Of a stretch of 64,000 nucleotides of DNA, positions 1 through 64,000 are shown in pieces. The DNA is from an uncultured Methanoregulaceae archaeon (GTDB lineage: Archaea; Halobacteriota; Methanomicrobia; Methanomicrobiales; Methanospirillaceae). Below the pieces are notes generated by a model. That model did no database searches. It was not told the origin of the DNA and saw nothing but the letters and a program-made list of their open reading frames with translations. The stretch is taken from positions 1,888,001 through 1,952,000 of the forward strand of contig OY970061.1 of assembly GCA_963705255.1 (NCBI GenBank). Direction: 5' to 3'. The stretch's first letter is position 1, and each line of letters begins with the position of its first letter. Both the position numbers and the translations under genes were made by a program.

Positions 1-1011
1 GGTGGGACCGGTGACGGGTTTGCCATGGGGTACCGTGCAGGTGCCGAACTGATCGATATGGAGATGGTCCAGTTCCACCCGACCGGGGCAGTCTCCCCCT
101 ACGATGCCCGGGGGAGACTCGTGACCGAAGCGGTCCGTGGCGAGGGGGGTATCCTGCTGAACGCGAAAGGGGAACGGTTCATGAAAAACTATGATCCCGG
201 GCGGATGGAGCTCTCCACCCGGGACCTCGTCGCCCGGGCGATCGCGACCGAGATTGTGCAGGGAAGGGGAACGGAGCACGGCGGGGTCTATCTCGACGTG
301 ACCCACCTCCCGCGGGAGCAGGTCGAGACCCGCCTGCCGGTCATGCTCGAACAGTTCCTGAAGTTCGGTGTGGATATCCGGAACGAGCCGATGGAGGTGG
401 CACCCACGGCCCACCACATCATGGGAGGACTCCGGATCACACCTGAAGGGCGGACTACCCTGCCCGGGCTGTTTGCCTGCGGAGAGGTCGCAGGAGGCGT
501 GCACGGTGCCAACAGGCTTGGCGGGAACTCACTGGCCGACACGCAGGTTTTCGGGAAACGTGCCGGTGAGGCAGCGGGAAGATCTGAAAAACGAGAGAAA
601 ACGGTTGACCTGCGCCAGGTCGAGACCCAGGAGGTGCGGCTCGCGGGCTTCCTCTCCGGGAACACCAACCCGGCTCTCGTCCGCAGGGAACTCCAGCTGG
701 CGATGTGGCAGGGGGCTGGCATCTTCAGGAATGCGGGGGATCTCGACAAGACGCTCCGGACGATACGGCAGCTCTCGGCAGTCAATCTCCGGGCAGCTTC
801 CTTAAGGAACCTTGCCGAGTGCTGTATCGTCCAGAACATGTGCCTTACCTCATCGCTCATCTGCAGGAGCGCTCTTCAGCGCAAAGAATCCCGGGGGGCG
901 CACGTCCGGACCGATATTCCCCAGTCGTATGGTGCTGAACACTCCCCGTTCGGCCACACCTTTATCTCGCAGTCCCGCGAGGGAATCGAAAACCGGGAGG
1001 GAATCGCATGA
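1..1011 (+). CDS. tfrA: Thiol:fumarate reductase flavoprotein subunit A (5'-truncated by window)
   Basis: Frame open from base 1 (GTGDGFAMGYRAGA). Contains MEMVQFHPT, EAVRGEGG, HGANRLGGNSL and ESRGAH motifs; overlaps the CCG-containing B subunit. Confidence 0.9.
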   Translation, partial: GGTGDGFAMGYRAGAELIDMEMVQFHPTGAVSPYDARGRLVTEAVRGEGGILLNAKGERFMKNYDPGRMELSTRDLVARAIATEIVQGRGTEHGGVYLDVTHLPREQVETRLPVMLEQFLKFGVDIRNEPMEVAPTAHHIMGGLRITPEGRTTLPGLFACGEVAGGVHGANRLGGNSLADTQVFGKRAGEAAGRSEKREKTVDLRQVETQEVRLAGFLSGNTNPALVRRELQLAMWQGAGIFRNAGDLDKTLRTIRQLSAVNLRAASLRNLAECCIVQNMCLTSSLICRSALQRKESRGAHVRTDIPQSYGAEHSPFGHTFISQSREGIENREGIA

Positions 1012-2474
1012 AGGAACTGACCGTCAGGGTATTCCGGTTCGACCCGGAACAAGAGCGTGAGGGGCATCTCGAGACCTACACAGTCACGGTCAATGAGGGT
1101 GCCCGCGTTCTTCATGTGCTTCATGCCATCCATGACGGGATTGACCCGACACTCTCGTACCGCTATTCCTGCGCCTCCGGCCAGTGCGGGAGCTGTGCCG
1201 TGCGGGTGAATGGTGAACCGGTGCTCGCCTGCATGGAAGAGGCTCACGACGGGATCATGATCGAACCCCTGAACCTCGCGGTGAAAAAGGACCTCATGAC
1301 CGATCTGGTGCCAAGACTCGAGGAAATTGCGTACCTGCTGCCGAAGAAGGAGACCGTGCTTCCAAAAAAAGCAGACATCGATGCCATGAAACCCTTCAGG
1401 GACTGCATCGAATGCCTCTGCTGTGTCTCGGTCTGCCCTGCTGTCGACGTGACAAAGTTCCTCGGGCCGACGGCGATGCGTCAGGAGATGCGGCTCGCGC
1501 TCGATCCCCGCGACAGCGGGGACAGGATTTCAGATGCAGTCCGTGAGGGCCTTTTTACCTGCACCAGCTGCCAGGCCTGCTGGAAGGTCTGCCCGAAGGA
1601 GATAGAGATCCCGGGAAAGGCGATCGAGAAACTCCGGGCGCACGCAAACAAGAGGGGGTTCACCCTGCCCCGTCACCGGGAAGTGGCAGCACTCATCAAG
1701 GAGACCGGACGGAGTGTGCCCCGCACCACGGAATCGTTCCTTGAAAGAGTGGGTGAAGTTATCGAACCATACGGCCCGGTGAAGGCGACCGTCGGGTTCT
1801 TCATTGGTTGCATGTACAACCTCCGGCAGCAGCAATCGGCACTCGACGCGATCGAGGTGCTCCGGCGTAACGGGATCCGGGTCATTGTTCCCCGGGAACA
1901 GGTCTGCTGCGGTTCGCCCCTGATCCGAACCGGGCAGCTTGATTATGTTGATACCCTGAAAAAGCGGAATATCGAGATCTTCACGTCCCGGAAGATCGAC
2001 ATCGTCCTGACGATGTGCGCCGGCTGCGGTTCCACCCTGAAGAACGATTATACAACGCCATTTAAGGTCATGGACATCAACGAGATCCTCACGAAGTACG
2101 GCATTGAACCCCCGGCACGTCTCCCGATCAAGGCAACGTACCACGATCCCTGCCACCTCATGCGCGGGCAGGGCATCCATGACCAGCCCCGCGAGCTGAT
2201 CCGGCAGGTCGTGGACCTCGTCGAGATGCCCCCGATCTGCTGCGGTTCCGGCGGGGGCGTCCGGTCCGGCAACCCCGAGGAGGCGGCAACCTTGGGCAGC
2301 AGGCGGGGAGAGGAGATAAAAAAGACGGGTGCGGAGATCGTGATCACCTCTTGCCCGTTCTGCGAGTTCCACATTGCCGGGCATACCGATAAGCCGGTCA
2401 GGAATATTGCAAGTGTCCTTCTGGAAGGATACCGGGCGAAAGACCGGAAAAAAGGGATGCGGGCCGGGCACTGA
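1008..2474 (+). CDS. tfrB: Thiol:fumarate reductase (CoM/CoB) Fe-S subunit B
   Basis: N-terminal 2Fe-2S motif (CASGQCGSC), two CxxCxxCxxxCP motifs and two CCG domains (QVCCG; YHDPCH...ICCG). ATGA overlap with tfrA. Confidence 0.9.
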   Translation: MKELTVRVFRFDPEQEREGHLETYTVTVNEGARVLHVLHAIHDGIDPTLSYRYSCASGQCGSCAVRVNGEPVLACMEEAHDGIMIEPLNLAVKKDLMTDLVPRLEEIAYLLPKKETVLPKKADIDAMKPFRDCIECLCCVSVCPAVDVTKFLGPTAMRQEMRLALDPRDSGDRISDAVREGLFTCTSCQACWKVCPKEIEIPGKAIEKLRAHANKRGFTLPRHREVAALIKETGRSVPRTTESFLERVGEVIEPYGPVKATVGFFIGCMYNLRQQQSALDAIEVLRRNGIRVIVPREQVCCGSPLIRTGQLDYVDTLKKRNIEIFTSRKIDIVLTMCAGCGSTLKNDYTTPFKVMDINEILTKYGIEPPARLPIKATYHDPCHLMRGQGIHDQPRELIRQVVDLVEMPPICCGSGGGVRSGNPEEAATLGSRRGEEIKKTGAEIVITSCPFCEFHIAGHTDKPVRNIASVLLEGYRAKDRKKGMRAGH

Positions 2475-2513
2475 TCTCATGAGGGGGGCCGGTCATGGTG
2501 CTTGAGCGGTTCC

Positions 2514-3671
2514 TTAGTCTTTGAACGTTCTCATCAGATACTCGTACGTTTCCAGAGCTGCCTTTGCCCCGTCACCAGAAGCAATGACGATCTGCTTGCT
2601 CTTGACGTTTGTCACGTCTCCTGCTGCAAAAATGCCGGGCATGCTGGTCCGGCCGTTCAGGTCAACGACAATCTCCTGCTTCTCGTTCAGTTCGACGAGT
2701 CCTGCCACCATATCCGTATTGGGCAGCCAGCCGATTTCGATAAATAGACCGTCGAGACCGATCTTCTGTTCTGCCCCTTTCTCGTCCCTGATGGTGACAG
2801 CGTCAAGGAATTTGTCGCCATGAAGTGCGGTTATCGTGGTGTTGGTATGGACGGTAATGTTCTTCTTGGTCTTCAGTTTCTCGATGTAGACCTGATCTGC
2901 CCGGACAGAGCTGCGGACAATCAGGATTACGGACCGGGCAATCTCACCCATTTCGAGCGCGGTCTGCAGTGCGGAGTTTCCCCCGCCCACAACTGCAACC
3001 CGTTTTTCCCTGAAAAGGGGGCCGTCGCAGGTAGAACAGACCGACAGCCCGCGGCCGAGAAACTTCCCCTCGTCTGCAACACCCAGGTTCCGGGGGCGGT
3101 TGCCCTGCGTGAGGATCAGGCTTTTGGCCCGCACGGTATTATCCGAGATGGTTCTGATAATGAAGATATCGTCCTCTTTTGAGATAGAGGTGACCTTATC
3201 GAGTTCAAGCCGTATGTTGAGCGTCCGGGCCTGCTCCTCGAATTTTTTCATCAGGTCTTCCCCGGTGATCATGCGATAGCCCATGTAATTCTCGATCGCC
3301 CACGACTCCAGTGCCTGCCCCCCGATATTTTCACTGATAATCAGCGTGTACAGCATTTTCCGGGCACAGTAGACACCGGCCGTAAGCCCCGCCGGGCCTG
3401 CACCGACGATCAGGACATCATACGTATCTGTCACTGGCGGCTCGCCGAAGAGTTCGTTCAGCCTCTGGGTATCGAAGCCGACGATTACTTCATCGCCAAC
3501 GGTAATGACCGGAACTCCGCGCTGACCGGAGAGCTCGATCATCTTTGCTGCAGCTTTTTCATCGGCACCGACATCGACGTTTTCGTAAGGCACACCGTAT
3601 TTTTCGAGAAATGACTTGGCCATCCGGCAGTACGGACAGTTTTTTGTCGAATAGACGGTTACTCTGGTCAT
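2514..3671 (-). CDS. Glutaredoxin/NrdH-domain thioredoxin reductase fusion
   Basis: N-terminal CPYC glutaredoxin (QRGVPVI...VGFD) fused to TrxR with GAGPAG, CSTC and GGGNSA. Start placed at ATG 3671. Confidence 0.85.
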   Translation of the reverse strand: MTRVTVYSTKNCPYCRMAKSFLEKYGVPYENVDVGADEKAAAKMIELSGQRGVPVITVGDEVIVGFDTQRLNELFGEPPVTDTYDVLIVGAGPAGLTAGVYCARKMLYTLIISENIGGQALESWAIENYMGYRMITGEDLMKKFEEQARTLNIRLELDKVTSISKEDDIFIIRTISDNTVRAKSLILTQGNRPRNLGVADEGKFLGRGLSVCSTCDGPLFREKRVAVVGGGNSALQTALEMGEIARSVILIVRSSVRADQVYIEKLKTKKNITVHTNTTITALHGDKFLDAVTIRDEKGAEQKIGLDGLFIEIGWLPNTDMVAGLVELNEKQEIVVDLNGRTSMPGIFAAGDVTNVKSKQIVIASGDGAKAALETYEYLMRTFKD

Positions 3672-3789
3672 TATGCCGGAAATGCTCCGGTATACCATAA
3701 AGATATTGACAGGAGCAGATATTCGGATTCAATGCATGTATCGCAATCTTCTTTTTGGTCGACTCCCAATACACCATTGATACGAGACT

Positions 3790-5082
3790 ATGAGCGCCGT
3801 ACCTTCCGTCCGGGATATTCCTGTCAGAATCTTTTTTTGTCTCCTAGTCCTCTTTCTGGTCAGCGGGGTTCAGGCTTCCGCCTCAACCCTGAATGCCCCT
3901 CTGGAACCGGGGGTATATCTCAATTTCAATGAAGGAAGCGGGACAATTGCCATGGATGCATCCGGGCATGGAAACGCCGGAGCCATAACCGGTGCCGAAC
4001 GGGTCGACAGCGGGGGGTGCGGGCAGGCACTTGTATTTGACGGGACAGATGATTACGTCAGCATCCCATTCAGTTCCGAGAACCACCCGGAGAAGCAGAT
4101 TTCCGTATCCACGTGGTTTTATGTTGATTCGTACTATCCCCAGGTTTTGATCTCCAGTTATGATGATGGCGGCTATCGGCTTGGCTTTGACGACGGCAGT
4201 GACCTGTGGTGGACAATAAACCTGGAGGGTAGCGGAGATATATCAATTCCTGTCCAACATGAGGGGATTACGCTATCCCAGTGGCACCACGTTGTGGCTA
4301 CTTATGACGGAAAAACCTCAAAAATCTATCTTGATGGCATATTGAGAAACGAAGTGAATGCATCCGGCCCGATCCATTACGAATACCAGAACTATGTCAT
4401 GCTGGGTGCCGATGCAGGACCTTCAAATACACCCGATTCAGACTGTCCACAGTATTTCGGGGGAGGTCTCGACGAGGTCAAGATATACGATACAGCGATG
4501 ACATACAGCCAGGTGATGGATGACCGGTTCAGCTGCTCCATGGCGCCGGTCGTACAGTCCCAGGGTGCTCCGAAGGTAAGAACTCCAGTATATTTCTGCA
4601 CTGGCGGCGGTACTTTCTATCTTGGAGCCCGTGAACCGGTATCGCGCGTCCTCACATTTTTTGGCAGGGGTCAGAATGAGACATTGAAGATTATCACACA
4701 ACCGGGTTCAACGCTTATCGCAAAAGTATCTGATCGTTATACGAAACCATTCCCGGATACCTGGTACGTTGAAATTTCGGATGAACACGGAAGAGCGGCA
4801 CAATCCATCATATCACCCAACACCAGCAGCACGCTGGTTACTGCAATCATACCTTCAGGCAATGCAACGATACTTGTCAGTTACTACGACGGGAAGGATC
4901 GTTTCCCCTCGAGCGCCGCCCTATGGTTTGAAAGTATTCCGCCCCCTCCCCCGCTCTCCATCATACAGCAGAATATCCTGATCAACCCGATCATCGTGAT
5001 TTACTCGGCATCCTGGGCAACCCTGATAGCGTTGATCCTCGTCGTTGTGTGGCTTCACAGGCGCAGGACCGGTCCAAAATAA
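3790..5082 (+). CDS. Secreted, membrane-anchored LamG/concanavalin-A-like domain protein
   Basis: Signal peptide; LamG-type motifs (FNEGSG, ALVFDGTDDY, WHHVVATYDG, LDEVKIY); C-terminal TM helix followed by RRR. Confidence 0.8.
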   Translation: MSAVPSVRDIPVRIFFCLLVLFLVSGVQASASTLNAPLEPGVYLNFNEGSGTIAMDASGHGNAGAITGAERVDSGGCGQALVFDGTDDYVSIPFSSENHPEKQISVSTWFYVDSYYPQVLISSYDDGGYRLGFDDGSDLWWTINLEGSGDISIPVQHEGITLSQWHHVVATYDGKTSKIYLDGILRNEVNASGPIHYEYQNYVMLGADAGPSNTPDSDCPQYFGGGLDEVKIYDTAMTYSQVMDDRFSCSMAPVVQSQGAPKVRTPVYFCTGGGTFYLGAREPVSRVLTFFGRGQNETLKIITQPGSTLIAKVSDRYTKPFPDTWYVEISDEHGRAAQSIISPNTSSTLVTAIIPSGNATILVSYYDGKDRFPSSAALWFESIPPPPPLSIIQQNILINPIIVIYSASWATLIALILVVVWLHRRRTGPK

Positions 5083-5115
5083 AAAAATCGGGCTGTGGGG
5101 GTGAAATCCTCCCGT

Positions 5116-5619
5116 TCACAACGTGATTTCCCTGAACTGCTTGCCGAAAACTCCGCAGATCGGGCATTTCTCCGGGGGTTTCCCGAGTTCAATGTTCCCG
5201 CATACCGGACAGAGAAAAACCTTTTCCCGGCTAAAATCCTTTCCTGATTTCACTGCATCGAGCGCTCTTTTGTAAAGAGATGCGTGCACCTGTTCTGCCT
5301 TCATCGCATATGTGAAGGCCAGCACCGCATCCGTTCTCTTTTCGCCTTCAGCGACACTGATAAAATCAGGATACATTTTCATATATTCGTGAGTTTCGCC
5401 TGCAATGCCCGCTTCAAGGTTCTTCTCAGTGGATCCGACTGTCGCAAGCACCTTGAGGAGCTTTTTGGCATGGATCGCCTCCGCTTCAGAAGCTGCCTTA
5501 AAGAGGGTTGCTACCGTTTTGAACCCTTCTTCCGCGGCTTTTTCAGAAAACACCTGGTATTTCCGGTTTGCCTGAGATTCTCCGGCAAACGCCTCCTTTG
5601 CATTCTCAACTGTTGCCAT
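5116..5619 (-). CDS. rbr: Rubrerythrin
   Basis: AFAGESQA and EAIHA/EQVHA diiron motifs, with a C-terminal rubredoxin CPVC...CPIC. Confidence 0.92.
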   Translation of the reverse strand: MATVENAKEAFAGESQANRKYQVFSEKAAEEGFKTVATLFKAASEAEAIHAKKLLKVLATVGSTEKNLEAGIAGETHEYMKMYPDFISVAEGEKRTDAVLAFTYAMKAEQVHASLYKRALDAVKSGKDFSREKVFLCPVCGNIELGKPPEKCPICGVFGKQFREITL

Positions 5620-5815
5620 ACGGCAATGGTATGGTAAGAGACTGACTTAAAGATTCTTCATGGGGCATACGCGGGAAAATTCTCCTTTTTTGAGGACTCC
5701 GGAAAAAATAATTTATGGTGAATATAAAAAGAAAGATATTTGTTATCCCGCGGACAATTCTATTTCCACGCAGTACCCGAAGAAGGTAACCTGCGGACAG
5801 TTACCGGGTTGTTCC

Positions 5816-6485
5816 ATGAAAAAAATGAAAGATCTCCCTCTCCACGACCGGCCACGTGAAAAAATTGCCCAGCGGGGGGTATCGGGTACTCTCCGATCAT
5901 GAGTTGATCGAAGCAATTATCGGAAGGGGGACAAAGAGGAAAGACGTCCGGGAAATTGCAAAAGAGATCGATGAGATCCTCAGGGAACAACGACCGGGGG
6001 TCCGGTTTGAGGATCTCATGTCAATTGAGGGGGTCGGCTCGACCAAGGCATCCCAGTTGATGGCTTGTTTTGAACTGGGCAGGCGATATTTTACCACAGC
6101 CGGTGATGCGCACAAAATTACCAGACCGGAAGATATCCTTCCTCTTGTAGCTCATCTTAAAGATAAAAAACAGGAGTATTTTATCTGCATCACCCTCAAT
6201 GGTGCAGGGGAAGTCCTCGGTAACCGGATCGTGACGGTGGGTCTCCTGAATCACAGTCTCGTGCACCCGAGAGAAGTGTTTGCCGATGCCATCACCGACC
6301 GGGCAGCCTCAATAATCTGCGTACACAACCATCCATCAGGCTCTCTCGAACCAAGCAGCCAGGATATTGCCATCACGGCCCAGCTGAGAGATGCGGGATC
6401 GCTGGTCGGCATCCAGCTCATCGACCATATCATCATCGCAAAGAGTGGTCATTTGAGCCTGAGGGAAAGAGGTTTTCTATCGTAA
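5816..6485 (+). CDS. radC: RadC/JAB-domain protein, +1 frameshift near 5875-5886
   Basis: MKKMKDLPLHDRPREK N-terminus is in one frame; LSDHELIEAIIGRGT...VHPREVF...HNHPSG is in another. The shift lies at G runs. Confidence 0.85.
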
Positions 6486-6705
6486 CTGAGGGTTTTAACC
6501 ATGAGGTAAGGTGGCCGGCCGATATACGATCATACATGCCCAACTAAATTATGATAGGTCATCATGATGTTTTTCCTGACAGCCAGGGAAGCTTTCACAG
6601 CCTTCTGTTCTGTTGAATCTGCAAAAAATTATGTATATTACGGCCAATATCCCATGAAGAGCTGAATGGTTTTTGGAGGATGTGGTGAGAGAGATCATCC
6701 GTATA

Positions 6706-9043
6706 ATGGCAGCACTGGTTTCTGATTATCTGGAGAAATATTGCTCATCCTGCCATCCCAGGTACTCCCAGCGGTTCCTGCTTGTGATACTGGTGGCCGT
6801 GTCTCTTATCATGTTACCGGTATCCGCTGCAGACCAGAATGGGCTAGGCGGCTACGCCGGCATACAATGGGAACGGATGTTCGGGGGATCCCTCGCGGGG
6901 CAGGGGCACGCAGTTATCCTCACCGGAGAGGGCGGCTACATTGCGACCGGATCAGTAACCGGCTCTGACGGGAAGACCAATCTTTATGTCGTTATGACTG
7001 ACGGATCCGGCAACCAGATCTGGGATTACCATGGGGAGAAGGAGACCTATGAGGGGAACTCCATTATAGAGACAGCGGATAACGGTTTCGTTATTGCCGG
7101 AAGTTCCGGGGACCGTTATGGCGACGGCCTGCTCCTCCTGAAACTGGACAGTTCGGGCAACAAAGTGTGGAGTAACATTTTCAGGATCGGGCAATACGGG
7201 CAGGCGAACTCCGTAAAACAGACCAGCGATGGCGGGTTCATTGTTGTCGGTTCGGTAAAAAGTGACGATTCTTCTCCAACCGGCTGGGACGGGTATATCC
7301 TCAAGACCGATGACAAGGGCAATGAAGAGTGGAACCGGAATTTCAAAGGCCAGAAGGATGATTTTGGCAATGATATTGATCAGCTGCCTGACGGGAGTTA
7401 TATCGTTACGGGATCAACCGAAAGTTTTGGTTCCGGTGGCAAAGACCTCTTCCTGCTGAACCTGGATTCGAAAGGTGATATGGCGGGCTTTACCACGTTT
7501 GCTGGTCAGGGCAATGCTACGGGGATCTCCGTTTTCCAGAAAAGAAACGGCGGGGTGGCACTATCCGAGACCAGCTGCCCGTCTGCCAGCCCCGGATCCG
7601 GTTGTGAAGCCACCCTTATACGGACCAATGCCCTGAATGAGACCCTATGGGAAAAAAGCATCCCGCTATCAGATCCCGGCGCAGGGATCGCTGCCGGTGA
7701 ATCGTTTAACGGCGGGTACATGGTTGCCGGGTTTTTAGGGCCAAACGACACGCGGGGACCTGCCGGGGACCTTTTTGTAACTGCCATCGATGATACCGGA
7801 AATGAGGTTTCTACCCAGACATTTGCCTTGGGACAGATTGGGGAGATTTCGGGTATTGCAGCGCTGCCGGAAGGTGGGTTCGTGATCACGGGATCGGCCG
7901 GGGAGACCGGCTCTCAGTCCGGGACGAAATTTGCAATCGGCCGGATCGGGACCTCCCGTGGGAACACTGCAATGGCCCCTGCCCAGACCACTGAACAAAA
8001 AAATTTTGATCTTACAGGTACTGGTGAGGGAGGAGCATACCGGCGCAGATATCGGGCAGGCCCTTGTCTATCTTGACGGCAGTGCGGCGGGTTTAACATC
8101 CGATACGGATGGGGGCCTCCTCCTTTCCGCGGTAAGTCGCGGACAACACTCTGTCAGGGTGACAAAAGACGGTTACGAGGAGATTACCAGGACGGTGGAT
8201 GTGGAGTCCGACACAAGTTCGACCATCACGCTCAGCCCTTCAAAAGTCACACCCATCATTGTTCATGGTCCGGTGGAAGATAAGATAGACGTGGTTTTTG
8301 TGCCGTCAGAGACCGAATACAAAGGGGATACAAACCAAAAAATACCTGTGGACACGTATACTTCATGCCGCACCGCTTTTGAAAACGATGTAAACCGTCT
8401 GATCTCCTCGTACCTCAGTCTCGATTCGGTAACCTCCCGGAACATAGGGTTGCCGGCCGATTTCAGGGACCGTATGAATTTTTATTATTACTGGGATCCG
8501 GATAATTTTGCCGATGCTTTTGACGGGTGCGCCGGGACGCTGCCGGCTCACTTCTGGGAGAATGCCCCGTTCACGGATGTTGCAGTGATCGTATATCCGA
8601 CCTATATCGGATACTATACCGGCCCGCCCGGCGAACCCAACGGTTGCGCCAGCGGTCTGGGGCTGGGGTCTCATATCTGGTTCAAGATCTCTGCGGATGC
8701 AGGACGACTCATTTACCATGAGAACGGGCATGCCATGTTCGGACTTGTCGACACCTACTGCGGCGATACCTATTACGTGGAGAATGACCCCGATCCAAAT
8801 GTCTGGAGCAGCGAGAGTGCCTGCATCGCCAGTGCAAAGGCCGGCCAGTGGGACGCATCCGTCTGTTACCAGATACGTGGAATGACTTCCGGCATTTCAT
8901 CAAGAACGTGTGTAAAACAGTTCTGGGACTGGGATCCTGAACCGGACATCATGGGCAACGGAGCGTATTCGGGGACATTTGGCAATGCCTCCACGACACG
9001 GATAACGTATATCTTCGATTCCATAAACGGGGGGAAGTCATGA
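6706..9043 (+). CDS. Secreted multidomain protein: propeller-like repeats, PEGA-like domain and M64-like zinc metallopeptidase domain (frameshift near 8017)
   Basis: Signal peptide and repeated DGGFIVVG/LKTDDKGNEEW units. Second frame has VYLDG...VRVTKDGY (PEGA), DKIDVVFVP and HENGHAMFGLVDTY (HExxH). Removing one base near 8017 joins the frames. Confidence 0.65.
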
Positions 9044-9636
9044 AGAAAACGGCCCTGGCCTTTGGGATACTTCTCATCAGTCTTCTGATCGTGCCCGTCC
9101 ATGGGTATCCCGGGGAAGACTACACCAAGATCCTGGTACTGCACCTGAATTTCAGCCATGACCAGGTAACAGAACAGTCAGTTGAGATGCAGTACGGGCA
9201 TCCGCCAAACCTGGGGATCGAGAGCGGCGATATCCTGGGCAGCCTGAAAACAGTTGACGGAAAGATCATCCGTGAGTTCGATCTCTCGGATCCCCGTGTC
9301 CAGCTGGGCGACGCAATTGTGCGGAATAATGGTACGAATCAATCTATTACCGGATCGGCTTATTATTCCGACAGCGCGGACTTTACCCTCGTCTTGCCCT
9401 ATTACCAGAACCAGATGACCCTCGATCTTACGGACAAAAACACCGGCAGGTTGTTGAAAAGCGTCAATTTTTCACAGGCTATTGAACGTTTCCAGAGAGA
9501 GTATCCGGATGACCCTGGCGGGATTCCGGTTTACCAGTTCACGCTGGAAGGATCCACTCCCCTTTATCTGGTCACGGGAATCGGGCTCTCCGTGCTCTTA
9601 CTGGTAGTGATCCTCATGATGTCGCGAAAGAAGTAA
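9040..9636 (+). CDS. Secreted/membrane-anchored hypothetical protein
   Basis: Signal peptide, C-terminal TM helix plus RKK; ATGA-coupled to the upstream peptidase gene. Confidence 0.7.
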   Translation: MKKTALAFGILLISLLIVPVHGYPGEDYTKILVLHLNFSHDQVTEQSVEMQYGHPPNLGIESGDILGSLKTVDGKIIREFDLSDPRVQLGDAIVRNNGTNQSITGSAYYSDSADFTLVLPYYQNQMTLDLTDKNTGRLLKSVNFSQAIERFQREYPDDPGGIPVYQFTLEGSTPLYLVTGIGLSVLLLVVILMMSRKK

Positions 9637-9694
9637 CCCGGCATACGGGTCTTCCCATAGACTTCCCTCGTTCAGATGCCTCAAGGATTTCGGG

Positions 9695-10288
9695 TCAGGG
9701 ATTGAGGGTCTTCCCGAGCGCGAATCCCTTGGCGTAAGCGGCTTCAAGGAGATCCGGCTGCGTACGAAGGTCTCCTTTCGTATCCATTCCGCTGATCAGC
9801 AGCTCGTCCCGGAGCTTGCAGTCAATAATCGTGAGAAATGCAGAGATGGTCAGTTTGGCCCCTACGAAAACCTCGGGGATATCCATTCCTGAAATACATA
9901 TGACAACCGCTTTTCGCCGGGCTCTTTGTTCTGCAGTGAAAAAAGATTGTTTCCTGACATACTTTGCCATGAAGAATACCTGGAACCGGTCAAAGAAGGA
10001 TTTCAGTTTTCCCGGAACCCCCATTGTCATAACAGGCGTTGCGATGATCAGGCTGTCCATTTCCCTGAATTTCTGGTACATTGCCTGCATGTCATCGTCC
10101 AGGATACAGGTCTCGTGCTCTTTGCAGAACATCATCTCCATACAGGGCTGAAAATCCAGGTTCGCGACCACAATTTTTTCAACCGTGCACCCGGCATCCT
10201 CGGCGCCTTTAAGAGCCCTGTCCAGTAGCAGTGCAGTATTTCCTTCCGGTAACGGGCTGCCAAGTATCCCGATGATCTTCCCGGTCAT
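9695..10288 (-). CDS. Flavodoxin-like iron-sulfur flavoprotein (NADPH-dependent FMN reductase family)
   Basis: GSPLPEGNT FMN-binding loop, Cys motif and LKSFFDR. Confidence 0.85.
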   Translation of the reverse strand: MTGKIIGILGSPLPEGNTALLLDRALKGAEDAGCTVEKIVVANLDFQPCMEMMFCKEHETCILDDDMQAMYQKFREMDSLIIATPVMTMGVPGKLKSFFDRFQVFFMAKYVRKQSFFTAEQRARRKAVVICISGMDIPEVFVGAKLTISAFLTIIDCKLRDELLISGMDTKGDLRTQPDLLEAAYAKGFALGKTLNP

Positions 10289-10433
10289 ACTACAACTGAA
10301 GAAAAATATGCAATAAAGGTTTGCAATGGACTACTACGAGAAAGATCACGGCCCGTACGGTGCTTCGGGGAAAAAGTGCACGAACACAACTCATATATAT
10401 CTTTGACGTGAATGAGAGGTTTGGTGTTTTCTA

Positions 10434-10664
10434 ATGACCGAACAGAAGACGTACATTGCAGGACAGAAAGTGGGTCCGGGCAAATATGTGTGCATAGACT
10501 GCGGAAAAGAACTTACGCTCGACAAGAGCGAGCAGGACCTCAGGAAGTGTCCTGCCTGCTCCTGCGCAGAGTACCAGTGCTTCCCGATGACCCATATCCG
10601 CCCGGATGTCAAGACTCCTGAAGATGCCAAAAACCCGCCCAAACGCGGCAAGAGTTTCCAGTAA
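10434..10664 (+). CDS. Small zinc-ribbon protein
   Basis: PGKYVCIDCG...KCPACSC; AT-rich TATA-like tract at 10393-10400 upstream. Confidence 0.7.
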   Translation: MTEQKTYIAGQKVGPGKYVCIDCGKELTLDKSEQDLRKCPACSCAEYQCFPMTHIRPDVKTPEDAKNPPKRGKSFQ

Positions 10665-10781
10665 CTTCTTATTTTTTCAAGCGCCGTACCGTCGTGATGA
10701 ATACGGGTGTTGAACGCCTGAGAGACTATTGAACGTCCCATGGACGCTCAGCCCCGGGAAGAGTCCTGAAAGCAAGGTATC

Positions 10782-10907
10782 ATGGTTAACGTATCGAAAG
10801 AGGGGCAGGTCTTCAAATGCGAGATCTGCGGGAATGTCGTTGTCGTGAAGGAAGCAGGTGGCGGCGAGCTTGTCTGCTGCGGAGAACCGATGCAACTGGT
10901 TGAGTGA
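10782..10907 (+). CDS. Desulforedoxin-like 41-aa Fe-Cys4 protein (absent from ORF track)
   Basis: Translated by hand as [41 protein letters not shown], with the CxxC...CC desulforedoxin signature. Confidence 0.9.
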
Positions 10908-10913
10908 GTGATT

Positions 10914-11258
10914 ATGACCGAGAAAAAACTGAAAGAACTCGAGAAAAATATCGGCAAAGTCCCGAAATTTTTCAGGGAACTGACCGTAAAGGATCCTGAG
11001 ATGTTCAACCTCGTGATGAAATTCGAGGAGCATATCTGGAACGATGGGAAACTGTCAAAGAAGACCAAGAAACTGATCGCTATTGCGATTGCGGCGGCAC
11101 TCCGTGACCAGCACGCTGTCCGCGCACAGATCGCCGGGGCTTCCAGCCTCGGCGTGACAAAGGAGGAGGTAGAGGAGGCCCTCCGCGTGACATTCCTGCT
11201 CTCAGGAATGCCCGCCTATGTATACGGGAAGGCCCAGCTCGATGAAGTGATGAAATAA
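10914..11258 (+). CDS. Carboxymuconolactone decarboxylase (AhpD-like) family protein
   Basis: LSKKTKKLIAIAIAAA...GVTKEEVEEAL pattern. Confidence 0.8.
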   Translation: MTEKKLKELEKNIGKVPKFFRELTVKDPEMFNLVMKFEEHIWNDGKLSKKTKKLIAIAIAAALRDQHAVRAQIAGASSLGVTKEEVEEALRVTFLLSGMPAYVYGKAQLDEVMK

Positions 11259-11270
11259 AGGAGCAGGCAC

Positions 11271-11915
11271 ATGACTGATGAGACGTGTCCCGCTTTGCCG
11301 GTACTGGGAGAGCCCGCTCCCGAATTCGATGCGGAAACAACCCAGGGCCCGATCACGCTCTCCGGCCTGAAGGGAAGATGGGTGGTGATGTTCTCCCACC
11401 CTGCAGATTTCACTCCGGTGTGCACGACTGAGTTCCTTGCATTCGCATCGATCTACGATGAACTCAGGGCGCTGAACGTCCAGCTGATCGGCCTCTCGGT
11501 GGACAGTGTCTCATCTCACCTTGCCTGGATCTACGCTATAAGAGAGAAGATGGGCGTTCGGATCCCGTTCCCGATCATCGCCGACCTGAATATGAATATA
11601 GCCCGCAAGTACGGCATGATCCACCCGGGCCAGAGCTCGACTACCGCTGTCCGGTGCGTCTTCTTTATCGATGACAAGGGCATTATGCGGGCAATGATCT
11701 ATTACCCGCTCCAGAACGGGCGGTTCATGCCCGAGATCCTCCGGTTGGTCAAAGCGCTCCAGATCACGGATAAGCACAAAGTTTCCACACCGGCAAACTG
11801 GCAGCCGGGGGACAAGGTCGTTGTCCCCCCGCCAAAGACCGCTGCCGAGATGGAGAAGCGGCTTACGGAAGGGTACGAGTGCAAGGACTGGTACCTCTGC
11901 TTCAAGAACGTGTAA
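11271..11915 (+). CDS. Peroxiredoxin (archaeal Prx6-type)
   Basis: FSHPADFTPVCTTE active site; TPANWQPG; C-terminal CKDWYLC. Confidence 0.93.
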   Translation: MTDETCPALPVLGEPAPEFDAETTQGPITLSGLKGRWVVMFSHPADFTPVCTTEFLAFASIYDELRALNVQLIGLSVDSVSSHLAWIYAIREKMGVRIPFPIIADLNMNIARKYGMIHPGQSSTTAVRCVFFIDDKGIMRAMIYYPLQNGRFMPEILRLVKALQITDKHKVSTPANWQPGDKVVVPPPKTAAEMEKRLTEGYECKDWYLCFKNV

Positions 11916-12065
11916 GTGTCCTGGTGTTGTAGCCCTTCATATTTTTGTGCGATCTGCAGCCTGTGAAACCCATCCCAGCCGGGTGCCATAGAAAAAGTCC
12001 CCATCTCCCCGGCAGTCCGTTCACCATCCAATCTTTTTTCACTGCGAATATCCTAGAAGAGTGTG

Positions 12066-12680
12066 ATGACCATCAAAGTCCTCGCTTTCGCCGGCAGCCC
12101 GCGCCGGAACGGCAACTCTGAAACGCTGCTCGACTGGGTGCTTGCGTCCATGGGCGGGGAACCTGAGGTCGCCATAGAAAAAGTCCCTCTCACAGAGGCC
12201 AATATCAACCCATGCAGGGGGTGCAATGCCTGCGAAAAACTCAACAAATGTGTCCAGCGCGATGGCATGGATATCTACCACGACAAGATCATCGGAGCAG
12301 ATATTATCCTGCTCTCATCCCCGATCTTCTGCATGGGGCTCGCGTCGCAGGTAAAAGCGCTGGTCGACCGCGCACAGGTCTTCCGCTCCCGGAAATACGT
12401 GCTCAGGCTCCCCATCGTCCCACCCGAACGGAAAGGTAAGCGGCTCGGCGTGTTCCTCGCAACCGCAGGACAGAACTGGGATAACGTGTTCGATGCTGCA
12501 GTCCCTTCAGTGAAATGCTTCTTCCATGTCATCGATATAAAGGACGAGGACATCAGCTACCTGATGATAAACGGGGTCGATGAGATGGGGGCGATCGAGC
12601 ACCACCCTACTGCAAAAACGGATGCGGAAAAACTCGGAAGATCCGTGATCGCCGAACTGAAAAAACGGCTCGCAGCGTGA
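12066..12680 (+). CDS. Iron-sulfur flavoprotein (flavodoxin family)
   Basis: GSPRRNGNS and CRGCNACEKLNKC. Confidence 0.88.
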   Translation: MTIKVLAFAGSPRRNGNSETLLDWVLASMGGEPEVAIEKVPLTEANINPCRGCNACEKLNKCVQRDGMDIYHDKIIGADIILLSSPIFCMGLASQVKALVDRAQVFRSRKYVLRLPIVPPERKGKRLGVFLATAGQNWDNVFDAAVPSVKCFFHVIDIKDEDISYLMINGVDEMGAIEHHPTAKTDAEKLGRSVIAELKKRLAA

Positions 12681-12686
12681 AGCTTC

Positions 12687-13331
12687 ATGACAATCACGGT
12701 CCTTGGTATCTCGGGAAGCCCGCACCGGCATGGAAACACGGAAACCCTGCTCGACAGTTTTCTCGACGGGGCAAAGGCAGCCGGTGCCACGGTGGAGAAA
12801 GTCGTGCTCAAGGATCTCACCTATTCCCCGTGCCGTGGATGTAACGCCTGCCACAAAACCGGTGAGTGCGTCGTCAGGGATGACGCGATCACCCTTTTCA
12901 ATAAGGTACTGAACGTGGACTGCCTTGCCGTTGCCTCTCCCATTTACACGATGGGCATCACCGCTGAGCTCAAAGGGCTGATCGACCGGGGACAATACCT
13001 CTGGGCACGGAAATTCATCTTAAAAACGCTCTTTTTTTCCAACGACCATATCAAACGCCATAAAGGGCTCTTCATCTCTACGGCGGGCCAGTCGTGGGAC
13101 CATGTCTTCGACGGGGCGTTCCCCATGATCACTGCTATCTTCAATGGCACCGGATTCGAATACTATGACAATATCATTGCGAATAACATGGACGAATACA
13201 AAGGGATCAAAAACCACCCGACAGCACTGAAAGAGGCGTTTCTCAAAGGGCAGAAAGTCGTTGCTGTACTGGAGAAACTAAAAGATGAAGGACTGATTCA
13301 ACCGGTCGCAGAGAAAACTCAAAATAATTAG
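12687..13331 (+). CDS. Iron-sulfur flavoprotein (flavodoxin family), tandem paralog
   Basis: GSPHRHGNT and CRGCNACHKTGEC. Confidence 0.88.
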   Translation: MTITVLGISGSPHRHGNTETLLDSFLDGAKAAGATVEKVVLKDLTYSPCRGCNACHKTGECVVRDDAITLFNKVLNVDCLAVASPIYTMGITAELKGLIDRGQYLWARKFILKTLFFSNDHIKRHKGLFISTAGQSWDHVFDGAFPMITAIFNGTGFEYYDNIIANNMDEYKGIKNHPTALKEAFLKGQKVVAVLEKLKDEGLIQPVAEKTQNN

Positions 13332-13980
13332 AGAAGATAGAAGGATCCGAGCAGGATCCCAAATGCGGCAATGATGAGCACGGCGAAGACCGGAATGCTC
13401 CATGCCATGACTTTTCTGCCATCGAGAATACTGATCGGCAGCAGGTTGAACGCTGCAATCATGGCATTGATCTGGATCCCGAAAATGCCGATTACGGTGA
13501 GGAGACTGGATGGTGAATGTGAAAGGAACTCTCCGAGAAGAACTACCCCTGCAAAGACGCCGCACAGGAGAAGATTGACAACGGGGCCGGCAGCTGAGAT
13601 TATCCCATTCTGCTCCCGGGAAAGTCCCCGCCCGTCAGCAGAATTGGTATAGATTACCGTGACCCCGGGGCGGCAAACACGAAGCCGACCAGGGCGGCAA
13701 GGACAACGGCGATGAGGAGCATCGAGTTGTCCTTCCTGAATTCCGCCCAGTACCCGTACCTGATCGCGGTAAACTTGTGCGCCATCTCGTGGAAGATGAA
13801 CCCAATCCCAACGGTCAGAAAAGCAATTCCAAAATAGATCAGGACAACAACGGGATCGAGCCGGGGGATTTGGCCGAGTATTCCGTAGGGAGCAATTTTG
13901 ATGATTGCAAAGGAGAGCGAGATCGCCATCCAGGCAATAAAAAGATCTGCCTCTTCGCGTCTTGTTATTCGTTCGAGCAT
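13328..13980 (-). CDS. Site-2 protease (peptidase M50) family, -1 frameshift near 13662-13670
   Basis: FHEMAH in the first frame; ISAAGPVVN and AFNLLPISILDGRKV in a second frame ending TAA at 13328. Span is 653 nt, one base short. Confidence 0.82.
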
Positions 13981-14078
13981 GGAAAACACCAGATCAGATA
14001 GGATTTGCTTGGTTAATTGTTTTGGTCTCCATGCTCGTAAGGATTACGTTTATGTGAAATCTCGGATATGTATATGAT

Positions 14079-14363
14079 ATGTGCCTCGAGACAGTACGGG
14101 CTGAGATCACAAGGGTCGACCGGGAGATCATCCGGCTCATCGCACAACGACAGGAACTGGCCGGAAAAATTGCGAAGATCAAAGTACATACCGGAATTCC
14201 CATTCATGATGAGAACCGGGCGGCAGATGTTCTCGGGGCTGCGTTCGAACAGGCTGTCGAGTGTAAGATAGATCCGGTTTCAGTCCAGAAAATTTTTGAG
14301 ACGCTCATCGCCATGAGCGAAGACCGCCAGCGGGAATGCTCGGGAGAGGGGAATCTCCCATGA
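14079..14363 (+). CDS. Chorismate mutase type II (AroQ)
   Basis: LETVRAEITRVDREIIRLIAQRQELA...KIK...PIHDENR. Confidence 0.85.
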   Translation: MCLETVRAEITRVDREIIRLIAQRQELAGKIAKIKVHTGIPIHDENRAADVLGAAFEQAVECKIDPVSVQKIFETLIAMSEDRQRECSGEGNLP

Positions 14364-14461
14364 CAGCGCCCCTTTTAAAAAAACGGTTCTGTAGAATTCC
14401 TATTGGATAGTGTGATTCGCTTATATTCTTCAACGGAATGAGTGTGACCCCATCTCTCAAA

Positions 14462-14950
14462 TCGAAGAACTCTGACGAGTTCGATCGAAGACCTGCGGTC
14501 TTCTCCTGTCTCAAGTCTGATGACTTTCGACATTCTCCAGCCTGCTCTTCCCTTCGGGAATAGCAGCCTCCCCGGAGGGGAGGCAATGCAAGGGGAGCAT
14601 CCCCTTGCCCCCCTATTTCCGGCGGGATCTTCACCAACCTTCTGAGGGACTATCGCTCTATTAGGGGATGCTGCCATCGCTAAAGGCATGGCAGACTCGA
14701 GAAAATGTTTCGATATTTTCGAGATGTGACAAAGGAACATGAGAAAATATTTATCAGAATATTTTCGAGCTGCCATAGCGGCAGGGAATTAATCGTCGCA
14801 TCAGCGAGGATTAATTGGAGAAGAATTCATCAGAATTCTTCGACTGCGGATTCGAGAATAGTCGAAGAACGCTTCGCGTTCTTCTCCCGCCTCATCTCAC
14901 GTTCCATGAGGTTCGTCGCCCCAAAGAGCGCTGAGAGAACTTCTGATGAT
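14462..14950. repeat. Array of REP-like imperfect palindromes between convergent genes
   Basis: At least 11 hairpins, e.g. GAAGAATTC-ATCA-GAATTCTTC (14820-14841), GAAGAACGC-TTC-GCGTTCTTC (14864-14884), GAAAATATTT-ATCA-GAATATTTTC (14743-14766) and GCAAGGGGA-GCA-TCCCCTTGC (14588-14608). Confidence 0.8.
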
Positions 14951-15045
14951 TTCCACAGAGCCAAAAAAACGGCGATGAGAGCCGGGTGACTTTCATGTAT
15001 CTCTGATAAAAGGGAACTGGCTTTTTCATGCCGGTTTTCAGCGGG

Positions 15046-16128
15046 TTATCCCAGTAACCCGAGAAAGATGACAAATCCAAGACCTATCATTATCAGTCCG
15101 ACAACCAGGCGGAGGGCCCGCCGGTTGTCTGTCTTCCACTGGCCTGCCCGCTCCGGGGAGAGCCCGAAGGCAAAGAGCAGGGTGACGATGACGAGCGGCA
15201 GGACAAAGATGATATTATAGAGTATAAGCCAGATCAGGCCTATCGCCAGGGTCAGGCTGCGGCCCATGAGCCCAAGGATACCGATATAGATACCGCCGGT
15301 ACAGGAAAAACCGAATAATCCGGCAAGTATGCCCAGTACGAAAGCAGCGGGGAGTGATGCTGTCCGGATATAGCGGCCGATAAGACCCTTCCCTGAATCA
15401 GCGATTGCGAGTGTAAACCGGTCCGTGTTTTTAACGACATCGAAAATGGTTATAGCACCGAGAATAAATGCGATAGTTGCGCCGAGAAGCGAGAATGGTT
15501 CTGACAGCCCGGAGAGGGAGATCATCGACAAAAAACCGATGCCAAGGAAGAGGTGGAACAGGAACACGGCTGCCGTATACAGGCCGCCGGTAAGCAGGAT
15601 GCGTTTCCTGTTCTCTGCCGCAGCGATAGAGACAAGAAGGAAGATCAGGACGGATAAGGCACAGGGATTGGAACTGTCGGCCAGTGCGGAGACCGTGACA
15701 ACAGGGACGGAAAGGGACGTAGCCGGGGAGCAGTTCTCCTGTCGCAGATTGGATAGTGTGGGTGCATTAGAGGTACAGGGGACCGTCCGTTGCTCCTCTG
15801 CGAGAATACGTTCCTCGAAATGGTCCTTTATTTCGGTTTCCCCGACCAGGGCCTGATCACCGATAAATATGACGGGAATACCGGAATTCCCAGTGTTGTA
15901 CTGCCGGTTCATCTCCACAAATGTCTGCTGGTTCGTGGCGTTATGGTACACTTCCAGCATTTCCAGATGAAGATTGGGGTATTTCTGCCGGAGCTCGTCG
16001 AGAAGGGGTTGTATCGTCTCGCAATGGGAGCACCCGTCACCGTAAAAATATACTGCCGTAACGGTAGTATTTGAAAGGCTGCTATTTCTGGTGAGAGGAA
16101 TACTTCTTGATCCTTGCAGCTCACTCAC
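15046..16128 (-). CDS. Thioredoxin-domain plus DsbD/CcdA-like (cytochrome c biogenesis) membrane protein
   Basis: YFYGDGCSHC thioredoxin motif; DSSNPC and FSCTGGIY membrane cysteines; about 6 TM helices. Confidence 0.82.
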   Translation of the reverse strand: MSELQGSRSIPLTRNSSLSNTTVTAVYFYGDGCSHCETIQPLLDELRQKYPNLHLEMLEVYHNATNQQTFVEMNRQYNTGNSGIPVIFIGDQALVGETEIKDHFEERILAEEQRTVPCTSNAPTLSNLRQENCSPATSLSVPVVTVSALADSSNPCALSVLIFLLVSIAAAENRKRILLTGGLYTAAVFLFHLFLGIGFLSMISLSGLSEPFSLLGATIAFILGAITIFDVVKNTDRFTLAIADSGKGLIGRYIRTASLPAAFVLGILAGLFGFSCTGGIYIGILGLMGRSLTLAIGLIWLILYNIIFVLPLVIVTLLFAFGLSPERAGQWKTDNRRALRLVVGLIMIGLGFVIFLGLLG

Positions 16129-16520
16129 TGTTTTTTTTTGAGATAATCCTGAACTAACGCTTCCATCTTTGCGGGAATCTCGTTCTCTCCCATAAGTACA
16201 ACCTTTCCATAGATAACCTCGGGAACACCGTAATTAGTTACACCCAAAGCGGCGTTGGCCTGCTTCCATATCTGCTGGTTGGTCTGGTTATTCCAGACCT
16301 CAAGGACCTGAATATGGGCATCGGGATATTTCTGCGTCAGGTCGTTGATGAAAGGCTCGATGTTATGGCAGTGCGGGCACCCTTCGCCATAGAAATAATA
16401 GATTGGACTGTTACTTGGTGATGTCATCGACGGGGCGAGAGCCCCAGAAAAAAAAACAACGAGACAGGCAATGACCACGAAAGCGAAAATGGCGGCAACG
16501 ATTTTTATTGTCCTGTCCAT
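16125..16520 (-). CDS. Membrane-anchored thioredoxin-like protein
   Basis: N-terminal TM helix, YFYGEGCPHC and GVP. Confidence 0.8.
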   Translation of the reverse strand: MDRTIKIVAAIFAFVVIACLVVFFSGALAPSMTSPSNSPIYYFYGEGCPHCHNIEPFINDLTQKYPDAHIQVLEVWNNQTNQQIWKQANAALGVTNYGVPEVIYGKVVLMGENEIPAKMEALVQDYLKKKQ

Positions 16521-16584
16521 ATTGGGAAACCCGTTACTAGTTTGCGGGTTATTGATTTAAAAAAATACCTGTCCGGGTAAAAAA

Positions 16585-17460
16585 TTATCTGAGGGAGATC
16601 ATCGTGCCGACACCATCGCGGGTGAACAGCTCGAGAATGAGATTGTGCTCGATATTGCCGTTGATGATGTGGGAGAAACAGACACCGTTTTCCACTGCCT
16701 TTATCACCGACCCGACCTTGGGAATCATGCCTTCGCCGATGGCGCCGGATCTCTGCAGCTCGTTTGCTTCATTGATCGTGAGTTTCCGGAACACCTTTGT
16801 CCTTCCGGCATCCATTACCCCGTCGACATCGGTCATGTTGACCAGTTTGTATGCCCTGAGGGCAATCGCGATGTCCCCGGCAGCAGTATCGGCATTGATG
16901 TTCAGGCTGCCCCCGAACCGGTCGATGGCAATCGGCGCAACGACCGGAATATAGTCTTTGTCAAGCAGGGTGTTCAGGAGCGCCGGATCAATCCACTCGA
17001 TCTCCCCGACGTGCCCGAGATCAACTTCTCTCTGCACACCTTCTACTTCGATATGCTGGAGATCCATCTTCTTTGCAAGGATCAGATTCCCGTCGCTGCC
17101 GGAAAGGCCGACTCCTTTTGCACCGCACTTGGCGATGAGAGAGACGATCCCACTGTTGATCTTCCCGACGAGGACCATCTGTGCGATCTCAAGCGTCTCC
17201 TGGTCGGTTACCCTGAGCCCGCCAACGAAAACCGACTCCTTCCCAAGAGCTTTCATCTTTTCACTGATCTCCGGGCCGCCACCATGGACCAGCACGACCC
17301 GGATCCCGACGTAGTGGAGGAGGACCGCATCCCGGATGGCATTTTCCAGCACTACAGGATCGACCATCGCATGGCCACCGAGCTTGATCACGATGGTCTT
17401 CCCGTGAAACTGCTGGATATAGGGAAGGGCCTCGATGAGGACGTCTTCGCGTTTCATCAT
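16585..17460 (-). CDS. argB: Acetylglutamate kinase
   Basis: [20 protein letters not shown] and GMIPK. Confidence 0.96.
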
Positions 17461-18614
17461 GTGGTATACCTCCCGTTGATCTCAACGTAGCGTTCGGTAA
17501 GGTCACAGCCCCACGCTGTTGCCTCCTTTTCTCCTCCAGCGAGATCAAGGACGAAGATCACCTTTTTGCCATGCATCGCCTCTTTCGCCGTCTTCAGATC
17601 CGCTATGATTTTTCCTGATTTCACAAGGGGATGCTTTTCCGTCCCGTCACTGATCCAGAGAGAGACCGCGTTGGGATCAAAGTCGACCCCAGCGCGGCCG
17701 GCCGCAGCAATAACCCGCCCCCAGTTCGGGTCTTCACCGTACACCGCAGTCTTTACCAGGGGCGATTCAATGATCGTGCGGGCAACCTTTGCCGCCTCGT
17801 CTTCTTTGCGGGCGCCCCTAACCGTCACTTCGATGAGCTTTGTTGCACCCTCGCCATCTGCGGCGATCTGCCGGGCAAGGGAACAACAGCATTCCTCGAG
17901 GGCTTCGGAAAATTCCCCGGCTTTGACCTTACCGGACTCGCCGGTCGCTGTGCAGAGCGCAATGTCGTTCGTGCTCGTGTCTCCGTCGACAACGACACGG
18001 TTGAAGGTCCTTTTGGCAGCCAGTTTGAGGGCTGCTGCGAGGGGTTTTGCACCCACGTCCGCATCGGTATAGATGAAGGCCAGCATCGTTCCCATGTTCG
18101 GGGCGATCATCCCGCTTCCCTTCGTTATCCCACCAACACTGAAGGTCTCCTTCTCCACGAGTGCATGCTTGGGGAACGTATCCGTGGTCATGATAGCCTG
18201 TGCAGCGAGAATTTCTGCTTCCGGAGTGCGGTCGAGTTTTGGTGAGATCATGTCACACTGGCGCTGGATGAGCGGGAGATCGAGGTACCTGCCAATCACG
18301 CCGGTGCTTGCTACACCGACATGGGCAGGGCTGATACCCAGCGCAGAACCGGCGTACTCTGTCATGGCAACCGCGTCAGTATACCCCTGCTTTCCCGTGT
18401 AGGCATTCGCACAACCGCTGTTGACGATAACGGCCTCCAGTTTTTCCGCCTGTATCTGTCTGCGCATAAGTTGTATCGGAGCGGCCTTGACAAGGTTCTC
18501 CGTGAACACACCGGCAGCGGTGCCGTTCGCCCGGATGAGCGCAAGCCCGGATTTTCCTTCTTTCATTCCCCAGGCATTCACGCCTTCGATCGCACAGATG
18601 CTCTGACAGGTCAT
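17457..18614 (-). CDS. argJ: Ornithine acetyltransferase / N-acetylglutamate synthase
   Basis: [29 protein letters not shown] and DPNWGR. Confidence 0.96.
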
Positions 18615-19108
18615 TCCGCCTCAGCCCCGGTTTTCCCCGGATACGAAGACCCGATCGCATTGATGATATCCTCCCGCGTTATTATCCCGACAATTTTTTT
18701 TGCGCGGATGACCGGGAGCCGCGCTATCCCTTCTTTGAGCATGAGGGCAGCGGCAGCCTCGACGTCCATATCCTCCGATGCAGTCACCACCCGGTGCGTC
18801 ATCACTTTTTTTACCGGCATATCCCCGATGTTCCGCAGTGCGTGTTTGGTCTTCTCCCAGTTGATATATTCGCGGATAGGGACTTCTATGATCTCAAACG
18901 GCGAAGGCAGCCAGAGGTCATCGGAAATTCTTTCCGTTTCGAGGAGCGCGATGAGATCGGACTCGGTTATGATGCCGACGAGCTCCGTCCCGTCCGTCAC
19001 GGGCAATCCCCCGATGTGATGTTTCCGGAAAAGCGCCACCACTTCGCGGAGAGAGGTCTCAGCTGAACAAACAATCGCCTCTTTTGTCATTGCATCCTTT
19101 ACCAGCAT
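18611..19108 (-). CDS. CBS domain pair protein
   Basis: Two CBS repeats (GLPV...LVGIITESD; RLPV...VGIITREDI). Confidence 0.9.
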   Translation of the reverse strand: MLVKDAMTKEAIVCSAETSLREVVALFRKHHIGGLPVTDGTELVGIITESDLIALLETERISDDLWLPSPFEIIEVPIREYINWEKTKHALRNIGDMPVKKVMTHRVVTASEDMDVEAAAALMLKEGIARLPVIRAKKIVGIITREDIINAIGSSYPGKTGAEAE

Positions 19109-19117
19109 GATATCCTC

Positions 19118-20104
19118 CTAGGGAAGCATCCCCGCACTGACGAGGCCGTCCCGTTCCGGGTATCCGCACATCAGGTTCATATTCTGGATGGCCTGCCCGC
19201 TTGCACCCTTCACGAGGTTGTCGATTGCGGATATGGCAACGACCCGCAATCCCTCGCTCTCCACCATGACATCGCAGAAATTACTGCCGCGGACGGCTGC
19301 AAGCACAGGTTTCTGAAGGCGGACAAAGAATTCGTCCCTGTAGAAGTCCTGGTACATCTTTTCCACTTTTTTCTGCTCAAGGGGTTCGTTGAGCAGAATG
19401 TGTGCGGTTGTCAGGATACCACGGTTGACCGGGACAAGATGGGGGGTGAAGTAGCACCTCGCTGCCGAGCCCAGGTACGCAAGCTCCTGCTTCATCTCCG
19501 CCAGGTGCCGATGGGCGGTCCATTTGTAGGGGCCGACATTGTCCCCGACATTCGGGTAATGGGTCGTCGCCGAGGGGTTGTCTCCCGCTCCGCTCACGCC
19601 GGTCTTGGAATCGAAGATCACCGTGTGGGCATATTTTGCGAGGGGGGCTGCCGCAAGGGTAGCCCCGGTCGGGAAACAGCCGGGGTTTGCAACGAATTTT
19701 GCATTCGTGCATTCTCCGCGGTGGATCTCGGGAATGCCGTACGGAGCACAGAAGTAATCCGTATGCCTGACGCCGTACACCTCCTCATAGACTTCCTTTG
19801 GCAGGCGGTAATCGGCACTCAGGTCCACGACCCTGATGCCACGCGAGAGGAGTTTGCCGGCATGAATCATTGCCGCAGTATGGGGCACAGCCAGAAAGGC
19901 AAGATCCACATCAATGGCATCAATTTCCGGGTTCTCGAATTTGAGATCCGTAAACCCTTTCAGGTGGGGGTGGATCTGGTCAAGGGGGGTTCCCGCAAGT
20001 TTGCGTGAAGTGGCGCACACGACTTCTGCAGCGGAGTGATGAACAAGCAGGCGGACCAGTTCACCACCGGCATAGCCGGAGGCCCCGATAATCGCGATTT
20101 TCAT
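19118..20104 (-). CDS. argC: N-acetyl-gamma-glutamyl-phosphate reductase
   Basis: [22 protein letters not shown] and [11 protein letters not shown]. Confidence 0.96.
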
Positions 20105-20191
20105 ACAAGAGTATCCGAGTGTAAAAATTTAATGCTTTTTAAGACGGCTGTTTTAATCCGACCTGTTATTCCCGATATTTGATGAACCGGC

Positions 20192-21106
20192 TCACGGTTG
20201 TTCAAGTTTACGCGTATAAAGGCTGTAGAGCCGCGATCCGAGCAGTTCTATCCTCTGCCGGTCCTCGAGACCGTCCAGCAGATCTGCGGGAAGCGCGTTC
20301 ATGCCTCTGGCTGCCCCGAGGTACGCCCCGCACAGGAGCGCTATAGTATCCGTATTTCCCCCGGTATTGGCGGCAACGGTGAGGAGATCGGGGGGATGCG
20401 GGTAACGGCTGATCAGGAAAAATGCGATTGGAAGGGTCTGGAAGACCGAGACATCATTGCCGATCTTGAGTAGAGCGGTTTCGGTATCCATCCCGTCTTC
20501 TTCGAGGACCAGGGCGTTCCGGATTTTCCCGCCGAGCACTTCGTCCTCGACCTGTGCTTTCTCAAGGGCTTTTTCCACAGGTTTCGGGGTATCATGAAGT
20601 GAATGGTAGAGAAGCGTTACCAGGGTTGAAACCGCCGCATGTGCTGCCGGGTGAGTGTGGGTCACGTTGCATGCCCTGACGGCGCGTTCACATCCTTCAT
20701 TCATGTCGGGGAATGTCAGTGCGAACGGGACAGCTACGGGAAGGCAGCCCGATGTCGTGGATTTGACCCCTTTCTGGGGGATATTGTCAATTACCGGGTG
20801 TTCCAAGACTGCGGATACGGAACCATCAGGAAAACGAAGTGCCCCCCGGGCATACAGTTCACGGAGTGCCGCAGCATAGCGTTCTTCGTTGTACTTGCCG
20901 TCTGCAAGGAGTGTCCCGACGAGAACCATCATCTGGGTATCATCAGTATACTGGCCGGGATTCAGTCTCTCGTTGGGATGTCCTTTGTACAGGCGCCGGT
21001 ACCCGTACTTCATCTTGTTCAGGTTGGGAGAAGTACTCTCATTGGGCATGCCGAGCGCATCGCCGACTGCCGCACCGAGCAGGCACCCCTTGAACTTATC
21101 AAGCAT
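20192..21106 (-). CDS. ADP-ribosylglycohydrolase family protein
   Basis: GCLLGAAVGDALG, YTDDTQM and GGNTDT. Confidence 0.9.
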   Translation of the reverse strand: MLDKFKGCLLGAAVGDALGMPNESTSPNLNKMKYGYRRLYKGHPNERLNPGQYTDDTQMMVLVGTLLADGKYNEERYAAALRELYARGALRFPDGSVSAVLEHPVIDNIPQKGVKSTTSGCLPVAVPFALTFPDMNEGCERAVRACNVTHTHPAAHAAVSTLVTLLYHSLHDTPKPVEKALEKAQVEDEVLGGKIRNALVLEEDGMDTETALLKIGNDVSVFQTLPIAFFLISRYPHPPDLLTVAANTGGNTDTIALLCGAYLGAARGMNALPADLLDGLEDRQRIELLGSRLYSLYTRKLEQP

Positions 21107-21339
21107 TGATCTTATATTGAAAAACCCGGATAGATAACCCTTTTTATATCCTTCGTGTATTCAGGGGTGTTCATTAATAAGAAATATTTAGAAATTTTTT
21201 TCATTCCGGCGGGCGATCCCTTCATTTGCTTCCTGACTGTCTTACTGAGGGTAGTTCTTCACATTTCCTGTCGAATTGCTTTTCGACAAATTATATATAC
21301 CATGTTCAACATGATTAATAATGTAAAATAGGTGGGTTC

Positions 21340-23234
21340 ATGACAGGAGATTTCGATGTCAAACTCGTCGAGGAGGCGAAATATTTCACTCCCGACCCAC
21401 AGTACAGGAAAAATGCATGGACGGGCGACTACCAGGAAACATACAACAAATTCCTGAAGGATCCGGATGCGTTCTGGAGTGGTATTGCCCGTGAGCTCGA
21501 GTGGATCCGCCCATGGGACTCGGTCAAGGAACTGGACTACCCGTATGCGAAGTGGTTCACGAATGCAAAACTGAACATCTCGGCCAATTGTCTTGACCGC
21601 CATGTCAACAACGCACGGCGCAACAAGGTAGCCTTGATCTGGCGGGGGGAGGAGGGCAGGGAACGCATCTTCACGTATCAGAAGCTCCTTTCCCAGGTTG
21701 CCCGTTTTGCAAATGCGCTGAAGAATATAGGAGTGAAGAAGGGAGACCGGGTCTGTATTTACATGCCGCTTGTTCCCGAGCAGATCATCGCCATGCTTGC
21801 CTGTGCCCGGATCGGGTCGTCCACAGTGTGGTGTTCGGCGGATTTGGGGCAGCTGCCCTGAACATGCGGATCCAGGACGCTGAGGCTAAAGTTGTCATTA
21901 CTGCAGACGTAGCCATTCGGCGCGGGAAAGCGATCCAGCTCAAAGCAATCGTCGATGAAGCAATCATCCATGCTCCTACGGTTGAACATGTCATCGTCCT
22001 CAGGAGGAGGGACCCTCCCGTAGACCTCCATCCCAAACGTGAGCTGGATTTCCACGAGATGATGGAAGGTGTGTCCGATGAGTGCCCCCCCGAAGTCATG
22101 GACGCGGAGGATCCGTTCTTCATCCTCTATACCAGCGGTTCCACAGGCAAGCCGAAGGGCATTGTCCATACCTGCGGCGGGTATATGGTCGGCACGTATT
22201 ACACGAGCAAATACGTCATGGACATCAAGGACAACGATATTTACTGGTGTACGGCAGATCCCGGCTGGATTACCGGACACAGTTATATCATCTACGGCCC
22301 GCTGGCCGTCGGAGCGACGGTATTTATCACCGAGCTCACACCGGATTACCCGGACGCCGGCAGCTGGTGGAATCTTATCGAAGAGCAGAAGATCACCATA
22401 TTCTACACGGCGCCTACTGCCATCCGAATGTTCATGAAACTCGGGGAGACCTGGCCCAACAAGTACAGCCTGAAATCACTCCGCATCATCGGTTCCGTCG
22501 GCGAGCCCCTGAACCCGGAAGCATTCGAATGGTATTATCACGTGATCGGGAAGGACCGCTGCCCCATCCTTGATACCTGGTGGCAGACCGAGACCGGGAT
22601 GCAGATGATCACCACCATGATCGGCGAACCGATGCGCCCCGGCTTTGCAGGGAAAGCTATCCCCGGCGTTATTGCAGATGTTGTAGACAAAGACGGAAAA
22701 TCCGTAAAACCCGGTACCGGGGGGTTCCTCATCATCAGATCGCCGTGGCCTGCAATGCTGCGCACAGTCTACAAGGATGATGAACGATACCGCAAGTACT
22801 GGACCACGATAAAAGACGTCTATGCAGTGGGGGATCTTGCCGTCAAGGGAAAGGACGGGTATATCATGATTCTCGGGCGGGCTGACGATATCATCATCGT
22901 TGCCGGCCACAACATCGGCACCGCCGAGGTCGAGAGTGCGCTCGTCTCCCACCACGCAGTTGCAGAAGCTGCTGTTATCGGCAAACCGGACCCGCTGAAA
23001 GGCAACTCCATCAAGGCATTTGTCATTCTCCGGGTCGGGTACCAGCCAAGTGATATGCTCATGCAGGACCTGTTCCATCATGTGCGTACTACCCTGGGCC
23101 CGATTGCCGTACCCCATGAACTCGAATTTGTCGAGAAACTTCCCAAGACCCGGAGCGGGAAGATCATGCGGCGTGTCCTGAAAGCAAAGGAGATGGGTAT
23201 CGACCCGGGCGATATCTCTACCCTGGAAGAATGA
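21340..23234 (+). CDS. acs: AMP-forming acetyl-CoA synthetase, -1 frameshift near 21815
   Basis: MLACARIG in frame 1; VFGGF...YTSGSTGKPKG, WWQTETG and LPKTRSGKIMRR in frame 2. One extra G at 21814-21816 restores IGVVHSVVFGGF. Confidence 0.93.
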
Positions 23235-23281
23235 GGAGTCCGGTTTCGGAAACCTGAACAGGAACGAAAAAATCTGAAGGA

Positions 23282-23893
23282 ATGGTAAAAATGAGTTCGG
23301 AAAAGATGGAAACTATGGTAACAACCCGCGATTTGACCGGCAACCCGGCACCGCTCGGGTTGATGGGCTTTGGAATGACGACTGTCCTGCTGAACCTCCA
23401 GAATGCGGGATTATTTACTCTGGGGAGTATGATCCTCGCAATGGGAATTTTTTATGGAGGAATTGCACAACTCATCGCCGGGTCGATGGAATGGAAGAAG
23501 GGGAACACCTTTGCAACGACGGCGTTTTGCTCCTATGGCCTGTTCTGGCTCTCTCTCGTGGCGCTCATCATGATCCCTTCAATGGGACTCGGAGAGAAGA
23601 CCCCGCCCGCAGCAATGGCAGCTTACCTTGCAATGTGGGGATTGTTCACCGCGGTGATGTTCATCGGGACGCTCCGGTTCAACCGGGCAATGCAGCTCGT
23701 CTTTGCAACGCTCGCGATCCTCTTCTTCCTCCTTGCTCTCGGGGAGCTTACGGGGAATTCGGCAATCACGCAGATTGCCGGGGGGGTAGGGATCCTGTGC
23801 GGGTTCTCTGCGATCTACACCGCCCTTGCCCAGGTGGTCAATGAGACGTACGGGAAAGGATCGATGATCGTTCCGCTGTGGCCGGTGAAGTAA
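23282..23893 (+). CDS. satP: Acetate uptake channel, GPR1/FUN34/YaaH (SatP) family
   Basis: [11 protein letters not shown] and SYGLFW; adjacent to acs. Confidence 0.9.
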
Positions 23894-24126
23894 CCACCGG
23901 ATATTAATTCTCCTCTTTTATCCGTCCTGGTTCGGACGGGTAATGATCCATTCTTACCGTCGTGATTTTCAGATCCGCAACAACAAGGTCACAACATCCG
24001 CCCCGGCGAACATCACTTTTGTTCGTTCCGGATCATTCCCGCAGGATCTGTGAACGAATGAAGAAAAAATGAAAATTCCCTCATGACAAGAGAGCATTCA
24101 CCGGAGTATTTCTGGAATGTAGCTTG

Positions 24127-25236
24127 TTATCGCCGGGGAAACCGGTGGATTTTCTTCCGCTGGGCAATCCGGTAACCGGATATCACCTGGATGCTCCCGC
24201 CAAATGTTTCGTTCAGCGCAGGATCCCCGGTATCGATATAGAGCAGCGGTGTTTCCCGCAGTTTGTGCGGTGTGGCAGCAAGAATGATATTGTGTATTCC
24301 CACGCGCCGGATAACGTCTGCACTCAGCTGCTGGTTCCCCCGCCCGAAGACGAACCCCTGTGCACCAATGGGGCTGACGATGATCCGCACGTCTCTTTCC
24401 TTTTCAATCAGGCCAAGGAGCGTTCTTTCATCTGCATCTTCTGCGACCAGCCGCCCGTTTTTTATCGCATCCACGCCGAGCAGGGTTTTTTTCACGCCGA
24501 TCTTCCCGGCAATGGCTTCGGTCGTCGTGCCCGCACCCAGGATATACAGCGTTTCCGGGTGCATGATCTCAACGATGAACCTGGCGATCTCCTCTTTTGC
24601 CCGTTCCTCGTCCGCCTCCTCAAAGACCTGCTTTGAGACCTGCACCTTTCCGGGAATGGCCGGGACGCGGGCGATACCATACAGGCGCGTCCTGAACTCG
24701 CCGGCCCGGTAGGCCTCCTCGTCGACGTCCAGCAGTTCGGCATCCCGAAGGACACCCGGATTTTCCCCGGCAACGATCTCGGCCACGATCGCCGGATCAA
24801 CAGCAAATACCCCGGAATACATCTTGACACCGGCCGGTATACCGAGAACTGGGACATTCCTGCCAACGGCATCAAAGACGTCCCGTGCTGTTCCGTCACC
24901 CCCGCAGAAGAGGATCAGGTCAACACCCTCCCCAAGGAAGACCCTGGCTGCACGTTTCGTGTCTTCTGCCGTACTCTTACCATGCGCATGATAGTGGACG
25001 ACATAGTTTTGCATGCCGGTTTTCTTAAGAACATCCTCTCCCATGCTGCCTGAACAGGTGAAAAAGAGCAGCCCGGTCTTCTGTTTCAGATTCCCGAGGG
25101 TTATCCCGGCACGATCAACCGCATGCGGTTCCGCCCCGCGCCGTATCGCCTCGGCAAGTACGCCATCCGTCCCTTTCAGCCCCACCGATCCCCCCATGCC
25201 TGCTATAGGATTGACGATAAAACCGATCCGGTACAT
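24127..25236 (-). CDS. ATP-NAD kinase (AcoX-like) family protein
   Basis: NPIAGMGGSVGLKGTDG, GGDGTARD, PAGVKMYS and GRGNQQ. Confidence 0.88.
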   Translation of the reverse strand: MYRIGFIVNPIAGMGGSVGLKGTDGVLAEAIRRGAEPHAVDRAGITLGNLKQKTGLLFFTCSGSMGEDVLKKTGMQNYVVHYHAHGKSTAEDTKRAARVFLGEGVDLILFCGGDGTARDVFDAVGRNVPVLGIPAGVKMYSGVFAVDPAIVAEIVAGENPGVLRDAELLDVDEEAYRAGEFRTRLYGIARVPAIPGKVQVSKQVFEEADEERAKEEIARFIVEIMHPETLYILGAGTTTEAIAGKIGVKKTLLGVDAIKNGRLVAEDADERTLLGLIEKERDVRIIVSPIGAQGFVFGRGNQQLSADVIRRVGIHNIILAATPHKLRETPLLYIDTGDPALNETFGGSIQVISGYRIAQRKKIHRFPRR

Positions 25237-25247
25237 AAAAAGAGATT

Positions 25248-26607
25248 TCAGGAGATTTTGGGTATCCGGGCAATTGATTCACGGATCAGTTCGTCAGGAT
25301 ATTCGTAATCAACCAGAGTGCCGGCATAAAATGCGTCATAGGCCGACATATCGAAGTTACCGTGCCCGGAACAGTTGAAGAGAATTGTCTTTGCTTCTCC
25401 GCTCGATTTGCATTTGAGCGCCTCATCGATGGTTGCTTTCACTGCATGGGACGTTTCGGGAGCGACGATGATCCCTTCCGTGCGGGCAAACGTCTGGGCT
25501 GCATCGAATACTTCGCTCTGGTGATAGGCAACCGCCCGCATGACACCGTCATGGACGAGCCGGGACACAATCGGCGAATCCCCGTGATACCTCAGCCCCC
25601 CTGCATGGATGGATGGCGGGACAAAATCATGGCCGAGCGTGAACATCTTGAGCAGCGGGGTCAGGCCGGCCACGTCTCCGAAGTCATACGTGAAGAGACC
25701 CTTGGTCAGGGTGGGACAGGATGCCGGTTCAACTCCGAGGAGATCCACATCCTTGTGTTTCCCGGTAAGTTTGTCACCGGCAAACGGGAACGAGATCCCC
25801 GCAAAGTTCGACCCGCCACCAACACAGCCGATAACAACATCCGGATAATCATCCACCATCGCCAGCTGTTCCCGGCATTCGAGTCCGATCACGGTCTGGT
25901 GGAGGCAGACGTGGTTCAGGACCGAGCCAAGAGCATAATTCGTGTTGCTGTGAGTTGCTGCATCCTCGACGGCTTCGGATATTGCGATGCCAAGACTCCC
26001 CGGCGTCTCCGGGTCCTTTTCGAGCACCGCCCGCCCGGAATTTGTCTTGGTGCTGGGACTGGGGATACACTCGGCACCCCAGACGTGCATCATCGACTTG
26101 CGGTAAGGCTTCTGCGTATAACTCGAACGGACCATGTAGATGGTGCATTCGAGCTCGTAGAGCATCGTCGCGAAGGCGAGGGCCGAACCCCACTGCCCGG
26201 CCCCGGTCTCGGTCGCTATCCGCTCTATCCCGGCTTTCATATTGTAATACGCCTGAGGGACGGCGGTGTTGGGTTTATGGCTGCCGGCCGGGCTCACGCC
26301 TTCCCACTTGTAATAGATCTTTGCCGGGGTCTTGAGGAATTTTTCGAGCCGGTGGGCACGGTACAGGGGACTGCGGCCTCCAGAGACGGAGAATATCCCG
26401 CACGTCCTCGGGGATATCGACATAACGGTCCGTGGTCACTTCCTGCCGGATCAGCTCCATCGGGAAAATAGCGGACAGGTCCGCAGGACCGACCGGTTTC
26501 TGGGTCGCGGGATGAAGGGGCGGGTCGAGAGGGGATGGCAGGTCCGCCTGGACATTATACCATTTTTTTGGTATCTGCTCCTCATCGAGGAGGATTTTTG
26601 TCTGCAT
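25248..26607 (-). CDS. trpB: TrpB2-type PLP enzyme (tryptophan synthase beta-like), frameshift near 26394
   Basis: N-terminus ([13 protein letters not shown]...LWRP) in one frame; SPLYRA...[20 protein letters not shown] and GGLRYHG in another. Confidence 0.92.
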
Positions 26608-26622
26608 AAATGTTCTTTGACT

Positions 26623-26638
26623 TGTATAAATATATACA
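26623..26638. promoter_or_regulatory. Palindrome in the TATA region upstream of trpB2 (possible regulator site)
   Basis: TGTATA-AATA-TATACA about 16-31 nt upstream of the trpB2 start. Confidence 0.35.
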
Positions 26639-26839
26639 TTATGGTACAGTATTGTTTATTTGTGTATCCAATTAGACATTTTTTTGGCGGTTCGCAGGAA
26701 TTGTCACCAGCGATTTGAATGGAAAGTTTTCAGGGTCGGGCTATGCTCAGGCATGAATACCCCTCTCTTTTTTGTCTGCTCCTCGGCTTCATGGAGGGAA
26801 ATCAGAAATCTATAACCGGTACCACGGACACTCAATGGT

Positions 26840-27715
26840 ATGAGTCCTGACCCCATACCACTCTGCGATGATGCCGACTGGAACGAGATCTGGAAGGCCC
26901 GGCAGAAGCGACACGAGTCCTCGCATTCCTTCAACGACCCTTCGCACAACTGGAACAGGAAGGAGAACGCGGAGCGCTACGATGCCAATTCCCGGAGCCG
27001 GTACGATGAGCGGGTGAAGTTTACCATCGAAGGCCTCGACATAGACAGGAACTCCCGGGTGCTGGATATCGGCTCCGGGCCGGGCACGCTCGCCATCCCT
27101 CTCTCGCCGCTCGTGAAAGAGATAACGGCGGTCGAACCGGGCGGGGGGATGATCGCGATCCTCAACGAGCGGGTCCGGGAAAGGGGGATCACCAACATAT
27201 TATGCGTCCGGAAGCGTTGGGAGGATGTCGACCTCTCCCGGGATCTCGGCGGGCAGTACGATGTGGTCATCGCATCCCTCTCCCTCACCATGCACGACAT
27301 ACGGGCAGCACTGAAAAAGATGGACGATGCCTCCCGGAAGTATGTGTACCTCTACTGGTTCGTTGACTCTCCGTTCTGGGAGAAGATGTACGGCGACCTC
27401 TGGGAGCCGCTCCACGGAAGTCCCTACTATCCCGGGCCGAAGACCGACTGCCTCTTCAACGTGCTGTACCAGATGGGCATCTATGCGAACGTGGAGATAC
27501 TGCCGCTCGACAAAGAGTACCGGTTCACGTCCAGGGAGGAGATGGTCGCATTCTTCCGGAGGCGTTTCAATGCCCAATCACCGGAACAGCAGAAGACCGT
27601 GGCAGATTATCTCACACCGCTGATCCAGCAGGACGGCCCGGATTTTGTCCTATCGGGCGACTCCACTTTTGCAAAGATCTGGTGGAAGAAAAAAGGAGGT
27701 GATGAAAGGGGTTAA
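26840..27715 (+). CDS. Class I SAM-dependent methyltransferase
   Basis: VLDIGSGPG, TAVEP and YDVVIAS. Confidence 0.88.
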   Translation: MSPDPIPLCDDADWNEIWKARQKRHESSHSFNDPSHNWNRKENAERYDANSRSRYDERVKFTIEGLDIDRNSRVLDIGSGPGTLAIPLSPLVKEITAVEPGGGMIAILNERVRERGITNILCVRKRWEDVDLSRDLGGQYDVVIASLSLTMHDIRAALKKMDDASRKYVYLYWFVDSPFWEKMYGDLWEPLHGSPYYPGPKTDCLFNVLYQMGIYANVEILPLDKEYRFTSREEMVAFFRRRFNAQSPEQQKTVADYLTPLIQQDGPDFVLSGDSTFAKIWWKKKGGDERG

Positions 27716-27734
27716 GGAGTATTTTTAACCGGAA

Positions 27735-28868
27735 TCAGCCCAGTCCCCGAATCCTTTTCACGGCTTCTTCGAGTTTTTCCATCGATGCCGCGTAGGAGAG
27801 CCGGAGCCATCCCGGGGCATCGAATGCACTGCCGGGGGTCACCGCGACATGGGCCTCCTCAAGCCAGCGGTTCGCAATTTCCATATCATCGCCGGTCACT
27901 TTGACGAAGGCGTAGAACGCCCCGTCTGCAGGAGCGGTCTCGTATCCCATGGCGGTCAGCTCGGCAATGATGTATTTTCTGCGCCGGTCAAATTCCCGCC
28001 GCATCTCTTCGACGCAGCGCTGGTCACCGTTGAGGGCCGCAACTGCCCCCCACATCGCGAACGTGGCAGCCTGGCTGACCGTGTGCTGCTGGACTTTTGA
28101 CATCTGGCGGATGATCTCGGCCGGGGCTACCGCGTAGCCGAGCCGCCAGCCGGTCATCGCGTACGACTTCGAGAACCCGTTGATGGTGATTGTGCGCTCC
28201 GCCATGTTGCCAAGTGAAGCGAGCGAGATGTGTTCCTTTCCGTACACCAGAGTCTCGTAGATCTCATCGGACATCGCGTAGATATCGTTGTCCTGGCACA
28301 GGTCCGCCATAAGGTTCATCGAATTTTTATCAAAAACCGCACCTGACGGGTTTGAGGGCGAGTTGACCACGATCATCTTGGTCTTCGAAGTGACCCGCTC
28401 GAGGATCGAGTCGTCGAGCTGGAAGGTTTTCCGGTTGACGGCGTGTTTGACGACGTTTCCGCCGGCGATCTGCACGCAGGGCTCGTAGGAGACCCACGCA
28501 GGGGTCAGGAGGATCGTCTCGTCACCCGGGTTCAGGACTGCCTCCATCGCCTCGTAGATCGCATCCTTCGCGCCGCAGGCGACGATGACCTGTTGCGGGG
28601 TGCAGGGGAAATGGTTGTCGCGCTCGATCTTCTCGCTGATGGCGCTCAAAAGTTCCGGGATCCCGTTGCTCGGGGCGTAATGGGTCTCGCCCCGGTTCAG
28701 CGCATCGATGCAGGCGTCCGTGATATGCCGGGGTGTGTCGAAATCCGGCTCACCGATCGAGAGGCTGATGACATCGATCCCTTCCCGTACCATCTTCTTG
28801 GCCTTGTCGGAAATCGCAATCGTTGCGGAAGGGGCAACGGCCGCGATCTTCTCCGAGAGCCGCTTCAT
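27735..28868 (-). CDS. Class I/II PLP aminotransferase (aspartate aminotransferase-like)
   Basis: [19 protein letters not shown] and [15 protein letters not shown]. Confidence 0.93.
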
Positions 28869-29284
28869 TTCAATCGTTTGACAAGCTTGATGGCAGATTC
28901 GACGGCCCGCTTTGCGTAGTCGATCCGCTCGTTTGCTTCCAAGCGGGTCATCCCCGGCCCGGAGATGCCCAGCGTGACCGGCTTCCCGAACTCAAGCGAG
29001 AGGTCGATGATCTTCCGAGCCGCGTGCTGGACAACAATCTCGTCGTGCTGTGTCGAACCCTCGATCACGCAGCCGATGGTCACCACGGCATCGACTTTGC
29101 CGGCAGCGAGCATCTTCTTGATCGCGAGCGGCATGTCGTAGGCACCCGGGACGTACAGGCATTCGGTCACTTCTGCCCCGAGAAATGCTGCGTGTTCACG
29201 GCCTTCTATCTCCATCATGTAGGTGATGTCGCGGTTGAACTCCGCGACAACGAATCCCAGTTTTATCGGGTCTGTCTCGCACAT
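28865..29284 (-). CDS. ribH: 6,7-dimethyl-8-ribityllumazine synthase
   Basis: [13 protein letters not shown] and [11 protein letters not shown]. Confidence 0.93.
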
Positions 29285-29335
29285 ATCAGATCAACTCTTG
29301 TGAATGGTTCCTCATAAATCCGTACGCTCAATCGG

Positions 29336-30924
<1,589 letters not shown>

Positions 30925-30970
30925 GTGGATCTGCTCATAGTATATTTATATAGACAGGATATAAGTTTGG

Positions 30971-31366
30971 ATGGCAGACATGGCAGACGTAGCAGTTATT
31001 TCAGGATCAGCATCTGATGCAGCCATTACGGACAAAGTAAAAAAAGTCCTCGACGAAAACAAGGTGACCCATGATGACCAGATAATCTCGGCCCACCGCG
31101 ATCCGGACAAACTGGACGCGTACGTCAAAAAGAGCGAGGCCAAGGTATTCATCGCAATCGCGGGGCTTTCCGCCGCACTCCCCGGTGTGATCGCGTCAAA
31201 GACGGATAAGCCGGTGATCGGTGTGCCGGTGAGCGGGACGCTCAACGGGCTCGACGCTCTCCTCGCAATTGCCCAGATGCCCAAGGGGGTCCCGGTCGCC
31301 TGCGTGGGTGTGGACAACGGGGACAACGCGGCATGGCTGGCGATCCGGATCCTGAAACTGACCTGA
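30971..31366 (+). CDS. purE: N5-CAIR mutase / AIR carboxylase family
   Basis: [20 protein letters not shown] and QMPKGVPVA. Start may be 30980. Confidence 0.92.
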
Positions 31367-31426
31367 TAGAAAGACTGATTTCCGGGGCATTACGCTCATC
31401 TTCCCGGACTACCAACCTTTTCTTCC

Positions 31427-32800
31427 ATGACCGTGGCGCAGGAAAAACGGGTCCTTCTGGTGGTTGCCTCGCTCGCATCATTCCTTGTTCCTTACACGGT
31501 CTCTTCCCTGAATGTCGCGCTGCCGGCGATCAGCGCATCGTTTGATATCGATGCCGTGACGCTGGGCTGGGTCACCTCCGCATACCTCCTCACCGCTGCC
31601 ATCTGCATCGTCCCGTTCGGGAAGCTTGCCGACCTGTACGGGAGGAAACGGTTTTTCATCCTGGGAAATGTCCTGTTTGCATCGGGGTCTTTACTTGCCG
31701 CGATCTCGTGGTCGGGCCCTGTTATCATCATTGCCCGGGTAATCCAGGCATTCGGGGGCGCGATGGTGTTCTCCACCTCGATTGCCATTGTTACATCGGT
31801 CTTCCCTCCCGGGGAGCGGGGGCGGGCCATCGGGATCATCACGGCAACCGTGTATGCCGGCCTCTCGCTCGGGCCGTTCATCGGCGGCGTCCTTACCTAC
31901 AACGTCGGCTGGCCCAGCATATTCCTGGTCAACATCCCCCTTGCGATCCTCGTCATTGTCCTCACCCTACTCTATATCCCCGGCGAGTGGGCAGAGACCG
32001 GTGAACGGCGCTTCGATCTGCCCGGCGCCGGCCTCTACGGTGTGATGATCTTTGGCTGCATGTACGGCCTCACCCTGATGCCCTCCCCTTCGGGTATCTT
32101 CTGGATGGTACTCGGTCTTACCGTCCTGATTGTGTTTGTCTGGTGGGAGCAGCGGGGGCCGGCTCCATTGGTCGAGATCGCGCTGTTCCGGAAGAGCCCG
32201 GTCTTCCTTTTTTCAAATGTCGCCGCCCTCATCAACTATGCCGTGGTCTTTGCCGTCGGGTTCCTGCTCAGCCTGTACCTCCAGTACAACCGGGGGATCG
32301 ATCCCCAGACCGCGGGACTGATCCTCGTAGCCCAGCCGGTGGTCCAGATGATCGTCTCACCGGCCGCAGGCCACCTCTCGGACAGGATCGAACCGCGTGT
32401 CCTCGCGACCGCCGGCATGGCATGCACCACGGCCGGGCTCGGCATCCTGATGCTGCTCTCCCCTTCAACATCTATCGGAGTGATTGTCGCGGGCCTGGTT
32501 ATCCTCGGGTTCGGGTACGGCCTCTTCTCCTCGCCAAATACCAATGCCATCATGAGCTCCGTGGAAGTGCGGCACCTCGGCCTTGCCTCCGGTATGGTCT
32601 CCACGATGAGAGCCATTGGCCAGATGCTCAGCCTCGCCATCGCGATGCTGGTGTTTTCTGCGGTCATCGGCACGGTCCAGATCACTCCTGAGGTCTATCC
32701 CCAGCTGCAACAGAGCGTCAATATCGCATTCGCTGTATTCTTCATCATCGGTCTCGCCGGAATTGCTGCATCGTATGCCCGTGGGACGACGCGGGACTGA
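31427..32800 (+). CDS. MFS transporter, 14-TMS DHA2-like
   Basis: GKLADLYGRK motif A, LGPFIGG and about 14 hydrophobic segments. Confidence 0.92.
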   Translation: MTVAQEKRVLLVVASLASFLVPYTVSSLNVALPAISASFDIDAVTLGWVTSAYLLTAAICIVPFGKLADLYGRKRFFILGNVLFASGSLLAAISWSGPVIIIARVIQAFGGAMVFSTSIAIVTSVFPPGERGRAIGIITATVYAGLSLGPFIGGVLTYNVGWPSIFLVNIPLAILVIVLTLLYIPGEWAETGERRFDLPGAGLYGVMIFGCMYGLTLMPSPSGIFWMVLGLTVLIVFVWWEQRGPAPLVEIALFRKSPVFLFSNVAALINYAVVFAVGFLLSLYLQYNRGIDPQTAGLILVAQPVVQMIVSPAAGHLSDRIEPRVLATAGMACTTAGLGILMLLSPSTSIGVIVAGLVILGFGYGLFSSPNTNAIMSSVEVRHLGLASGMVSTMRAIGQMLSLAIAMLVFSAVIGTVQITPEVYPQLQQSVNIAFAVFFIIGLAGIAASYARGTTRD

Positions 32801-32859
32801 TCTCCTGAACCGCTACTGGTGTGGGGGTATTATGAGCCGGCCGGATCCATGGAGGTACT

Positions 32860-33291
32860 ATGCCGATCCTGCGAGAACCTGTCGTGGCACTCGCGGATGT
32901 TTCTGTCCGTTCCGTTTCACTTTTATCGCTCGATCTGGACGTGGCAATCAGCGTGCAGAACCCGAACCTGTTCGGGGTTACCCTCCGGGAACTGCCTTTT
33001 ACCGTTACGTTCCGGGCAGGAGGCAGCGACCAGCAGATTGCAACCGGAAATACCGGGACAGTGAAGATACCGGCCCGCACCAGCACCGTGCTGAGGGTCC
33101 CGGTCACGTCGGATAATTCCGCCCTTATCGGTGCGCTGGCGGCCTTTATAGCCACGGGCGGCATAGAAGTGACCGTACAGGGGACTGCTGTGATCAACCT
33201 CCTGGTTACCGGCTGTTCGGTACCCTTCAGAAAGACGATCCCTGTAACGGTGGCGCAGGTTGCGGATTCCCTTTCCGGGCAGAAGAAGTAA
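32860..33291 (+). CDS. LEA type 2 / WHy domain protein
   Basis: V-x-NPN motif (SVQNPNLFGVTL) and VKIPA...LRVPV. Confidence 0.8.
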   Translation: MPILREPVVALADVSVRSVSLLSLDLDVAISVQNPNLFGVTLRELPFTVTFRAGGSDQQIATGNTGTVKIPARTSTVLRVPVTSDNSALIGALAAFIATGGIEVTVQGTAVINLLVTGCSVPFRKTIPVTVAQVADSLSGQKK

Positions 33292-33725
33292 GAGCGGGCA
33301 ATGACCGGCCTGTCACGGTCATGAAAGGGGGGGGGTCGATGCCCAACCCCCCCACCGTTTGGTTTTCATTTCGCGTCGACCCCCTCCCAACATTTTTCAA
33401 ATCCGATCTGACCCCCCTCCCCCAGCCCCTCAACTGATTCTGACCTCACGTATCATTTGCGGGAATCATTCAAAACCGGCCTTTTCGTCGGATGCTCCAC
33501 GCGAAATGGTTTCTACAATAATGCAAAAACCGGTGCATTACTCACTTTTGAGAAGGGGGGTCAGCGGCCGACCCCCCTTCCATTTAATTTTGCGGAGGGG
33601 GGTAACCCCCCACCCTTTCAAAATAAAATGGCAGGTGACCCCCCATCTGACAGTTACGAAAGGCGGTTGTTCGTAAGTGAATTCCATGGAAAAAGGGCTC
33701 GGAATTGCAAACGTATGGGTGGGGG
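33253..33725 (+). repeat. Left copy of diverged direct repeat (3' end of LEA gene plus GC-hairpin-rich element)
   Basis: 33253-33356 matches 34858-34956, and 33604-33725 matches 34947-35066, with scattered substitutions. Confidence 0.85.
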
Positions 33726-33740
33726 ATAACCGGTACCCTG

Positions 33741-34727
33741 TCACGTCCCGTTGAAGAGCACCTCTGCTGACGGCCCGGCCATTCCTGCCTCATCATGGCC
33801 TATCCCCGGCACCACATGGTATTCCCAGTTCAGAGGGACATCCCGGCGCGCTGCTTCTGCCTGGGCTGTCGTAAAATAGGTCTTTGCCCGCTCGAACCGG
33901 GTGCTGCCCTGCGCCTCCGCCCCGGGGAAATTCGCGAGGCTGCTGTCGTTCGGGTTCGTGTCCCTTCCACCGGACATAATGATGAGTTTCCGGGCAAACA
34001 CGTTCGGGACCTCGCTCTCGTAAAGTGGCGAGTCTTTCAGGCCTAACGGGTACGGGATCGTATAGACCGGCATCACATAAAGCCCTGCATTCGCCGCTAC
34101 TGCACGGCTGTACCTGGCTTCGGGAAGGAACGTCACCATCCGCTGGACAAACTGGGCACCTGCACTGTGCCCATCGAGGAGGTAGGTGTTCTCTGTTGCC
34201 CCGCTCTTTTCGCGGATGTAATCGAAGAGGTGCTCAACCGCCATGAAGGTCCAGTTCGCTTTCGGCTCCCAGTTCGTGGCACCATAGGTGTACCCAAGAG
34301 GATACCAGATGTCCCCGGGATAATACTTCTGGGAGAATTCCGGAACGATAAGGAGACTGGAATACTTTTCAGCGTAGCGAACCCAGGTGTCCCGGGGTGA
34401 CTGTCCGCTGCGACCCGCTCCGGGCATGACGATCAGGACCGGCCCTGATTGGTTCCATGCAGCCGGACGATAATAGTAGACCGTGATCGGACGATTGGCA
34501 TTTCCGAGCGAATCGTTGAACACAAACTGTCCTCTTCCCACCGGAATGCCCATTGTTTCTGGGTTTATCGTTCCGACGTTTATCGTTCCGGGACTGGTGA
34601 CGGGAGTGGTTACGGGGCTAGTTACGGAAGGGGTAAGTTCTTTCTGAGGTGGTGACATGGAGCACCCGCATACCGCAAGGGTGAACATGAGGATCGTGAA
34701 GAAAAGAAGTGGTATGCCGGTTTTCAT
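33741..34727 (-). CDS. Lipoprotein alpha/beta-hydrolase (esterase-like)
   Basis: Lipobox-like AVCGC, Ser/Thr/Pro linker, GHSAG nucleophile elbow and C-terminal VPGIGH. Confidence 0.8.
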   Translation of the reverse strand: MKTGIPLLFFTILMFTLAVCGCSMSPPQKELTPSVTSPVTTPVTSPGTINVGTINPETMGIPVGRGQFVFNDSLGNANRPITVYYYRPAAWNQSGPVLIVMPGAGRSGQSPRDTWVRYAEKYSSLLIVPEFSQKYYPGDIWYPLGYTYGATNWEPKANWTFMAVEHLFDYIREKSGATENTYLLDGHSAGAQFVQRMVTFLPEARYSRAVAANAGLYVMPVYTIPYPLGLKDSPLYESEVPNVFARKLIIMSGGRDTNPNDSSLANFPGAEAQGSTRFERAKTYFTTAQAEAARRDVPLNWEYHVVPGIGHDEAGMAGPSAEVLFNGT

Positions 34728-34857
34728 GTAATCAGGAGTGGGATATGCTCCATAAATAGGATTCGGTTATCCTCCGGAGACAGAAGGATCCGGCGAATTA
34801 GTGGCAGGCCGGTTCAAGAAACAGAGAGTTCCTGGCCTTGCACCACGGAATAGAGTT

Positions 34858-35066
34858 GCGCAGGTTGCGGATTCCCTACTCGTGCAGAAGAAGTAAGAAC
34901 GGACAATGACCGGACTGTCACGGTTATGAGGGGGGGGTCAATGCCCAACCCCCACCCTTTCTCAATAAAATGGCAGGCGACCCCCCGTGTGACTATGTGT
35001 GAAAGCAGCTGTTCAGAAGTGAATTTCATGGAAAACTGGGGGCTTAGGATTGCAAATATAGGGGGG
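34858..35066 (+). repeat. Right copy of diverged direct repeat
   Basis: GCGCAGGTTGCGGATTCCCT...GCAGAAGAAGTAAGA...AATAAAATGGCAGG...AAGTGAATT shared with 33253-33725. Confidence 0.85.
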
Positions 35067-35238
35067 TAGGAGTACGGGGGGTGGTCGGGAAGGCAGTTTT
35101 CCATAGGAAACCGAAGGCGTTTACACCGGACGACCGGGACCCGGTCAGTTCTGTGCAGGTACCCCCGTGGGGGTCGGGTGGTTGGGCTAGGGGGAGGGGG
35201 TTTCAGGATTTTAGAGAAGACGGTGAGTTGCCGAAGTT

Positions 35239-36540
35239 CTACTTTTCCTTCTTCCCTTTTCCCTTCTCAGCAGTCCCGAACAGCTCGTTCACCATCTTGA
35301 CCGCACACAAATCCCCGCACATCGAGCAGGTCTCCTGTTCGCCATCGCGGTCGCGGATCCGCTTCGCGTGGGCGCCGTACAACGCGAGTCGGAACTGACC
35401 GTCCCAGTCGAGCCGGTGCCGGGCGTCCGCCATCTGCACTTCGCGCTCCATCCGGTAACCCTCCGGGCGCCGGACCGTGTCCCCGATGTGCGCCGCAATC
35501 TTCGCGACCCGGGTCCCCTCAATGATATCATCGACGAGCGGGAGGGCGAGGTGCTCGCTCGGCGAGACCATGCAGAGGAAGTCGGCGCCGTTCAGACAGG
35601 CAACCGAGCCGCCGATAGCCGCAACGACGTGGTCGTAGCCCGGCGCGATATCGGTGATAAGGGGCCCGAGCAGGTAGAGCGGGGCATGGGCGGTGATCTC
35701 CTTGATCATCCGCACGTTGTAGCCCACCTGGTCGAGCGGCATATGGCCGGGCCCCTCGATCATCCGCTGGACACCTGCCGCATGCGCCCGTTTCGCCAGC
35801 GTTCCGAGCGTCACGTACTCCACGGATTTGGCGAGCTTCTCCGCGTCCTGCAGGCAGCCGGGCCGCATCCCGTCACCGAGGCTGATGGTCACGTCGTACC
35901 CGGCAAGCATCTCAAGGAGGTAGTCGTACTCGGCATAGAGGGGGTTCTCCTCGTCCCGCTGCATCATCATCGCGCAGTGGAACGACCCGCCCCTGCTCAC
36001 GACCCCCATCAGCCGGGGGTCTGCCCGGAGGGCGGCAAGGGCTTGCCGGTTCACCCCGCAGTGGAGCGTCAGGAAGTCAACTCCCTGTTCGCAGTGCTCG
36101 CGGATTACCTTGAAGAGCAGGTCGGCGTCGACATCACCAGCATTGCCCGCCCTGCGGACTGCTTCGTAGACCGGGACCGTGCCGACCGTCGTATCGAACG
36201 CAAGGATTTTTTTCCGGATTGCAACCAGATCCCCACCGGTCGAGAGGTCCATCAGCGCGTCTGCGCCGTTCTCCAGTGCTGCCTGTGCCTTCTTCTCCTC
36301 GAGCGCGGGGTCACACCGGGTGCCGGACGTACCGATATTCACGTTTATCTTGACCTGGCACCCTTCGCCGATCGCACAGAGCCGGTGCTTTCGCTCCGGG
36401 TTTGCCGGGATGACAATCCTCCCGGCCGCAATACCCCGTGCAAGCGATGCCGGGTCAGTTCCTTCCGCCCGTGCCGCAGCTGCGAGTTCTTCCGGTGCCC
36501 CGCGGCAGCACCTGCGGATGAGCGTATCCATAAGAAACAT
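35239..36540 (-). CDS. thiC: Phosphomethylpyrimidine synthase (ThiC family)
   Basis: KINVNIGTS, MDLSTGG, SRGGS, SLGDGMRPG, EGPGH and CSMCGDLC. Start is 36540 or 36531; a Bza-type paralog is not excluded. Confidence 0.88.
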   Translation of the reverse strand: MFLMDTLIRRCCRGAPEELAAAARAEGTDPASLARGIAAGRIVIPANPERKHRLCAIGEGCQVKINVNIGTSGTRCDPALEEKKAQAALENGADALMDLSTGGDLVAIRKKILAFDTTVGTVPVYEAVRRAGNAGDVDADLLFKVIREHCEQGVDFLTLHCGVNRQALAALRADPRLMGVVSRGGSFHCAMMMQRDEENPLYAEYDYLLEMLAGYDVTISLGDGMRPGCLQDAEKLAKSVEYVTLGTLAKRAHAAGVQRMIEGPGHMPLDQVGYNVRMIKEITAHAPLYLLGPLITDIAPGYDHVVAAIGGSVACLNGADFLCMVSPSEHLALPLVDDIIEGTRVAKIAAHIGDTVRRPEGYRMEREVQMADARHRLDWDGQFRLALYGAHAKRIRDRDGEQETCSMCGDLCAVKMVNELFGTAEKGKGKKEK

Positions 36541-36565
36541 CTGTCCCGGCTCCTTATTATTGTGC

Positions 36566-37167
36566 ATGAAGGTCAGGTGGATCCCGGGGGATTCGGTCTT
36601 TGCCAATTCGTATATTTTCGGGAATATCCTTATAGACGCTGGCGTGGTGCCCATGGCGGTGGCCCCGTACAAAGAGGCAATCGAAACGATCGTGCTTTCG
36701 CACTGCCATTTCGATCATACGGCCCGGGTCAAAGAGATCGCGCATATGTGCAGGGCAAAAGTCGCCATCCACAAGGCAGACGCACGGGGGCTTGTCGAGG
36801 ATGCCCACAGCCTCTCCATGCATTTTGGCGCCCGCTCCCCCGGCATCGTCCCAGACATCGTCCTAGCTGATGGAGACACAATCTGTGATCTCCTCGTCCT
36901 TCACACGCCGGGACATACCCCGGGCAGTATCTGCCTCTATTCTGAACGGGACAAGGTGCTCATCAGCGGGGACACGGTATTTGCGGACGGGTATTTCGGG
37001 AGATACGACTTCCCGGGCGGGAGCAGGACCGAGCTTTCGCGGTCGCTTGACCGGCTCTCGCTTCTCGATGTCGAAGGCTTGTACGCAGGGCATGGCGAAC
37101 CGACCGATGAGGGGGCAGCCGCTGCATAGCCGCGGCACAGGGCCTCATGAAGAGCGGGTATGGATAA
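36566..37167 (+). CDS. MBL-fold metallo-hydrolase, frameshift near the 3' end (~37112)
   Basis: SHCHFDH, HTPGHTPGS, SGDT and YAGHG. The probable true C-terminus RCIAAAQGLMKSGYG* is in another frame. Confidence 0.85.
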
Positions 37168-37618
37168 AGGGATCTACTGCCTCGTCTTTGAAAACCCGGG
37201 CTGTACCATCAGCATCGGCGCCCTTGGGCCGGTTGCGTTTGCTCCCGGCTGGCATATCTACGTCGGGTCGGCGCTCGGCAGCGGGGGGCTGAAACGGCTC
37301 GCACGCCATATTGCCCTCTCGGAGGTAAGCGACCGGATGCCGACATGGCATATCGACTATCTGCTCACCAGTAACGATTTTTCGCTCCGGTACGCGGTGT
37401 ATGCCAAAACACGGGAAAACCTCGAGTGTCCGCTTGCACGGGCTTTAGGTGATCCTGAAATTTCTGGCTTCGGGTGCAGTGATTGCCGTTGTCCTTCCCA
37501 CCTGTTCCATCGGCATGCCGATCCGGCGCAGGAGATCCTTATGGCGTTCCGGGGTCTGGGTCTTGACCCGGTCACCAAAACCATCATGAGCCTGCAGTGC
37601 AGTAAGGGTAACATATGA
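37160..37618 (+). CDS. GIY-YIG/Uri-type endonuclease (DUF123-like)
   Basis: KGIYCL...YVGSA, WHIDYL and FGCSDCRCPSHL. Confidence 0.85.
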   Translation: MDKGIYCLVFENPGCTISIGALGPVAFAPGWHIYVGSALGSGGLKRLARHIALSEVSDRMPTWHIDYLLTSNDFSLRYAVYAKTRENLECPLARALGDPEISGFGCSDCRCPSHLFHRHADPAQEILMAFRGLGLDPVTKTIMSLQCSKGNI

Positions 37619-38169
37619 AGGTGCTCGGTATATCGGGAAGCATGCGCAGGCACGGGAATACCGCACAACTCGTAGGGATAATCCTCAAGCGCTGCAATGA
37701 TGCCGGGATAAAAACCGAATTCGTCTCCCTTTCAGGGAAGAAGATCCTTCCCTGTATCGGCTGCGAGAAGTGCAAGGAGACGAAGTGGTGTTCGATCGAG
37801 AAGGACGACTGGGGCGCGATTGCGCAGAAAGTGATTGACTGCGATGTGCTTGTGATCGGTTCGCCGACCTATTATTACGACGTGTGCGGGCAGCTCAAGA
37901 ATTTCATAGACCGCACCTACTCGCTCTATCACGACCGAAAGCTGGCAGGACGGAAAGGGATTGCCGTTGCAATCGAGGCCTCGAAAGGCGCACACCGCAC
38001 CATCCAGACTCTGGAAGGCTTCCTGAACGCGCACGAGTTTTCATCCCTCGGGTCGGTAAAAGGGAGCGGTTATCTCGAAGGGGATATCCTGAACGATGCC
38101 CAAGCCCTGAAACGGGCAGAGAAGATTGGTGACAGGATTGTGCGGCTGCTGAAGCCGAATCACGACTGA
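37615..38169 (+). CDS. Iron-sulfur flavoprotein (flavodoxin family)
   Basis: GSMRRHGNT, CIGCEKCKETKWC, GSPTY and LKNFIDR. Confidence 0.88.
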   Translation: MKVLGISGSMRRHGNTAQLVGIILKRCNDAGIKTEFVSLSGKKILPCIGCEKCKETKWCSIEKDDWGAIAQKVIDCDVLVIGSPTYYYDVCGQLKNFIDRTYSLYHDRKLAGRKGIAVAIEASKGAHRTIQTLEGFLNAHEFSSLGSVKGSGYLEGDILNDAQALKRAEKIGDRIVRLLKPNHD

Positions 38170-38633
38170 TCGCTATCATACCCGTACTTTTTTCCGGTCA
38201 TTTCCCGGATCTCGACCCGGACGACGCAGACCCGCTGCAGTTCTTCTTCCGAAAACGGGTATTCGGTCCCGCCATAGTGGCTCATGATGCAGTTGAGCCC
38301 TGTTTTCTTCTCTTCGAAGGTCTCCACGATGCATGCAGTGGCGGCGCAGATCACGCTTTTGTACCGGACCTCCCATGTACAGGGGCTTGAATCCCGGAGC
38401 GGACCCTCATACCGGTCCACCTCAACACAGCAACGCGGGTTTTTCCTGAGCATGGTGATCTTTCTGCCTTCGCCAGCCGAGTGGAAATAGAGCACACGAT
38501 CCCTGTAGCCAAAACAGAGCGGAACGACATAGGGTTCACCATCGTCTGCCAGTGCAAGCCTGCAGACTGACGCGCCGACAAGGATCGATTCCATCTCAGC
38601 GGGATCCGTAATCTCCCGCTCTTTCCTTCTCAC
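38160..38633 (-). CDS. Pyridoxamine 5'-phosphate oxidase-like FMN-binding protein (NimA family)
   Basis: RRKEREI...PYVVPL...YFHSAGEGRK...NPRCC...YKSVI. Start GTG 38633; the longer track ORF is an artefactual extension. Confidence 0.85.
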   Translation of the reverse strand: MRRKEREITDPAEMESILVGASVCRLALADDGEPYVVPLCFGYRDRVLYFHSAGEGRKITMLRKNPRCCVEVDRYEGPLRDSSPCTWEVRYKSVICAATACIVETFEEKKTGLNCIMSHYGGTEYPFSEEELQRVCVVRVEIREMTGKKYGYDSDQS

Positions 38634-38695
38634 AACTCTTTCACGTCCTGAAGTCCCGTACTGAACGAGTGGGCGCGGGTTCCCGTATTCACTTG

Positions 38696-39784
38696 TTAGA
38701 CCAGTTCGTATAAGGTAGTACGGCGCCGGAGCGTCCTGCCAAGGTCTTCTGCAACCCGCTGCATCTCTTTCGGGTCGAGGTAATCCGTGTTGGTCGCGCC
38801 CGCACCCTTGGATATGCTCTCCTCGTACATGGTCCCGCCAAGGTCGTTCCCGCCGGCAACAAGTCCCAGCTGCGCCATCTTTATCCCCTCTTTCACCCAC
38901 GAGACCTGGATGTTGCGGAAGTTGTCCAGGAAGAGGCGCGCAACGGCGACCATCAGGAGGTCTTCCCTCCCCGTTGCCCCGGCACGGGCCAGGCCCTGCC
39001 GGAATATCGGGGTGTTCATGTGGATGAACGAGAGCGGGACGAACTCGGTAAACCCGTGCGTCTCGTCCTGGATCTTCCGCAAGATCGAGAGATGTTCGAC
39101 CCGTTCGGCATCGTTCTCGCAATGCCCGTACATGATCGTGGCTGTTGTCGGGATGCCCATCGCGTGCGCCTCGCGGATGATACGGACCCACTCACCCGTG
39201 GAGATCTTATCCCTGCAGATAGTCTCACGGACTGAATCCACCAGGATCTCGGCGGCAGTCCCGCACATGGATCCGAGGCCGGCACCTTTCATGGCGGCGA
39301 GGACGTCCTTTGTGCTCATCCCGCTCTTCTTGGCCGCGTAGGCGACTTCCATCGGATTGCCGGCGTGGAGGTGGACTTCCGGTGCCGCCTCACGGATCCA
39401 GCGGTAGACCTCGATGTAGGACGCTGCCGTAAACTCCGGGTGGAGACCGCTTACCGTGCAGATCTCCGTGACCCTGCGCTTCTTTGCGAGCGCCGCTTTC
39501 TCCTGGATCCCGGTTTTGTCATGGAAATAGACCCCCTCATCACCGGGCTTTTTCGAGAAACCGCAGAACCCGCAGGCATTCACGCAGAGGTTCGTGACAT
39601 TGATGTTCTGGTTCCTGACATAGGTCACTGCGTTCCCGGCCCGCTGTTCGCGCACCTCGTCTGCTGTTGACGCGATCTCCCAGACCTGCCGGTCGCGTAT
39701 CCCGAACAACAACCGTGCCTCGTCTTCGCTCAGGCGGTGGCCATCTCTCACATTGTCAAGAAGTGTCTTCAGCTGCCGGTTCAT
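38696..39784 (-). CDS. cofH: FO synthase subunit 2 (radical SAM)
   Basis: TNLCVNACGFCGF, GTAAEIL, TIMYGH, NIQVSW and GNDLGGT. Confidence 0.9.
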   Translation of the reverse strand: MNRQLKTLLDNVRDGHRLSEDEARLLFGIRDRQVWEIASTADEVREQRAGNAVTYVRNQNINVTNLCVNACGFCGFSKKPGDEGVYFHDKTGIQEKAALAKKRRVTEICTVSGLHPEFTAASYIEVYRWIREAAPEVHLHAGNPMEVAYAAKKSGMSTKDVLAAMKGAGLGSMCGTAAEILVDSVRETICRDKISTGEWVRIIREAHAMGIPTTATIMYGHCENDAERVEHLSILRKIQDETHGFTEFVPLSFIHMNTPIFRQGLARAGATGREDLLMVAVARLFLDNFRNIQVSWVKEGIKMAQLGLVAGGNDLGGTMYEESISKGAGATNTDYLDPKEMQRVAEDLGRTLRRRTTLYELV

Positions 39785-39897
39785 TGCATACCCCGCTTCT
39801 GTTCAGGCAGTGTATTTCCCGCGGAGAAGTAAAGGTATCGCATCAACCGTGCACATGATTATTACTCCCCCGCGCCAACCATCTCTCAAGGAGCGCT

Positions 39898-40197
39898 ATG
39901 GAGTTTATCGAAGTGCATCTGTCACGGAAAACAGCAGACGGATTTGTCATCCCTCTTGGCCCGGCGAACCTCGTCGCGGTCAAAACCGACGTGGGCATGG
40001 TGGGGTGCGGGGCGTTTGATGTTGCAGCGCTTGATTCGTTCAGCTATCCCGCGGCAAAAGTCAGGCCGGCCCTCGGGCCGTCTATCGCGGACACCGACGA
40101 TATTCTCAAGGGAATTATCAAGGAGGCAAACCGCTCGGCAATGGGGCGCGGTATCAAAACCGGCATGACCGGCAAAGAAGCGCTGGAACTGCTCTGA
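39898..40197 (+). CDS. YunC/DUF1805 family protein
   Basis: GMVGCGAFDV and GIKTGMTGKEAL. Confidence 0.8.
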   Translation: MEFIEVHLSRKTADGFVIPLGPANLVAVKTDVGMVGCGAFDVAALDSFSYPAAKVRPALGPSIADTDDILKGIIKEANRSAMGRGIKTGMTGKEALELL

Positions 40198-40256
40198 TCC
40201 CGTTTCCAGAACCCTGCATTTCACTCCGTTTTTGTATTTGGTACGCTATTTAGCGT

Positions 40257-41342
40257 TCAGACGATCTCGTACAGAGTTGTCCGTTGTTTCAGCGTCCGGC
40301 CGATATCCTGCACGATGCGGTTCATATCTTTGGGGTCGAGATAATCGGAGCCGGATGCCCCGGCATCACCGCTCACGTCATCGGTAAACATCGTTCCTGC
40401 AAGGTCGTTGGCACCGGAGAGCAGGGCGAGCTGGGTCATCTTGAGCCCGACCTTCCCCCATGCCACCTGGATATTGTCGAAGTTATCGAGGAAGAGCCGG
40501 GATACTGCGATCATCAGGAGATCCTCCCGCCCGGTGGGCCCGGCCCGGGCGATTCCCTGCTGGTAGAGCGGGGTACTGGTATGGACATACGGGAGGGTCA
40601 CCAGCTCCGTGAACCCATGGGTCTCATCCTGGATCGTCCTCAGGAGCCCGAGGTGCTCGGCCTGGTCCCCGGCAGTCTCGTACGACCCGTACATGATGGT
40701 CGCCGTGGACCGCAGGCCCATCGTGTGCGCTTCCCTGATGATCCGGATCCAGTCGGCAGTGGAGACCTTGCGGGGGCATATCACCTGTCGCACCGAGTCC
40801 ACGAGGATCTCTGCTGCGGTACCCTGGATGGTCCCCAGTCCTTCTGCCCTGAGCCGTGCAAGTACTTCCGGCGTTGAACAGCGGGCTTTTTTTGCGGCAT
40901 GGGCGACTTCGTCCGGGCTGAACGCATGGACATGGACCCCCGGGGCTGCCTCGTGGACCCAGTGGATCAGGTTGGTGAACGTATCAAGGGTGAACGCCGG
41001 GTGGACCCCGGAGAGGAGACAGATCTCGGTCACCCCGCGTTTGTGTGCCAGCCTCGCCTGGGCCTGGATCCCTTCCCGGTCATGGCAGTACGCCCCGGCA
41101 TCGGTCGCTTTCCTGCCAAAACCGCAGAAACCGCAGAGGTTCTTGCAGATATTGGTCACGTGCAGGTTCTGATTCCTGACGTAGGTGACCACGTTCCCCG
41201 CCTTCCGTTCCCGCATCTCATCAGCAGCTTCGGTGATCCTGGCAATCTCCCGGCCCCGGGTTTTCAGGAGCGTGACCGCTTCTTCCTCCGTGAGACGGTG
41301 GCCGTTCAGGGTATCAGCGAGGAGCGTCGAAGCCGTTGTCAT
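40257..41342 (-). CDS. cofH: FO synthase subunit 2 paralog (radical SAM)
   Basis: TNICKNLCGFCGF, GTAAEIL and GANDLAGT. Confidence 0.88.
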   Translation of the reverse strand: MTTASTLLADTLNGHRLTEEEAVTLLKTRGREIARITEAADEMRERKAGNVVTYVRNQNLHVTNICKNLCGFCGFGRKATDAGAYCHDREGIQAQARLAHKRGVTEICLLSGVHPAFTLDTFTNLIHWVHEAAPGVHVHAFSPDEVAHAAKKARCSTPEVLARLRAEGLGTIQGTAAEILVDSVRQVICPRKVSTADWIRIIREAHTMGLRSTATIMYGSYETAGDQAEHLGLLRTIQDETHGFTELVTLPYVHTSTPLYQQGIARAGPTGREDLLMIAVSRLFLDNFDNIQVAWGKVGLKMTQLALLSGANDLAGTMFTDDVSGDAGASGSDYLDPKDMNRIVQDIGRTLKQRTTLYEIV

Positions 41343-41357
41343 CCTTGCCTCCTCTGT

Positions 41358-42075
41358 CTACTTCTTTCTCTTCCCGGGTTTCTTCGGCTGTTTTCCCGTC
41401 CGGGCACTCTCCTCCCGCGAGCGGAGGTACAGTTCGTGGAGGATCATGATGACGACGACAAGGATGACCACTTCAGCGATGTGGAGGGGAAGGTAGCCCA
41501 CGAGCGGGATGGTGAAGAGGGCCTTGCCTACTATCCACTCATCTTTGACCGGTTCGGGCGTACCGATACCCTCGTAACTGACGAACTGGTCGGGGGCCGG
41601 GTTGTTGTCGCCCCACGTGATATACCCGTCGTGGGGCACCGTATAGTTCGTACGGGAGCTGCACGCCGCGGATCTCCGTGATCGGCGTGTCGGTAGTCGC
41701 ATAGACCATCGCCCGGTGGATGATCGGGTGTACGGAGGTCATACCATTGGGTTTGTAAATGACGACGTCCCCGTAACCGTTGAACTTCGTTACATTGGCC
41801 TCCTTTGCATCTTCCCAGGTCATGAACTCGCCGTACCGGTCCTTCTGGACAACGACAACGAGGTCGCCGATGTTCATGTTGGGGGTCATGCTTCCCGACT
41901 CGATAGTGACGACTGCGGGCCACGTGCCGCAGAGAAGGTAAAGGATGAGCGCAATTGTACCGACGACACCGGCAACCCAGAGGAGGTCGCGGGCAAGCGA
42001 TACCGCCCAGTGATCGCTTGTACGGAATTGCGCCACCAGCGCGCGAATGTCCCGGGATTTTTCTTTTTCTGCCAT
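41358..42075 (-). CDS. Signal peptidase I (S26, archaeal type), frameshift near 41655
   Basis: ESGSMTPNMNIGDLV and PIIHRA in frame 1; GYITWGDNN...WIVGKA...IPLVGYL in frame 2. Confidence 0.88.
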
Positions 42076-42133
42076 CGTGTACGCCTGTCAGGGATTTTTG
42101 TATGGTTCCGTATAGTGTTGAACCTCTTCCGCA

Positions 42134-42784
42134 TTAACCATGCGGGACGGGGGATTCCCCGGGGTCAACGAAGCAAGAGTACCCCGAAAAAAAATAGATG
42201 CCAAAGAGGATGAGAAATACACCGCAAACCGCCATGACCCGGTGGTATGTTGTGGCCGACAGGACCGTCCTTCCCCGTGATACACTGGCGGACACGAACG
42301 TGTACCAGCCGGTATCGGCGCACCAGTGGCCGATCATGAAGACTGCGGCCAGCACCAGCCCCCCGGAGAGGCCGGCGATAACCATGGCGCTCCCGACGGA
42401 AAGCCACCAGATCCAGAAATACGGGTTGGCCGCGCTGGTCAGGAGGCCGGCCAGATACGGGTTCGTGACTGCACCATCTGCCGTTGTTTCCAGCGATGCA
42501 CTCCTGCTGCCGGCAATCGTCAGGACGCCAAAGACCACAAGGGCGATGCCCCCGACAACGGAGATGAGCGCCGCATAGGGGCGTGCCACCGTCGTCAGGC
42601 CAAGAACGATCAGCAGGAAGATGACGGCCTCGACAACCATGTGCCCGAGAGAGATTTTCAGGCCGGTGGCCCAGTTCCCGGTAAGGGAAGCGTGAATGGT
42701 AGCGACAAGCGTCGGGCCGGGTGCAAGTGCTCCGGTAAGGCCGATAACAAATCCGAGCACCAGCATTGAGGGGAGGTCGTACAT
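42134..42784 (-). CDS. LysE family transporter
   Basis: GALAPGP, GH...E, ANPYFWIWW and GHWCAD. The true stop may be near 42165 if a homopolymer slip is present. Confidence 0.85.
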   Translation of the reverse strand: MYDLPSMLVLGFVIGLTGALAPGPTLVATIHASLTGNWATGLKISLGHMVVEAVIFLLIVLGLTTVARPYAALISVVGGIALVVFGVLTIAGSRSASLETTADGAVTNPYLAGLLTSAANPYFWIWWLSVGSAMVIAGLSGGLVLAAVFMIGHWCADTGWYTFVSASVSRGRTVLSATTYHRVMAVCGVFLILFGIYFFSGYSCFVDPGESPVPHG

Positions 42785-42922
42785 GGGTCCCGAGCGTTCC
42801 AAAACCGGTAGTAGGTTGATCCGGGAAGGATATCAACACTGCACTCCGGCGTCCCGCTCCCGGCAATGCCCATGCACATGTCCGATAACAGCCTATATTT
42901 TATCGGCGGCCAATACTCTTGT

Positions 42923-44320
42923 ATGCTTGATGCGCAGGAGATCACGCTCAGGTTCCTCGATACCAAACTGCAGGTGCACCCCGACGTGGTGCGTTATATC
43001 CAGGAACAGGACGAGCCTGACCTGATCGACCGCATCATCGCGCAGGTCCCGGATAACACCATCGTCGTCTCCTCACACCATATCCCCGGGATGCATGCCA
43101 CACGTGACGGAACGAGGTTCCTCGTTGATCCCATGGTTGAGGTCGTGAGCGGGAGCGCAGGCACGTCCGGAGCTGTCAACGGTACCGGTGACTACCTGCA
43201 CTATTTCCGGGACCGCTACAACCGGCTCGGCAGCATGATCCGGGGGCGTGTCGGGGCTATGCCCATCGAGGACCTCACCCGGTCGAACCGGTACCGGCAG
43301 GAGGAGTGCACTATCATCGGCATGGTCGTCGAGGTCAAGACCACGACCAACGGCCACCGCATCGCCGAGATCGAGGACTCTTCCGCAAGCATATCCGTGC
43401 TCTTCCGGAAAGACCGCCCGGTGTTTGGCGATGCCGAACGGATCATCCATGACGAAGTGATTGGGGTAAGGGGAAAACTCTCAAACGACGGGCGGCTCTT
43501 TTTTGCCGAGCAGCTCTACCGCCCGGATATCCGTATCGACAATACACCGTTCAAGAGCGAACAGCCGGGCAGTGCGGTCTTCATATCCGACGTCCATGTC
43601 GGCAGCAATACCTTCCTCGGGGAGTGCTGGAACCGGTTTGCAGACTGGCTGTCCGATTCCGATTACGGGTATCTCCTCATTGCCGGGGACCTCGTGGACG
43701 GGATAGGCATCTATCCCGGACAGGAAAGCGAACTCACGATCAAGAACATCTATGAGCAGTATGACGCGTTCGGTGCCATGCTCAGCGACCTCCCGTCACG
43801 GATCAGGATCATCGTTTCGCCTGGCAACCACGATGTCGTGCGGGGTGCGGAGCCCCAGCCGGTTATCCCCGCAGCCTTCACAAAAAAATTCCCGTCCAAC
43901 TGCCTGCTGGTCGAAAACCCTGCCGTCGTCAACCTCCAGGGAGTCCGCGTGCTGATGTATCACGGCAGGTCCATCGATGACATGATCGGCCTGATTCCCG
44001 GTGCTTCCTACGAGCAGAGCGGGCTGATGATGGAAGAGATGCTCCAGCGCCGCCACCTTGCACCGGCGTACGGGAGGAAAACCCCGATTGCTGCCGGGAA
44101 GACCGACCGTCTCATCATCGACCCGCTGCCCGAGATCCTTCATACGGGCCATGTCCATATCAAGGGCATTACAAACTACCGGGGCGTGCTCGGGATCAAC
44201 GCGGGTACCTGGCAGTCCCAGACCGCGTTCCAGAAGCAGATGAACGTCAACCCTACCCCCGCGCTGGCCGTGGTCGTGGACCTGCAGACGCTGGTGCCGG
44301 AGACGGTCAGTTTTGCATGA
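42923..44320 (+). CDS. polB: DNA polymerase II (PolD) small subunit DP1
   Basis: YFRDRY, OB fold and phosphoesterase motifs SDVHVGS, GDLVDG, PGNHD, YHGRS, RHLAP and HTGHVH. Confidence 0.94.
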   Translation: MLDAQEITLRFLDTKLQVHPDVVRYIQEQDEPDLIDRIIAQVPDNTIVVSSHHIPGMHATRDGTRFLVDPMVEVVSGSAGTSGAVNGTGDYLHYFRDRYNRLGSMIRGRVGAMPIEDLTRSNRYRQEECTIIGMVVEVKTTTNGHRIAEIEDSSASISVLFRKDRPVFGDAERIIHDEVIGVRGKLSNDGRLFFAEQLYRPDIRIDNTPFKSEQPGSAVFISDVHVGSNTFLGECWNRFADWLSDSDYGYLLIAGDLVDGIGIYPGQESELTIKNIYEQYDAFGAMLSDLPSRIRIIVSPGNHDVVRGAEPQPVIPAAFTKKFPSNCLLVENPAVVNLQGVRVLMYHGRSIDDMIGLIPGASYEQSGLMMEEMLQRRHLAPAYGRKTPIAAGKTDRLIIDPLPEILHTGHVHIKGITNYRGVLGINAGTWQSQTAFQKQMNVNPTPALAVVVDLQTLVPETVSFA

Positions 44321-44423
44321 TGTCCGGATACGCGGTGTCCTGATATCTGCTATTTCTGGAAACGCGAGAGACTACTATTCCCGTACCCCCGGGGACTCCG
44401 GCAACTGCCCTCAGCAGCCGGAT

Positions 44424-44921
44424 CTACCTGTCCCGGAGTACTGCTGACAGGATCTCCAGGTTCCGGCGAAAAAGTGCCTCACCACTCCCGGACAGCCCTT
44501 TTTCAGGCTCCGAACGGTCCGGCTGGATGCCCAGCAGGGTCACCCCTGCCCCGGATTCCTGTGCCAGGAATTCCATGACAACCGAAAGAGGCAGGGCGTG
44601 GGTAGAGAAGAGACCTGCCTGGATATTCTGAGGGTCAATGACCGCGATCGTGCCGGGCTCTGCTCCCATATCGGCTGCATCGAGAAAAAGGGTGTGGTCC
44701 GGCCTGAACCTGCGGACGGGCCCCGTGACGCTTTCCGGTACTGTCCCCGTAAGGAAGACACCGACATGCGACAGGTGCAGCTGATCGATCTTTTTCGCCG
44801 CAACCATGCCAAGCCGGTCAGATGGCAGGAGCTCGTCGCCGACACCAACGATCGCGATGCGGCGGGCCTCTTTCAGCCTGCGCCTCAGGATCGGCCCGAA
44901 ACCGGGATCTACCTGTTGCAT
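44424..44921 (-). CDS. hycI: Hydrogenase maturation endopeptidase
   Basis: VGVGDEL...D, TGTVPES, LDAADMG, STHALPL and LLGIQP; last gene of the hydrogenase operon. Confidence 0.88.
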   Translation of the reverse strand: MQQVDPGFGPILRRRLKEARRIAIVGVGDELLPSDRLGMVAAKKIDQLHLSHVGVFLTGTVPESVTGPVRRFRPDHTLFLDAADMGAEPGTIAVIDPQNIQAGLFSTHALPLSVVMEFLAQESGAGVTLLGIQPDRSEPEKGLSGSGEALFRRNLEILSAVLRDR

Positions 44922-45280
44922 CAGGTAACCACCGCTTCCCGGTCAGTTCCCGAAGGCGAGAGTTCATTTTTCAGGTATATCGCATCGGCCGGGCAATGGC
45001 GCTCGCAGAGCGCACACCGTATGCATTTGAAAACCTCTATCTGCGGCCTTTTTTTACGCACCAGCTTCTTGCCCTTGAACTCAACTTCGCGCTGGTCCGG
45101 CACCATGGTGACGGCATGTGACGGACACACGAGAGAGCACATGGAACATCCTATGCACTTTTCGTCGAGGACTGCAACCCTTCCCCGGAATCCCTGCGGG
45201 ACCGGGACCTTCTCTTTCGGGTACAGGATCGTGACGGGCCTGGATACGAGATTGTGCAACATCTCGGAAAGGACGCTCAT
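44921..45280 (-). CDS. 2x[4Fe-4S] subunit (NuoI-like) of group 4 hydrogenase
   Basis: TILYP, FRGR, CIGCSMCSLVCP and CIRCALCERHCP. Confidence 0.9.
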   Translation of the reverse strand: MSVLSEMLHNLVSRPVTILYPKEKVPVPQGFRGRVAVLDEKCIGCSMCSLVCPSHAVTMVPDQREVEFKGKKLVRKKRPQIEVFKCIRCALCERHCPADAIYLKNELSPSGTDREAVVT

Positions 45281-46251
45281 GCACCCACCCGGATGGAGTT
45301 CATCACAAGCACAACCGCGACCTGCACGAGCGCGGCGCTGGCGATATATTTCCAGCCGATGGTGTTCAGCTGATCTATGCGTATACGGCCTGTAGCAACT
45401 TTTACCGAAGAAAGGATCAGGAGCACGACAAGAGTTTTTGCAAGGAAGAGGAAAAAGCCGCAAATCCAGCCGAGCCATACCGGCGCGATGGTCCATGGGA
45501 TCGTCGGGCCGCCGAGGAATAGTGCCGCGATGAGTGCGCACCCGGTAACACAGGAGACATCGGAGGCAAGGTGCATGAGGGCGAGCCTGCGCCCGGTCAG
45601 CTCTGTCCACGGGCCTGCGACAAGCTCGGTCTCCGCTTCCGGGATATCGAAGGGGGTCCTTTCCAGCTTTGCCTGGAGTCCTATCAGTGCAACGACAAAT
45701 CCTATCGGCTGGAGAACCATAAACCACAGGTGATCCTGCTGCCAGCTCACGATCTCCGAGATCGACCAGGTCCCTGCCATCAGGGCGGGGGTAAGGAGCG
45801 CAAGGAAGAACGGCACCTCGTAGATGAACATCTGGGTTACCGCACGGATCCCCCCTATTGCGGAGTAAATGTTCCGGCTCAGCCAGCCCATGACAAAGAG
45901 GATGATGGTCGGAAGTGCCATGAGATAGAGAACGAGGACCAGATCCCCCTGGAATGCAAGCGGGCTCGCGCTCACGACCGGGATGTAGAGAAATGCGGTC
46001 ATGACCGCGGCCAGAGCGATCACCGGCGCTGCATCAAATACCGGCCTGTCAACACCCTGCGGATCGATGACCTCCTTTCCCAGCATCTTGACAAAATCCG
46101 CGAATGGCTGGAACAGGGGCGGCCCGACCCGGTGCTGCATCCGGGCCGCGATCCTGCGGTCCAGAAATTCAAAGAGCATGGCATATGCCAGCAGGAACAA
46201 AAACCCAGGAAAGAGGAAAATATACCCTATGATGAGGAGGGGATCGGTCAT
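45277..46251 (-). CDS. Membrane subunit (NuoH-like) of group 4 hydrogenase
   Basis: RRIAARMQHRVGPP, QPFADFVK and RTPFDIPEAETELVAG. Confidence 0.92.
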   Translation of the reverse strand: MTDPLLIIGYIFLFPGFLFLLAYAMLFEFLDRRIAARMQHRVGPPLFQPFADFVKMLGKEVIDPQGVDRPVFDAAPVIALAAVMTAFLYIPVVSASPLAFQGDLVLVLYLMALPTIILFVMGWLSRNIYSAIGGIRAVTQMFIYEVPFFLALLTPALMAGTWSISEIVSWQQDHLWFMVLQPIGFVVALIGLQAKLERTPFDIPEAETELVAGPWTELTGRRLALMHLASDVSCVTGCALIAALFLGGPTIPWTIAPVWLGWICGFFLFLAKTLVVLLILSSVKVATGRIRIDQLNTIGWKYIASAALVQVAVVLVMNSIRVGA

Positions 46252-47429
46252 GCCCTCTCCTGTCGCCGGTTGCGAAGACAACTCCGTCTCCTGAGCTCAT
46301 CCCAGGTCACGATACCGGCATTTCCGTCTCCTTTGTCCACAATGGTAATCCTCGACGTGCACGACAGGCAGGGGTCGATCGCCGCAACAATGACGGGTAT
46401 GTCCGCCAGGTTCTGGTTGACCAGGCACGCAGCGACCGAGGTCCAGTTCGCCAGCGTCGGCGTCCGGATGTCGACCCTTTCGACCCGGTCCGTCCCGTTC
46501 GTGCGGATGAAATGCACGAGTTCCCCCCGGGGGGCCTCGTACCGGGAAAGGATTTCCCCTCCGGGCGCCGTCTTTGGCGGGTTGATACGGATCGGGCCTT
46601 CGGGGAGATGTTCGAGACAGGCCCGGACGATCTTCAGGCTCTCCGCAAGTTCGCCGATGCGGACGCAGGTGCGCCCATAGACGTCCCCGGACGTATCCGT
46701 CACCACGTTCCAGGGCACGTCTGCATACACCAGGTAGGGGTCGTCCCTGCGGATGTCATAATCGACACCGCTTGCACGTGCTGTGGGGCCGACCGCGCCA
46801 TATTTCAGGACTTCCTCTCTGGTAAGTTTCCCGATACCCCGGAAACGGAGCAGCATCGTCTCCTGGTTCTGTACCATGTCCACGTACTTGGTTATCCGCT
46901 CTTCGAGGTTGGGCAGGCGCTGTAGGGCCGCATTTACCTGTAAGGGCGTCAGGTCACGGCGTACGCCCCCCACTTCGTTCATGCCATAATGGACGCGGTT
47001 CCCCGACATCTCCTCGAGCGTGTCCTGAACCGCCTCGCGATCGCGCCAGGTCCACATGAAGAGCGTATTGAACCCGATCTCGTGCGCAGCGACACCCAGC
47101 CAGAGGAGGTGGCTGTGCATCCGTTCCAGCTCCCCGATGATCGTGCGGATATACTGGGCCCTGGGAGGGATCGTGAGCTGCATCAGCTCCTCGACTCCCT
47201 TGGCAAAAGCCGTTGAGTGCGAGTGGGAGCAGATGCCGCAGACCCGTTCCAGAAGGGGGAGCGCCCGGATGAAGGTGCGCTGTTCGGCTGCCTTTTCGAT
47301 ACCGCGGTGGGTGTAGGATATGTCGAGTTCGAGACGGACGATCTTCTCGCCGTCGGCTATCACCCGGAAATTCACCGGTTCTTTCAGGGCGGGATGCTGG
47401 GGGCCGATGGGCACGATCACTTCCGGCAT
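46248..47429 (-). CDS. Group 4 [NiFe]-hydrogenase large subunit
   Basis: GPQHP, HRGIE, L1 ERVCGIC and L2 DPCLSCTSR followed by a 33-residue C-terminal extension. Confidence 0.93.
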   Translation of the reverse strand: MPEVIVPIGPQHPALKEPVNFRVIADGEKIVRLELDISYTHRGIEKAAEQRTFIRALPLLERVCGICSHSHSTAFAKGVEELMQLTIPPRAQYIRTIIGELERMHSHLLWLGVAAHEIGFNTLFMWTWRDREAVQDTLEEMSGNRVHYGMNEVGGVRRDLTPLQVNAALQRLPNLEERITKYVDMVQNQETMLLRFRGIGKLTREEVLKYGAVGPTARASGVDYDIRRDDPYLVYADVPWNVVTDTSGDVYGRTCVRIGELAESLKIVRACLEHLPEGPIRINPPKTAPGGEILSRYEAPRGELVHFIRTNGTDRVERVDIRTPTLANWTSVAACLVNQNLADIPVIVAAIDPCLSCTSRITIVDKGDGNAGIVTWDELRRRSCLRNRRQERA

Positions 47430-47909
47430 CTATATCCTCTCCTCCCTGATGCCGCCATAGAACGTATCGGGCCCCGGCTTCCAGTCCTTCCGCAGGGGAT
47501 ACTCATGCTCCGGCCAGTCTTCTCCAAGGATGATCCTCTTCAGGTCAGGATGCCCAGCAAAGACGATACCGAACAGGTCATGGATCTGCCGCTCGTAGAT
47601 ACCCGCCGGGGGCAGGATATCGGACGCTGAACGAATCTCCGGTGCATCGCGGGAGAGTTCCGCGGCAATGGAGATGACCGTGCGGTGAGGGCCGGTCAGA
47701 TGGTAGATCAGTTCCAGCGTCCTGCCATTGTCAGCCGCACTAATCGTTATCAGGCGCTCGCACGCAAGGAATTCCCGGGAGGTTGTTATCGCGTCACGGA
47801 CCCTTTCCGGGGTCGTCGTAATCCTGATCCGGTTTGAGCGGACCTGCTCTGCAGTACCAAATCCCTTCATCGTTTCCATCACAAAATCCAGCGTTAACGG
47901 ACTGGTCAT
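47430..47909 (-). CDS. NuoC-like subunit
   Basis: YERQIHDLFGIVFAGHPDLKRI...YPLRKD. Confidence 0.9.
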   Translation of the reverse strand: MTSPLTLDFVMETMKGFGTAEQVRSNRIRITTTPERVRDAITTSREFLACERLITISAADNGRTLELIYHLTGPHRTVISIAAELSRDAPEIRSASDILPPAGIYERQIHDLFGIVFAGHPDLKRIILGEDWPEHEYPLRKDWKPGPDTFYGGIREERI

Positions 47910-48439
47910 AGCATTGCCTCCACGGAGGGTATCATACCGCCGGGAAACTCGGATCTCTTCTTTTGCCGCCATTCCTTCCCGCCGTGAGCCGCATCCTCCT
48001 GCATGATAGTCAGGCATGTCACGACGGCATTGATGATCTCGTCCGGCCGTGGTGGGCATCCGGCCACGTAGACGTCGACGGGGATGACATCCTCCACGCG
48101 CTGCATGACATGGTACAGGCCGTGGAACACGCCCCCGTCTGCACCGCATGCACCCATGGCGATCACGTATTTCGGTTCGGGTATCTGCTCCCAGACCCGG
48201 CGGAGCCGTGGTGCCTGCTTCAGGGTGACCGGACCGGTGACGATGAGGATATCGGCATGGCGGGGCGAGCCTTTTGAAAGAATCCCGAACCGTTCCACAT
48301 CAAAGCGGGGCATAAGACAGGCGATGATCTCGATATCGCATGCATTGCACCCTCCGCTGTTAAAAATGGTAATCCATGGCGATTTCTGCCGCGCCCAGTT
48401 CACGAGGCGCTGGCTCAGCGAGGCTGCCGGGGCTGCCAT
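47906..48439 (-). CDS. Hydrogenase small subunit (NuoB-like)
   Basis: GGCNACDIE, DVERFG, SPRHAD, GACG and GCPPRP. Confidence 0.93.
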   Translation of the reverse strand: MAAPAASLSQRLVNWARQKSPWITIFNSGGCNACDIEIIACLMPRFDVERFGILSKGSPRHADILIVTGPVTLKQAPRLRRVWEQIPEPKYVIAMGACGADGGVFHGLYHVMQRVEDVIPVDVYVAGCPPRPDEIINAVVTCLTIMQEDAAHGGKEWRQKKRSEFPGGMIPSVEAML

Positions 48440-48569
48440 TGTGTACCATCACCTCCGCCGGCACATATTAACCCGATGATGGGGGCAATACACCGGTTGC
48501 CCGGCGTGATGCCGCTACGGGCTGACGGTTGCCCGTGCGGCGGACCCTGGAACATGCGTCTCTTCCTGC

Positions 48570-48902
48570 TCATTGCTCCCACCTCAGTGCGGTCACGGCA
48601 ACGGCTATTACAAAGAGATATCCCAGCGTCCCCCAGAGCGGCGCATCGGGCGGAGCGATCGCGATGACCAGCGCTGCCACGTGCACGACCGCGAAGAACA
48701 GGGCCACGTAGAAGAACTGGTAGCCAGGCTGGAACGTCTGGGCTTCCGCGATTTCGCCACCGACATAGGGCATCGTCTTGTTGGCAGACGGCCTGAAGGC
48801 CGGCGCGATGGTAGCGGACCACGCATAGATCAGGAAACCCACCGCGAGGGCGAAGGCCAGGACAAGGATCGGCGAGGTCAAGAGATCCAGGGGGGTCATC
48901 AT
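48570..48902 (-). CDS. NuoA-like membrane subunit
   Basis: TM1, K...PYVGGE loop, YQFFYVALFFAVVHV and three TM helices in total. Confidence 0.72.
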   Translation of the reverse strand: MMTPLDLLTSPILVLAFALAVGFLIYAWSATIAPAFRPSANKTMPYVGGEIAEAQTFQPGYQFFYVALFFAVVHVAALVIAIAPPDAPLWGTLGYLFVIAVAVTALRWEQ

Positions 48903-50372
48903 GGCACCCCCCACGTGAAGATCTGCCCGGATGCATGTGAGATCCAGCCATAGAACGGTTCGGGAAAGATCCCGAGGTAGAGCGTGGCTATCGCCAGTAC
49001 TACCACTGCTGCAAGGACACTCAGGGGAATCCCGGGTCTGGTTGCTGCCGGCTGGTCAGTAGGATCTTGTTCACTCCGGGGAAACAGGAGTATTGACAGG
49101 ATCGGGACGTCAGTACCCGAGTGATATGCCGGTGTTGAGTTCGAGGATCAGGCCAAGCACGATCCCTCCCCACATGTATGTGGCGATGCCCGACTGGATA
49201 ACCAGCAGCTTGCCCAGAAAGCCGCAGGTGAATGGCTGTCCGATCAGCCCGAGAATGATCACGGCAAATGCAATGCCCAGAACGGGGTTCCGGGCACCCA
49301 GCCCCTTCATCCGTGCCGTCTCGGAAGACCCGGCACGTTCCGTGAATGCATCGGCTGCGATGAAGGCACCGCTCTTCATCACCCCGTACGCGACGGCATA
49401 GAAAAGACCGGCGGCAAATCCCAGCGGCAGGCTGTACAAGAGACCGATCCCAAACCCCAGCAGGATGTATCCCATCTGGGCCACGCTTGAATAAGCAAGG
49501 ACGCGGCGGAGATCCCGCTGGTTGAGTGCGAGGAGGTTTCCCGCGGTCATCGTGATGACCGCAAAGAATGTCACGACAATACCGACGGTTTTGGGGACCG
49601 TGGCACTGCCTGGCAGAGCAGATAGCGAGAGGAATAACGCGATCAGTACCCCGATCTTCGTTGCCCCAGTCATGATGGCGGTGACACCCACAGGAGCCCG
49701 GCTGTAGGCATCCGGAAGCCACGTGTGCAGCGGAAAGATCGCAAGTTTTACGCCATACCCGATCAGGATGAGGACAGCCGCAAAAATGATGAGCACCTGG
49801 TCCCCGCCGGCAAGGGCGACAGGCAGCGCTGACAGGCTTAAGGTATGCCCCTGGGTATACAGGATAGCCACGCCGAGGAGGGCGGTGATGGTCCCTGCCA
49901 CCCCCTGCGTGAGGTACTTGATGGCAGAGGGAAGTGCCGCCGGGTCTTCCTTGTGCCGGTAGGCGCACAGAGCATACACCGGGATTGCCGAAAGCTCGAC
50001 CGTGACGAAAATGGTAAAGAGATCCCCGGAGAACCCGATCGCCACCGCACCGGTAAGCGCAAGGAGGAAGAGCGGATAATACAGGTGCACCGGTCCTTCC
50101 GGATCGAGACTCCCCTGGGATGCCAGCGCTGCAACGGTGCCGACACCGGTGATGAGGAGCCCCCCCGTAAGGCCGATAAACGGAAGGGTGCCGGGAGAAG
50201 ACCACACCATAATGGAGAGGAGAAGGCAGAATACCGCAAGGAGCCACAGTGCCGTGAGCGCTCCGGTCCAGCGGCGAAGGTGAACGGGAAGAAATTTCGC
50301 GACAGCGTAGACGATGACACCACCTGTTGCGACCATCAGGGGGATGGAAACCGCAATTCCGGCTGGTGTCAC
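48899..50372 (-). CDS. Proton-conducting antiporter-like subunit (NuoN/MrpD-like), +1 frameshift near 49111
   Basis: DLFTIFVTVEL, AIKYL, KLAIFPLHTWLPDAY, LAYSSVAQMG and GFLGK. The C-terminus VPILSILLF...LGIFPEPF...GVP* is in a shifted frame. Confidence 0.85.
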
Positions 50373-53300
50373 CGCCCCACCTCCACGATGACGAGAGCAA
50401 GGGCGGCCACCAGCACGCTCCCGAAGACCGCCAGGTTCCAGTTTATATCGCGGTTTTCCGCTCTCATGGCAGATCTTCCGATGAGGGTAAGGGTATCGGC
50501 AGCATCTTCTGCATAACCGTAACTCGCCCTGAATGCGGCCTGAATCCCCCCGGCACACGCGGTAACGCCGTGCCCGGCGGCCATGTACACGGTGTCAAAA
50601 TCGTTTACATGGATATCGTGTGGCTCAAGCCACCTCTTCCCCACGGTAAAGAAGAAGAGGGCTGCACTCCCCAGGATCAGGAGGGTTCCGCCCAGGAGTA
50701 CCGGATCATATGCCACGTAGGTGGTCGGGTAGGGAAGGATGCCATAAAGGACGGCAGGGTATATCCCGATCACGATGCACAACGCGGCAATTCCGAGCAT
50801 ACCGGCCTGCATGAGAAGCGGAGGATCCGAAGCCTCCGTCTTCCCGGGCCGGAGGAAAGCGAAATATCCCAGCTTGAGGAATGATACGAACGTCCCGAAC
50901 GATGCGATCTCAAGGAGCACCCAGATCCAGATGCTCACATGCTCCGCTGCCATGAGCACCATTCCTTTGGAGACGAACCCGTTGAAGAGCGGGACCCCGG
51001 AGATCGAAAGCGCGGCGATCCAGAATGCAAGGGCGGTCACCGGCATCTTTTTCTGGAGCCCGCCGATGCGGCTGAGCAGGTTCTCCCCGGTCTTCCATAT
51101 TATCACGCCGACTGCCATGAAGAGGAGGGTCTTGTAGAGGATATTGTTGACGAGGTGGGCCATGCCGCCGTCAAGGCCGAGCTGCCCGATCCCGTTTGCT
51201 GCCCCCAGCCATCCCAGGATCCCGATGCCGGCGACCATGTAGCCCACCTGGGAGATGATATGGTACGAGAGGAGACGGCGCATGTCGTTCTGGAAGACCG
51301 CAAAGGTTACGCCATACACTGCCATGAGCGCCCCCATGAACGCGATGTATTCTGTCCCGGGCTGGGCCCGTGCGAGGAGATAAACCGCTGCTTTTGTCGT
51401 ATAAACACTCAAAAAGACGCTCGCGACAAAATTGGCACGCGGGTAGGCATCCGGAAGCCAGGTATGCAGGGGGATGAAGGCCATATTCACGCCAATCCCC
51501 AGCACGATCAGGACTGAGGCCCACACTTGGTAGGTGGCGACCGGGATCCCGGCAAGCGGCCCCACGATGGGAGATCCTCCTCCGACAAAGAGCAGCGCAA
51601 TCCCTGCACCAAGAAGGGCCCCCCCGAGCCCGTGGAACAGGAGGTACCGGAACCCCGCCCCGATCGCTTCCCCGCCTTCCTGCCAGATGAGGAACGTCGA
51701 AGTGACTGCCATCAGCTCCCAGAAGATGAGAAGGGTGATCCAGTCACCTGCAAAGACAACGCCGAGCGAAGCGCCGGCATAGAGGAGCGCGATGAGGTGG
51801 AGGCGGGGTGCTGCGACCACTGCGGCATACAGGATGGCAAAAAACGTGATGGTGGCAAAGATGACTCCCATCAGGTACGAGAGGCTGTCGACTCTCATGA
51901 GGGTCAGGGTATACCCCATGAAGGGAAGGTTCCACTGCATCACACCGGTCGAAAGCGATCCTGTGAAGTACCCTCCGGGAAGGAGGAGAACGTCAACAAG
52001 GGCAATGCCTCCCAGCACGACAAGACAGCCCTGCCGGGCGCGTCCGGACAGCGCGAGGACGAGCGGCGCACCGATCAGGAAGATCAGGAAGGGCGGCACC
52101 ACCGGGCCGAAAGAGAAGGTCGCGGTGACGAGGAGGGCGCTATGGGTCACACTTGCAGCGACCTGTGCGCAGAGCGCAAAGGGGCTGTACGGGACAACAG
52201 TCCAAAGGCCGAGAACGACCACTCCTGCCGCGGTTATCACCACCGGTACGCGGAGCGTCCAGCGGACGGGGGGTGTCTCACCTTCAGAGGGCCGGAAAAA
52301 TGCCCGGATAATGATGGGCAGGAAATAGGCGAGGTTCAGCACGCTCGATGCCACGAGAACGAGGAGTATCCACCAGTCCGCAGCGGTTCCCGCTCCGATC
52401 CCCAGTGAGAGATACCACTTGGCGATAAAGCCCGCCATCAGCGGCAGCCCTACCATGCTCAGGGTCGCGAGGGTGAAAGCAGCGAACTCCCAGGGCATCT
52501 TCCTGCCGATACCGTCGAGCTGCGAGATCTCGGTCTTCCCAGTCTCCACGGATACCGCACCGGCGACAAAGAACATGGTCAGCTTACCGAACGCGTGGGC
52601 AGCAAAGGCGTAGGTCGCCCCGATCACGGCCGCAGCCCGCCCTGCATCGGAAACGCCCGAAATTCCCGGAGGCAGCAGTACCGCGGCACCCAGCACCATG
52701 TAGCTGAGCTGGCTGATGGTGGAGTACGCGAGCCGCAGCTTGAAGTTATCCTGTAGCAGGGCAAGGAGGGAACCGACGATGATCGTGATGACCGCAGCCG
52801 CAATAACGAGATCCTGGAGCCCCAGCCCGGCCATCAGGCCGGGTCCGTACAGGTACAGCATCAGTCTCATGAGCCCGAAGACCCCGGCGTTCACGACGGC
52901 CACGGCATGGAGCAGCCCGCTGACCGGGGTGGGGGCTACCATGGCGTCCGGCAGCCACCCGTGCAGGGGCACGAGTGCCGCCTTCACGCCGAAACCCGAA
53001 AGGAGGAGGATGAAGGCGAGGCGGGCAAACCCGGGGTCGATGGAGGCAATACCGGGAGCGCCTCCGGCAACAAAGTCGAGCGAGTGCGATGTTACAAAGA
53101 GGATCATGGCGCCGCCAACGAACGCGATCCCGCCATTCAGGGTGTAAAAGAGATATTTCCGTCCTGCCGCAAACGCCTCCGGTGTCTCGGTATGCACGAC
53201 CAGAGGATAGGTAGCAATCGTGATGAGCTCGTAGAAGACCAGGAGGGAGAAGAGATTGGAACTGAGCGCGACACCCATGACCGCGCCGATGACGAGAGCA

Positions 53301-53653
53301 AAGCTCGCATAATAGCGGGTCTGGGCATGTTCGTGCACCCCCCGCATATATCCGATGTTATAGACCGTGGTTATGATCCAGAGCAGCGAGGCGATGCTCG
53401 CAAACAGGAGACCCAGTGCATCCGCCGTGAACTGGAGGCCCAGACCGGGAAGTACCTGGAGCGCAGGTGTGGACACGGGCTGTGTCGCAAACGCCGAAGG
53501 GAGGGAGAGGATACAGAAGACGAACGTCAGGATGGCCGAAACGAGAGATGCGGCTTCACGTGCATCCGGATGGTTCCGTAACAGGATTACCGCGCCGGAA
53601 CCGGCAAGAGGGACCGTCACGATGAGCGCGAGCATCCACGGCTGGACGTCCAT
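50369..53653 (-). CDS. Fused tandem antiporter-like subunit (two MrpD/NuoLM-type modules, 1094 aa)
   Basis: Two full motif sets: FYELIT/GRKY/KAALVPLHGWLP/LAYSTISQ/GFIAK and FWELMA/GFRY/PLHTWLPDAY/LSYHIISQ/GFVSK. Confidence 0.88.
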   Translation of the reverse strand: MDVQPWMLALIVTVPLAGSGAVILLRNHPDAREAASLVSAILTFVFCILSLPSAFATQPVSTPALQVLPGLGLQFTADALGLLFASIASLLWIITTVYNIGYMRGVHEHAQTRYYASFALVIGAVMGVALSSNLFSLLVFYELITIATYPLVVHTETPEAFAAGRKYLFYTLNGGIAFVGGAMILFVTSHSLDFVAGGAPGIASIDPGFARLAFILLLSGFGVKAALVPLHGWLPDAMVAPTPVSGLLHAVAVVNAGVFGLMRLMLYLYGPGLMAGLGLQDLVIAAAVITIIVGSLLALLQDNFKLRLAYSTISQLSYMVLGAAVLLPPGISGVSDAGRAAAVIGATYAFAAHAFGKLTMFFVAGAVSVETGKTEISQLDGIGRKMPWEFAAFTLATLSMVGLPLMAGFIAKWYLSLGIGAGTAADWWILLVLVASSVLNLAYFLPIIIRAFFRPSEGETPPVRWTLRVPVVITAAGVVVLGLWTVVPYSPFALCAQVAASVTHSALLVTATFSFGPVVPPFLIFLIGAPLVLALSGRARQGCLVVLGGIALVDVLLLPGGYFTGSLSTGVMQWNLPFMGYTLTLMRVDSLSYLMGVIFATITFFAILYAAVVAAPRLHLIALLYAGASLGVVFAGDWITLLIFWELMAVTSTFLIWQEGGEAIGAGFRYLLFHGLGGALLGAGIALLFVGGGSPIVGPLAGIPVATYQVWASVLIVLGIGVNMAFIPLHTWLPDAYPRANFVASVFLSVYTTKAAVYLLARAQPGTEYIAFMGALMAVYGVTFAVFQNDMRRLLSYHIISQVGYMVAGIGILGWLGAANGIGQLGLDGGMAHLVNNILYKTLLFMAVGVIIWKTGENLLSRIGGLQKKMPVTALAFWIAALSISGVPLFNGFVSKGMVLMAAEHVSIWIWVLLEIASFGTFVSFLKLGYFAFLRPGKTEASDPPLLMQAGMLGIAALCIVIGIYPAVLYGILPYPTTYVAYDPVLLGGTLLILGSAALFFFTVGKRWLEPHDIHVNDFDTVYMAAGHGVTACAGGIQAAFRASYGYAEDAADTLTLIGRSAMRAENRDINWNLAVFGSVLVAALALVIVEVGR

Positions 53654-53976
53654 CAGAGGTCCCCCCCCCGCACGAGCCTTGCAATGGAGGTGCTATCGAA
53701 CGTTTTCCAGGCCCGTTTGAGCAGGATAACCAGCGCGAGAGCAAGGCCGGCAACCACTGCCTCGATGACGATCAGGGTGAAAACGACTGCTTGGGAGACC
53801 CCCGTATCACCGGCGAGGTATCCCCCGAGAATAAAGACGAGACTGACCCCTTTTCCAAGGAATTCGACCCCCATCACCAGCTTGATCAGGTGCGTGCGCG
53901 AGATCAGGGCCGCAAGCCCGGCCGCGAAAAGCGCGCCTGCGCAGACAACAAGGATCAGGGGGCCGCCCGGGATCAC
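53653..53976 (-). CDS. NuoK/MrpC-like small membrane subunit
   Basis: HLIKLVMGVE and QAVVFTLIVIEAVVAGLALAL. Confidence 0.82.
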   Translation of the reverse strand: MIPGGPLILVVCAGALFAAGLAALISRTHLIKLVMGVEFLGKGVSLVFILGGYLAGDTGVSQAVVFTLIVIEAVVAGLALALVILLKRAWKTFDSTSIARLVRGGDL

Positions 53977-54215
53977 GGCGGCATCCCCCGGGATCGATCA
54001 TGGCCGAGGAGCAGAAGGATCGAGAAAACACCTGCCAGGATAAGAAAACCCTGTACAACAACCTCGAACGTACGACCGCTCCACATCGCTCCTCCGGGTC
54101 CTGCTGCCGGAGGGGGGGCGACAGGCCAGGCAGCGGTAGCCGGCAGTACTGCGCTCAGAAAAAGGAGGAGAAAGGCCGCCCCGAGGATGATCGCACCGAC
54201 CGTCTTTGCCCTCAT
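53973..54215 (-). CDS. Small membrane subunit (NuoJ C-half/MrpB-like)
   Basis: TM helix, then MWSGRTFEVVVQGFLILAGVFSILLLL; overlapping start/stop coupling on both sides. Confidence 0.65.
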   Translation of the reverse strand: MRAKTVGAIILGAAFLLLFLSAVLPATAAWPVAPPPAAGPGGAMWSGRTFEVVVQGFLILAGVFSILLLLGHDRSRGMPP

Positions 54216-54475
54216 GCAGGCACCTCTTCCTCTTCCCCGCCGGTAAGTATGAGCACAACCAGGAAGAGGACCGCGACAAGCCCTGCACCGACCGTCAGTT
54301 CCAAGGCTCCGGCGTACGGCGAGGACAGGACGAAGAAGAGCGCCGCAAGACTGGCACTGCTCACCGCATATGCGACAATGGCACGGATGAGGTTTGTCTG
54401 CAGTATGGCAACAGCTGCCATGACGACTGCTGCGATCCCGAGGGCTGCTATAACGAGGAGATCGATGTCAAGCAT
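54212..54475 (-). CDS. DUF4040/NuoJ N-half-like membrane subunit
   Basis: NLIRAIV...LFFVLSSPYAGALELTVGAGL. Confidence 0.78.
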   Translation of the reverse strand: MLDIDLLVIAALGIAAVVMAAVAILQTNLIRAIVAYAVSSASLAALFFVLSSPYAGALELTVGAGLVAVLFLVVLILTGGEEEEVPA

Positions 54476-54962
54476 CGGTAATCACACGCCTTTGACGTGA
54501 TCCCCGGATTGAAAAGGTGGCAGAACTGCTGACATTCCGGCGGTTCATTCCCGGATACCGTGAAAAGCAAAGAACGGAATCTACAACTGACACTGCATGG
54601 ATAGAACAGCAAGGATCTGTCATCTCGGCCTTCCTGATAAGACAGCGAACCCAGACATTCCGGATGCCGAACGCATGGTTACCGTATTGATCTTCTGGTC
54701 AGTTCCCGTTACATGGCTGCGTATTTCCTGATATTGTGCTAAATACGTTCATCTTCCACAAAGGAGAACATAAACCTTTTTAAATTATGCTGGCAGGCTG
54801 TTCCCGGAAACCCCCGCCCCCCGGGAGATGACAGCCTCGACGTAACAGGCTTGCGATGGACAGGAAGAACAATTCAGTTTTGGAGAGGGCCGCGGTAACC
54901 TCAAAAGAGACTTGGTTTTGACCCGGGTACTGACCCGGAATACCGGCAGCAATTCTGCCGTA

Positions 54963-55346
54963 TTATACCGCTGCCTCGTCCTTCTTCTCAGGCTTTGGGG
55001 GTTTTACGTACGTGATAGTGACCGTCTCCACACTCCGGGAGGTTACCGGAGCAGAGTACTGGGTGTCCATGAACAGGCATTTCACCGGGCATGTGTCGAC
55101 ACACGAGTTGCACACCACGCACCGGAGCCGGTCGATCTGCCAGGTCTTTTCTTCCTTATTGACCACCAGTGCCTGCGACGGGCATTTCCTCTGGCAGGTC
55201 CCGCAGGAGATACATTTACTCTCGTCGATGGTTACGTGCCCCCTGGTGAGAGCGGTTTTTTTTGCGGGCTCTGCCGGGTAGAGGATCGTTGCCGGGCGGT
55301 TGAGGACGGTCCTCAATGCCGTTTTTACCATTTCGAAAAATGCCAT
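54963..55346 (-). CDS. echF: Ech hydrogenase subunit F
   Basis: PATILYP, TRGH, CISCGTCQRKCP and CVVCNSCVDTCP. Confidence 0.9.
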   Translation of the reverse strand: MAFFEMVKTALRTVLNRPATILYPAEPAKKTALTRGHVTIDESKCISCGTCQRKCPSQALVVNKEEKTWQIDRLRCVVCNSCVDTCPVKCLFMDTQYSAPVTSRSVETVTITYVKPPKPEKKDEAAV

Positions 55347-55351
55347 GGCAC

Positions 55352-56431
55352 TCACCGCTCCGTACAACTTATGCAGGGATCGATGGACAATACGATGACC
55401 GGGACATCGGCAAGCTCGCAGCCCTGGAGCATCCGGATCAGCGGGGGGATATTGGTCAGGGTCGGGGTCCTGATACGGGACCTGACCAGGAATTTCGTAC
55501 CGTTTCCCTTGATGTAATGGACAAGCTCTCCCCGGGGCTGTTCGGCGCGGGTGAAATACTCCCCGTTCGGCGTCCCGGTCACTTTCACGTCGATCGGCCC
55601 CTCGGGGATCTTGGTGATCGCCTGCCTGATGATATCCATCGATGTGAACAGTTCCCGTGACCTGACTACGCACCGGGAATAGCAGTCCCCTCCGCTCTCG
55701 CTGACAGTCTCAAGGTTGAGCTTCCCGTAGGCGGCATACCCGGTCTTCCGGAGATCGACATCGACACCGCTTGCGCGGGCCGTGGGCCCCGATGCTCCAA
55801 GATGATATGCATCCTCTTTTGAGAGCACCCCTATGTCTTTTGTGCGGTGCCTGACCGAATCGTCCCGGAGAAAGACGGTCGTCAGCTCATTGATCTCCTT
55901 ATGGAGTGTATCGAGGTCCTTTTTCATCCCGTCGAGTTTCTCACCGCTAATATCGCGCCTGACCCCGCCGATCTTGCAGGACCCCTGGATGACCCGGCCA
56001 CCCGTCGTCTGTTCCATTACGTCGAGAACGCGCTCGCGGATCCTCCAGGCATTCATGAAGAGGTTTTCGAACCCGAAGGAATCGGCAAAAAGCCCAAGCC
56101 AGAGCAGATGGGAGTGCAGCCTCGAATATTCCGACCAGATAGTGCGGAGGAACACTGCCCGTTCGGGCACCTCGATATTCATGATCTTTTCGATCCCCTG
56201 GCAATACGTCATCCCGTGGATGAAACTGCAGATCCCGCACGTCCTCTCGGCAATATAGACATACTCGGTAAACTCCCGCTTCTCCACGAGTTTTTCAAAG
56301 CCCCGGTGGATATACCCGATTGAGGGGATCACGTCCACGACCTTTTCGTCCTCCAGGACGAGGTCGAGGTGGATCGGCTCGGGGAGGACCGGGTGCTGCG
56401 GCCCGAAGGGGATGATGATCTGCTTGGTCAT
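55352..56431 (-). CDS. echE: Ech hydrogenase large subunit E
   Basis: PFGPQHPVLPEP, ERTCGIC and terminal DPCISCTER with no extension. Confidence 0.95.
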   Translation of the reverse strand: MTKQIIIPFGPQHPVLPEPIHLDLVLEDEKVVDVIPSIGYIHRGFEKLVEKREFTEYVYIAERTCGICSFIHGMTYCQGIEKIMNIEVPERAVFLRTIWSEYSRLHSHLLWLGLFADSFGFENLFMNAWRIRERVLDVMEQTTGGRVIQGSCKIGGVRRDISGEKLDGMKKDLDTLHKEINELTTVFLRDDSVRHRTKDIGVLSKEDAYHLGASGPTARASGVDVDLRKTGYAAYGKLNLETVSESGGDCYSRCVVRSRELFTSMDIIRQAITKIPEGPIDVKVTGTPNGEYFTRAEQPRGELVHYIKGNGTKFLVRSRIRTPTLTNIPPLIRMLQGCELADVPVIVLSIDPCISCTER

Positions 56432-56796
56432 GGTTTCTCTCCTTTCGTTATGGTGACACCGAACGGGTGTTTTATCGCGGTCCGGATGAATGTCCCCTTG
56501 AAATCGATATTCATGCCCCTGACCTGGATGCCAAAGAGGTCGTGCATCTCGTTCTCGTACACGAATGCCCCCCAGTACATCCCCGAGATGCTGGGCACTT
56601 CCGTTTCAGCAGTGACCGTGATCCGCAGGTTCTTGAAGACGAAGTCCTTGTCGAAGGAGTAGTTGATCTCAAATGCGTCACCGACTTTCGTGCAGCCGAT
56701 CTGGACAAGACGATATCCCTCATTTCTGAACTGCTCGACACCCCCGAAAAGTTTTCCGACATCGGTGGGTATGATTGTCTGTTCCTCTGTTGTCAA
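56428..56796 (-). CDS. echD: Ech hydrogenase subunit D
   Basis: GYRLVQI, YSF, VPSIS and YENEMHDLFG. Confidence 0.9.
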   Translation of the reverse strand: MTTEEQTIIPTDVGKLFGGVEQFRNEGYRLVQIGCTKVGDAFEINYSFDKDFVFKNLRITVTAETEVPSISGMYWGAFVYENEMHDLFGIQVRGMNIDFKGTFIRTAIKHPFGVTITKGEKP

Positions 56797-57260
56797 GCCG
56801 CATCACCTGCTGCTACCCGGCCAGCTGCTTTCTTCTCTGACATGGCCTGTCGTTTCGATTCAAGAATTCCCAGGGCCTGTACCACGCCATCGATGATCGA
56901 TTCCGGCCGGGCTGCACACCCGGTAACATAGACATCGACCGGGATGACCTTGTCGATGCCGCCCATGACATTGTAGCATTCCCGGAAGATCCCGCCGGAC
57001 GTAGCGCAGATGCCGATTGCGACCACGACTTTCGGGTCCGGGATCTGTTCATACGTGTTGATGAGTACCTGACGGTTCTGTTCATTGACGCTCCCGGTGA
57101 CGAGGAAGATATCGGCATGCTTCGGGTTGCCGGTATTGACGATCCCGAACCGTTCCACATCGTAGAGAGGAGTCAGGGCTGCCAGGACTTCGATGTCGCA
57201 GCCGTTGCAGGATGATGCATCATAGTGGATGATCCAGGGAGATTTTTTCAGGTAGGTCAT
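56793..57260 (-). CDS. echC: Ech hydrogenase small subunit C
   Basis: KSPWIIHYDASSCNGCDIE, GNPKHAD and GCAARPE. Confidence 0.94.
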   Translation of the reverse strand: MTYLKKSPWIIHYDASSCNGCDIEVLAALTPLYDVERFGIVNTGNPKHADIFLVTGSVNEQNRQVLINTYEQIPDPKVVVAIGICATSGGIFRECYNVMGGIDKVIPVDVYVTGCAARPESIIDGVVQALGILESKRQAMSEKKAAGRVAAGDAA

Positions 57261-58138
57261 GGTGCGACCACCGCTCTCAGGTAATATAATACTCCGAGGT
57301 TTACAATACCGAGCGTCCCGGCAACAAGCCATGCGCTCCGCAGTGTCAGCTGCCATTTGACACGCGACATCGTATTATCGATGAGTATCTCAAGGAAATA
57401 GGCGACGATGATCGCGGCGATGGCGATCAGGGGGTTGAACCCGAAGAAGAGGTAGACAACCCCGAGCAGGAATACGTACTCGTACCAGTGGGCGATCTCG
57501 ATCTTCCCGAGGTTGGGGCCTGCGAAATCGGTTGTAACACCCTTGACGATCTCCTGGTGCGCATGGTGGGACGTGGAGAGGTCGAAGGGTGACTTCCTCA
57601 GCTTGATCGTGAGGACGATCAGGTAGCCGATGAAGACACCGGGCAGAACCAGGATGATAGGTTTACCGGACGATACGATATCGCTCACATAGAAACTGTG
57701 GGTGACCATGTACATCCCCACCGCGGTGAAAATGATCATCGGTTCGTAGGCGATGATCTGAATGAGCTCGCGTTCCGCCCCGATATGACTGTAGGGAGAG
57801 TACGATGAATAGGCCCCGAGCACGAGGAATATGTGCGAGAGCGTGAACGCGAATATGACGAGCAGCATGTCCCCTCCCGAGAAGAACAATGCACCCGCGA
57901 CCACCATGAAGACAAGATAGCTCAGCACATAGAAATTCTGGGTCGTTGTCACCACCGGGTTCTCTTTCTCGAAGAGCTTGCCGACGTCGTAGAATGGCTG
58001 GATTATAGGCGGTCCTACCCGACCCTGCATCCTTGCAGTCACCTTCCGGTCGATCCCGGCAACAAGCCCGCCTATCACCGGGGCAAGGAGGATATACACT
58101 GCCGCAGTCATAATGGAGGACCAGGGTTCTTCGATCAC
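57257..58138 (-). CDS. echB: Ech hydrogenase subunit B
   Basis: DRKVTARMQGRVGPP and KSPFDLSTSHHAHQE. Confidence 0.94.
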   Translation of the reverse strand: MIEEPWSSIMTAAVYILLAPVIGGLVAGIDRKVTARMQGRVGPPIIQPFYDVGKLFEKENPVVTTTQNFYVLSYLVFMVVAGALFFSGGDMLLVIFAFTLSHIFLVLGAYSSYSPYSHIGAERELIQIIAYEPMIIFTAVGMYMVTHSFYVSDIVSSGKPIILVLPGVFIGYLIVLTIKLRKSPFDLSTSHHAHQEIVKGVTTDFAGPNLGKIEIAHWYEYVFLLGVVYLFFGFNPLIAIAAIIVAYFLEILIDNTMSRVKWQLTLRSAWLVAGTLGIVNLGVLYYLRAVVAP

Positions 58139-60049
58139 AGAATCACCCCCGCGATCAGGACACCGGCAATGAGCACGAGCCCCCAGCAGAGCAGGACACC
58201 GATCATGAAGAGTCTCTCCTCACCGAAATAATTCCGCAGGTAGTAATTCGACAGGACAAGGTCCCGGGTCGTCCCCATCGATCCTGCAAACTTCATCTCT
58301 CCTACGGTCGAGCCTCCCCCCATGTACGGGTGCGTGATGACCTGGTCGCGCCTCTGGAAGAGCATGGAAAAAGGCATGATCATCAGGAGTGCAAGCATCA
58401 GGATCATGATGGTGAGGTTCGCCTGGGCAAGACGGGTTGTTTCCCCGTAAATATGCATCACGAACGGCTCGATCAGCGTCGACGATATCAGGGGGAAGAT
58501 GAGAGCGACGATGACAACCAGTGCGGTAAGGATGGACAGGATCGCCCACATCTCCGTCTTTACCTTCTGCTCGACATTTTCCTGGTTGCGCATGACGGAG
58601 ATGATCTTCCCCATCCACTTGCTCCAGAAGAAGAGGCTTGCCGACCCTCCGAAGGCAAGGATGGTAATGAAGACGAGGCCGAAGGGTGCCGTGACGAACG
58701 CCTCGATTGCCGCCCATTTGGAGATGATCATGCCGAAGGGTGCGAGGAACATCCCGGCCATGCCGATGAACATCATGAGAGCGACCTTCGGCATGCGTTC
58801 AATGAGGCCCCCCATATCCTCGATGTCCCTACTGCCGATACTCTGCTCCACGGTGCCGACACAGAGAAACAAGAGTGATTTGGCTACCGCGTGGAATATG
58901 AGCAGCAGGATCGCCACCCACATGAGGTTGTAGGTCCCGACTCCTGCACATGCGACGATGAGGCCGAGATTTGCGATGGTCGAATAAGCGAGTACTTTCT
59001 TCGCATTGCTCTGGGATATCGCGATGAATGACGCGAGGAGGAAGGTGATCCCTCCAACGAGAGCGATCATGAGACCCTCCGTCGTTCCGGACAACACCGG
59101 AGCAAACCGGATAATGATATACACACCCGCTTTTACCATGGTGCTTGAATGGAGCAGGGCCGAGACCGGTGTCGGGGCGACCATGGCGCCGACCAGCCAC
59201 GAGGAAAAGGGCATCAGGGCAGCTTTCGTGATACCGGCAAAACTGATCAGGACTGCCGGGACCAGTGCTATAACGTAGCCAGAGCTTACCAGGGTATTGA
59301 GTTCAAACAGCCTGCCGGAAGGATCCATCAGGGCGAGATAAACCAGTGCTGCGATAAACGCGACCCCGCCGAGAAGGTTCATGGAAAGTGCGAGGAATGC
59401 ATTCGTGGTGGCTTCCGGTGCTCTGCGAATACCCGATCAGGACGAACGAACAGAACGTGGTGATCTCCCAGAAGAAGAAGACCCAGAGGAGGTTATTGGA
59501 AAATACGAGACCAAACATGGCCGACAGGAAGACAAACATCCAGAAAAAGAACGATTTTCTCCGGTCTTTTATTCCGGCGTGCTGGATATGGTACGTCTCC
59601 ATGTACCCAAGTGAATACACGCATATCAGGCTCCCGATAATGCCGATGATCATAGCCATGATGATGGAGAGCTGGTCGATGAGGAGGTTGTTCCCGAAAT
59701 GAGCGCCAGGAATAAGTCCGGTCTCTAAAAATATCAGCAATCCGGCCTGCAATAGTATCAGGACAACGGTGAACAACTTGCGGTGTTTTATTCCCACGTA
59801 AAGGATGTATACTGCAAGGAGCAGTTCGATAACGAACATGAGCTGCCCGACCTGTTCGGAGCCGAACGCGAAATAGAGCGATCCCTGATCAAATGCTACG
59901 AAAAGCAGGCACAGCACTATCAGGCCGATAACCAGCGCGGAGATCCTGACGATCCAGTTGCGATCCGCATCGCGCCGCACAAGAACCATGAACAGCGCCG
60001 TAATTAAAGGAAACAGGATGAGGAACACTAAAAACTGCGAAATCTGCAC
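58135..60049 (-). CDS. echA: Ech hydrogenase subunit A, frameshift near 59422
   Basis: FWEITTFCSFVLIGY in frame 1; NAFLALSMNLLGG...GAMVAPTPVSALLHSSTMVKAG in frame 2. Confidence 0.92.
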
Positions 60050-60363
60050 GAACTATCCACCCTCTCTGAATATGGGAATTTTTCATTATTAATCATATTG
60101 AATTGTGCACGGCCCCGTATTTCCCTTTCAAATAACAGGATTGTGCCGGAAAATGGCCGGGACCGGAAAAATAGAATCCACCGGAATTCCGAAAAATGCC
60201 GGAGATTCAGGAACATATTTCCGTGACCTGGTGCGGTCTGGTGCGGATTCTGCTGTAGGTTCAGGTGGGGATAAAAGTTTAATGTTTCAAAAATGTACTA
60301 ATAATCTCTTAGGATGGGATATGGACGAGTGCGGGGTGAGCCCCGGAGCCATTGCACCTTCCT

Positions 60364-60397
60364 TTGGGTCATTTGAGCAGGTTACTGCTGATGCCAA
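60364..60397 (+). ncRNA. Candidate Na+-sensing (DUF1646-like) riboswitch aptamer in the hppA leader
   Basis: TTGG-GTCATTTG-AGCAG-GTTA-CTGCT-GATG-CCAA: nested stems with GGTTA and ATGCC elements. The likeness to the DUF1646 consensus is from memory and was not verified by search. Confidence 0.45.
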
Positions 60398-60515
60398 TAC
60401 ATGATACCTGATGTGTCTGTCCCGCGTCCCGGTTCCGGCTGTTCATTCATTCAGTCGGGGTTCGGTCGTCCAGTCGCAACCGGGAGCGGGGGCAGCATGG
60501 CAGGAGGGTTTGGGA

Positions 60516-62564
60516 ATGTTTGAATTCGCGTTACCATTTGTGGTTATTGTAAGCGTTATTGCATTGATCGTCGCGGCATTCCTCGCACGCAGTGTCCTCT
60601 CTCAGGATGAGGGCACGCCGAAGATGCGCGAGGTCGCGGATGCAATCAGGGTGGGTGCAGAAGCATTCATCAAACGACAGTACTCGACTATTGCCATCCT
60701 GGCAATCATACTCGCTGTGGTCATCTTTGCGGTGTACTTCATCTCGGGTCAGCGGCAGCTGGCAATCGACACTGCCCTTGCGTACCTGTTCGGTGCGTTC
60801 TGTAGTGCGATGGCAGGCATCATCGGCATGTCCATTGCAGTCCGTGCAAACGTCCGCACGGCATCGGCCGCACAGACCAGCTCCGGAAAAGCGCTCGACA
60901 TCTCCTTCAGGGGCGGTGCGGTCTCCGGGCTGATCATAACCGCGATGTCACTCCTCGGTGTCTCGCTCACCTTCTATGCCCTTGGTGCAAACCCGACCGA
61001 GACCCCGTTCATCATTGTCGGGTTCGGTTTTGGTGCGTCGTTTGTCGCCCTGTTTGCCCAGCTCGGCGGCGGTATCTACACCAAGGCCGCTGACGTCGGA
61101 GCAGATCTTGTGGGCAAAGTCGAGGCAGGTATCCCTGAGGACGACGTCCGGAACCCCGCGACCATCGCAGACCTTGTCGGTGACAACGTAGGCGACTGTG
61201 CCGGGCGTGGCGCTGACCTGTTCGAATCAACCGCAGCCGAGAACATCGGTGCGATGATCCTCGGTGTGGCGCTCTTCCCGGTCTTTGGCATCAACGGCAT
61301 CCTCTTCCCGCTCGTGATGTGCGCCTTCGGCCTCATCGCAAGCATGATCGGCATCCTCTCCGTCCGCGGAAAGGACGACGCCGACCCGATGGTCGCCCTC
61401 AATCGCGGGTACTATATCACCGCCATCATCGCCGCTATCTTCTTCTACGTCGGCACCATGTGGCTCCTCGGGAACATCTGGTTCTTCTACGCCGGTCTCG
61501 TGGGTATCGTGATGTCGGTTGTCTTCCTCCGGGTGACGCTCTACTACACCGATCACAACTACCGCCCCGTGCAGGAGATAGCCGACGCGTCAGAGACCGG
61601 AGCGGCGACCAACATCATCTCCGGACTCTCGGTCGGGCTTGAGACCACCGCCATCCCGGCGATCGTCATCGGCCTCGCCCTCCTCACCTCCTACGCACTC
61701 GGTACCATGAGCGGTATTGCCAGCGGCGGGCTGTATGGTACTGCCGTAGCGACGATTGGCATGCTCTCGGTCTGTGCCTACGTCCTTGCCATGGACACGT
61801 TCGGCCCCATCGCCGACAACGCTGGCGGCATCGTCGAGATGAGCCAAGCCCCTGAATCCGTCCGCAAGCGCATGGACCGGCTCGACTCCGCGGGCAATAC
61901 CACGAAAGCGCTCACCAAGGGGTATGCGATCGGCAGTGCAGCGCTCGCCGTCTTCCTGCTCTTCAACGCTTACATGAACGACGTGGCCCACCTCATCTCC
62001 AAGCCATTTACCACCGTCAACCTCGCAGCGGTCCCGGTATTTGTCGGTGCCCTGCTCGGTGCGATGCTCATCTTCCTCTTCGCGAGCCTCGCCATCCGGG
62101 CGGTCTCCAAGACCGCACAGTATGTCATCACCGAGGTCCGTGAGCAGTTCAAGGATCCGGCCATCATGGCAGGGACCAAGAAGCCCGACTACGCCCGCGT
62201 AATCGATATCACCACGGTCGGTGCGCTCAAGAACATGGTCCTGCCCGGCATCATCGCCGTCGCGTTCCCCATCATCATCGGCGTCACCCTGAAATACGAG
62301 GCGCTCGCAGGGTTCCTGATGGTCGGCACCATCGCCGGCATCCTCCTCGCCCTCATCCTCAACAACGCAGGCGGCGCATGGGACAATGCCAAGAAATACA
62401 TCGAAGCCGGCGCCCATGGAGGCAAGGGCAGCGATGCCCACAAGGCAGCAGTCATCGGAGACACCGTCGGTGACCCGTGCAAGGACACCGCCGGCCCGTC
62501 ACTCCACGTGCTCATCAAGCTCCTCGCGACCCTGACGCTCGTGCTCGTGCCGCTCTTCATCTAA
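60516..62564 (+). CDS. hppA: Membrane-bound ion-translocating pyrophosphatase, predicted K+-independent
   Basis: GGIYTKAADVGADLVGKVE, DLVGDNVGD, GNTTKA (Lys at the Ala/Lys site) and GDTVGDPCKD. GGAGG RBS precedes ATG 60516. Confidence 0.95.
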   Translation: MFEFALPFVVIVSVIALIVAAFLARSVLSQDEGTPKMREVADAIRVGAEAFIKRQYSTIAILAIILAVVIFAVYFISGQRQLAIDTALAYLFGAFCSAMAGIIGMSIAVRANVRTASAAQTSSGKALDISFRGGAVSGLIITAMSLLGVSLTFYALGANPTETPFIIVGFGFGASFVALFAQLGGGIYTKAADVGADLVGKVEAGIPEDDVRNPATIADLVGDNVGDCAGRGADLFESTAAENIGAMILGVALFPVFGINGILFPLVMCAFGLIASMIGILSVRGKDDADPMVALNRGYYITAIIAAIFFYVGTMWLLGNIWFFYAGLVGIVMSVVFLRVTLYYTDHNYRPVQEIADASETGAATNIISGLSVGLETTAIPAIVIGLALLTSYALGTMSGIASGGLYGTAVATIGMLSVCAYVLAMDTFGPIADNAGGIVEMSQAPESVRKRMDRLDSAGNTTKALTKGYAIGSAALAVFLLFNAYMNDVAHLISKPFTTVNLAAVPVFVGALLGAMLIFLFASLAIRAVSKTAQYVITEVREQFKDPAIMAGTKKPDYARVIDITTVGALKNMVLPGIIAVAFPIIIGVTLKYEALAGFLMVGTIAGILLALILNNAGGAWDNAKKYIEAGAHGGKGSDAHKAAVIGDTVGDPCKDTAGPSLHVLIKLLATLTLVLVPLFI

Positions 62565-62950
62565 TTTTTTTTGCGTTGCCCCTCGGGGGTTATCGTTCAG
62601 ACCGGAACTGCACCCGAATTCCGGCTGTTATTTCTCTACCAAGAGCTTTTTGTTTCCGGTTTTCCCTGCCCGTTTCCCGGCAGATCCGGTAACCGGCAGG
62701 CGACTTCACGAACAGAATGAAAACAGGGGTGTCTCCTGAAACCCTTCAGCACCATGACAGAGTGTACAAAAAAGTTCCTTTCCGGGTTTGCCGATCAGCT
62801 GGCAGCACAGCCCGGGTATTCCCACCGAAAGGGCCCCCTGCCCCGGATGTTTTTTGCTTATGGAGGCAGTTTGGTTGCAGCTGTGATGATCATCCCGGAA
62901 TCTTGAAAGGACGCCCCAGAGTGGGGAAGGGAGGAGGATCACCTTTCAGG

Positions 62951-63133
62951 TTACGAACAGCTTCCCAGATCGACATTCATATCAATGGAGAACCGAGTAT
63001 ACCGCTTCGGGTTCTCTTCGAACTGCTTTTTACAGTAATTGCAGCAGAAGTAATACTTCTGGTTTTTATACGTGCTCATTACCTTCGCATCGTCTTCATC
63101 TACGATTGCCAGACAGACCGGATCAGTTGCCAT
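62951..63133 (-). CDS. YHS/TRASH domain protein
   Basis: DPVC...YYFCCNYCKKQFEENPKRY; GGAGG RBS upstream. Confidence 0.85.
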   Translation of the reverse strand: MATDPVCLAIVDEDDAKVMSTYKNQKYYFCCNYCKKQFEENPKRYTRFSIDMNVDLGSCS

Positions 63134-63603
63134 GGGTCAGAACCTCCCCTGCATACAATCTATTCTCACGTTGTCCCTCATATTCCCTTGCCCGCGATCC
63201 GCTCCTGATATCTGAAATCTGCTGGCAGGATTACCTTCCGGGCGTCTCCCGTTAATTTATTCTGCCCGGTTCAAAAAAAGAACAGCTCCCTGCAGGAAGA
63301 GACAGGCTGACAGGACAGGGCGGAGTAATGTCCCCGACGGTTCGTGAAGACGGTCCCTGCCCGGAGTATCGTGCAGTCGTCACAGGCTGTACGATGACTG
63401 CGAAGCCGTCCACTGGACACGAGGGGGACTGCCGTTTTCAGGCGGCCGAAGATCTCCCTGTGGAATCGGGTGCGAACGCTGTGCGATTATCCTGAAAACT
63501 GGTTCATTCGACCGCATCCTGTCAGGTATACGCCAGAGAGCACTCGCAGATCCTCCATTCCACGCTTACCCGCGGGCTCCGGAACGTGTCTCTACCGTGT
63601 TTC

Positions 63604-63999
63604 CTATTCTCTGGTCTTCCTGAACATTCCATCCGGGATATGGATCCTGAACTGGGCGCCCCTGCCATACTCGCCGCTCTCCCGGATTACCAGAGAGGTA
63701 ATCGCAAGAACCTCCTTCACGAGGAACAGCCCGAGGCCGGTATGGGAGCCGAACCCTTTTCCGAAAATCTTCTGCTTGTCTTCAGGCAGGATCCCTCTCC
63801 CGTCATCCTCGATTATCAGGTTGAAACCGTCGGGAGCCGCTTCTCCGGTAACCCGTATTCTTGTAACGGTGCCGCCGTGCATCACGGCATTTTCAAAAAG
63901 GTTATAAAATACCATTTCCAGAAGCGGGTCGGCGAAGATCTCGATACAGGATAAGGATTCGTCTATGGAAACATGGGAGAAAACGCCGTCCTGGCATAC
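63604..63999 (-). CDS. Sensor histidine kinase, C-terminal HATPase domain (5' part outside window)
   Basis: ADPLLEMVFYNLFENAVMHG, EDDGRGI and TGLGLF; frame open to the window edge. Confidence 0.9.
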   Translation of the reverse strand, partial: VCQDGVFSHVSIDESLSCIEIFADPLLEMVFYNLFENAVMHGGTVTRIRVTGEAAPDGFNLIIEDDGRGILPEDKQKIFGKGFGSHTGLGLFLVKEVLAITSLVIRESGEYGRGAQFRIHIPDGMFRKTRE

Positions 64000-64000
64000 G

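Follow-up and report, generated by a model that had tools for sequence, protein, structure and literature searches.

A twelve-gene operon downstream of an Ech hydrogenase

The DNA analysed, hereafter the window, is a stretch of 64,000 nt from the genome of a Methanoregula, a peat-type methanogen. Positions 44424-54475 of this window are occupied by an operon of twelve open reading frames (g1 to g12), all on the minus strand, whose products were assigned to families by Pfam and NCBIfam profile searches, giving the order J1-J2-K-[LM fused]-N-A-B-C-D-H-I-HycI. Nine of the 11 gene junctions abut or overlap by 1-4 nt, in agreement with the initial annotation, which had described a mostly translationally coupled operon of 12 genes. 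The sole real intergenic gap is a non-coding spacer of 130 nt between g6 and g7 (48440-48569, minus strand), which separates the membrane-arm genes g1-g6 from the peripheral-arm and anchor genes g7-g12; ORF calling in 11 relatives places its length at 21-133 nt. This gene order is kept across loci from Methanoregulaceae and loci labelled Thermoplasmata.

Directly upstream on the same strand lies echABCDEF (54963-60049), encoding a six-subunit Ech hydrogenase recognized through Pfam, and Ech likewise precedes g1 in 18 of the 26 related loci whose upstream sequence extends to 2.5 kb or more. The region between echF and g1 (54476-54962, minus strand), which on reading the sequence contains an AT-rich stretch near 54765-54790 and has no Rfam match at E≤1, likely serves the operon as promoter and 5′ leader. 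In the window, echA is split by a 1-nt indel near 59421; in relatives it is a single ORF of 638 aa (locus L159) or 650 aa (L160).

A second split gene is g5 (48899-50372, minus strand), a NuoN-like antiporter module (NCBIfam NuoN, 210.8 bits) with a true length of ~490 aa. As assembled, its frame stops at 49110, leaving the last ~70 residues out of frame, and comparison with the orthologues in loci L043 and L004 reveals one surplus base at 49111. Such a break, together with the neighbouring split in echA and a genome that is 89.5% complete although it is a single contig, might indicate that the operon is a decaying remnant that yields no working enzyme. We regard this as highly improbable, given that base 49111 is missing from the contigs of all four runs compared (in one of which 0.96 of words were present, with no further difference over 1654 bases), that g5 is one continuous ORF of ~490 aa in six of six relatives inspected (L043 and five others), and that every catalytic motif of the complex is intact. 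Because the contigs of all four runs lack the extra base, the frameshift is attributed to an assembly error, and g5 is ruled out as a decayed gene. The 207-nt gap that seems to follow g5 is an artefact of the same base, without which the g5 stop codon overlaps the g6 start. The operon is thus intact, the g5 frameshift being its lone break.

Subunits of the membrane arm

The first two genes together correspond to a split NuoJ. The g1 product (54212-54475, minus strand; 87 aa) resembles the N-terminal three-helix part of NuoJ, matching positions 2-66 of the 146 in Oxidored_q3, albeit weakly (E 1.2e-7, 32 bits, cut-off 33.2), and is also MbhD-like (Pfam MbhD family, E 3.6e-4). The product of g2 (53973-54215, minus strand; 80 aa), which shares a 4-nt overlap with g1, has no match of its own in Pfam or the PDB. 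Its assignment as the C-terminal two-helix part of NuoJ follows from locus L049, where g1 and g2 are naturally fused into a 180-aa protein that covers Oxidored_q3 positions 2-144 of 146 (48 bits, against the same cut-off), and from how it aligns to the NuoJ (179 aa) of a Bathyarchaeia locus. The split NuoJ that had been proposed from the sequence is therefore borne out by the fusion. The adjoining g3 (53653-53976, minus strand; 107 aa) encodes a NuoK/MrpC/MbhG-like protein (PF00420, 52.9 bits), whose PDB matches include MbhG at 33.8 bits and E. coli NuoK at 30.8 bits.

The product of g6 (48570-48902, minus strand; ~110 aa) had been called NuoA-like, and taken alone it matches nothing above threshold in Pfam or NCBIfam. 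A profile built from 24 orthologues recovers NuoA, ND3 and Nqo7 chains as its nine best PDB matches, nearly full length and with E-values of 0.0014-0.034; MbhI follows at E 0.042. Oxidored_q4 (Pfam) is matched weakly by 22 of the 24 family members, and an AF2 model of g6 consists of TM1, a 28-residue loop, TM2 and TM3. What g6 has in common with the MbhI family is limited to TM1 and the beginning of the loop (hhalign, 37 columns, probability 50%). These results uphold the earlier call, identifying g6 as a divergent NuoA/ND3-like three-helix subunit.

Gene g4 (50369-53653, minus strand; 1094 aa) consists of two antiporter-like modules fused in tandem, recognized as two Proton_antipo_M stretches by Pfam and present as two separate ORFs in locus L038. 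Each half has MbhH as its best PDB match (135 and 125 bits), with MrpA next, and two MbhH/Mrp-type pumps stand here in place of the NuoL-like pump of relatives. In the PDB, the intact g5 orthologue of L043 matches mycobacterial NuoN at 165 bits and MbhH at 149 bits. The charged residues of the proton channel are kept in g5 (E/K/K/K), and the N-terminal half of g4 carries E142, K224 and K412 in the pattern E/K/-/K. In its C-terminal half (E646/N723/K754/K896), an invariant asparagine occupies the usual site of the TM7 lysine, and three modules therefore need not equal three working channels. A crude script scoring hydropathy and hydrophobic moment delineates an amphipathic stretch followed by a final transmembrane helix within g4 residues 1005-1092, and these helices probably clamp the arm.

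Redox head, anchor and maturation protease

The peripheral arm begins with g7 (47906-48439, minus strand), a NuoB-like small subunit (PF01058, 108 bits) with a CxxC...C...C arrangement for one [4Fe-4S] cluster at cysteines 31, 34, 98 and 128; we take the CxxC form to be the hydrogenase type. An ATGA overlap joins it to g8 (47430-47909, minus strand; 159 aa), which is NuoC-like (PF00329, 96 bits). The large subunit, g9 (46248-47429, minus strand; 393 aa; Complex1_49kDa and NiFeSe_Hases), contains the L1 motif CGICSHSH at residue 64 and the L2 motif DPCLSCTSR at residue 352, beyond which extends a C-terminal tail of 33 residues. The tail aligns to that of HycE, which is cleaved. Across the 42 near-full-length g9 orthologues, both motifs and all four Ni-ligand cysteines are kept without exception, confirming that the large subunit combines both Ni-binding CxxC motifs with a C-terminal extension.

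The membrane anchor, g10 (45277-46251, minus strand; 324 aa), is NuoH-like (PF00146, 284.6 bits), and its PDB matches descend from NdhA (142 bits) and Nqo8 (137) to MbhM (113) and HycD (81). Judged by such matches, the anchor and the proximal pump g5 resemble complex I/NDH-1 more than Mbh. The g11 product (44921-45280, minus strand; 119 aa) is a NuoI-like protein with CxxCxxCxxxCP motifs for two [4Fe-4S] clusters at residues 42 and 86 (TIGR01971, 88.9 bits, under that model's cut-off), and by analogy it is likely to be the entry point for electrons from ferredoxin. The last gene, g12 (44424-44921, minus strand; 165 aa), encodes a maturation endopeptidase of the HycI type (PF01750, 43.5 bits; TIGR00072, 75.3 bits against a cut-off of 47.45; TIGR00142, 89.9 bits, under cut-off). 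HypD is present in the genome. The large subunit of the neighbouring Ech, EchE, stops at its L2 motif, with no cleavable tail beyond it.

Among NCBIfam models, g9 scores highest with NuoD (324 bits) and FpoD (294.5 bits), in each case under cut-off, and many orthologues have been annotated as NuoD by JGI, as might be expected if the complex were an Fpo/Nuo-like ferredoxin:acceptor oxidoreductase that merely resembles a hydrogenase. The invariant Ni ligands, the g9 tail with its dedicated protease and a separate NuoD clade in the large-subunit tree (support 100) all argue against this explanation, to which we assign scarcely any weight, less even than to the decay of the operon.

In Pfam searches, none of the 12 operon products matches the MrpE, MrpF or MrpG families, which are detected in the canonical Mbh locus L072; the reported lack of MrpEFG-type subunits holds. 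The claimed lack of an electron-input module also stands: neither the operon nor the ORFs scanned at 38.7-62.6 kb encode formate dehydrogenase, CODH, NuoEFG or FpoF. A donor module such as formate dehydrogenase or Ni-CODH might instead be encoded elsewhere and dock on the NuoI-like subunit, making the operon one half of a hydrogenlyase. Three antiporter-like modules and a HycI-type protease also occur in E. coli Hyf, and Methanoregula is among the genera that a 2026 paper lists with Ni-CODH/ECH loci (PMC13077300). However, no connecting ferredoxin of the HycB/HyfA type, FdhF or CooS was found in the operon or the same scanned ORFs, and g9 falls outside the Hyc/Hyf clade (support 99); we therefore consider this arrangement unlikely.

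Distribution and classification

In a tree of large subunits, g9 belongs to none of the clades formed by Ech, canonical Mbh and Hyc/Hyf, its deep position within group 4 not being settled. The large subunit of Eha from the same genome aligns to g9 over residues 6-108 only. By tree and by composition, the enzyme is neither Ech nor canonical Mbh nor Hyc/Hyf, as the initial annotation had proposed for the characterized Ech and Mbh types, and its remaining subunit calls were likewise sustained by Pfam and NCBIfam profiles, ortholog profiles and the natural fusion.

Orthologues of the complex occur in 15 of 121 genomes of the family and canonical Mbh in 57, with no genome containing both, a mutual exclusion that fits a shared physiological slot, although related genomes are non-independent samples. 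Within the genus, the operon was found in only five of the 17 genomes searched (G000 included) and is therefore dispensable. Its DNA is present in metagenomes from peat, soil and freshwater sediment, the four runs compared for g5 among them. Relatives come from Anaerolineales, Chloroflexia and MAGs labelled Thermoplasmata; these Chloroflexi and Thermoplasmata-labelled organisms are probably fermenters, for which the expected direction is H2 evolution.

Proposed function and direction

The product of the operon is very probably a membrane-bound [NiFe] hydrogenase that translocates ions and has ferredoxin as its redox partner. This reading rests on the full complement of redox-cofactor motifs (L1 and L2 in g9, the four cysteines of g7 and both motifs of g11), on a dedicated HycI accompanying a tail that aligns to the cleaved one of HycE, on HypD in the genome, an intact operon of conserved gene order without an electron-input module, and on the channel charges kept in g5 and the N-terminal half of g4. 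Electrons would shuttle between ferredoxin and the g9 NiFe site through the two g11 clusters and the single g7 cluster, g12 having matured g9 by cutting off its 33-residue tail. The redox head would sit on the anchor g10, which g6, the split NuoJ and NuoK would link to the three antiporter-like modules, with g5 beside the anchor and the fused pair g4 at the far end. The coupling ion is probably H+, because no MrpEFG-type sodium module is present.

As to direction, hydrogenotrophic methanogens that lack cytochromes are consumers of H2 and require reduced ferredoxin, and their energy-converting hydrogenases are as a rule credited with reducing ferredoxin. By arithmetic from textbook potentials, the reduction of ferredoxin (about -500 mV) with H2 at 1-10 Pa requires ~39-45 kJ per H2, or ~3-4 ions at 120-150 mV. 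In this host the enzyme would most probably run backwards, the ion gradient driving the reduction of ferredoxin by H2 under the very low H2 pressures found in peat, a proposal that we hold with even confidence, as we do the best explanation taken as one reading. Its extra pump modules would then provide more ions per H2 than the adjoining six-subunit Ech can supply, and its ion stoichiometry may accordingly be the higher of the two. Eha, too, may reduce ferredoxin, in that case for formylmethanofuran dehydrogenase, as suggested by Anderson et al. (2009; PMC2686161).

Alternatively, the same architecture could be mainly H2-evolving like Mbh, oxidizing ferredoxin, releasing H2 and pumping ions outward. 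The best solved-structure match of g9 is the H2-evolving MbhL (298 bits), followed by HycE (270) and Nqo4 (214); the distal pumps are MbhH-like; and both the mutual exclusion with Mbh and the affiliations of the relatives are compatible with this direction. Such a direction could be of use during growth on formate or for the internal cycling of H2, and in the bacterial and Thermoplasmata relatives for fermentation. Set against the H2-consuming metabolism of the host, we judge H2 evolution to be a real possibility but the less probable direction.

Comparison with known systems

The adjoining Ech (group 4e) is also a ferredoxin-linked group 4 enzyme and has B-, C-, D-, H- and I-type subunits in common with the complex, its large subunit being 43% identical to g9, but it contains one antiporter-like subunit and no A-, J- or K-type subunits, and its large subunit is tailless. 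E. coli Hyf (hydrogenase 4, formate hydrogenlyase-2; group 4a) shares three antiporter-like subunits (HyfB, HyfD and HyfF) and, on its large subunit, a C-terminal tail that can be cleaved. It differs in possessing HyfA and HyfE, in its link to formate (hyfR and focB adjoin) and in its separate clade, and no NuoA-, NuoJ- and NuoK-type set is annotated for it.

Mbh, considered here as the enzyme of Pyrococcus furiosus (group 4d; PDB 6CFW) together with canonical Mbh of Methanomicrobiales (Anderson et al., 2009; PMC2686161), supplies the best solved-structure match of g9 and of both g4 halves, and likewise has membrane genes followed by I-J-K-L-M-N-type genes, with a HycI-type protease nearby. 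As seen in locus L072, Mbh combines MrpE, MrpF and MrpG with the single pump MbhH, whereas the present operon has none of those and three pump modules. Furthermore, g6 is a full NuoA-like protein sharing only TM1 and the loop with MbhI, g10 is nearer NdhA and Nqo8 than MbhM, and the Mbh clade is separate (support 99). The eleven-subunit parts list is shared with Fpo-like and Nuo-like complexes that lack an input module (Methanothrix, Methanomassiliicoccales and many anaerobes). As described by Loh, Herve and Brune (2021; PMC7886697), ferredoxin is their presumed donor, they reduce methanophenazine, quinone or an unknown acceptor, and they have lost the Ni ligands, which are kept here together with a maturation protease.

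The complex-I-like group 4 [NiFe] hydrogenase of the Asgard archaea Atabeyarchaeia and Freyarchaeia (Valentin-Alvarado et al., 2024; PMC11291895) is presented as a group 4 hydrogenase linked to multiple subunits of NuoL/M/N-like and Mrp-like types. It belongs to another lineage, the nearest Asgard-labelled cluster (P0143) falling outside the clade of g9, and in Asgard genomes Hdr, a group 3 hydrogenase and ATP synthase are encoded together with it, whereas Ech is the neighbour here. Hfo, the Fpo-like 11-subunit [NiFe] hydrogenase of Bathy-6 Bathyarchaeia (HydDB group 4g), is described with similar clusters in Pyrodictium delaneyi and Ca. Methanomethylicus, and as a complex with a predicted ferredoxin link that had never been purified (PMC7886697). 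Like the present complex, Hfo has a counterpart for each core complex-I subunit, eleven in all (A, B, C, D, H, I, J, K and three of antiporter type), and intact L1/L2 Ni motifs, and it lacks both a NuoEFG/FpoF input module and the Mrp sodium module. The two differ in gene order (in L058, a Bathyarchaeia locus, it is A-B-CD-H-I-J-K-L-M-N, with a C-D fusion, an undivided J and separate L, M and N), in large subunits that are 44-47% identical and form separate clades (support 100 each), and in distal pumps, which are of the NuoL/M type there and the MbhH/Mrp type here. The initial annotation had pointed to the combination of a complex I subunit set with a NiFe site, and that combination is present; since Hfo and the Asgard complex have already been published, this type of enzyme has precedents, although a complete complex-I set that retains Ni ligands without an input module is an unusual design in a methanogen.

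Operon layout and subunit identities

The twelve genes, designated g1 to g12 in order of transcription, occupy the minus strand of the window between positions 44424 and 54475. Family assignment with Pfam and NCBIfam places a NuoJ-N/MbhD-like protein of 87 aa (g1) at the start of the series, followed by a product of 80 aa that matches no family on its own (g2), NuoK (g3), a protein of 1094 aa with two Proton_antipo_M stretches (g4), a NuoN-like protein (g5), and a product of ~110 aa to which neither collection assigns a family (g6). Downstream of these lie genes for NuoB (g7, PF01058), NuoC (g8), a large subunit that matches both Complex1_49kDa and NiFeSe_Hases (g9), NuoH (g10, PF00146), a NuoI-like 2x[4Fe-4S] protein (g11, Fer4 families), and HycI (g12). 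Adjacent genes abut or overlap by 1-4 nt at nine of the eleven junctions, in agreement with an initial annotation that described a mostly translationally coupled operon of twelve genes. The sole real gap is a non-coding spacer of 130 nt (48440-48569), which divides the genes of the membrane arm from those of the head and anchor; ORF calling gives a length of 21-133 nt for the spacer in relatives. Rfam scans revealed no match in the 487-nt region upstream of the operon or elsewhere in the window, an accompanying search for tandem repeats found none, and no RNA dataset is listed among the public runs carrying positions 46248-50400.

A profile built from 24 orthologues of g6 retrieved NuoA, ND3, or Nqo7 chains as its nine best matches in the PDB (E 0.0014-0.034, spanning almost the entire length), with MbhI next at E 0.042. 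The Pfam family Oxidored_q4 is matched weakly by 22 of the 24 members, the best at 1.4e-4 and all of them under the gathering score. In the AF2 model of g6 (pLDDT 78), helices span residues 10-31, 60-81, and 88-107, with a loop of 28 residues after the first helix, a helix-loop-helix-helix pattern that we take to be the layout of NuoA. A Foldseek search with this model returned nothing at E <= 0.001, an ND3 chain turning up no better than E 6.4, but an isolated three-helix protein is an uninformative query. Comparison with the MbhI family of Methanomicrobiales aligned the first transmembrane helix and the start of the loop alone (37 columns, probability 50%). On these profile matches, g6 is best described as a NuoA-like subunit.

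Neither a PDB search with a 16-sequence profile nor Pfam gave a meaningful match for g2 by itself, and its assignment comes from a single natural fusion. At locus L049, g1 and g2 are joined in one protein of 180 aa that covers positions 2-144 of the 146 in Oxidored_q3 (48 bits, cut-off 33.2) and can be aligned along its whole length with a NuoJ of 179 aa from a Bathyarchaeia locus. The two short genes are therefore read as a split NuoJ, g2 being placed there because of this fusion only. Together with the family matches and the g6 profile, the fusion upholds the gene order and subunit calls of the initial annotation, including its NuoA-like subunit and its pair of NuoJ-N and NuoJ-C proteins.

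Integrity of the reading frames

In the window, g5 stops at position 49110 and its last ~70 residues lie in another frame, although the gene is one continuous ORF in the six relatives inspected. Alignment reveals one extra base at position 49111 that is absent from L043 (in the nearest relative, G143) and from L004. The same base is missing from the contigs of all four public runs compared, one of which contains 0.96 of the sampled words and differs at no other position over 1654 bases. The extra base is an assembly error rather than a mutation, and g5 is therefore a protein of ~490 aa whose stop overlaps the start of g6. A reading of the operon as a pseudogene, which the broken frame would invite, is rejected on the evidence of the same four sets of contigs. 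The host genome is a single contig of 2.60 Mb with a completeness score of 89.5%, a low value that fits scattered indel errors.

A second broken frame occurs in echA of the adjoining Ech operon (58135-60049), where a net insertion of 1 nt near position 59421, relative to G143, breaks the gene into two ORFs that overlap. The gene is intact as a single ORF in L159 (638 aa) and L160 (650 aa), and the split is probably an assembly error of the same kind.

The large subunit and its maturation

The large subunit g9 carries the L1 Ni-binding motif as CGICSHSH at residue 64 and the L2 motif as DPCLSCTSR at residue 352, with 33 residues after it. The legend of Figure 7 in PMC7886697 defines these motifs as C[GS][ILV]C[AGNS]xxH and [DE][PL]Cx[AGST]Cx[DE][RL]-like, respectively. 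Under a pattern for L2 slightly relaxed at position 8, where g9 has Ser rather than Asp or Glu, both motifs are retained in all 42 near-full-length orthologues. The C-terminal tail aligns with that of Escherichia coli HycE. Because EchE of the adjoining operon ends exactly at the L2 motif, HycI (g12) would be the protease that serves g9. The host genome contains four [NiFe] large-subunit loci, namely a 460-aa frame, g9, EchE, and a weak match inside an Eha-like cluster, and HypD is also present.

The L1 and L2 motifs occur in one operon with NuoB-like (PF01058), NuoH-like (PF00146), NuoI-like (Fer4), and antiporter-like (PF00361) genes, a content that identifies the predicted enzyme as a group 4 membrane-bound [NiFe] hydrogenase. 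None of the twelve products matches the Pfam families MNHE, MrpF_PhaF, or PhaG_MnhG, whereas canonical Mbh locus L072 has members of all three. Neither a HycB/HyfA-type connector nor a link to formate dehydrogenase was found in the operon or its flanks, and formate dehydrogenase, CODH, NuoEFG, and FpoF are absent from the ORFs scanned between 38.7 and 62.6 kb of the window. The paired CxxC motifs with a C-terminal extension, the lack of recognizable MrpEFG-type subunits, and, for the operon and the ORFs scanned, the lack of an electron-input module had each been proposed from the initial reading of the DNA and stand.

Phylogenetic placement

Trees of the large subunit were built from 129 representatives at 50% clustering together with anchors from the window, related loci, and Escherichia coli. 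They contained no Thermococcales sequence, and fragments shorter than 340 aa, four frameshifted Chloroflexi loci, L050, and L024 were left out. In a FastTree analysis of 171 rows, the window group falls with Chloroflexi, Bathyarchaeia, and Asgard-labelled sequences in the part of the tree that contains NuoD, and a 53-row group with support 90 unites it with the Hfo type of Bathyarchaeia, the Fpo-like 11-subunit [NiFe] hydrogenase. The backbone of the LG+C20 mixture-model tree (a quick tree of 85 rows) is unresolved. Its firm clades comprise the window clade itself (Methanoregulaceae and Thermoplasmata-labelled rows; support 100), Chloroflexi (100), Bathyarchaeia Hfo (100), the Mbh type (99), Hyc/Hyf (99), Ech (100), and NuoD (100); the window clade groups with Chloroflexi at 83 and with the paralogues at 80. 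Mbh-type sequences from Methanomicrobiales form their own clade, apart from that of the window. The enzyme lies outside the Mbh, Hyc/Hyf, and Ech clades and, as had been anticipated, corresponds to neither the characterized Ech nor the characterized Mbh type in phylogeny or composition, NuoD being separate as well. HydDB group 4g is described as polyphyletic in the relevant part of a 2026 survey (PMC13582414).

Among the clusters neighbouring this clade, the labels are mostly those of MAGs (Anaerolineales, Pelolinea, Bathyarchaeota, Promethearchaeota/Hodarchaeota, Synergistales, and Thermoplasmata), Infirmifilum being the only isolate-type label.

Distribution and genomic neighbourhood

The closest relative, at 97% identity, bears a Methanoregula label, and the best 120 clusters for g9 in public protein data are 77-97% identical. 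Orthologues with at least 73% identity were found in 12 of the 201 Methanomicrobiales genomes searched and in 15 of 121 family genomes, where they occur in four of 19 genera and, counting the host, in five of the 17 genomes of its genus. A complete genome of the genus (G081) carries the operon, which is common in metagenomes from peat, soil, and freshwater sediment. Gene order is kept throughout these loci, and also on MAG contigs labelled Thermoplasmata or 'Euryarchaeota' at 68-78% identity; Chloroflexi loci at 44-53% identity have the order J-K-pump-pump-A-B-C-D-H-I-HycI. Orthologues at L020, L021, L025-L027, L035-L039, L044, and L052 (68-78% identical) are nested within Methanomicrobiales sequences, on MAG contigs that bear a Thermoplasmata, 'Euryarchaeota', or (once) Planctomycetota label. 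Either transfer between phyla or mis-binning would account for these labels.

Canonical Mbh, with MrpE/F/G, MbhD, and one MbhH as in L072, is encoded in 57 of the 121 family genomes. No family genome has both this enzyme and the complex (0/121), and 49 have neither, although these are raw counts of related genomes that are not independent. Both types occur within one genus (labelled g3, as distinct from the gene), the complex in four and Mbh in three of its 11 genomes. Given the relatedness of the genomes, the mutual exclusion is a pattern and not a test. A scan of genome contigs with a profile of the Mbh-type alignment recovered 80 loci, all labelled as Methanomicrobiales or unclassified methanogen MAGs, with no named Thermococcales Mbh among them.

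A six-gene Ech operon (54963-60049, minus strand) lies head-to-tail directly upstream of the twelve genes. Of the related loci, 26 extend at least 2.5 kb beyond g1 on the upstream side; 18 of them show the same tandem and eight do not, and every one of the 18 bears a Methanoregula or Methanomicrobiales label (Methanoregula or Methanoregulaceae in 16). It also occurs in the complete genome of the genus, at L074. Downstream of the operon is the gene for the small subunit of DNA polymerase D. A membrane H+-pyrophosphatase (60411-62564, plus strand; Pfam H_PPase, 845 bits) is divergent beside the Ech operon, so that three ion-translocating systems are found within 18 kb. On the other side, two neighbouring genes (38696-41342, minus strand) encode radical-SAM proteins with a CofH/MqnC domain at the C-terminus, probably the pair of F0-synthase subunits of coenzyme F420 biosynthesis.

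DNA identity to G143 (L043/L159) across positions 36001-61000 is mostly 95-98% at 39-55 kb, with one 1-kb tile at 91.8%, and again 95-98% at 60-61 kb; it is 84-94% at 36-39 kb and at 55-60 kb, the latter being the Ech operon. This mosaic suggests recombination between close lineages. Horizontal transfer of the operon alone was considered and rejected, since the stretch of 95-98% identity includes unrelated genes and is not specific to the operon.

Composition of the membrane arm

The antiporter-like (pump) modules were aligned to NuoL, NuoM, and NuoN of Escherichia coli, with NuoM E144, K234, K265, and E407 as reference positions whose numbers were checked against the sequence. The residues at these positions are E, K, K, K in g5 (read from the L043 orthologue), E, K, N, K in the N-terminal half of g4, and E, N, K, K in its C-terminal half, where Asn N723 is invariant in all 20 orthologues. 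The lysine of TM7 that is missing from one module argues for caution regarding the number of working pumps. Both halves of g4 match Pyrococcus furiosus MbhH best (135 and 125 bits) and MrpA next; the best match of g5 is mycobacterial NuoN (165 bits), followed by MbhH (149 bits). After its last core helix, g4 continues, according to a crude hydropathy script, with ~65 non-hydrophobic residues of raised hydrophobic moment and a final transmembrane helix, a C-terminus that resembles a short lateral helix followed by an anchor.

Among solved structures, the best matches of g9 are MbhL (298 bits), HycE (270), and Nqo4 (214), those of g10 are NdhA (142), Nqo8 (137), MbhM (113), and HycD (81), and g3 is equidistant from MbhG and NuoK. 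By these best matches the head is hydrogenase-like, the foot and proximal pump are complex-I-like, and the distal pumps are Mbh/Mrp-like, making the predicted enzyme a mosaic.

The NuoK and NuoA genes are 4.56-4.9 kb apart in 28 loci and 3.2-3.6 kb apart in another six (L035, L036, L039, L052, L048, and L065). These six and L053, which was not part of the distance measurement, make up seven two-pump loci, whose first pump is in every case a true homologue of NuoL (38-45% identity to the Escherichia coli protein). Long loci have two g4 modules where the two-pump loci have NuoL, as separate ORFs in the case of L038. The whole operon is present a second time, in diverged form, in G001 (L070, 9914-19490) and G159 (L069); this copy lacks its own hycI, and the large subunits are 47-51% identical. 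In G001 the second copy is convergent with the orthologous one, ~90 bp apart, and the g4 proteins of the two are 78% identical, the nine other subunits compared being only 33-63% identical.

One could imagine, in a proposal that we ourselves regard as improbable, that in Methanoregula and its relatives the distal end of the membrane arm is an exchangeable cassette setting the number of ions per H2. A fused pair of MbhH/Mrp-type pumps would have taken the place of the NuoL-like pump, the cassette would be common to the two diverged operons of one genome, and the three-pump enzyme would have taken over the role of canonical Mbh. In these peat methanogens it would then reduce ferredoxin with H2 at pressures too low for the adjoining Ech, a 'low gear' beside a 'high gear' at one locus.

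Predicted function

Gene content and motifs make it highly probable that the operon encodes a hydrogenase that is linked to ferredoxin, translocates ions, and has an arm of the complex I type, which in substance agrees with the interpretation in the initial annotation. The coupling ion would more likely be H+ than sodium, because there is no Mrp sodium module. By our own arithmetic from textbook potentials, for a cytochrome-free hydrogenotroph, the reduction of ferredoxin at 1-10 Pa H2 requires ~39-45 kJ per H2, equivalent to 3-4 ions at 120-150 mV. Such a requirement could give a three-pump enzyme a role at low H2 that the one-pump Ech adjoining it cannot fill. The likely fermentative hosts of relatives argue for caution about the direction of the reaction.

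If the stoichiometry idea is true, it would help to explain how peat methanogens reduce ferredoxin at very low H2 and would bear on thresholds of methane emission; if it is wrong, the enzyme simply adds an entry to the catalogue of a family that has received little study. The exchange of pump cassettes would also illustrate in concrete terms the modular evolution that has been suggested for the superfamily. We know of no complex-I-like hydrogenase that has been purified. Methanoregula is a genus with cultured members, and since the variant is also common in metagenomes and present in a complete genome of the genus, it is perhaps more accessible to experiment than those of Bathyarchaeia or Asgard archaea.

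Comparison with known systems

Complex-I-like group 4 hydrogenases are already known as a kind. Hfo, described by Loh, Herve & Brune from Bathyarchaeia and classed in HydDB 4g, is an Fpo-like [NiFe] hydrogenase of 11 subunits, for which they predict that ferredoxin is reduced with H2 as membrane potential is spent (PMC7886697). Asgard archaea have, according to Valentin-Alvarado et al. (PMC11291895), a group 4 hydrogenase of complex-I-like build that carries additional antiporters and a lateral helix. Passages in PMC7886697 and PMC8165549 regard such enzymes as living relatives of the ancestor of complex I. The account of Methanomicrobiales in Anderson et al. (PMC2686161) lists Eha, Ech, and Mbh and, in the portion concerned, leaves this type unmentioned. 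The literature searched on Methanoregula and Methanomicrobiales, a scope that covered few subscription journals, likewise yielded only accounts of canonical Mbh, Ech, and Eha and not this enzyme.

Ech has six subunits, one of them antiporter-like, and a large subunit without a tail, whereas the operon described here has twelve genes, three pump modules, and a tail of 33 residues. Mbh (group 4d) includes the MrpE/F/G-type subunits of a sodium module (MbhA-C), which the operon lacks. In respiratory complex I and Fpo, the NuoD or FpoD subunit lacks Ni ligands and the enzyme has a quinone or phenazine site; g9, in contrast, has the Ni ligands. In subunit composition the operon resembles the Hfo-like enzymes, with which it shares counterparts of all eleven core subunits of complex I, the Ni ligands, and the absence of an input module. 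Gene order differs: the Hfo type would be expected to follow the nuo/fpo order A-B-C-D-H-I-J-K-L-M-N, and L058 of Bathyarchaeia has the nuo order, but the operon reads J-J-K-LM-N-A-B-C-D-H-I. The enzyme of the window is thus set apart within a known kind by its gene order, split NuoJ, fused Mbh-type double pump, dedicated protease, methanogen host, and Ech neighbour.

Follow-up and report, generated by a model that had tools for sequence, protein, structure and literature searches.

The window analysed here, a stretch of 64,000 nucleotides from an uncultured Methanoregulaceae archaeon, harbours a gene for a membrane-bound pyrophosphatase, hppA, separated by a 466-base gap from a leftward gene, ending at position 60049, whose product is an antiporter-like membrane subunit. 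Does this gap hold a regulatory RNA, and if so, of what kind? An earlier note, made from the sequence of the window, had proposed that the leader preceding hppA contains a Na+ riboswitch of the DUF1646 type. On the basis of comparisons between related hppA leaders, we consider the leader to be a conserved RNA made of three domains, a finding that is better supported than the Na+/DUF1646 reading.

The hppA locus and its promoter

The hppA gene (60516..62564, + strand) was identified by its PF03030 domain (845.7 bits) and codes for a pyrophosphatase of the K+-independent (H+) type. Comparison of orthologues indicated that the ATG at 60516 is its true start codon, since in-frame stops directly precede the equivalent ATG in these genes. 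The Shine-Dalgarno sequence, GGAGG (60503..60507, + strand), lies in a block before the start codon that is conserved in relatives, and its first two G residues are part of the last base pairs of helix P5 described below.

The divergent neighbour (58135-60049, - strand) resembles subunit A of Mrp/Mnh antiporters or a membrane subunit of the hydrogenase-4 kind. It is carried by two overlapping open reading frames of the - strand in different frames, one at 59303-60049 with a Proton_antipo_N domain and the other at 58135-59382 with a Proton_antipo_M domain. This could reflect a genuine split of the gene, a frameshift or an error in the assembly.

We aligned 19 hppA upstream regions, 18 from the genus and 1 from another genus. 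The alignment revealed a sharply bounded promoter block followed by ~105 strongly conserved nucleotides, then a spacer variable in sequence and constant in length, and lastly a conserved ribosome-binding region. Over 73 distinct upstream regions, conservation starts sharply with the block at 60270-60285, and none was found farther upstream. This block (60270..60285, + strand) consists of a purine-rich, BRE-like sequence, GATAAAAG, followed by a TATA-like box, TTTAATGT (60278-60285). Going by the archaeal consensus, we take these sequences for the BRE and TATA elements of an archaeal promoter. From the usual TATA spacing, the hppA transcript is predicted to start at ~60308-60312.

Between the TATA box and the first helix of the leader, P1, lies a near-invariant block (60286..60310, + strand), which stands out in the conservation line and includes alignment columns 1-11 at ≥95% identity. 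Its 25 bases are almost unchanged over the 73 distinct upstream regions, which exceeds what a promoter would be expected to need. Given the predicted position of the transcript start, this block is probably for the most part a DNA signal rather than RNA, and it may represent an initiator region or an operator acting at the DNA level.

The pump encoded downstream

Because a sodium-sensing leader would be expected next to genes of sodium biology, the ion specificity of HppA bears on the earlier proposal. HppA of the window carries GNTTKALTKGYAIG, and we take the Lys of the GNTTK motif to be the mark of K+ independence. The best match among relatives of solved structure is the K+-insensitive H+ pump 8b37, with 498.7 bits, as compared with 435.9 bits for the Na+ pump 4av3. 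The association with sodium biology was therefore not found: the signature of HppA is that of K+-independent pumps, and its nearest relative of solved structure pumps H+. The NCBIfam name 'sodium-translocating pyrophosphatase' does not discriminate between the types, as it is borne by 12 of the 13 models with a match. In the Introduction of PMC12614893, K+-independent pumps are stated to be transporters of H+ only.

The hppA loci collected from the order (L001-L030) split cleanly into two pump types. Twenty of them, 19 from the genus and 1 from another genus, code for proteins with 71-100% identity to HppA of the window and carry GNTTKALTKGYA[IV]G. The 10 others, from other genera and at 47-50% identity, all have GNTTAAIGKGFAIG. 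Four members of the genus possess only the second kind of pump, to which they were assigned by their ~49% identity rather than by the motif. The pump type of the window is nearest to bacterial pumps (~60% identity), which hints at lateral acquisition. A search for related loci with HppA returned mostly bacterial pumps and one close relative (L032).

Two compact domains and a candidate tertiary contact

The folding energy of the leader in the window is ordinary for its composition (z = -1.21, with 27 of 200 shuffled sequences folding at least as well), and the case for a structure thus rests on the comparison between species. This comparison delineated three domains in a leader of ~200 nt, all on the + strand.

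Domain 1 (60311..60363) is an irregular stem-loop composed of P1, P1b and P2 and supported by covariation. In P1, AGGAUGG (60311-60317) pairs with CCUUCCU (60357-60363), and in P1b, 60321-60324 pairs with 60349-60352. Both helices are 88.8% paired in the alignment, and changes on both sides affect four of the seven base pairs of P1 and three of the four of P1b. P2 is a variable apical hairpin (60332-60336 with 60341-60345) that likewise forms part of the fold predicted for the leader in the window. It differs in length and sequence between relatives and is absent from one of them (L163), which keeps P1b.

Domain 2 (60364..60397) corresponds to the compact element that the earlier note had likened to the Na+ riboswitch consensus. 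It consists of P4, TTGG (60364-60367) with CCAA (60394-60397), built around P3, AGCAG (60376-60380) with CTGCT (60385-60389), and it is conserved and covarying in relatives. P4 is 90.8% paired, although judged by eye it has been lost in one divergent clade, and P3 is 95.9% paired. In our alignment A4 of 74 sequences, the P3 base pair is GC in 33 cases and AU in 32.

The covariation scan also pointed to a candidate tertiary (pseudoknot) pairing between the two domains, AC (60325..60326) with GU (60368-60369), on the + strand. When all column pairs were scanned without bias, the top two were the P3 base pair and, in second place, 60326/60368. The latter is absent from the covariance model and is hence free of model-fitting bias. 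Position 60326 is the base following P1b, and 60368 is the base following the 5' strand of P4. This pair (33-98 in the alignment) occurs as AU 28 times, CG 21, UG 11 and GU 2, with 9 other combinations, in 71 cells (74 sequences, 3 of them gapped). A three-pair version of the contact is 83.4% paired, as compared with 15-60% when the partners are slid. Judging from these sequence comparisons, a covarying contact of 2-3 bp probably docks domains 1 and 2 onto each other. Another pair returned by the scan, between column 23 and the leading C of CCAA, fits no helix register and was set aside as a phylogenetic coincidence.

The linker between P4 and P5 (60398..60406, + strand) is moderately conserved in the alignments, with an ATCATA-like sequence in most relatives, and no pairing partner was found for it. 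Inspection by eye against the K-turn consensus revealed no such motif in the internal loops of P4/P3 or P5.

A long-range helix reaching the ribosome-binding site

Domain 3 (60407..60504, + strand) is a long-range helix, P5, whose 5' strand (60407-60432) and 3' strand (60480-60504) enclose a variable insert. The long hairpin seen by the earlier note downstream of the compact element forms the interior of this domain, which extends beyond the limits given there to CCTG and CAGG; its architecture is conserved and its sequence is not. The closing pairs join the invariant CCUG at 60407-60410 with CAGG at 60501-60504, and the latter covers the first two G residues of GGAGG. The Shine-Dalgarno sequence is merely touched by P5, not buried within it. 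Through this pairing, the conserved 5' part of the leader is physically tied to the ribosome-binding site ~100 nt away.

The closing helix of P5 was present in the minimum free energy folds of almost all 62 related leaders that we folded. We also counted P5 pairs without gaps, from anchors at both ends, in an alignment independent of any structure model. In this count, each of positions 1-4 pairs in 58-64 of the 64 distinct leaders, and a conserved A.G mismatch occupies position 5 in 46 of the 64. Positions 6-12 are 78.3% paired, as compared with 21-52% in shifted registers, with several types of pairs at each position. The P5 duplex of the window has a predicted energy of -36.1 kcal/mol. Cognate inner strands pair better than non-cognate ones (-10.7 versus -7.9 kcal/mol; median rank 0.15), an effect of moderate size. 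In most relatives, a weak hairpin (-2.6 kcal/mol) takes in the start codon together with the 3' portion of the Shine-Dalgarno sequence; the window's sequence lacks this hairpin.

At the apex of the P5 insert, the word YGTGCR was found in 35 of 72 spacers, as compared with 7.3 expected from shuffles, and at a nearly fixed distance. In related loci such as L115, L113 and L131, it is located 32-45 nt past the motif; it is not present in the spacer of the window.

Covariation support for the structure

Over all the helices of alignment A4, 88.7% of 1969 cells are paired, as compared with 34-51% when partners are slid by 1-3 columns, and 126 cells are changed on both sides, as compared with 10-34. 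The covariation score, 0.230, drops to 0.027-0.083 in slid versions and was reached by none of 500 shuffles. As A4 was fitted to the model structure, these pair counts are flattered, a bias from which P5 and the tertiary pair are free. We also assessed whether the changes arose independently, using a tree built on 330 nt of coding sequence that provides few well-supported contrasts and hence underpowered tests. The P3 base pair gave 7 contrasting pairs, with 4.5 changing the same way and 0 the opposite way (p about 0.06), and the tertiary pair gave 6, with 2.9 the same way and 0 the opposite way (p about 0.25, not significant).

A conserved, covarying structure in a 5' leader is a generic feature of riboswitches, and the hppA leader has it. 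Columns with ≥95% identity are concentrated in stems: of the 54 paired columns, 18 reach this level, and of the 52 unpaired ones, none apart from the CCUG of P5. This predominance of conserved bases in stems, observed in a sample from a single genus, is unlike classic aptamers; with one genus sampled, the identity levels of the columns say little about nucleotides of a binding pocket.

Distribution of the element

We built a covariance model, R1, from 14 of the 19 aligned hppA upstream sequences and used it to search for further copies. It matched the window's genome just once (E 2.8e-29), and it likewise had a single match per genome in 75 of 108 genomes of the genus. The latter is a lower bound, since at least two further genomes have divergent versions. 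The N-terminus of HppA is encoded downstream in 73 of the 74 aligned copies, at a median distance of 100 nt (range 31-116), and the sole exception is a locus cut by a contig end. Among 24 genomes of the genus that we examined, R1 matched in 18 of the 20 with a K+-independent hppA and in none of the four with only the other type. The two remaining carriers of a K+-independent hppA have divergent versions of the element.

Beyond the genus, no R1 match was found at hppA in an order-level sample of 151 genomes, and another genus with the same pump type yielded no match. The sample contained one marginal match outside the genus (21.7 bits, E 0.084), in a genome of another family (L190:1501-1612 in G160). 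It lies directly 5' of a gene resembling those of ZIP-type metal transporters and ends in ACCTGATG, whose ATG is the start codon of that gene. This match is probably due to chance.

A pattern scan of all species genomes collected at least 80 loci, and among the loci listed, 15 had strong R1 matches. All 15 belong to records named Methanoregula, Methanoregulaceae or Methanomicrobiales. Among the matches listed, one weak match (22.8 bits) was in a bacterial contig. In these searches, the element was seen solely in Methanoregula-type genomes, and it matches no Rfam family. Our literature searches on hppA leader RNAs and archaeal candidates turned up no description of it.

No relation to the sodium riboswitch

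The earlier note had based its proposal on three features: the compact element, the long hairpin and a pairing that would compete with the hairpin. All three are present in the window, and the first two belong to the conserved structure, whereas the third occurs at chance level (see below). The covariation that the note suggested looking for in relatives was found. The identification of the compact element as a Na+ riboswitch was not borne out by the search proposed alongside it. The corresponding Rfam family, RF03071 (named 'Sodium'; 55 positions, gathering cut-off of 40.5 bits), gave no match in the leader. Its best score in the whole genome was 15.3 bits, and the three places concerned are all outside the leader. 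In a permissive scan of 59500-61000 (E ≤ 10), none of the 4227 Rfam families matched the leader, and no family reached its gathering score anywhere in the window. Twenty homologous leaders of relatives showed no consistent Rfam match, and none to RF03071. The permissive scan did return six weak C/D-box-like matches, all inside the neighbouring gene. These lie at 59642-59738 on the + strand, opposite the antiporter-like gene; the best one, to sR17, reaches 18.4 bits (E 0.19) for a gathering score of 36, and they are probably due to chance.

The idea that the compact element binds Na+ and that the downstream hairpins gate hppA does draw on the leader belonging to an ion-pump gene and on the two stem-loops that, according to PMC9337991, also make up the DUF1646 motif. 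As described there, the Na+-I riboswitch has two extended stems, called P1 and P2 there, with conserved nucleotides at the base of the former and in the loop of the latter. In the hppA element, the hairpin loops of P2 and P3 vary freely, and the conserved bases are in stems. RF03071 is also bacterial, whereas the hppA element is archaeal, has ~105 conserved positions, adds a long-range helix of ~100 nt and precedes a pump of the K+-independent, H+ type. The words 'pyrophosphatase' and 'hppA' have no occurrence in the main text of PMC9337991. Taken with the lack of RF03071 matches and the H+ specificity ascribed to such pumps, these differences leave a Na+-I (DUF1646) riboswitch at this place with next to no likelihood. 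The resemblance comes down to a cis element made of stem-loops in the 5' leader of a gene for a cation pump, and the leader is not a member of the Na+-I (DUF1646) family. This removes a false lead: nothing in the hppA leader speaks for an archaeal occurrence of the bacterial Na+ riboswitch.

Proposed function and alternative explanations

The broader idea of the earlier note, that a regulatory leader precedes the membrane pyrophosphatase gene, fares better: the structure is conserved and covarying, and regulation is probable. We take the element to belong to the hppA mRNA and to act in cis, as indicated by the single BRE/TATA-like promoter at 60270-60285, by a spacer with no conserved promoter and rarely a T-run terminator and by the covarying pairing of P5 with the bases preceding the Shine-Dalgarno sequence. 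No conserved promoter was found in the spacer in the 19-gene alignment, and runs of at least five T, as expected of a T-run terminator, occur in merely 2 of 72 spacers. The rarity of such runs makes control by premature termination unlikely. The element would act on translation initiation or mRNA fate, not on transcription termination. Domains 1 and 2 would form the sensor and P5 the link to the ribosome-binding site, and the binding of an effector would alter the grip of P5 and of the start-codon hairpin on that site. Our leading guess for the effector would be a small ligand or an ion connected with the energetics of pyrophosphate or protons. In general terms, we read the hppA 5' leader as a structured cis-acting RNA that probably controls translation, and from the sequence comparisons we put the probability of this reading at about 0.5. 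A narrower version is distinctly tentative, and we regard it as rather unlikely: the leader might be an archaea-specific riboswitch class with a new fold that senses, for instance, PPi or Mg-PPi, Mg2+ or pH and sets the translation of the pump through P5. With one gene in one genus, the gene context gives no hint as to the ligand.

We looked for signs of switching in 72 leaders. The earlier note had suggested that TGGACGA (60322-60328) and TCGTCCA (60466-60472) form a pairing that competes with the long hairpin, the two together acting as an expression platform. Runs of at least seven complementary bases between these regions were found in 14-24 of the 72 leaders, as compared with 11-15 after shuffling, and the pairing is not conserved. 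More generally, pairing between the 5' domains and the spacer was present in at most 21-25 of the 72 leaders, as compared with 10-16 after shuffling. We treated this as chance, and part of the excess may come from a shared CCGG-type word. The 3' strand of P1 (CCNUCCU) is complementary by eye to the Shine-Dalgarno sequence in the window, but as an anti-Shine-Dalgarno it has a mean pairing probability of 0.013 in predicted ensembles, with values above 0.2 in 2 of the 72 leaders, and in that role it is no more than an idea. In predicted ensembles, P1 simply forms (P > 0.5 in 55 of the 72 leaders), with no switch, and no mutually exclusive expression-platform folds were conserved in the set.

As no switching was found, the main rival is a leader that senses no small molecule and is either constitutively structured or bound by a protein or a small RNA. 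Its folded 5' end and compact three-domain shape would guard the mRNA from 5' decay, fix the rate of translation or serve a trans-acting factor. A single gene is involved, P1 begins at about the predicted transcript start, no alternative fold is conserved, and the highly conserved bases are found in stems and not in loops or junctions, all of which such a leader would account for. Nevertheless, the element is elaborate for mere protection, with its tertiary pair, its constant spacing of 100 nt and the A.G mismatch of P5; for the protein-bound variant, no candidate binding protein is known, and HppA itself, a membrane pump, is an unlikely autoregulator. This explanation is possible, and in our estimate somewhat unlikely. 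Conservation at the DNA level without any RNA function, that is, of a promoter combined with a transcription-factor operator, may well be the right reading for 60286-60310 alone, where 25 near-invariant bases go beyond promoter needs. Extended to the whole leader, it would leave unexplained the compensatory changes in P1, P1b, P3 and P5, the persistence of pairing in P2 in spite of sequence change, and the conservation over 100 nt beyond the predicted start, and we consider it very improbable.

Two other readings would assign the conserved segment to a separate product. An independent small RNA gene adjoining hppA would fit with a TATA box of its own and the ~105 highly conserved nucleotides, but the covarying P5 joins the 3' tail to the bases directly preceding the Shine-Dalgarno sequence of hppA, the distance to the start codon is constant, and neither a conserved promoter nor a conserved T-run terminator was found in the spacer. 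We see little chance of such a gene. A leader peptide, whose translation would control hppA through ribosome stalling, was suggested by a frame of 27 codons that starts in the window with the ATG at 60321 and is preceded by the AGGA of P1. However, 16 of 74 relatives have no ATG, GTG or TTG at that column, the frames range from 5 to more than 60 codons, and close relatives read the conserved bases in different frames. With start codons missing and frames unstable in relatives, we rejected this upstream frame, which has hardly any likelihood left. Our preferred reading thus remains that of a structured cis-acting RNA in the hppA mRNA.

Relation to known RNAs and significance

Archaea have very few known cis-regulatory RNAs; the riboswitch classes known there include those for fluoride (crcB) and TPP. 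The hppA leader has in common with them that control would be RNA-based and in cis, in a 5' leader, but it precedes another class of gene and has no match in Rfam, whose 4227 families presumably include the fluoride and TPP classes. It is closer in kind to the narrowly distributed orphan riboswitch candidates that Weinberg et al. reportedly identified in 2017 by comparative genomics. As in those, a conserved, covarying structure with a narrow range and no assigned ligand is present upstream of one class of gene. The hppA element differs from them in its archaeal origin and its restriction to a single genus, with conserved bases mostly in stems, and in that it reaches the ribosome-binding site by a long-range helix rather than by a local sequestering hairpin. 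In RNA thermometers and in the expression platforms of translational riboswitches, the Shine-Dalgarno sequence is in or beside a helix. The leader of hppA resembles them by its helix ending on the Shine-Dalgarno sequence and by the weak start-codon hairpin of most relatives, but differs in the incomplete pairing of its Shine-Dalgarno sequence and in the long range and high stability of the helix.

We know of no validated cis-regulatory RNA that was first discovered in methanogens, and the hppA leader RNA adds a new candidate for the control of archaeal genes by RNA. A compact leader backed by covariation, in front of a single energy-conserving pump and available in dozens of natural variants, makes a test case for translational sensing in archaea. 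Its study could reveal how the use of a pyrophosphate-driven proton pump is controlled in the methanogens of peat and wetlands.
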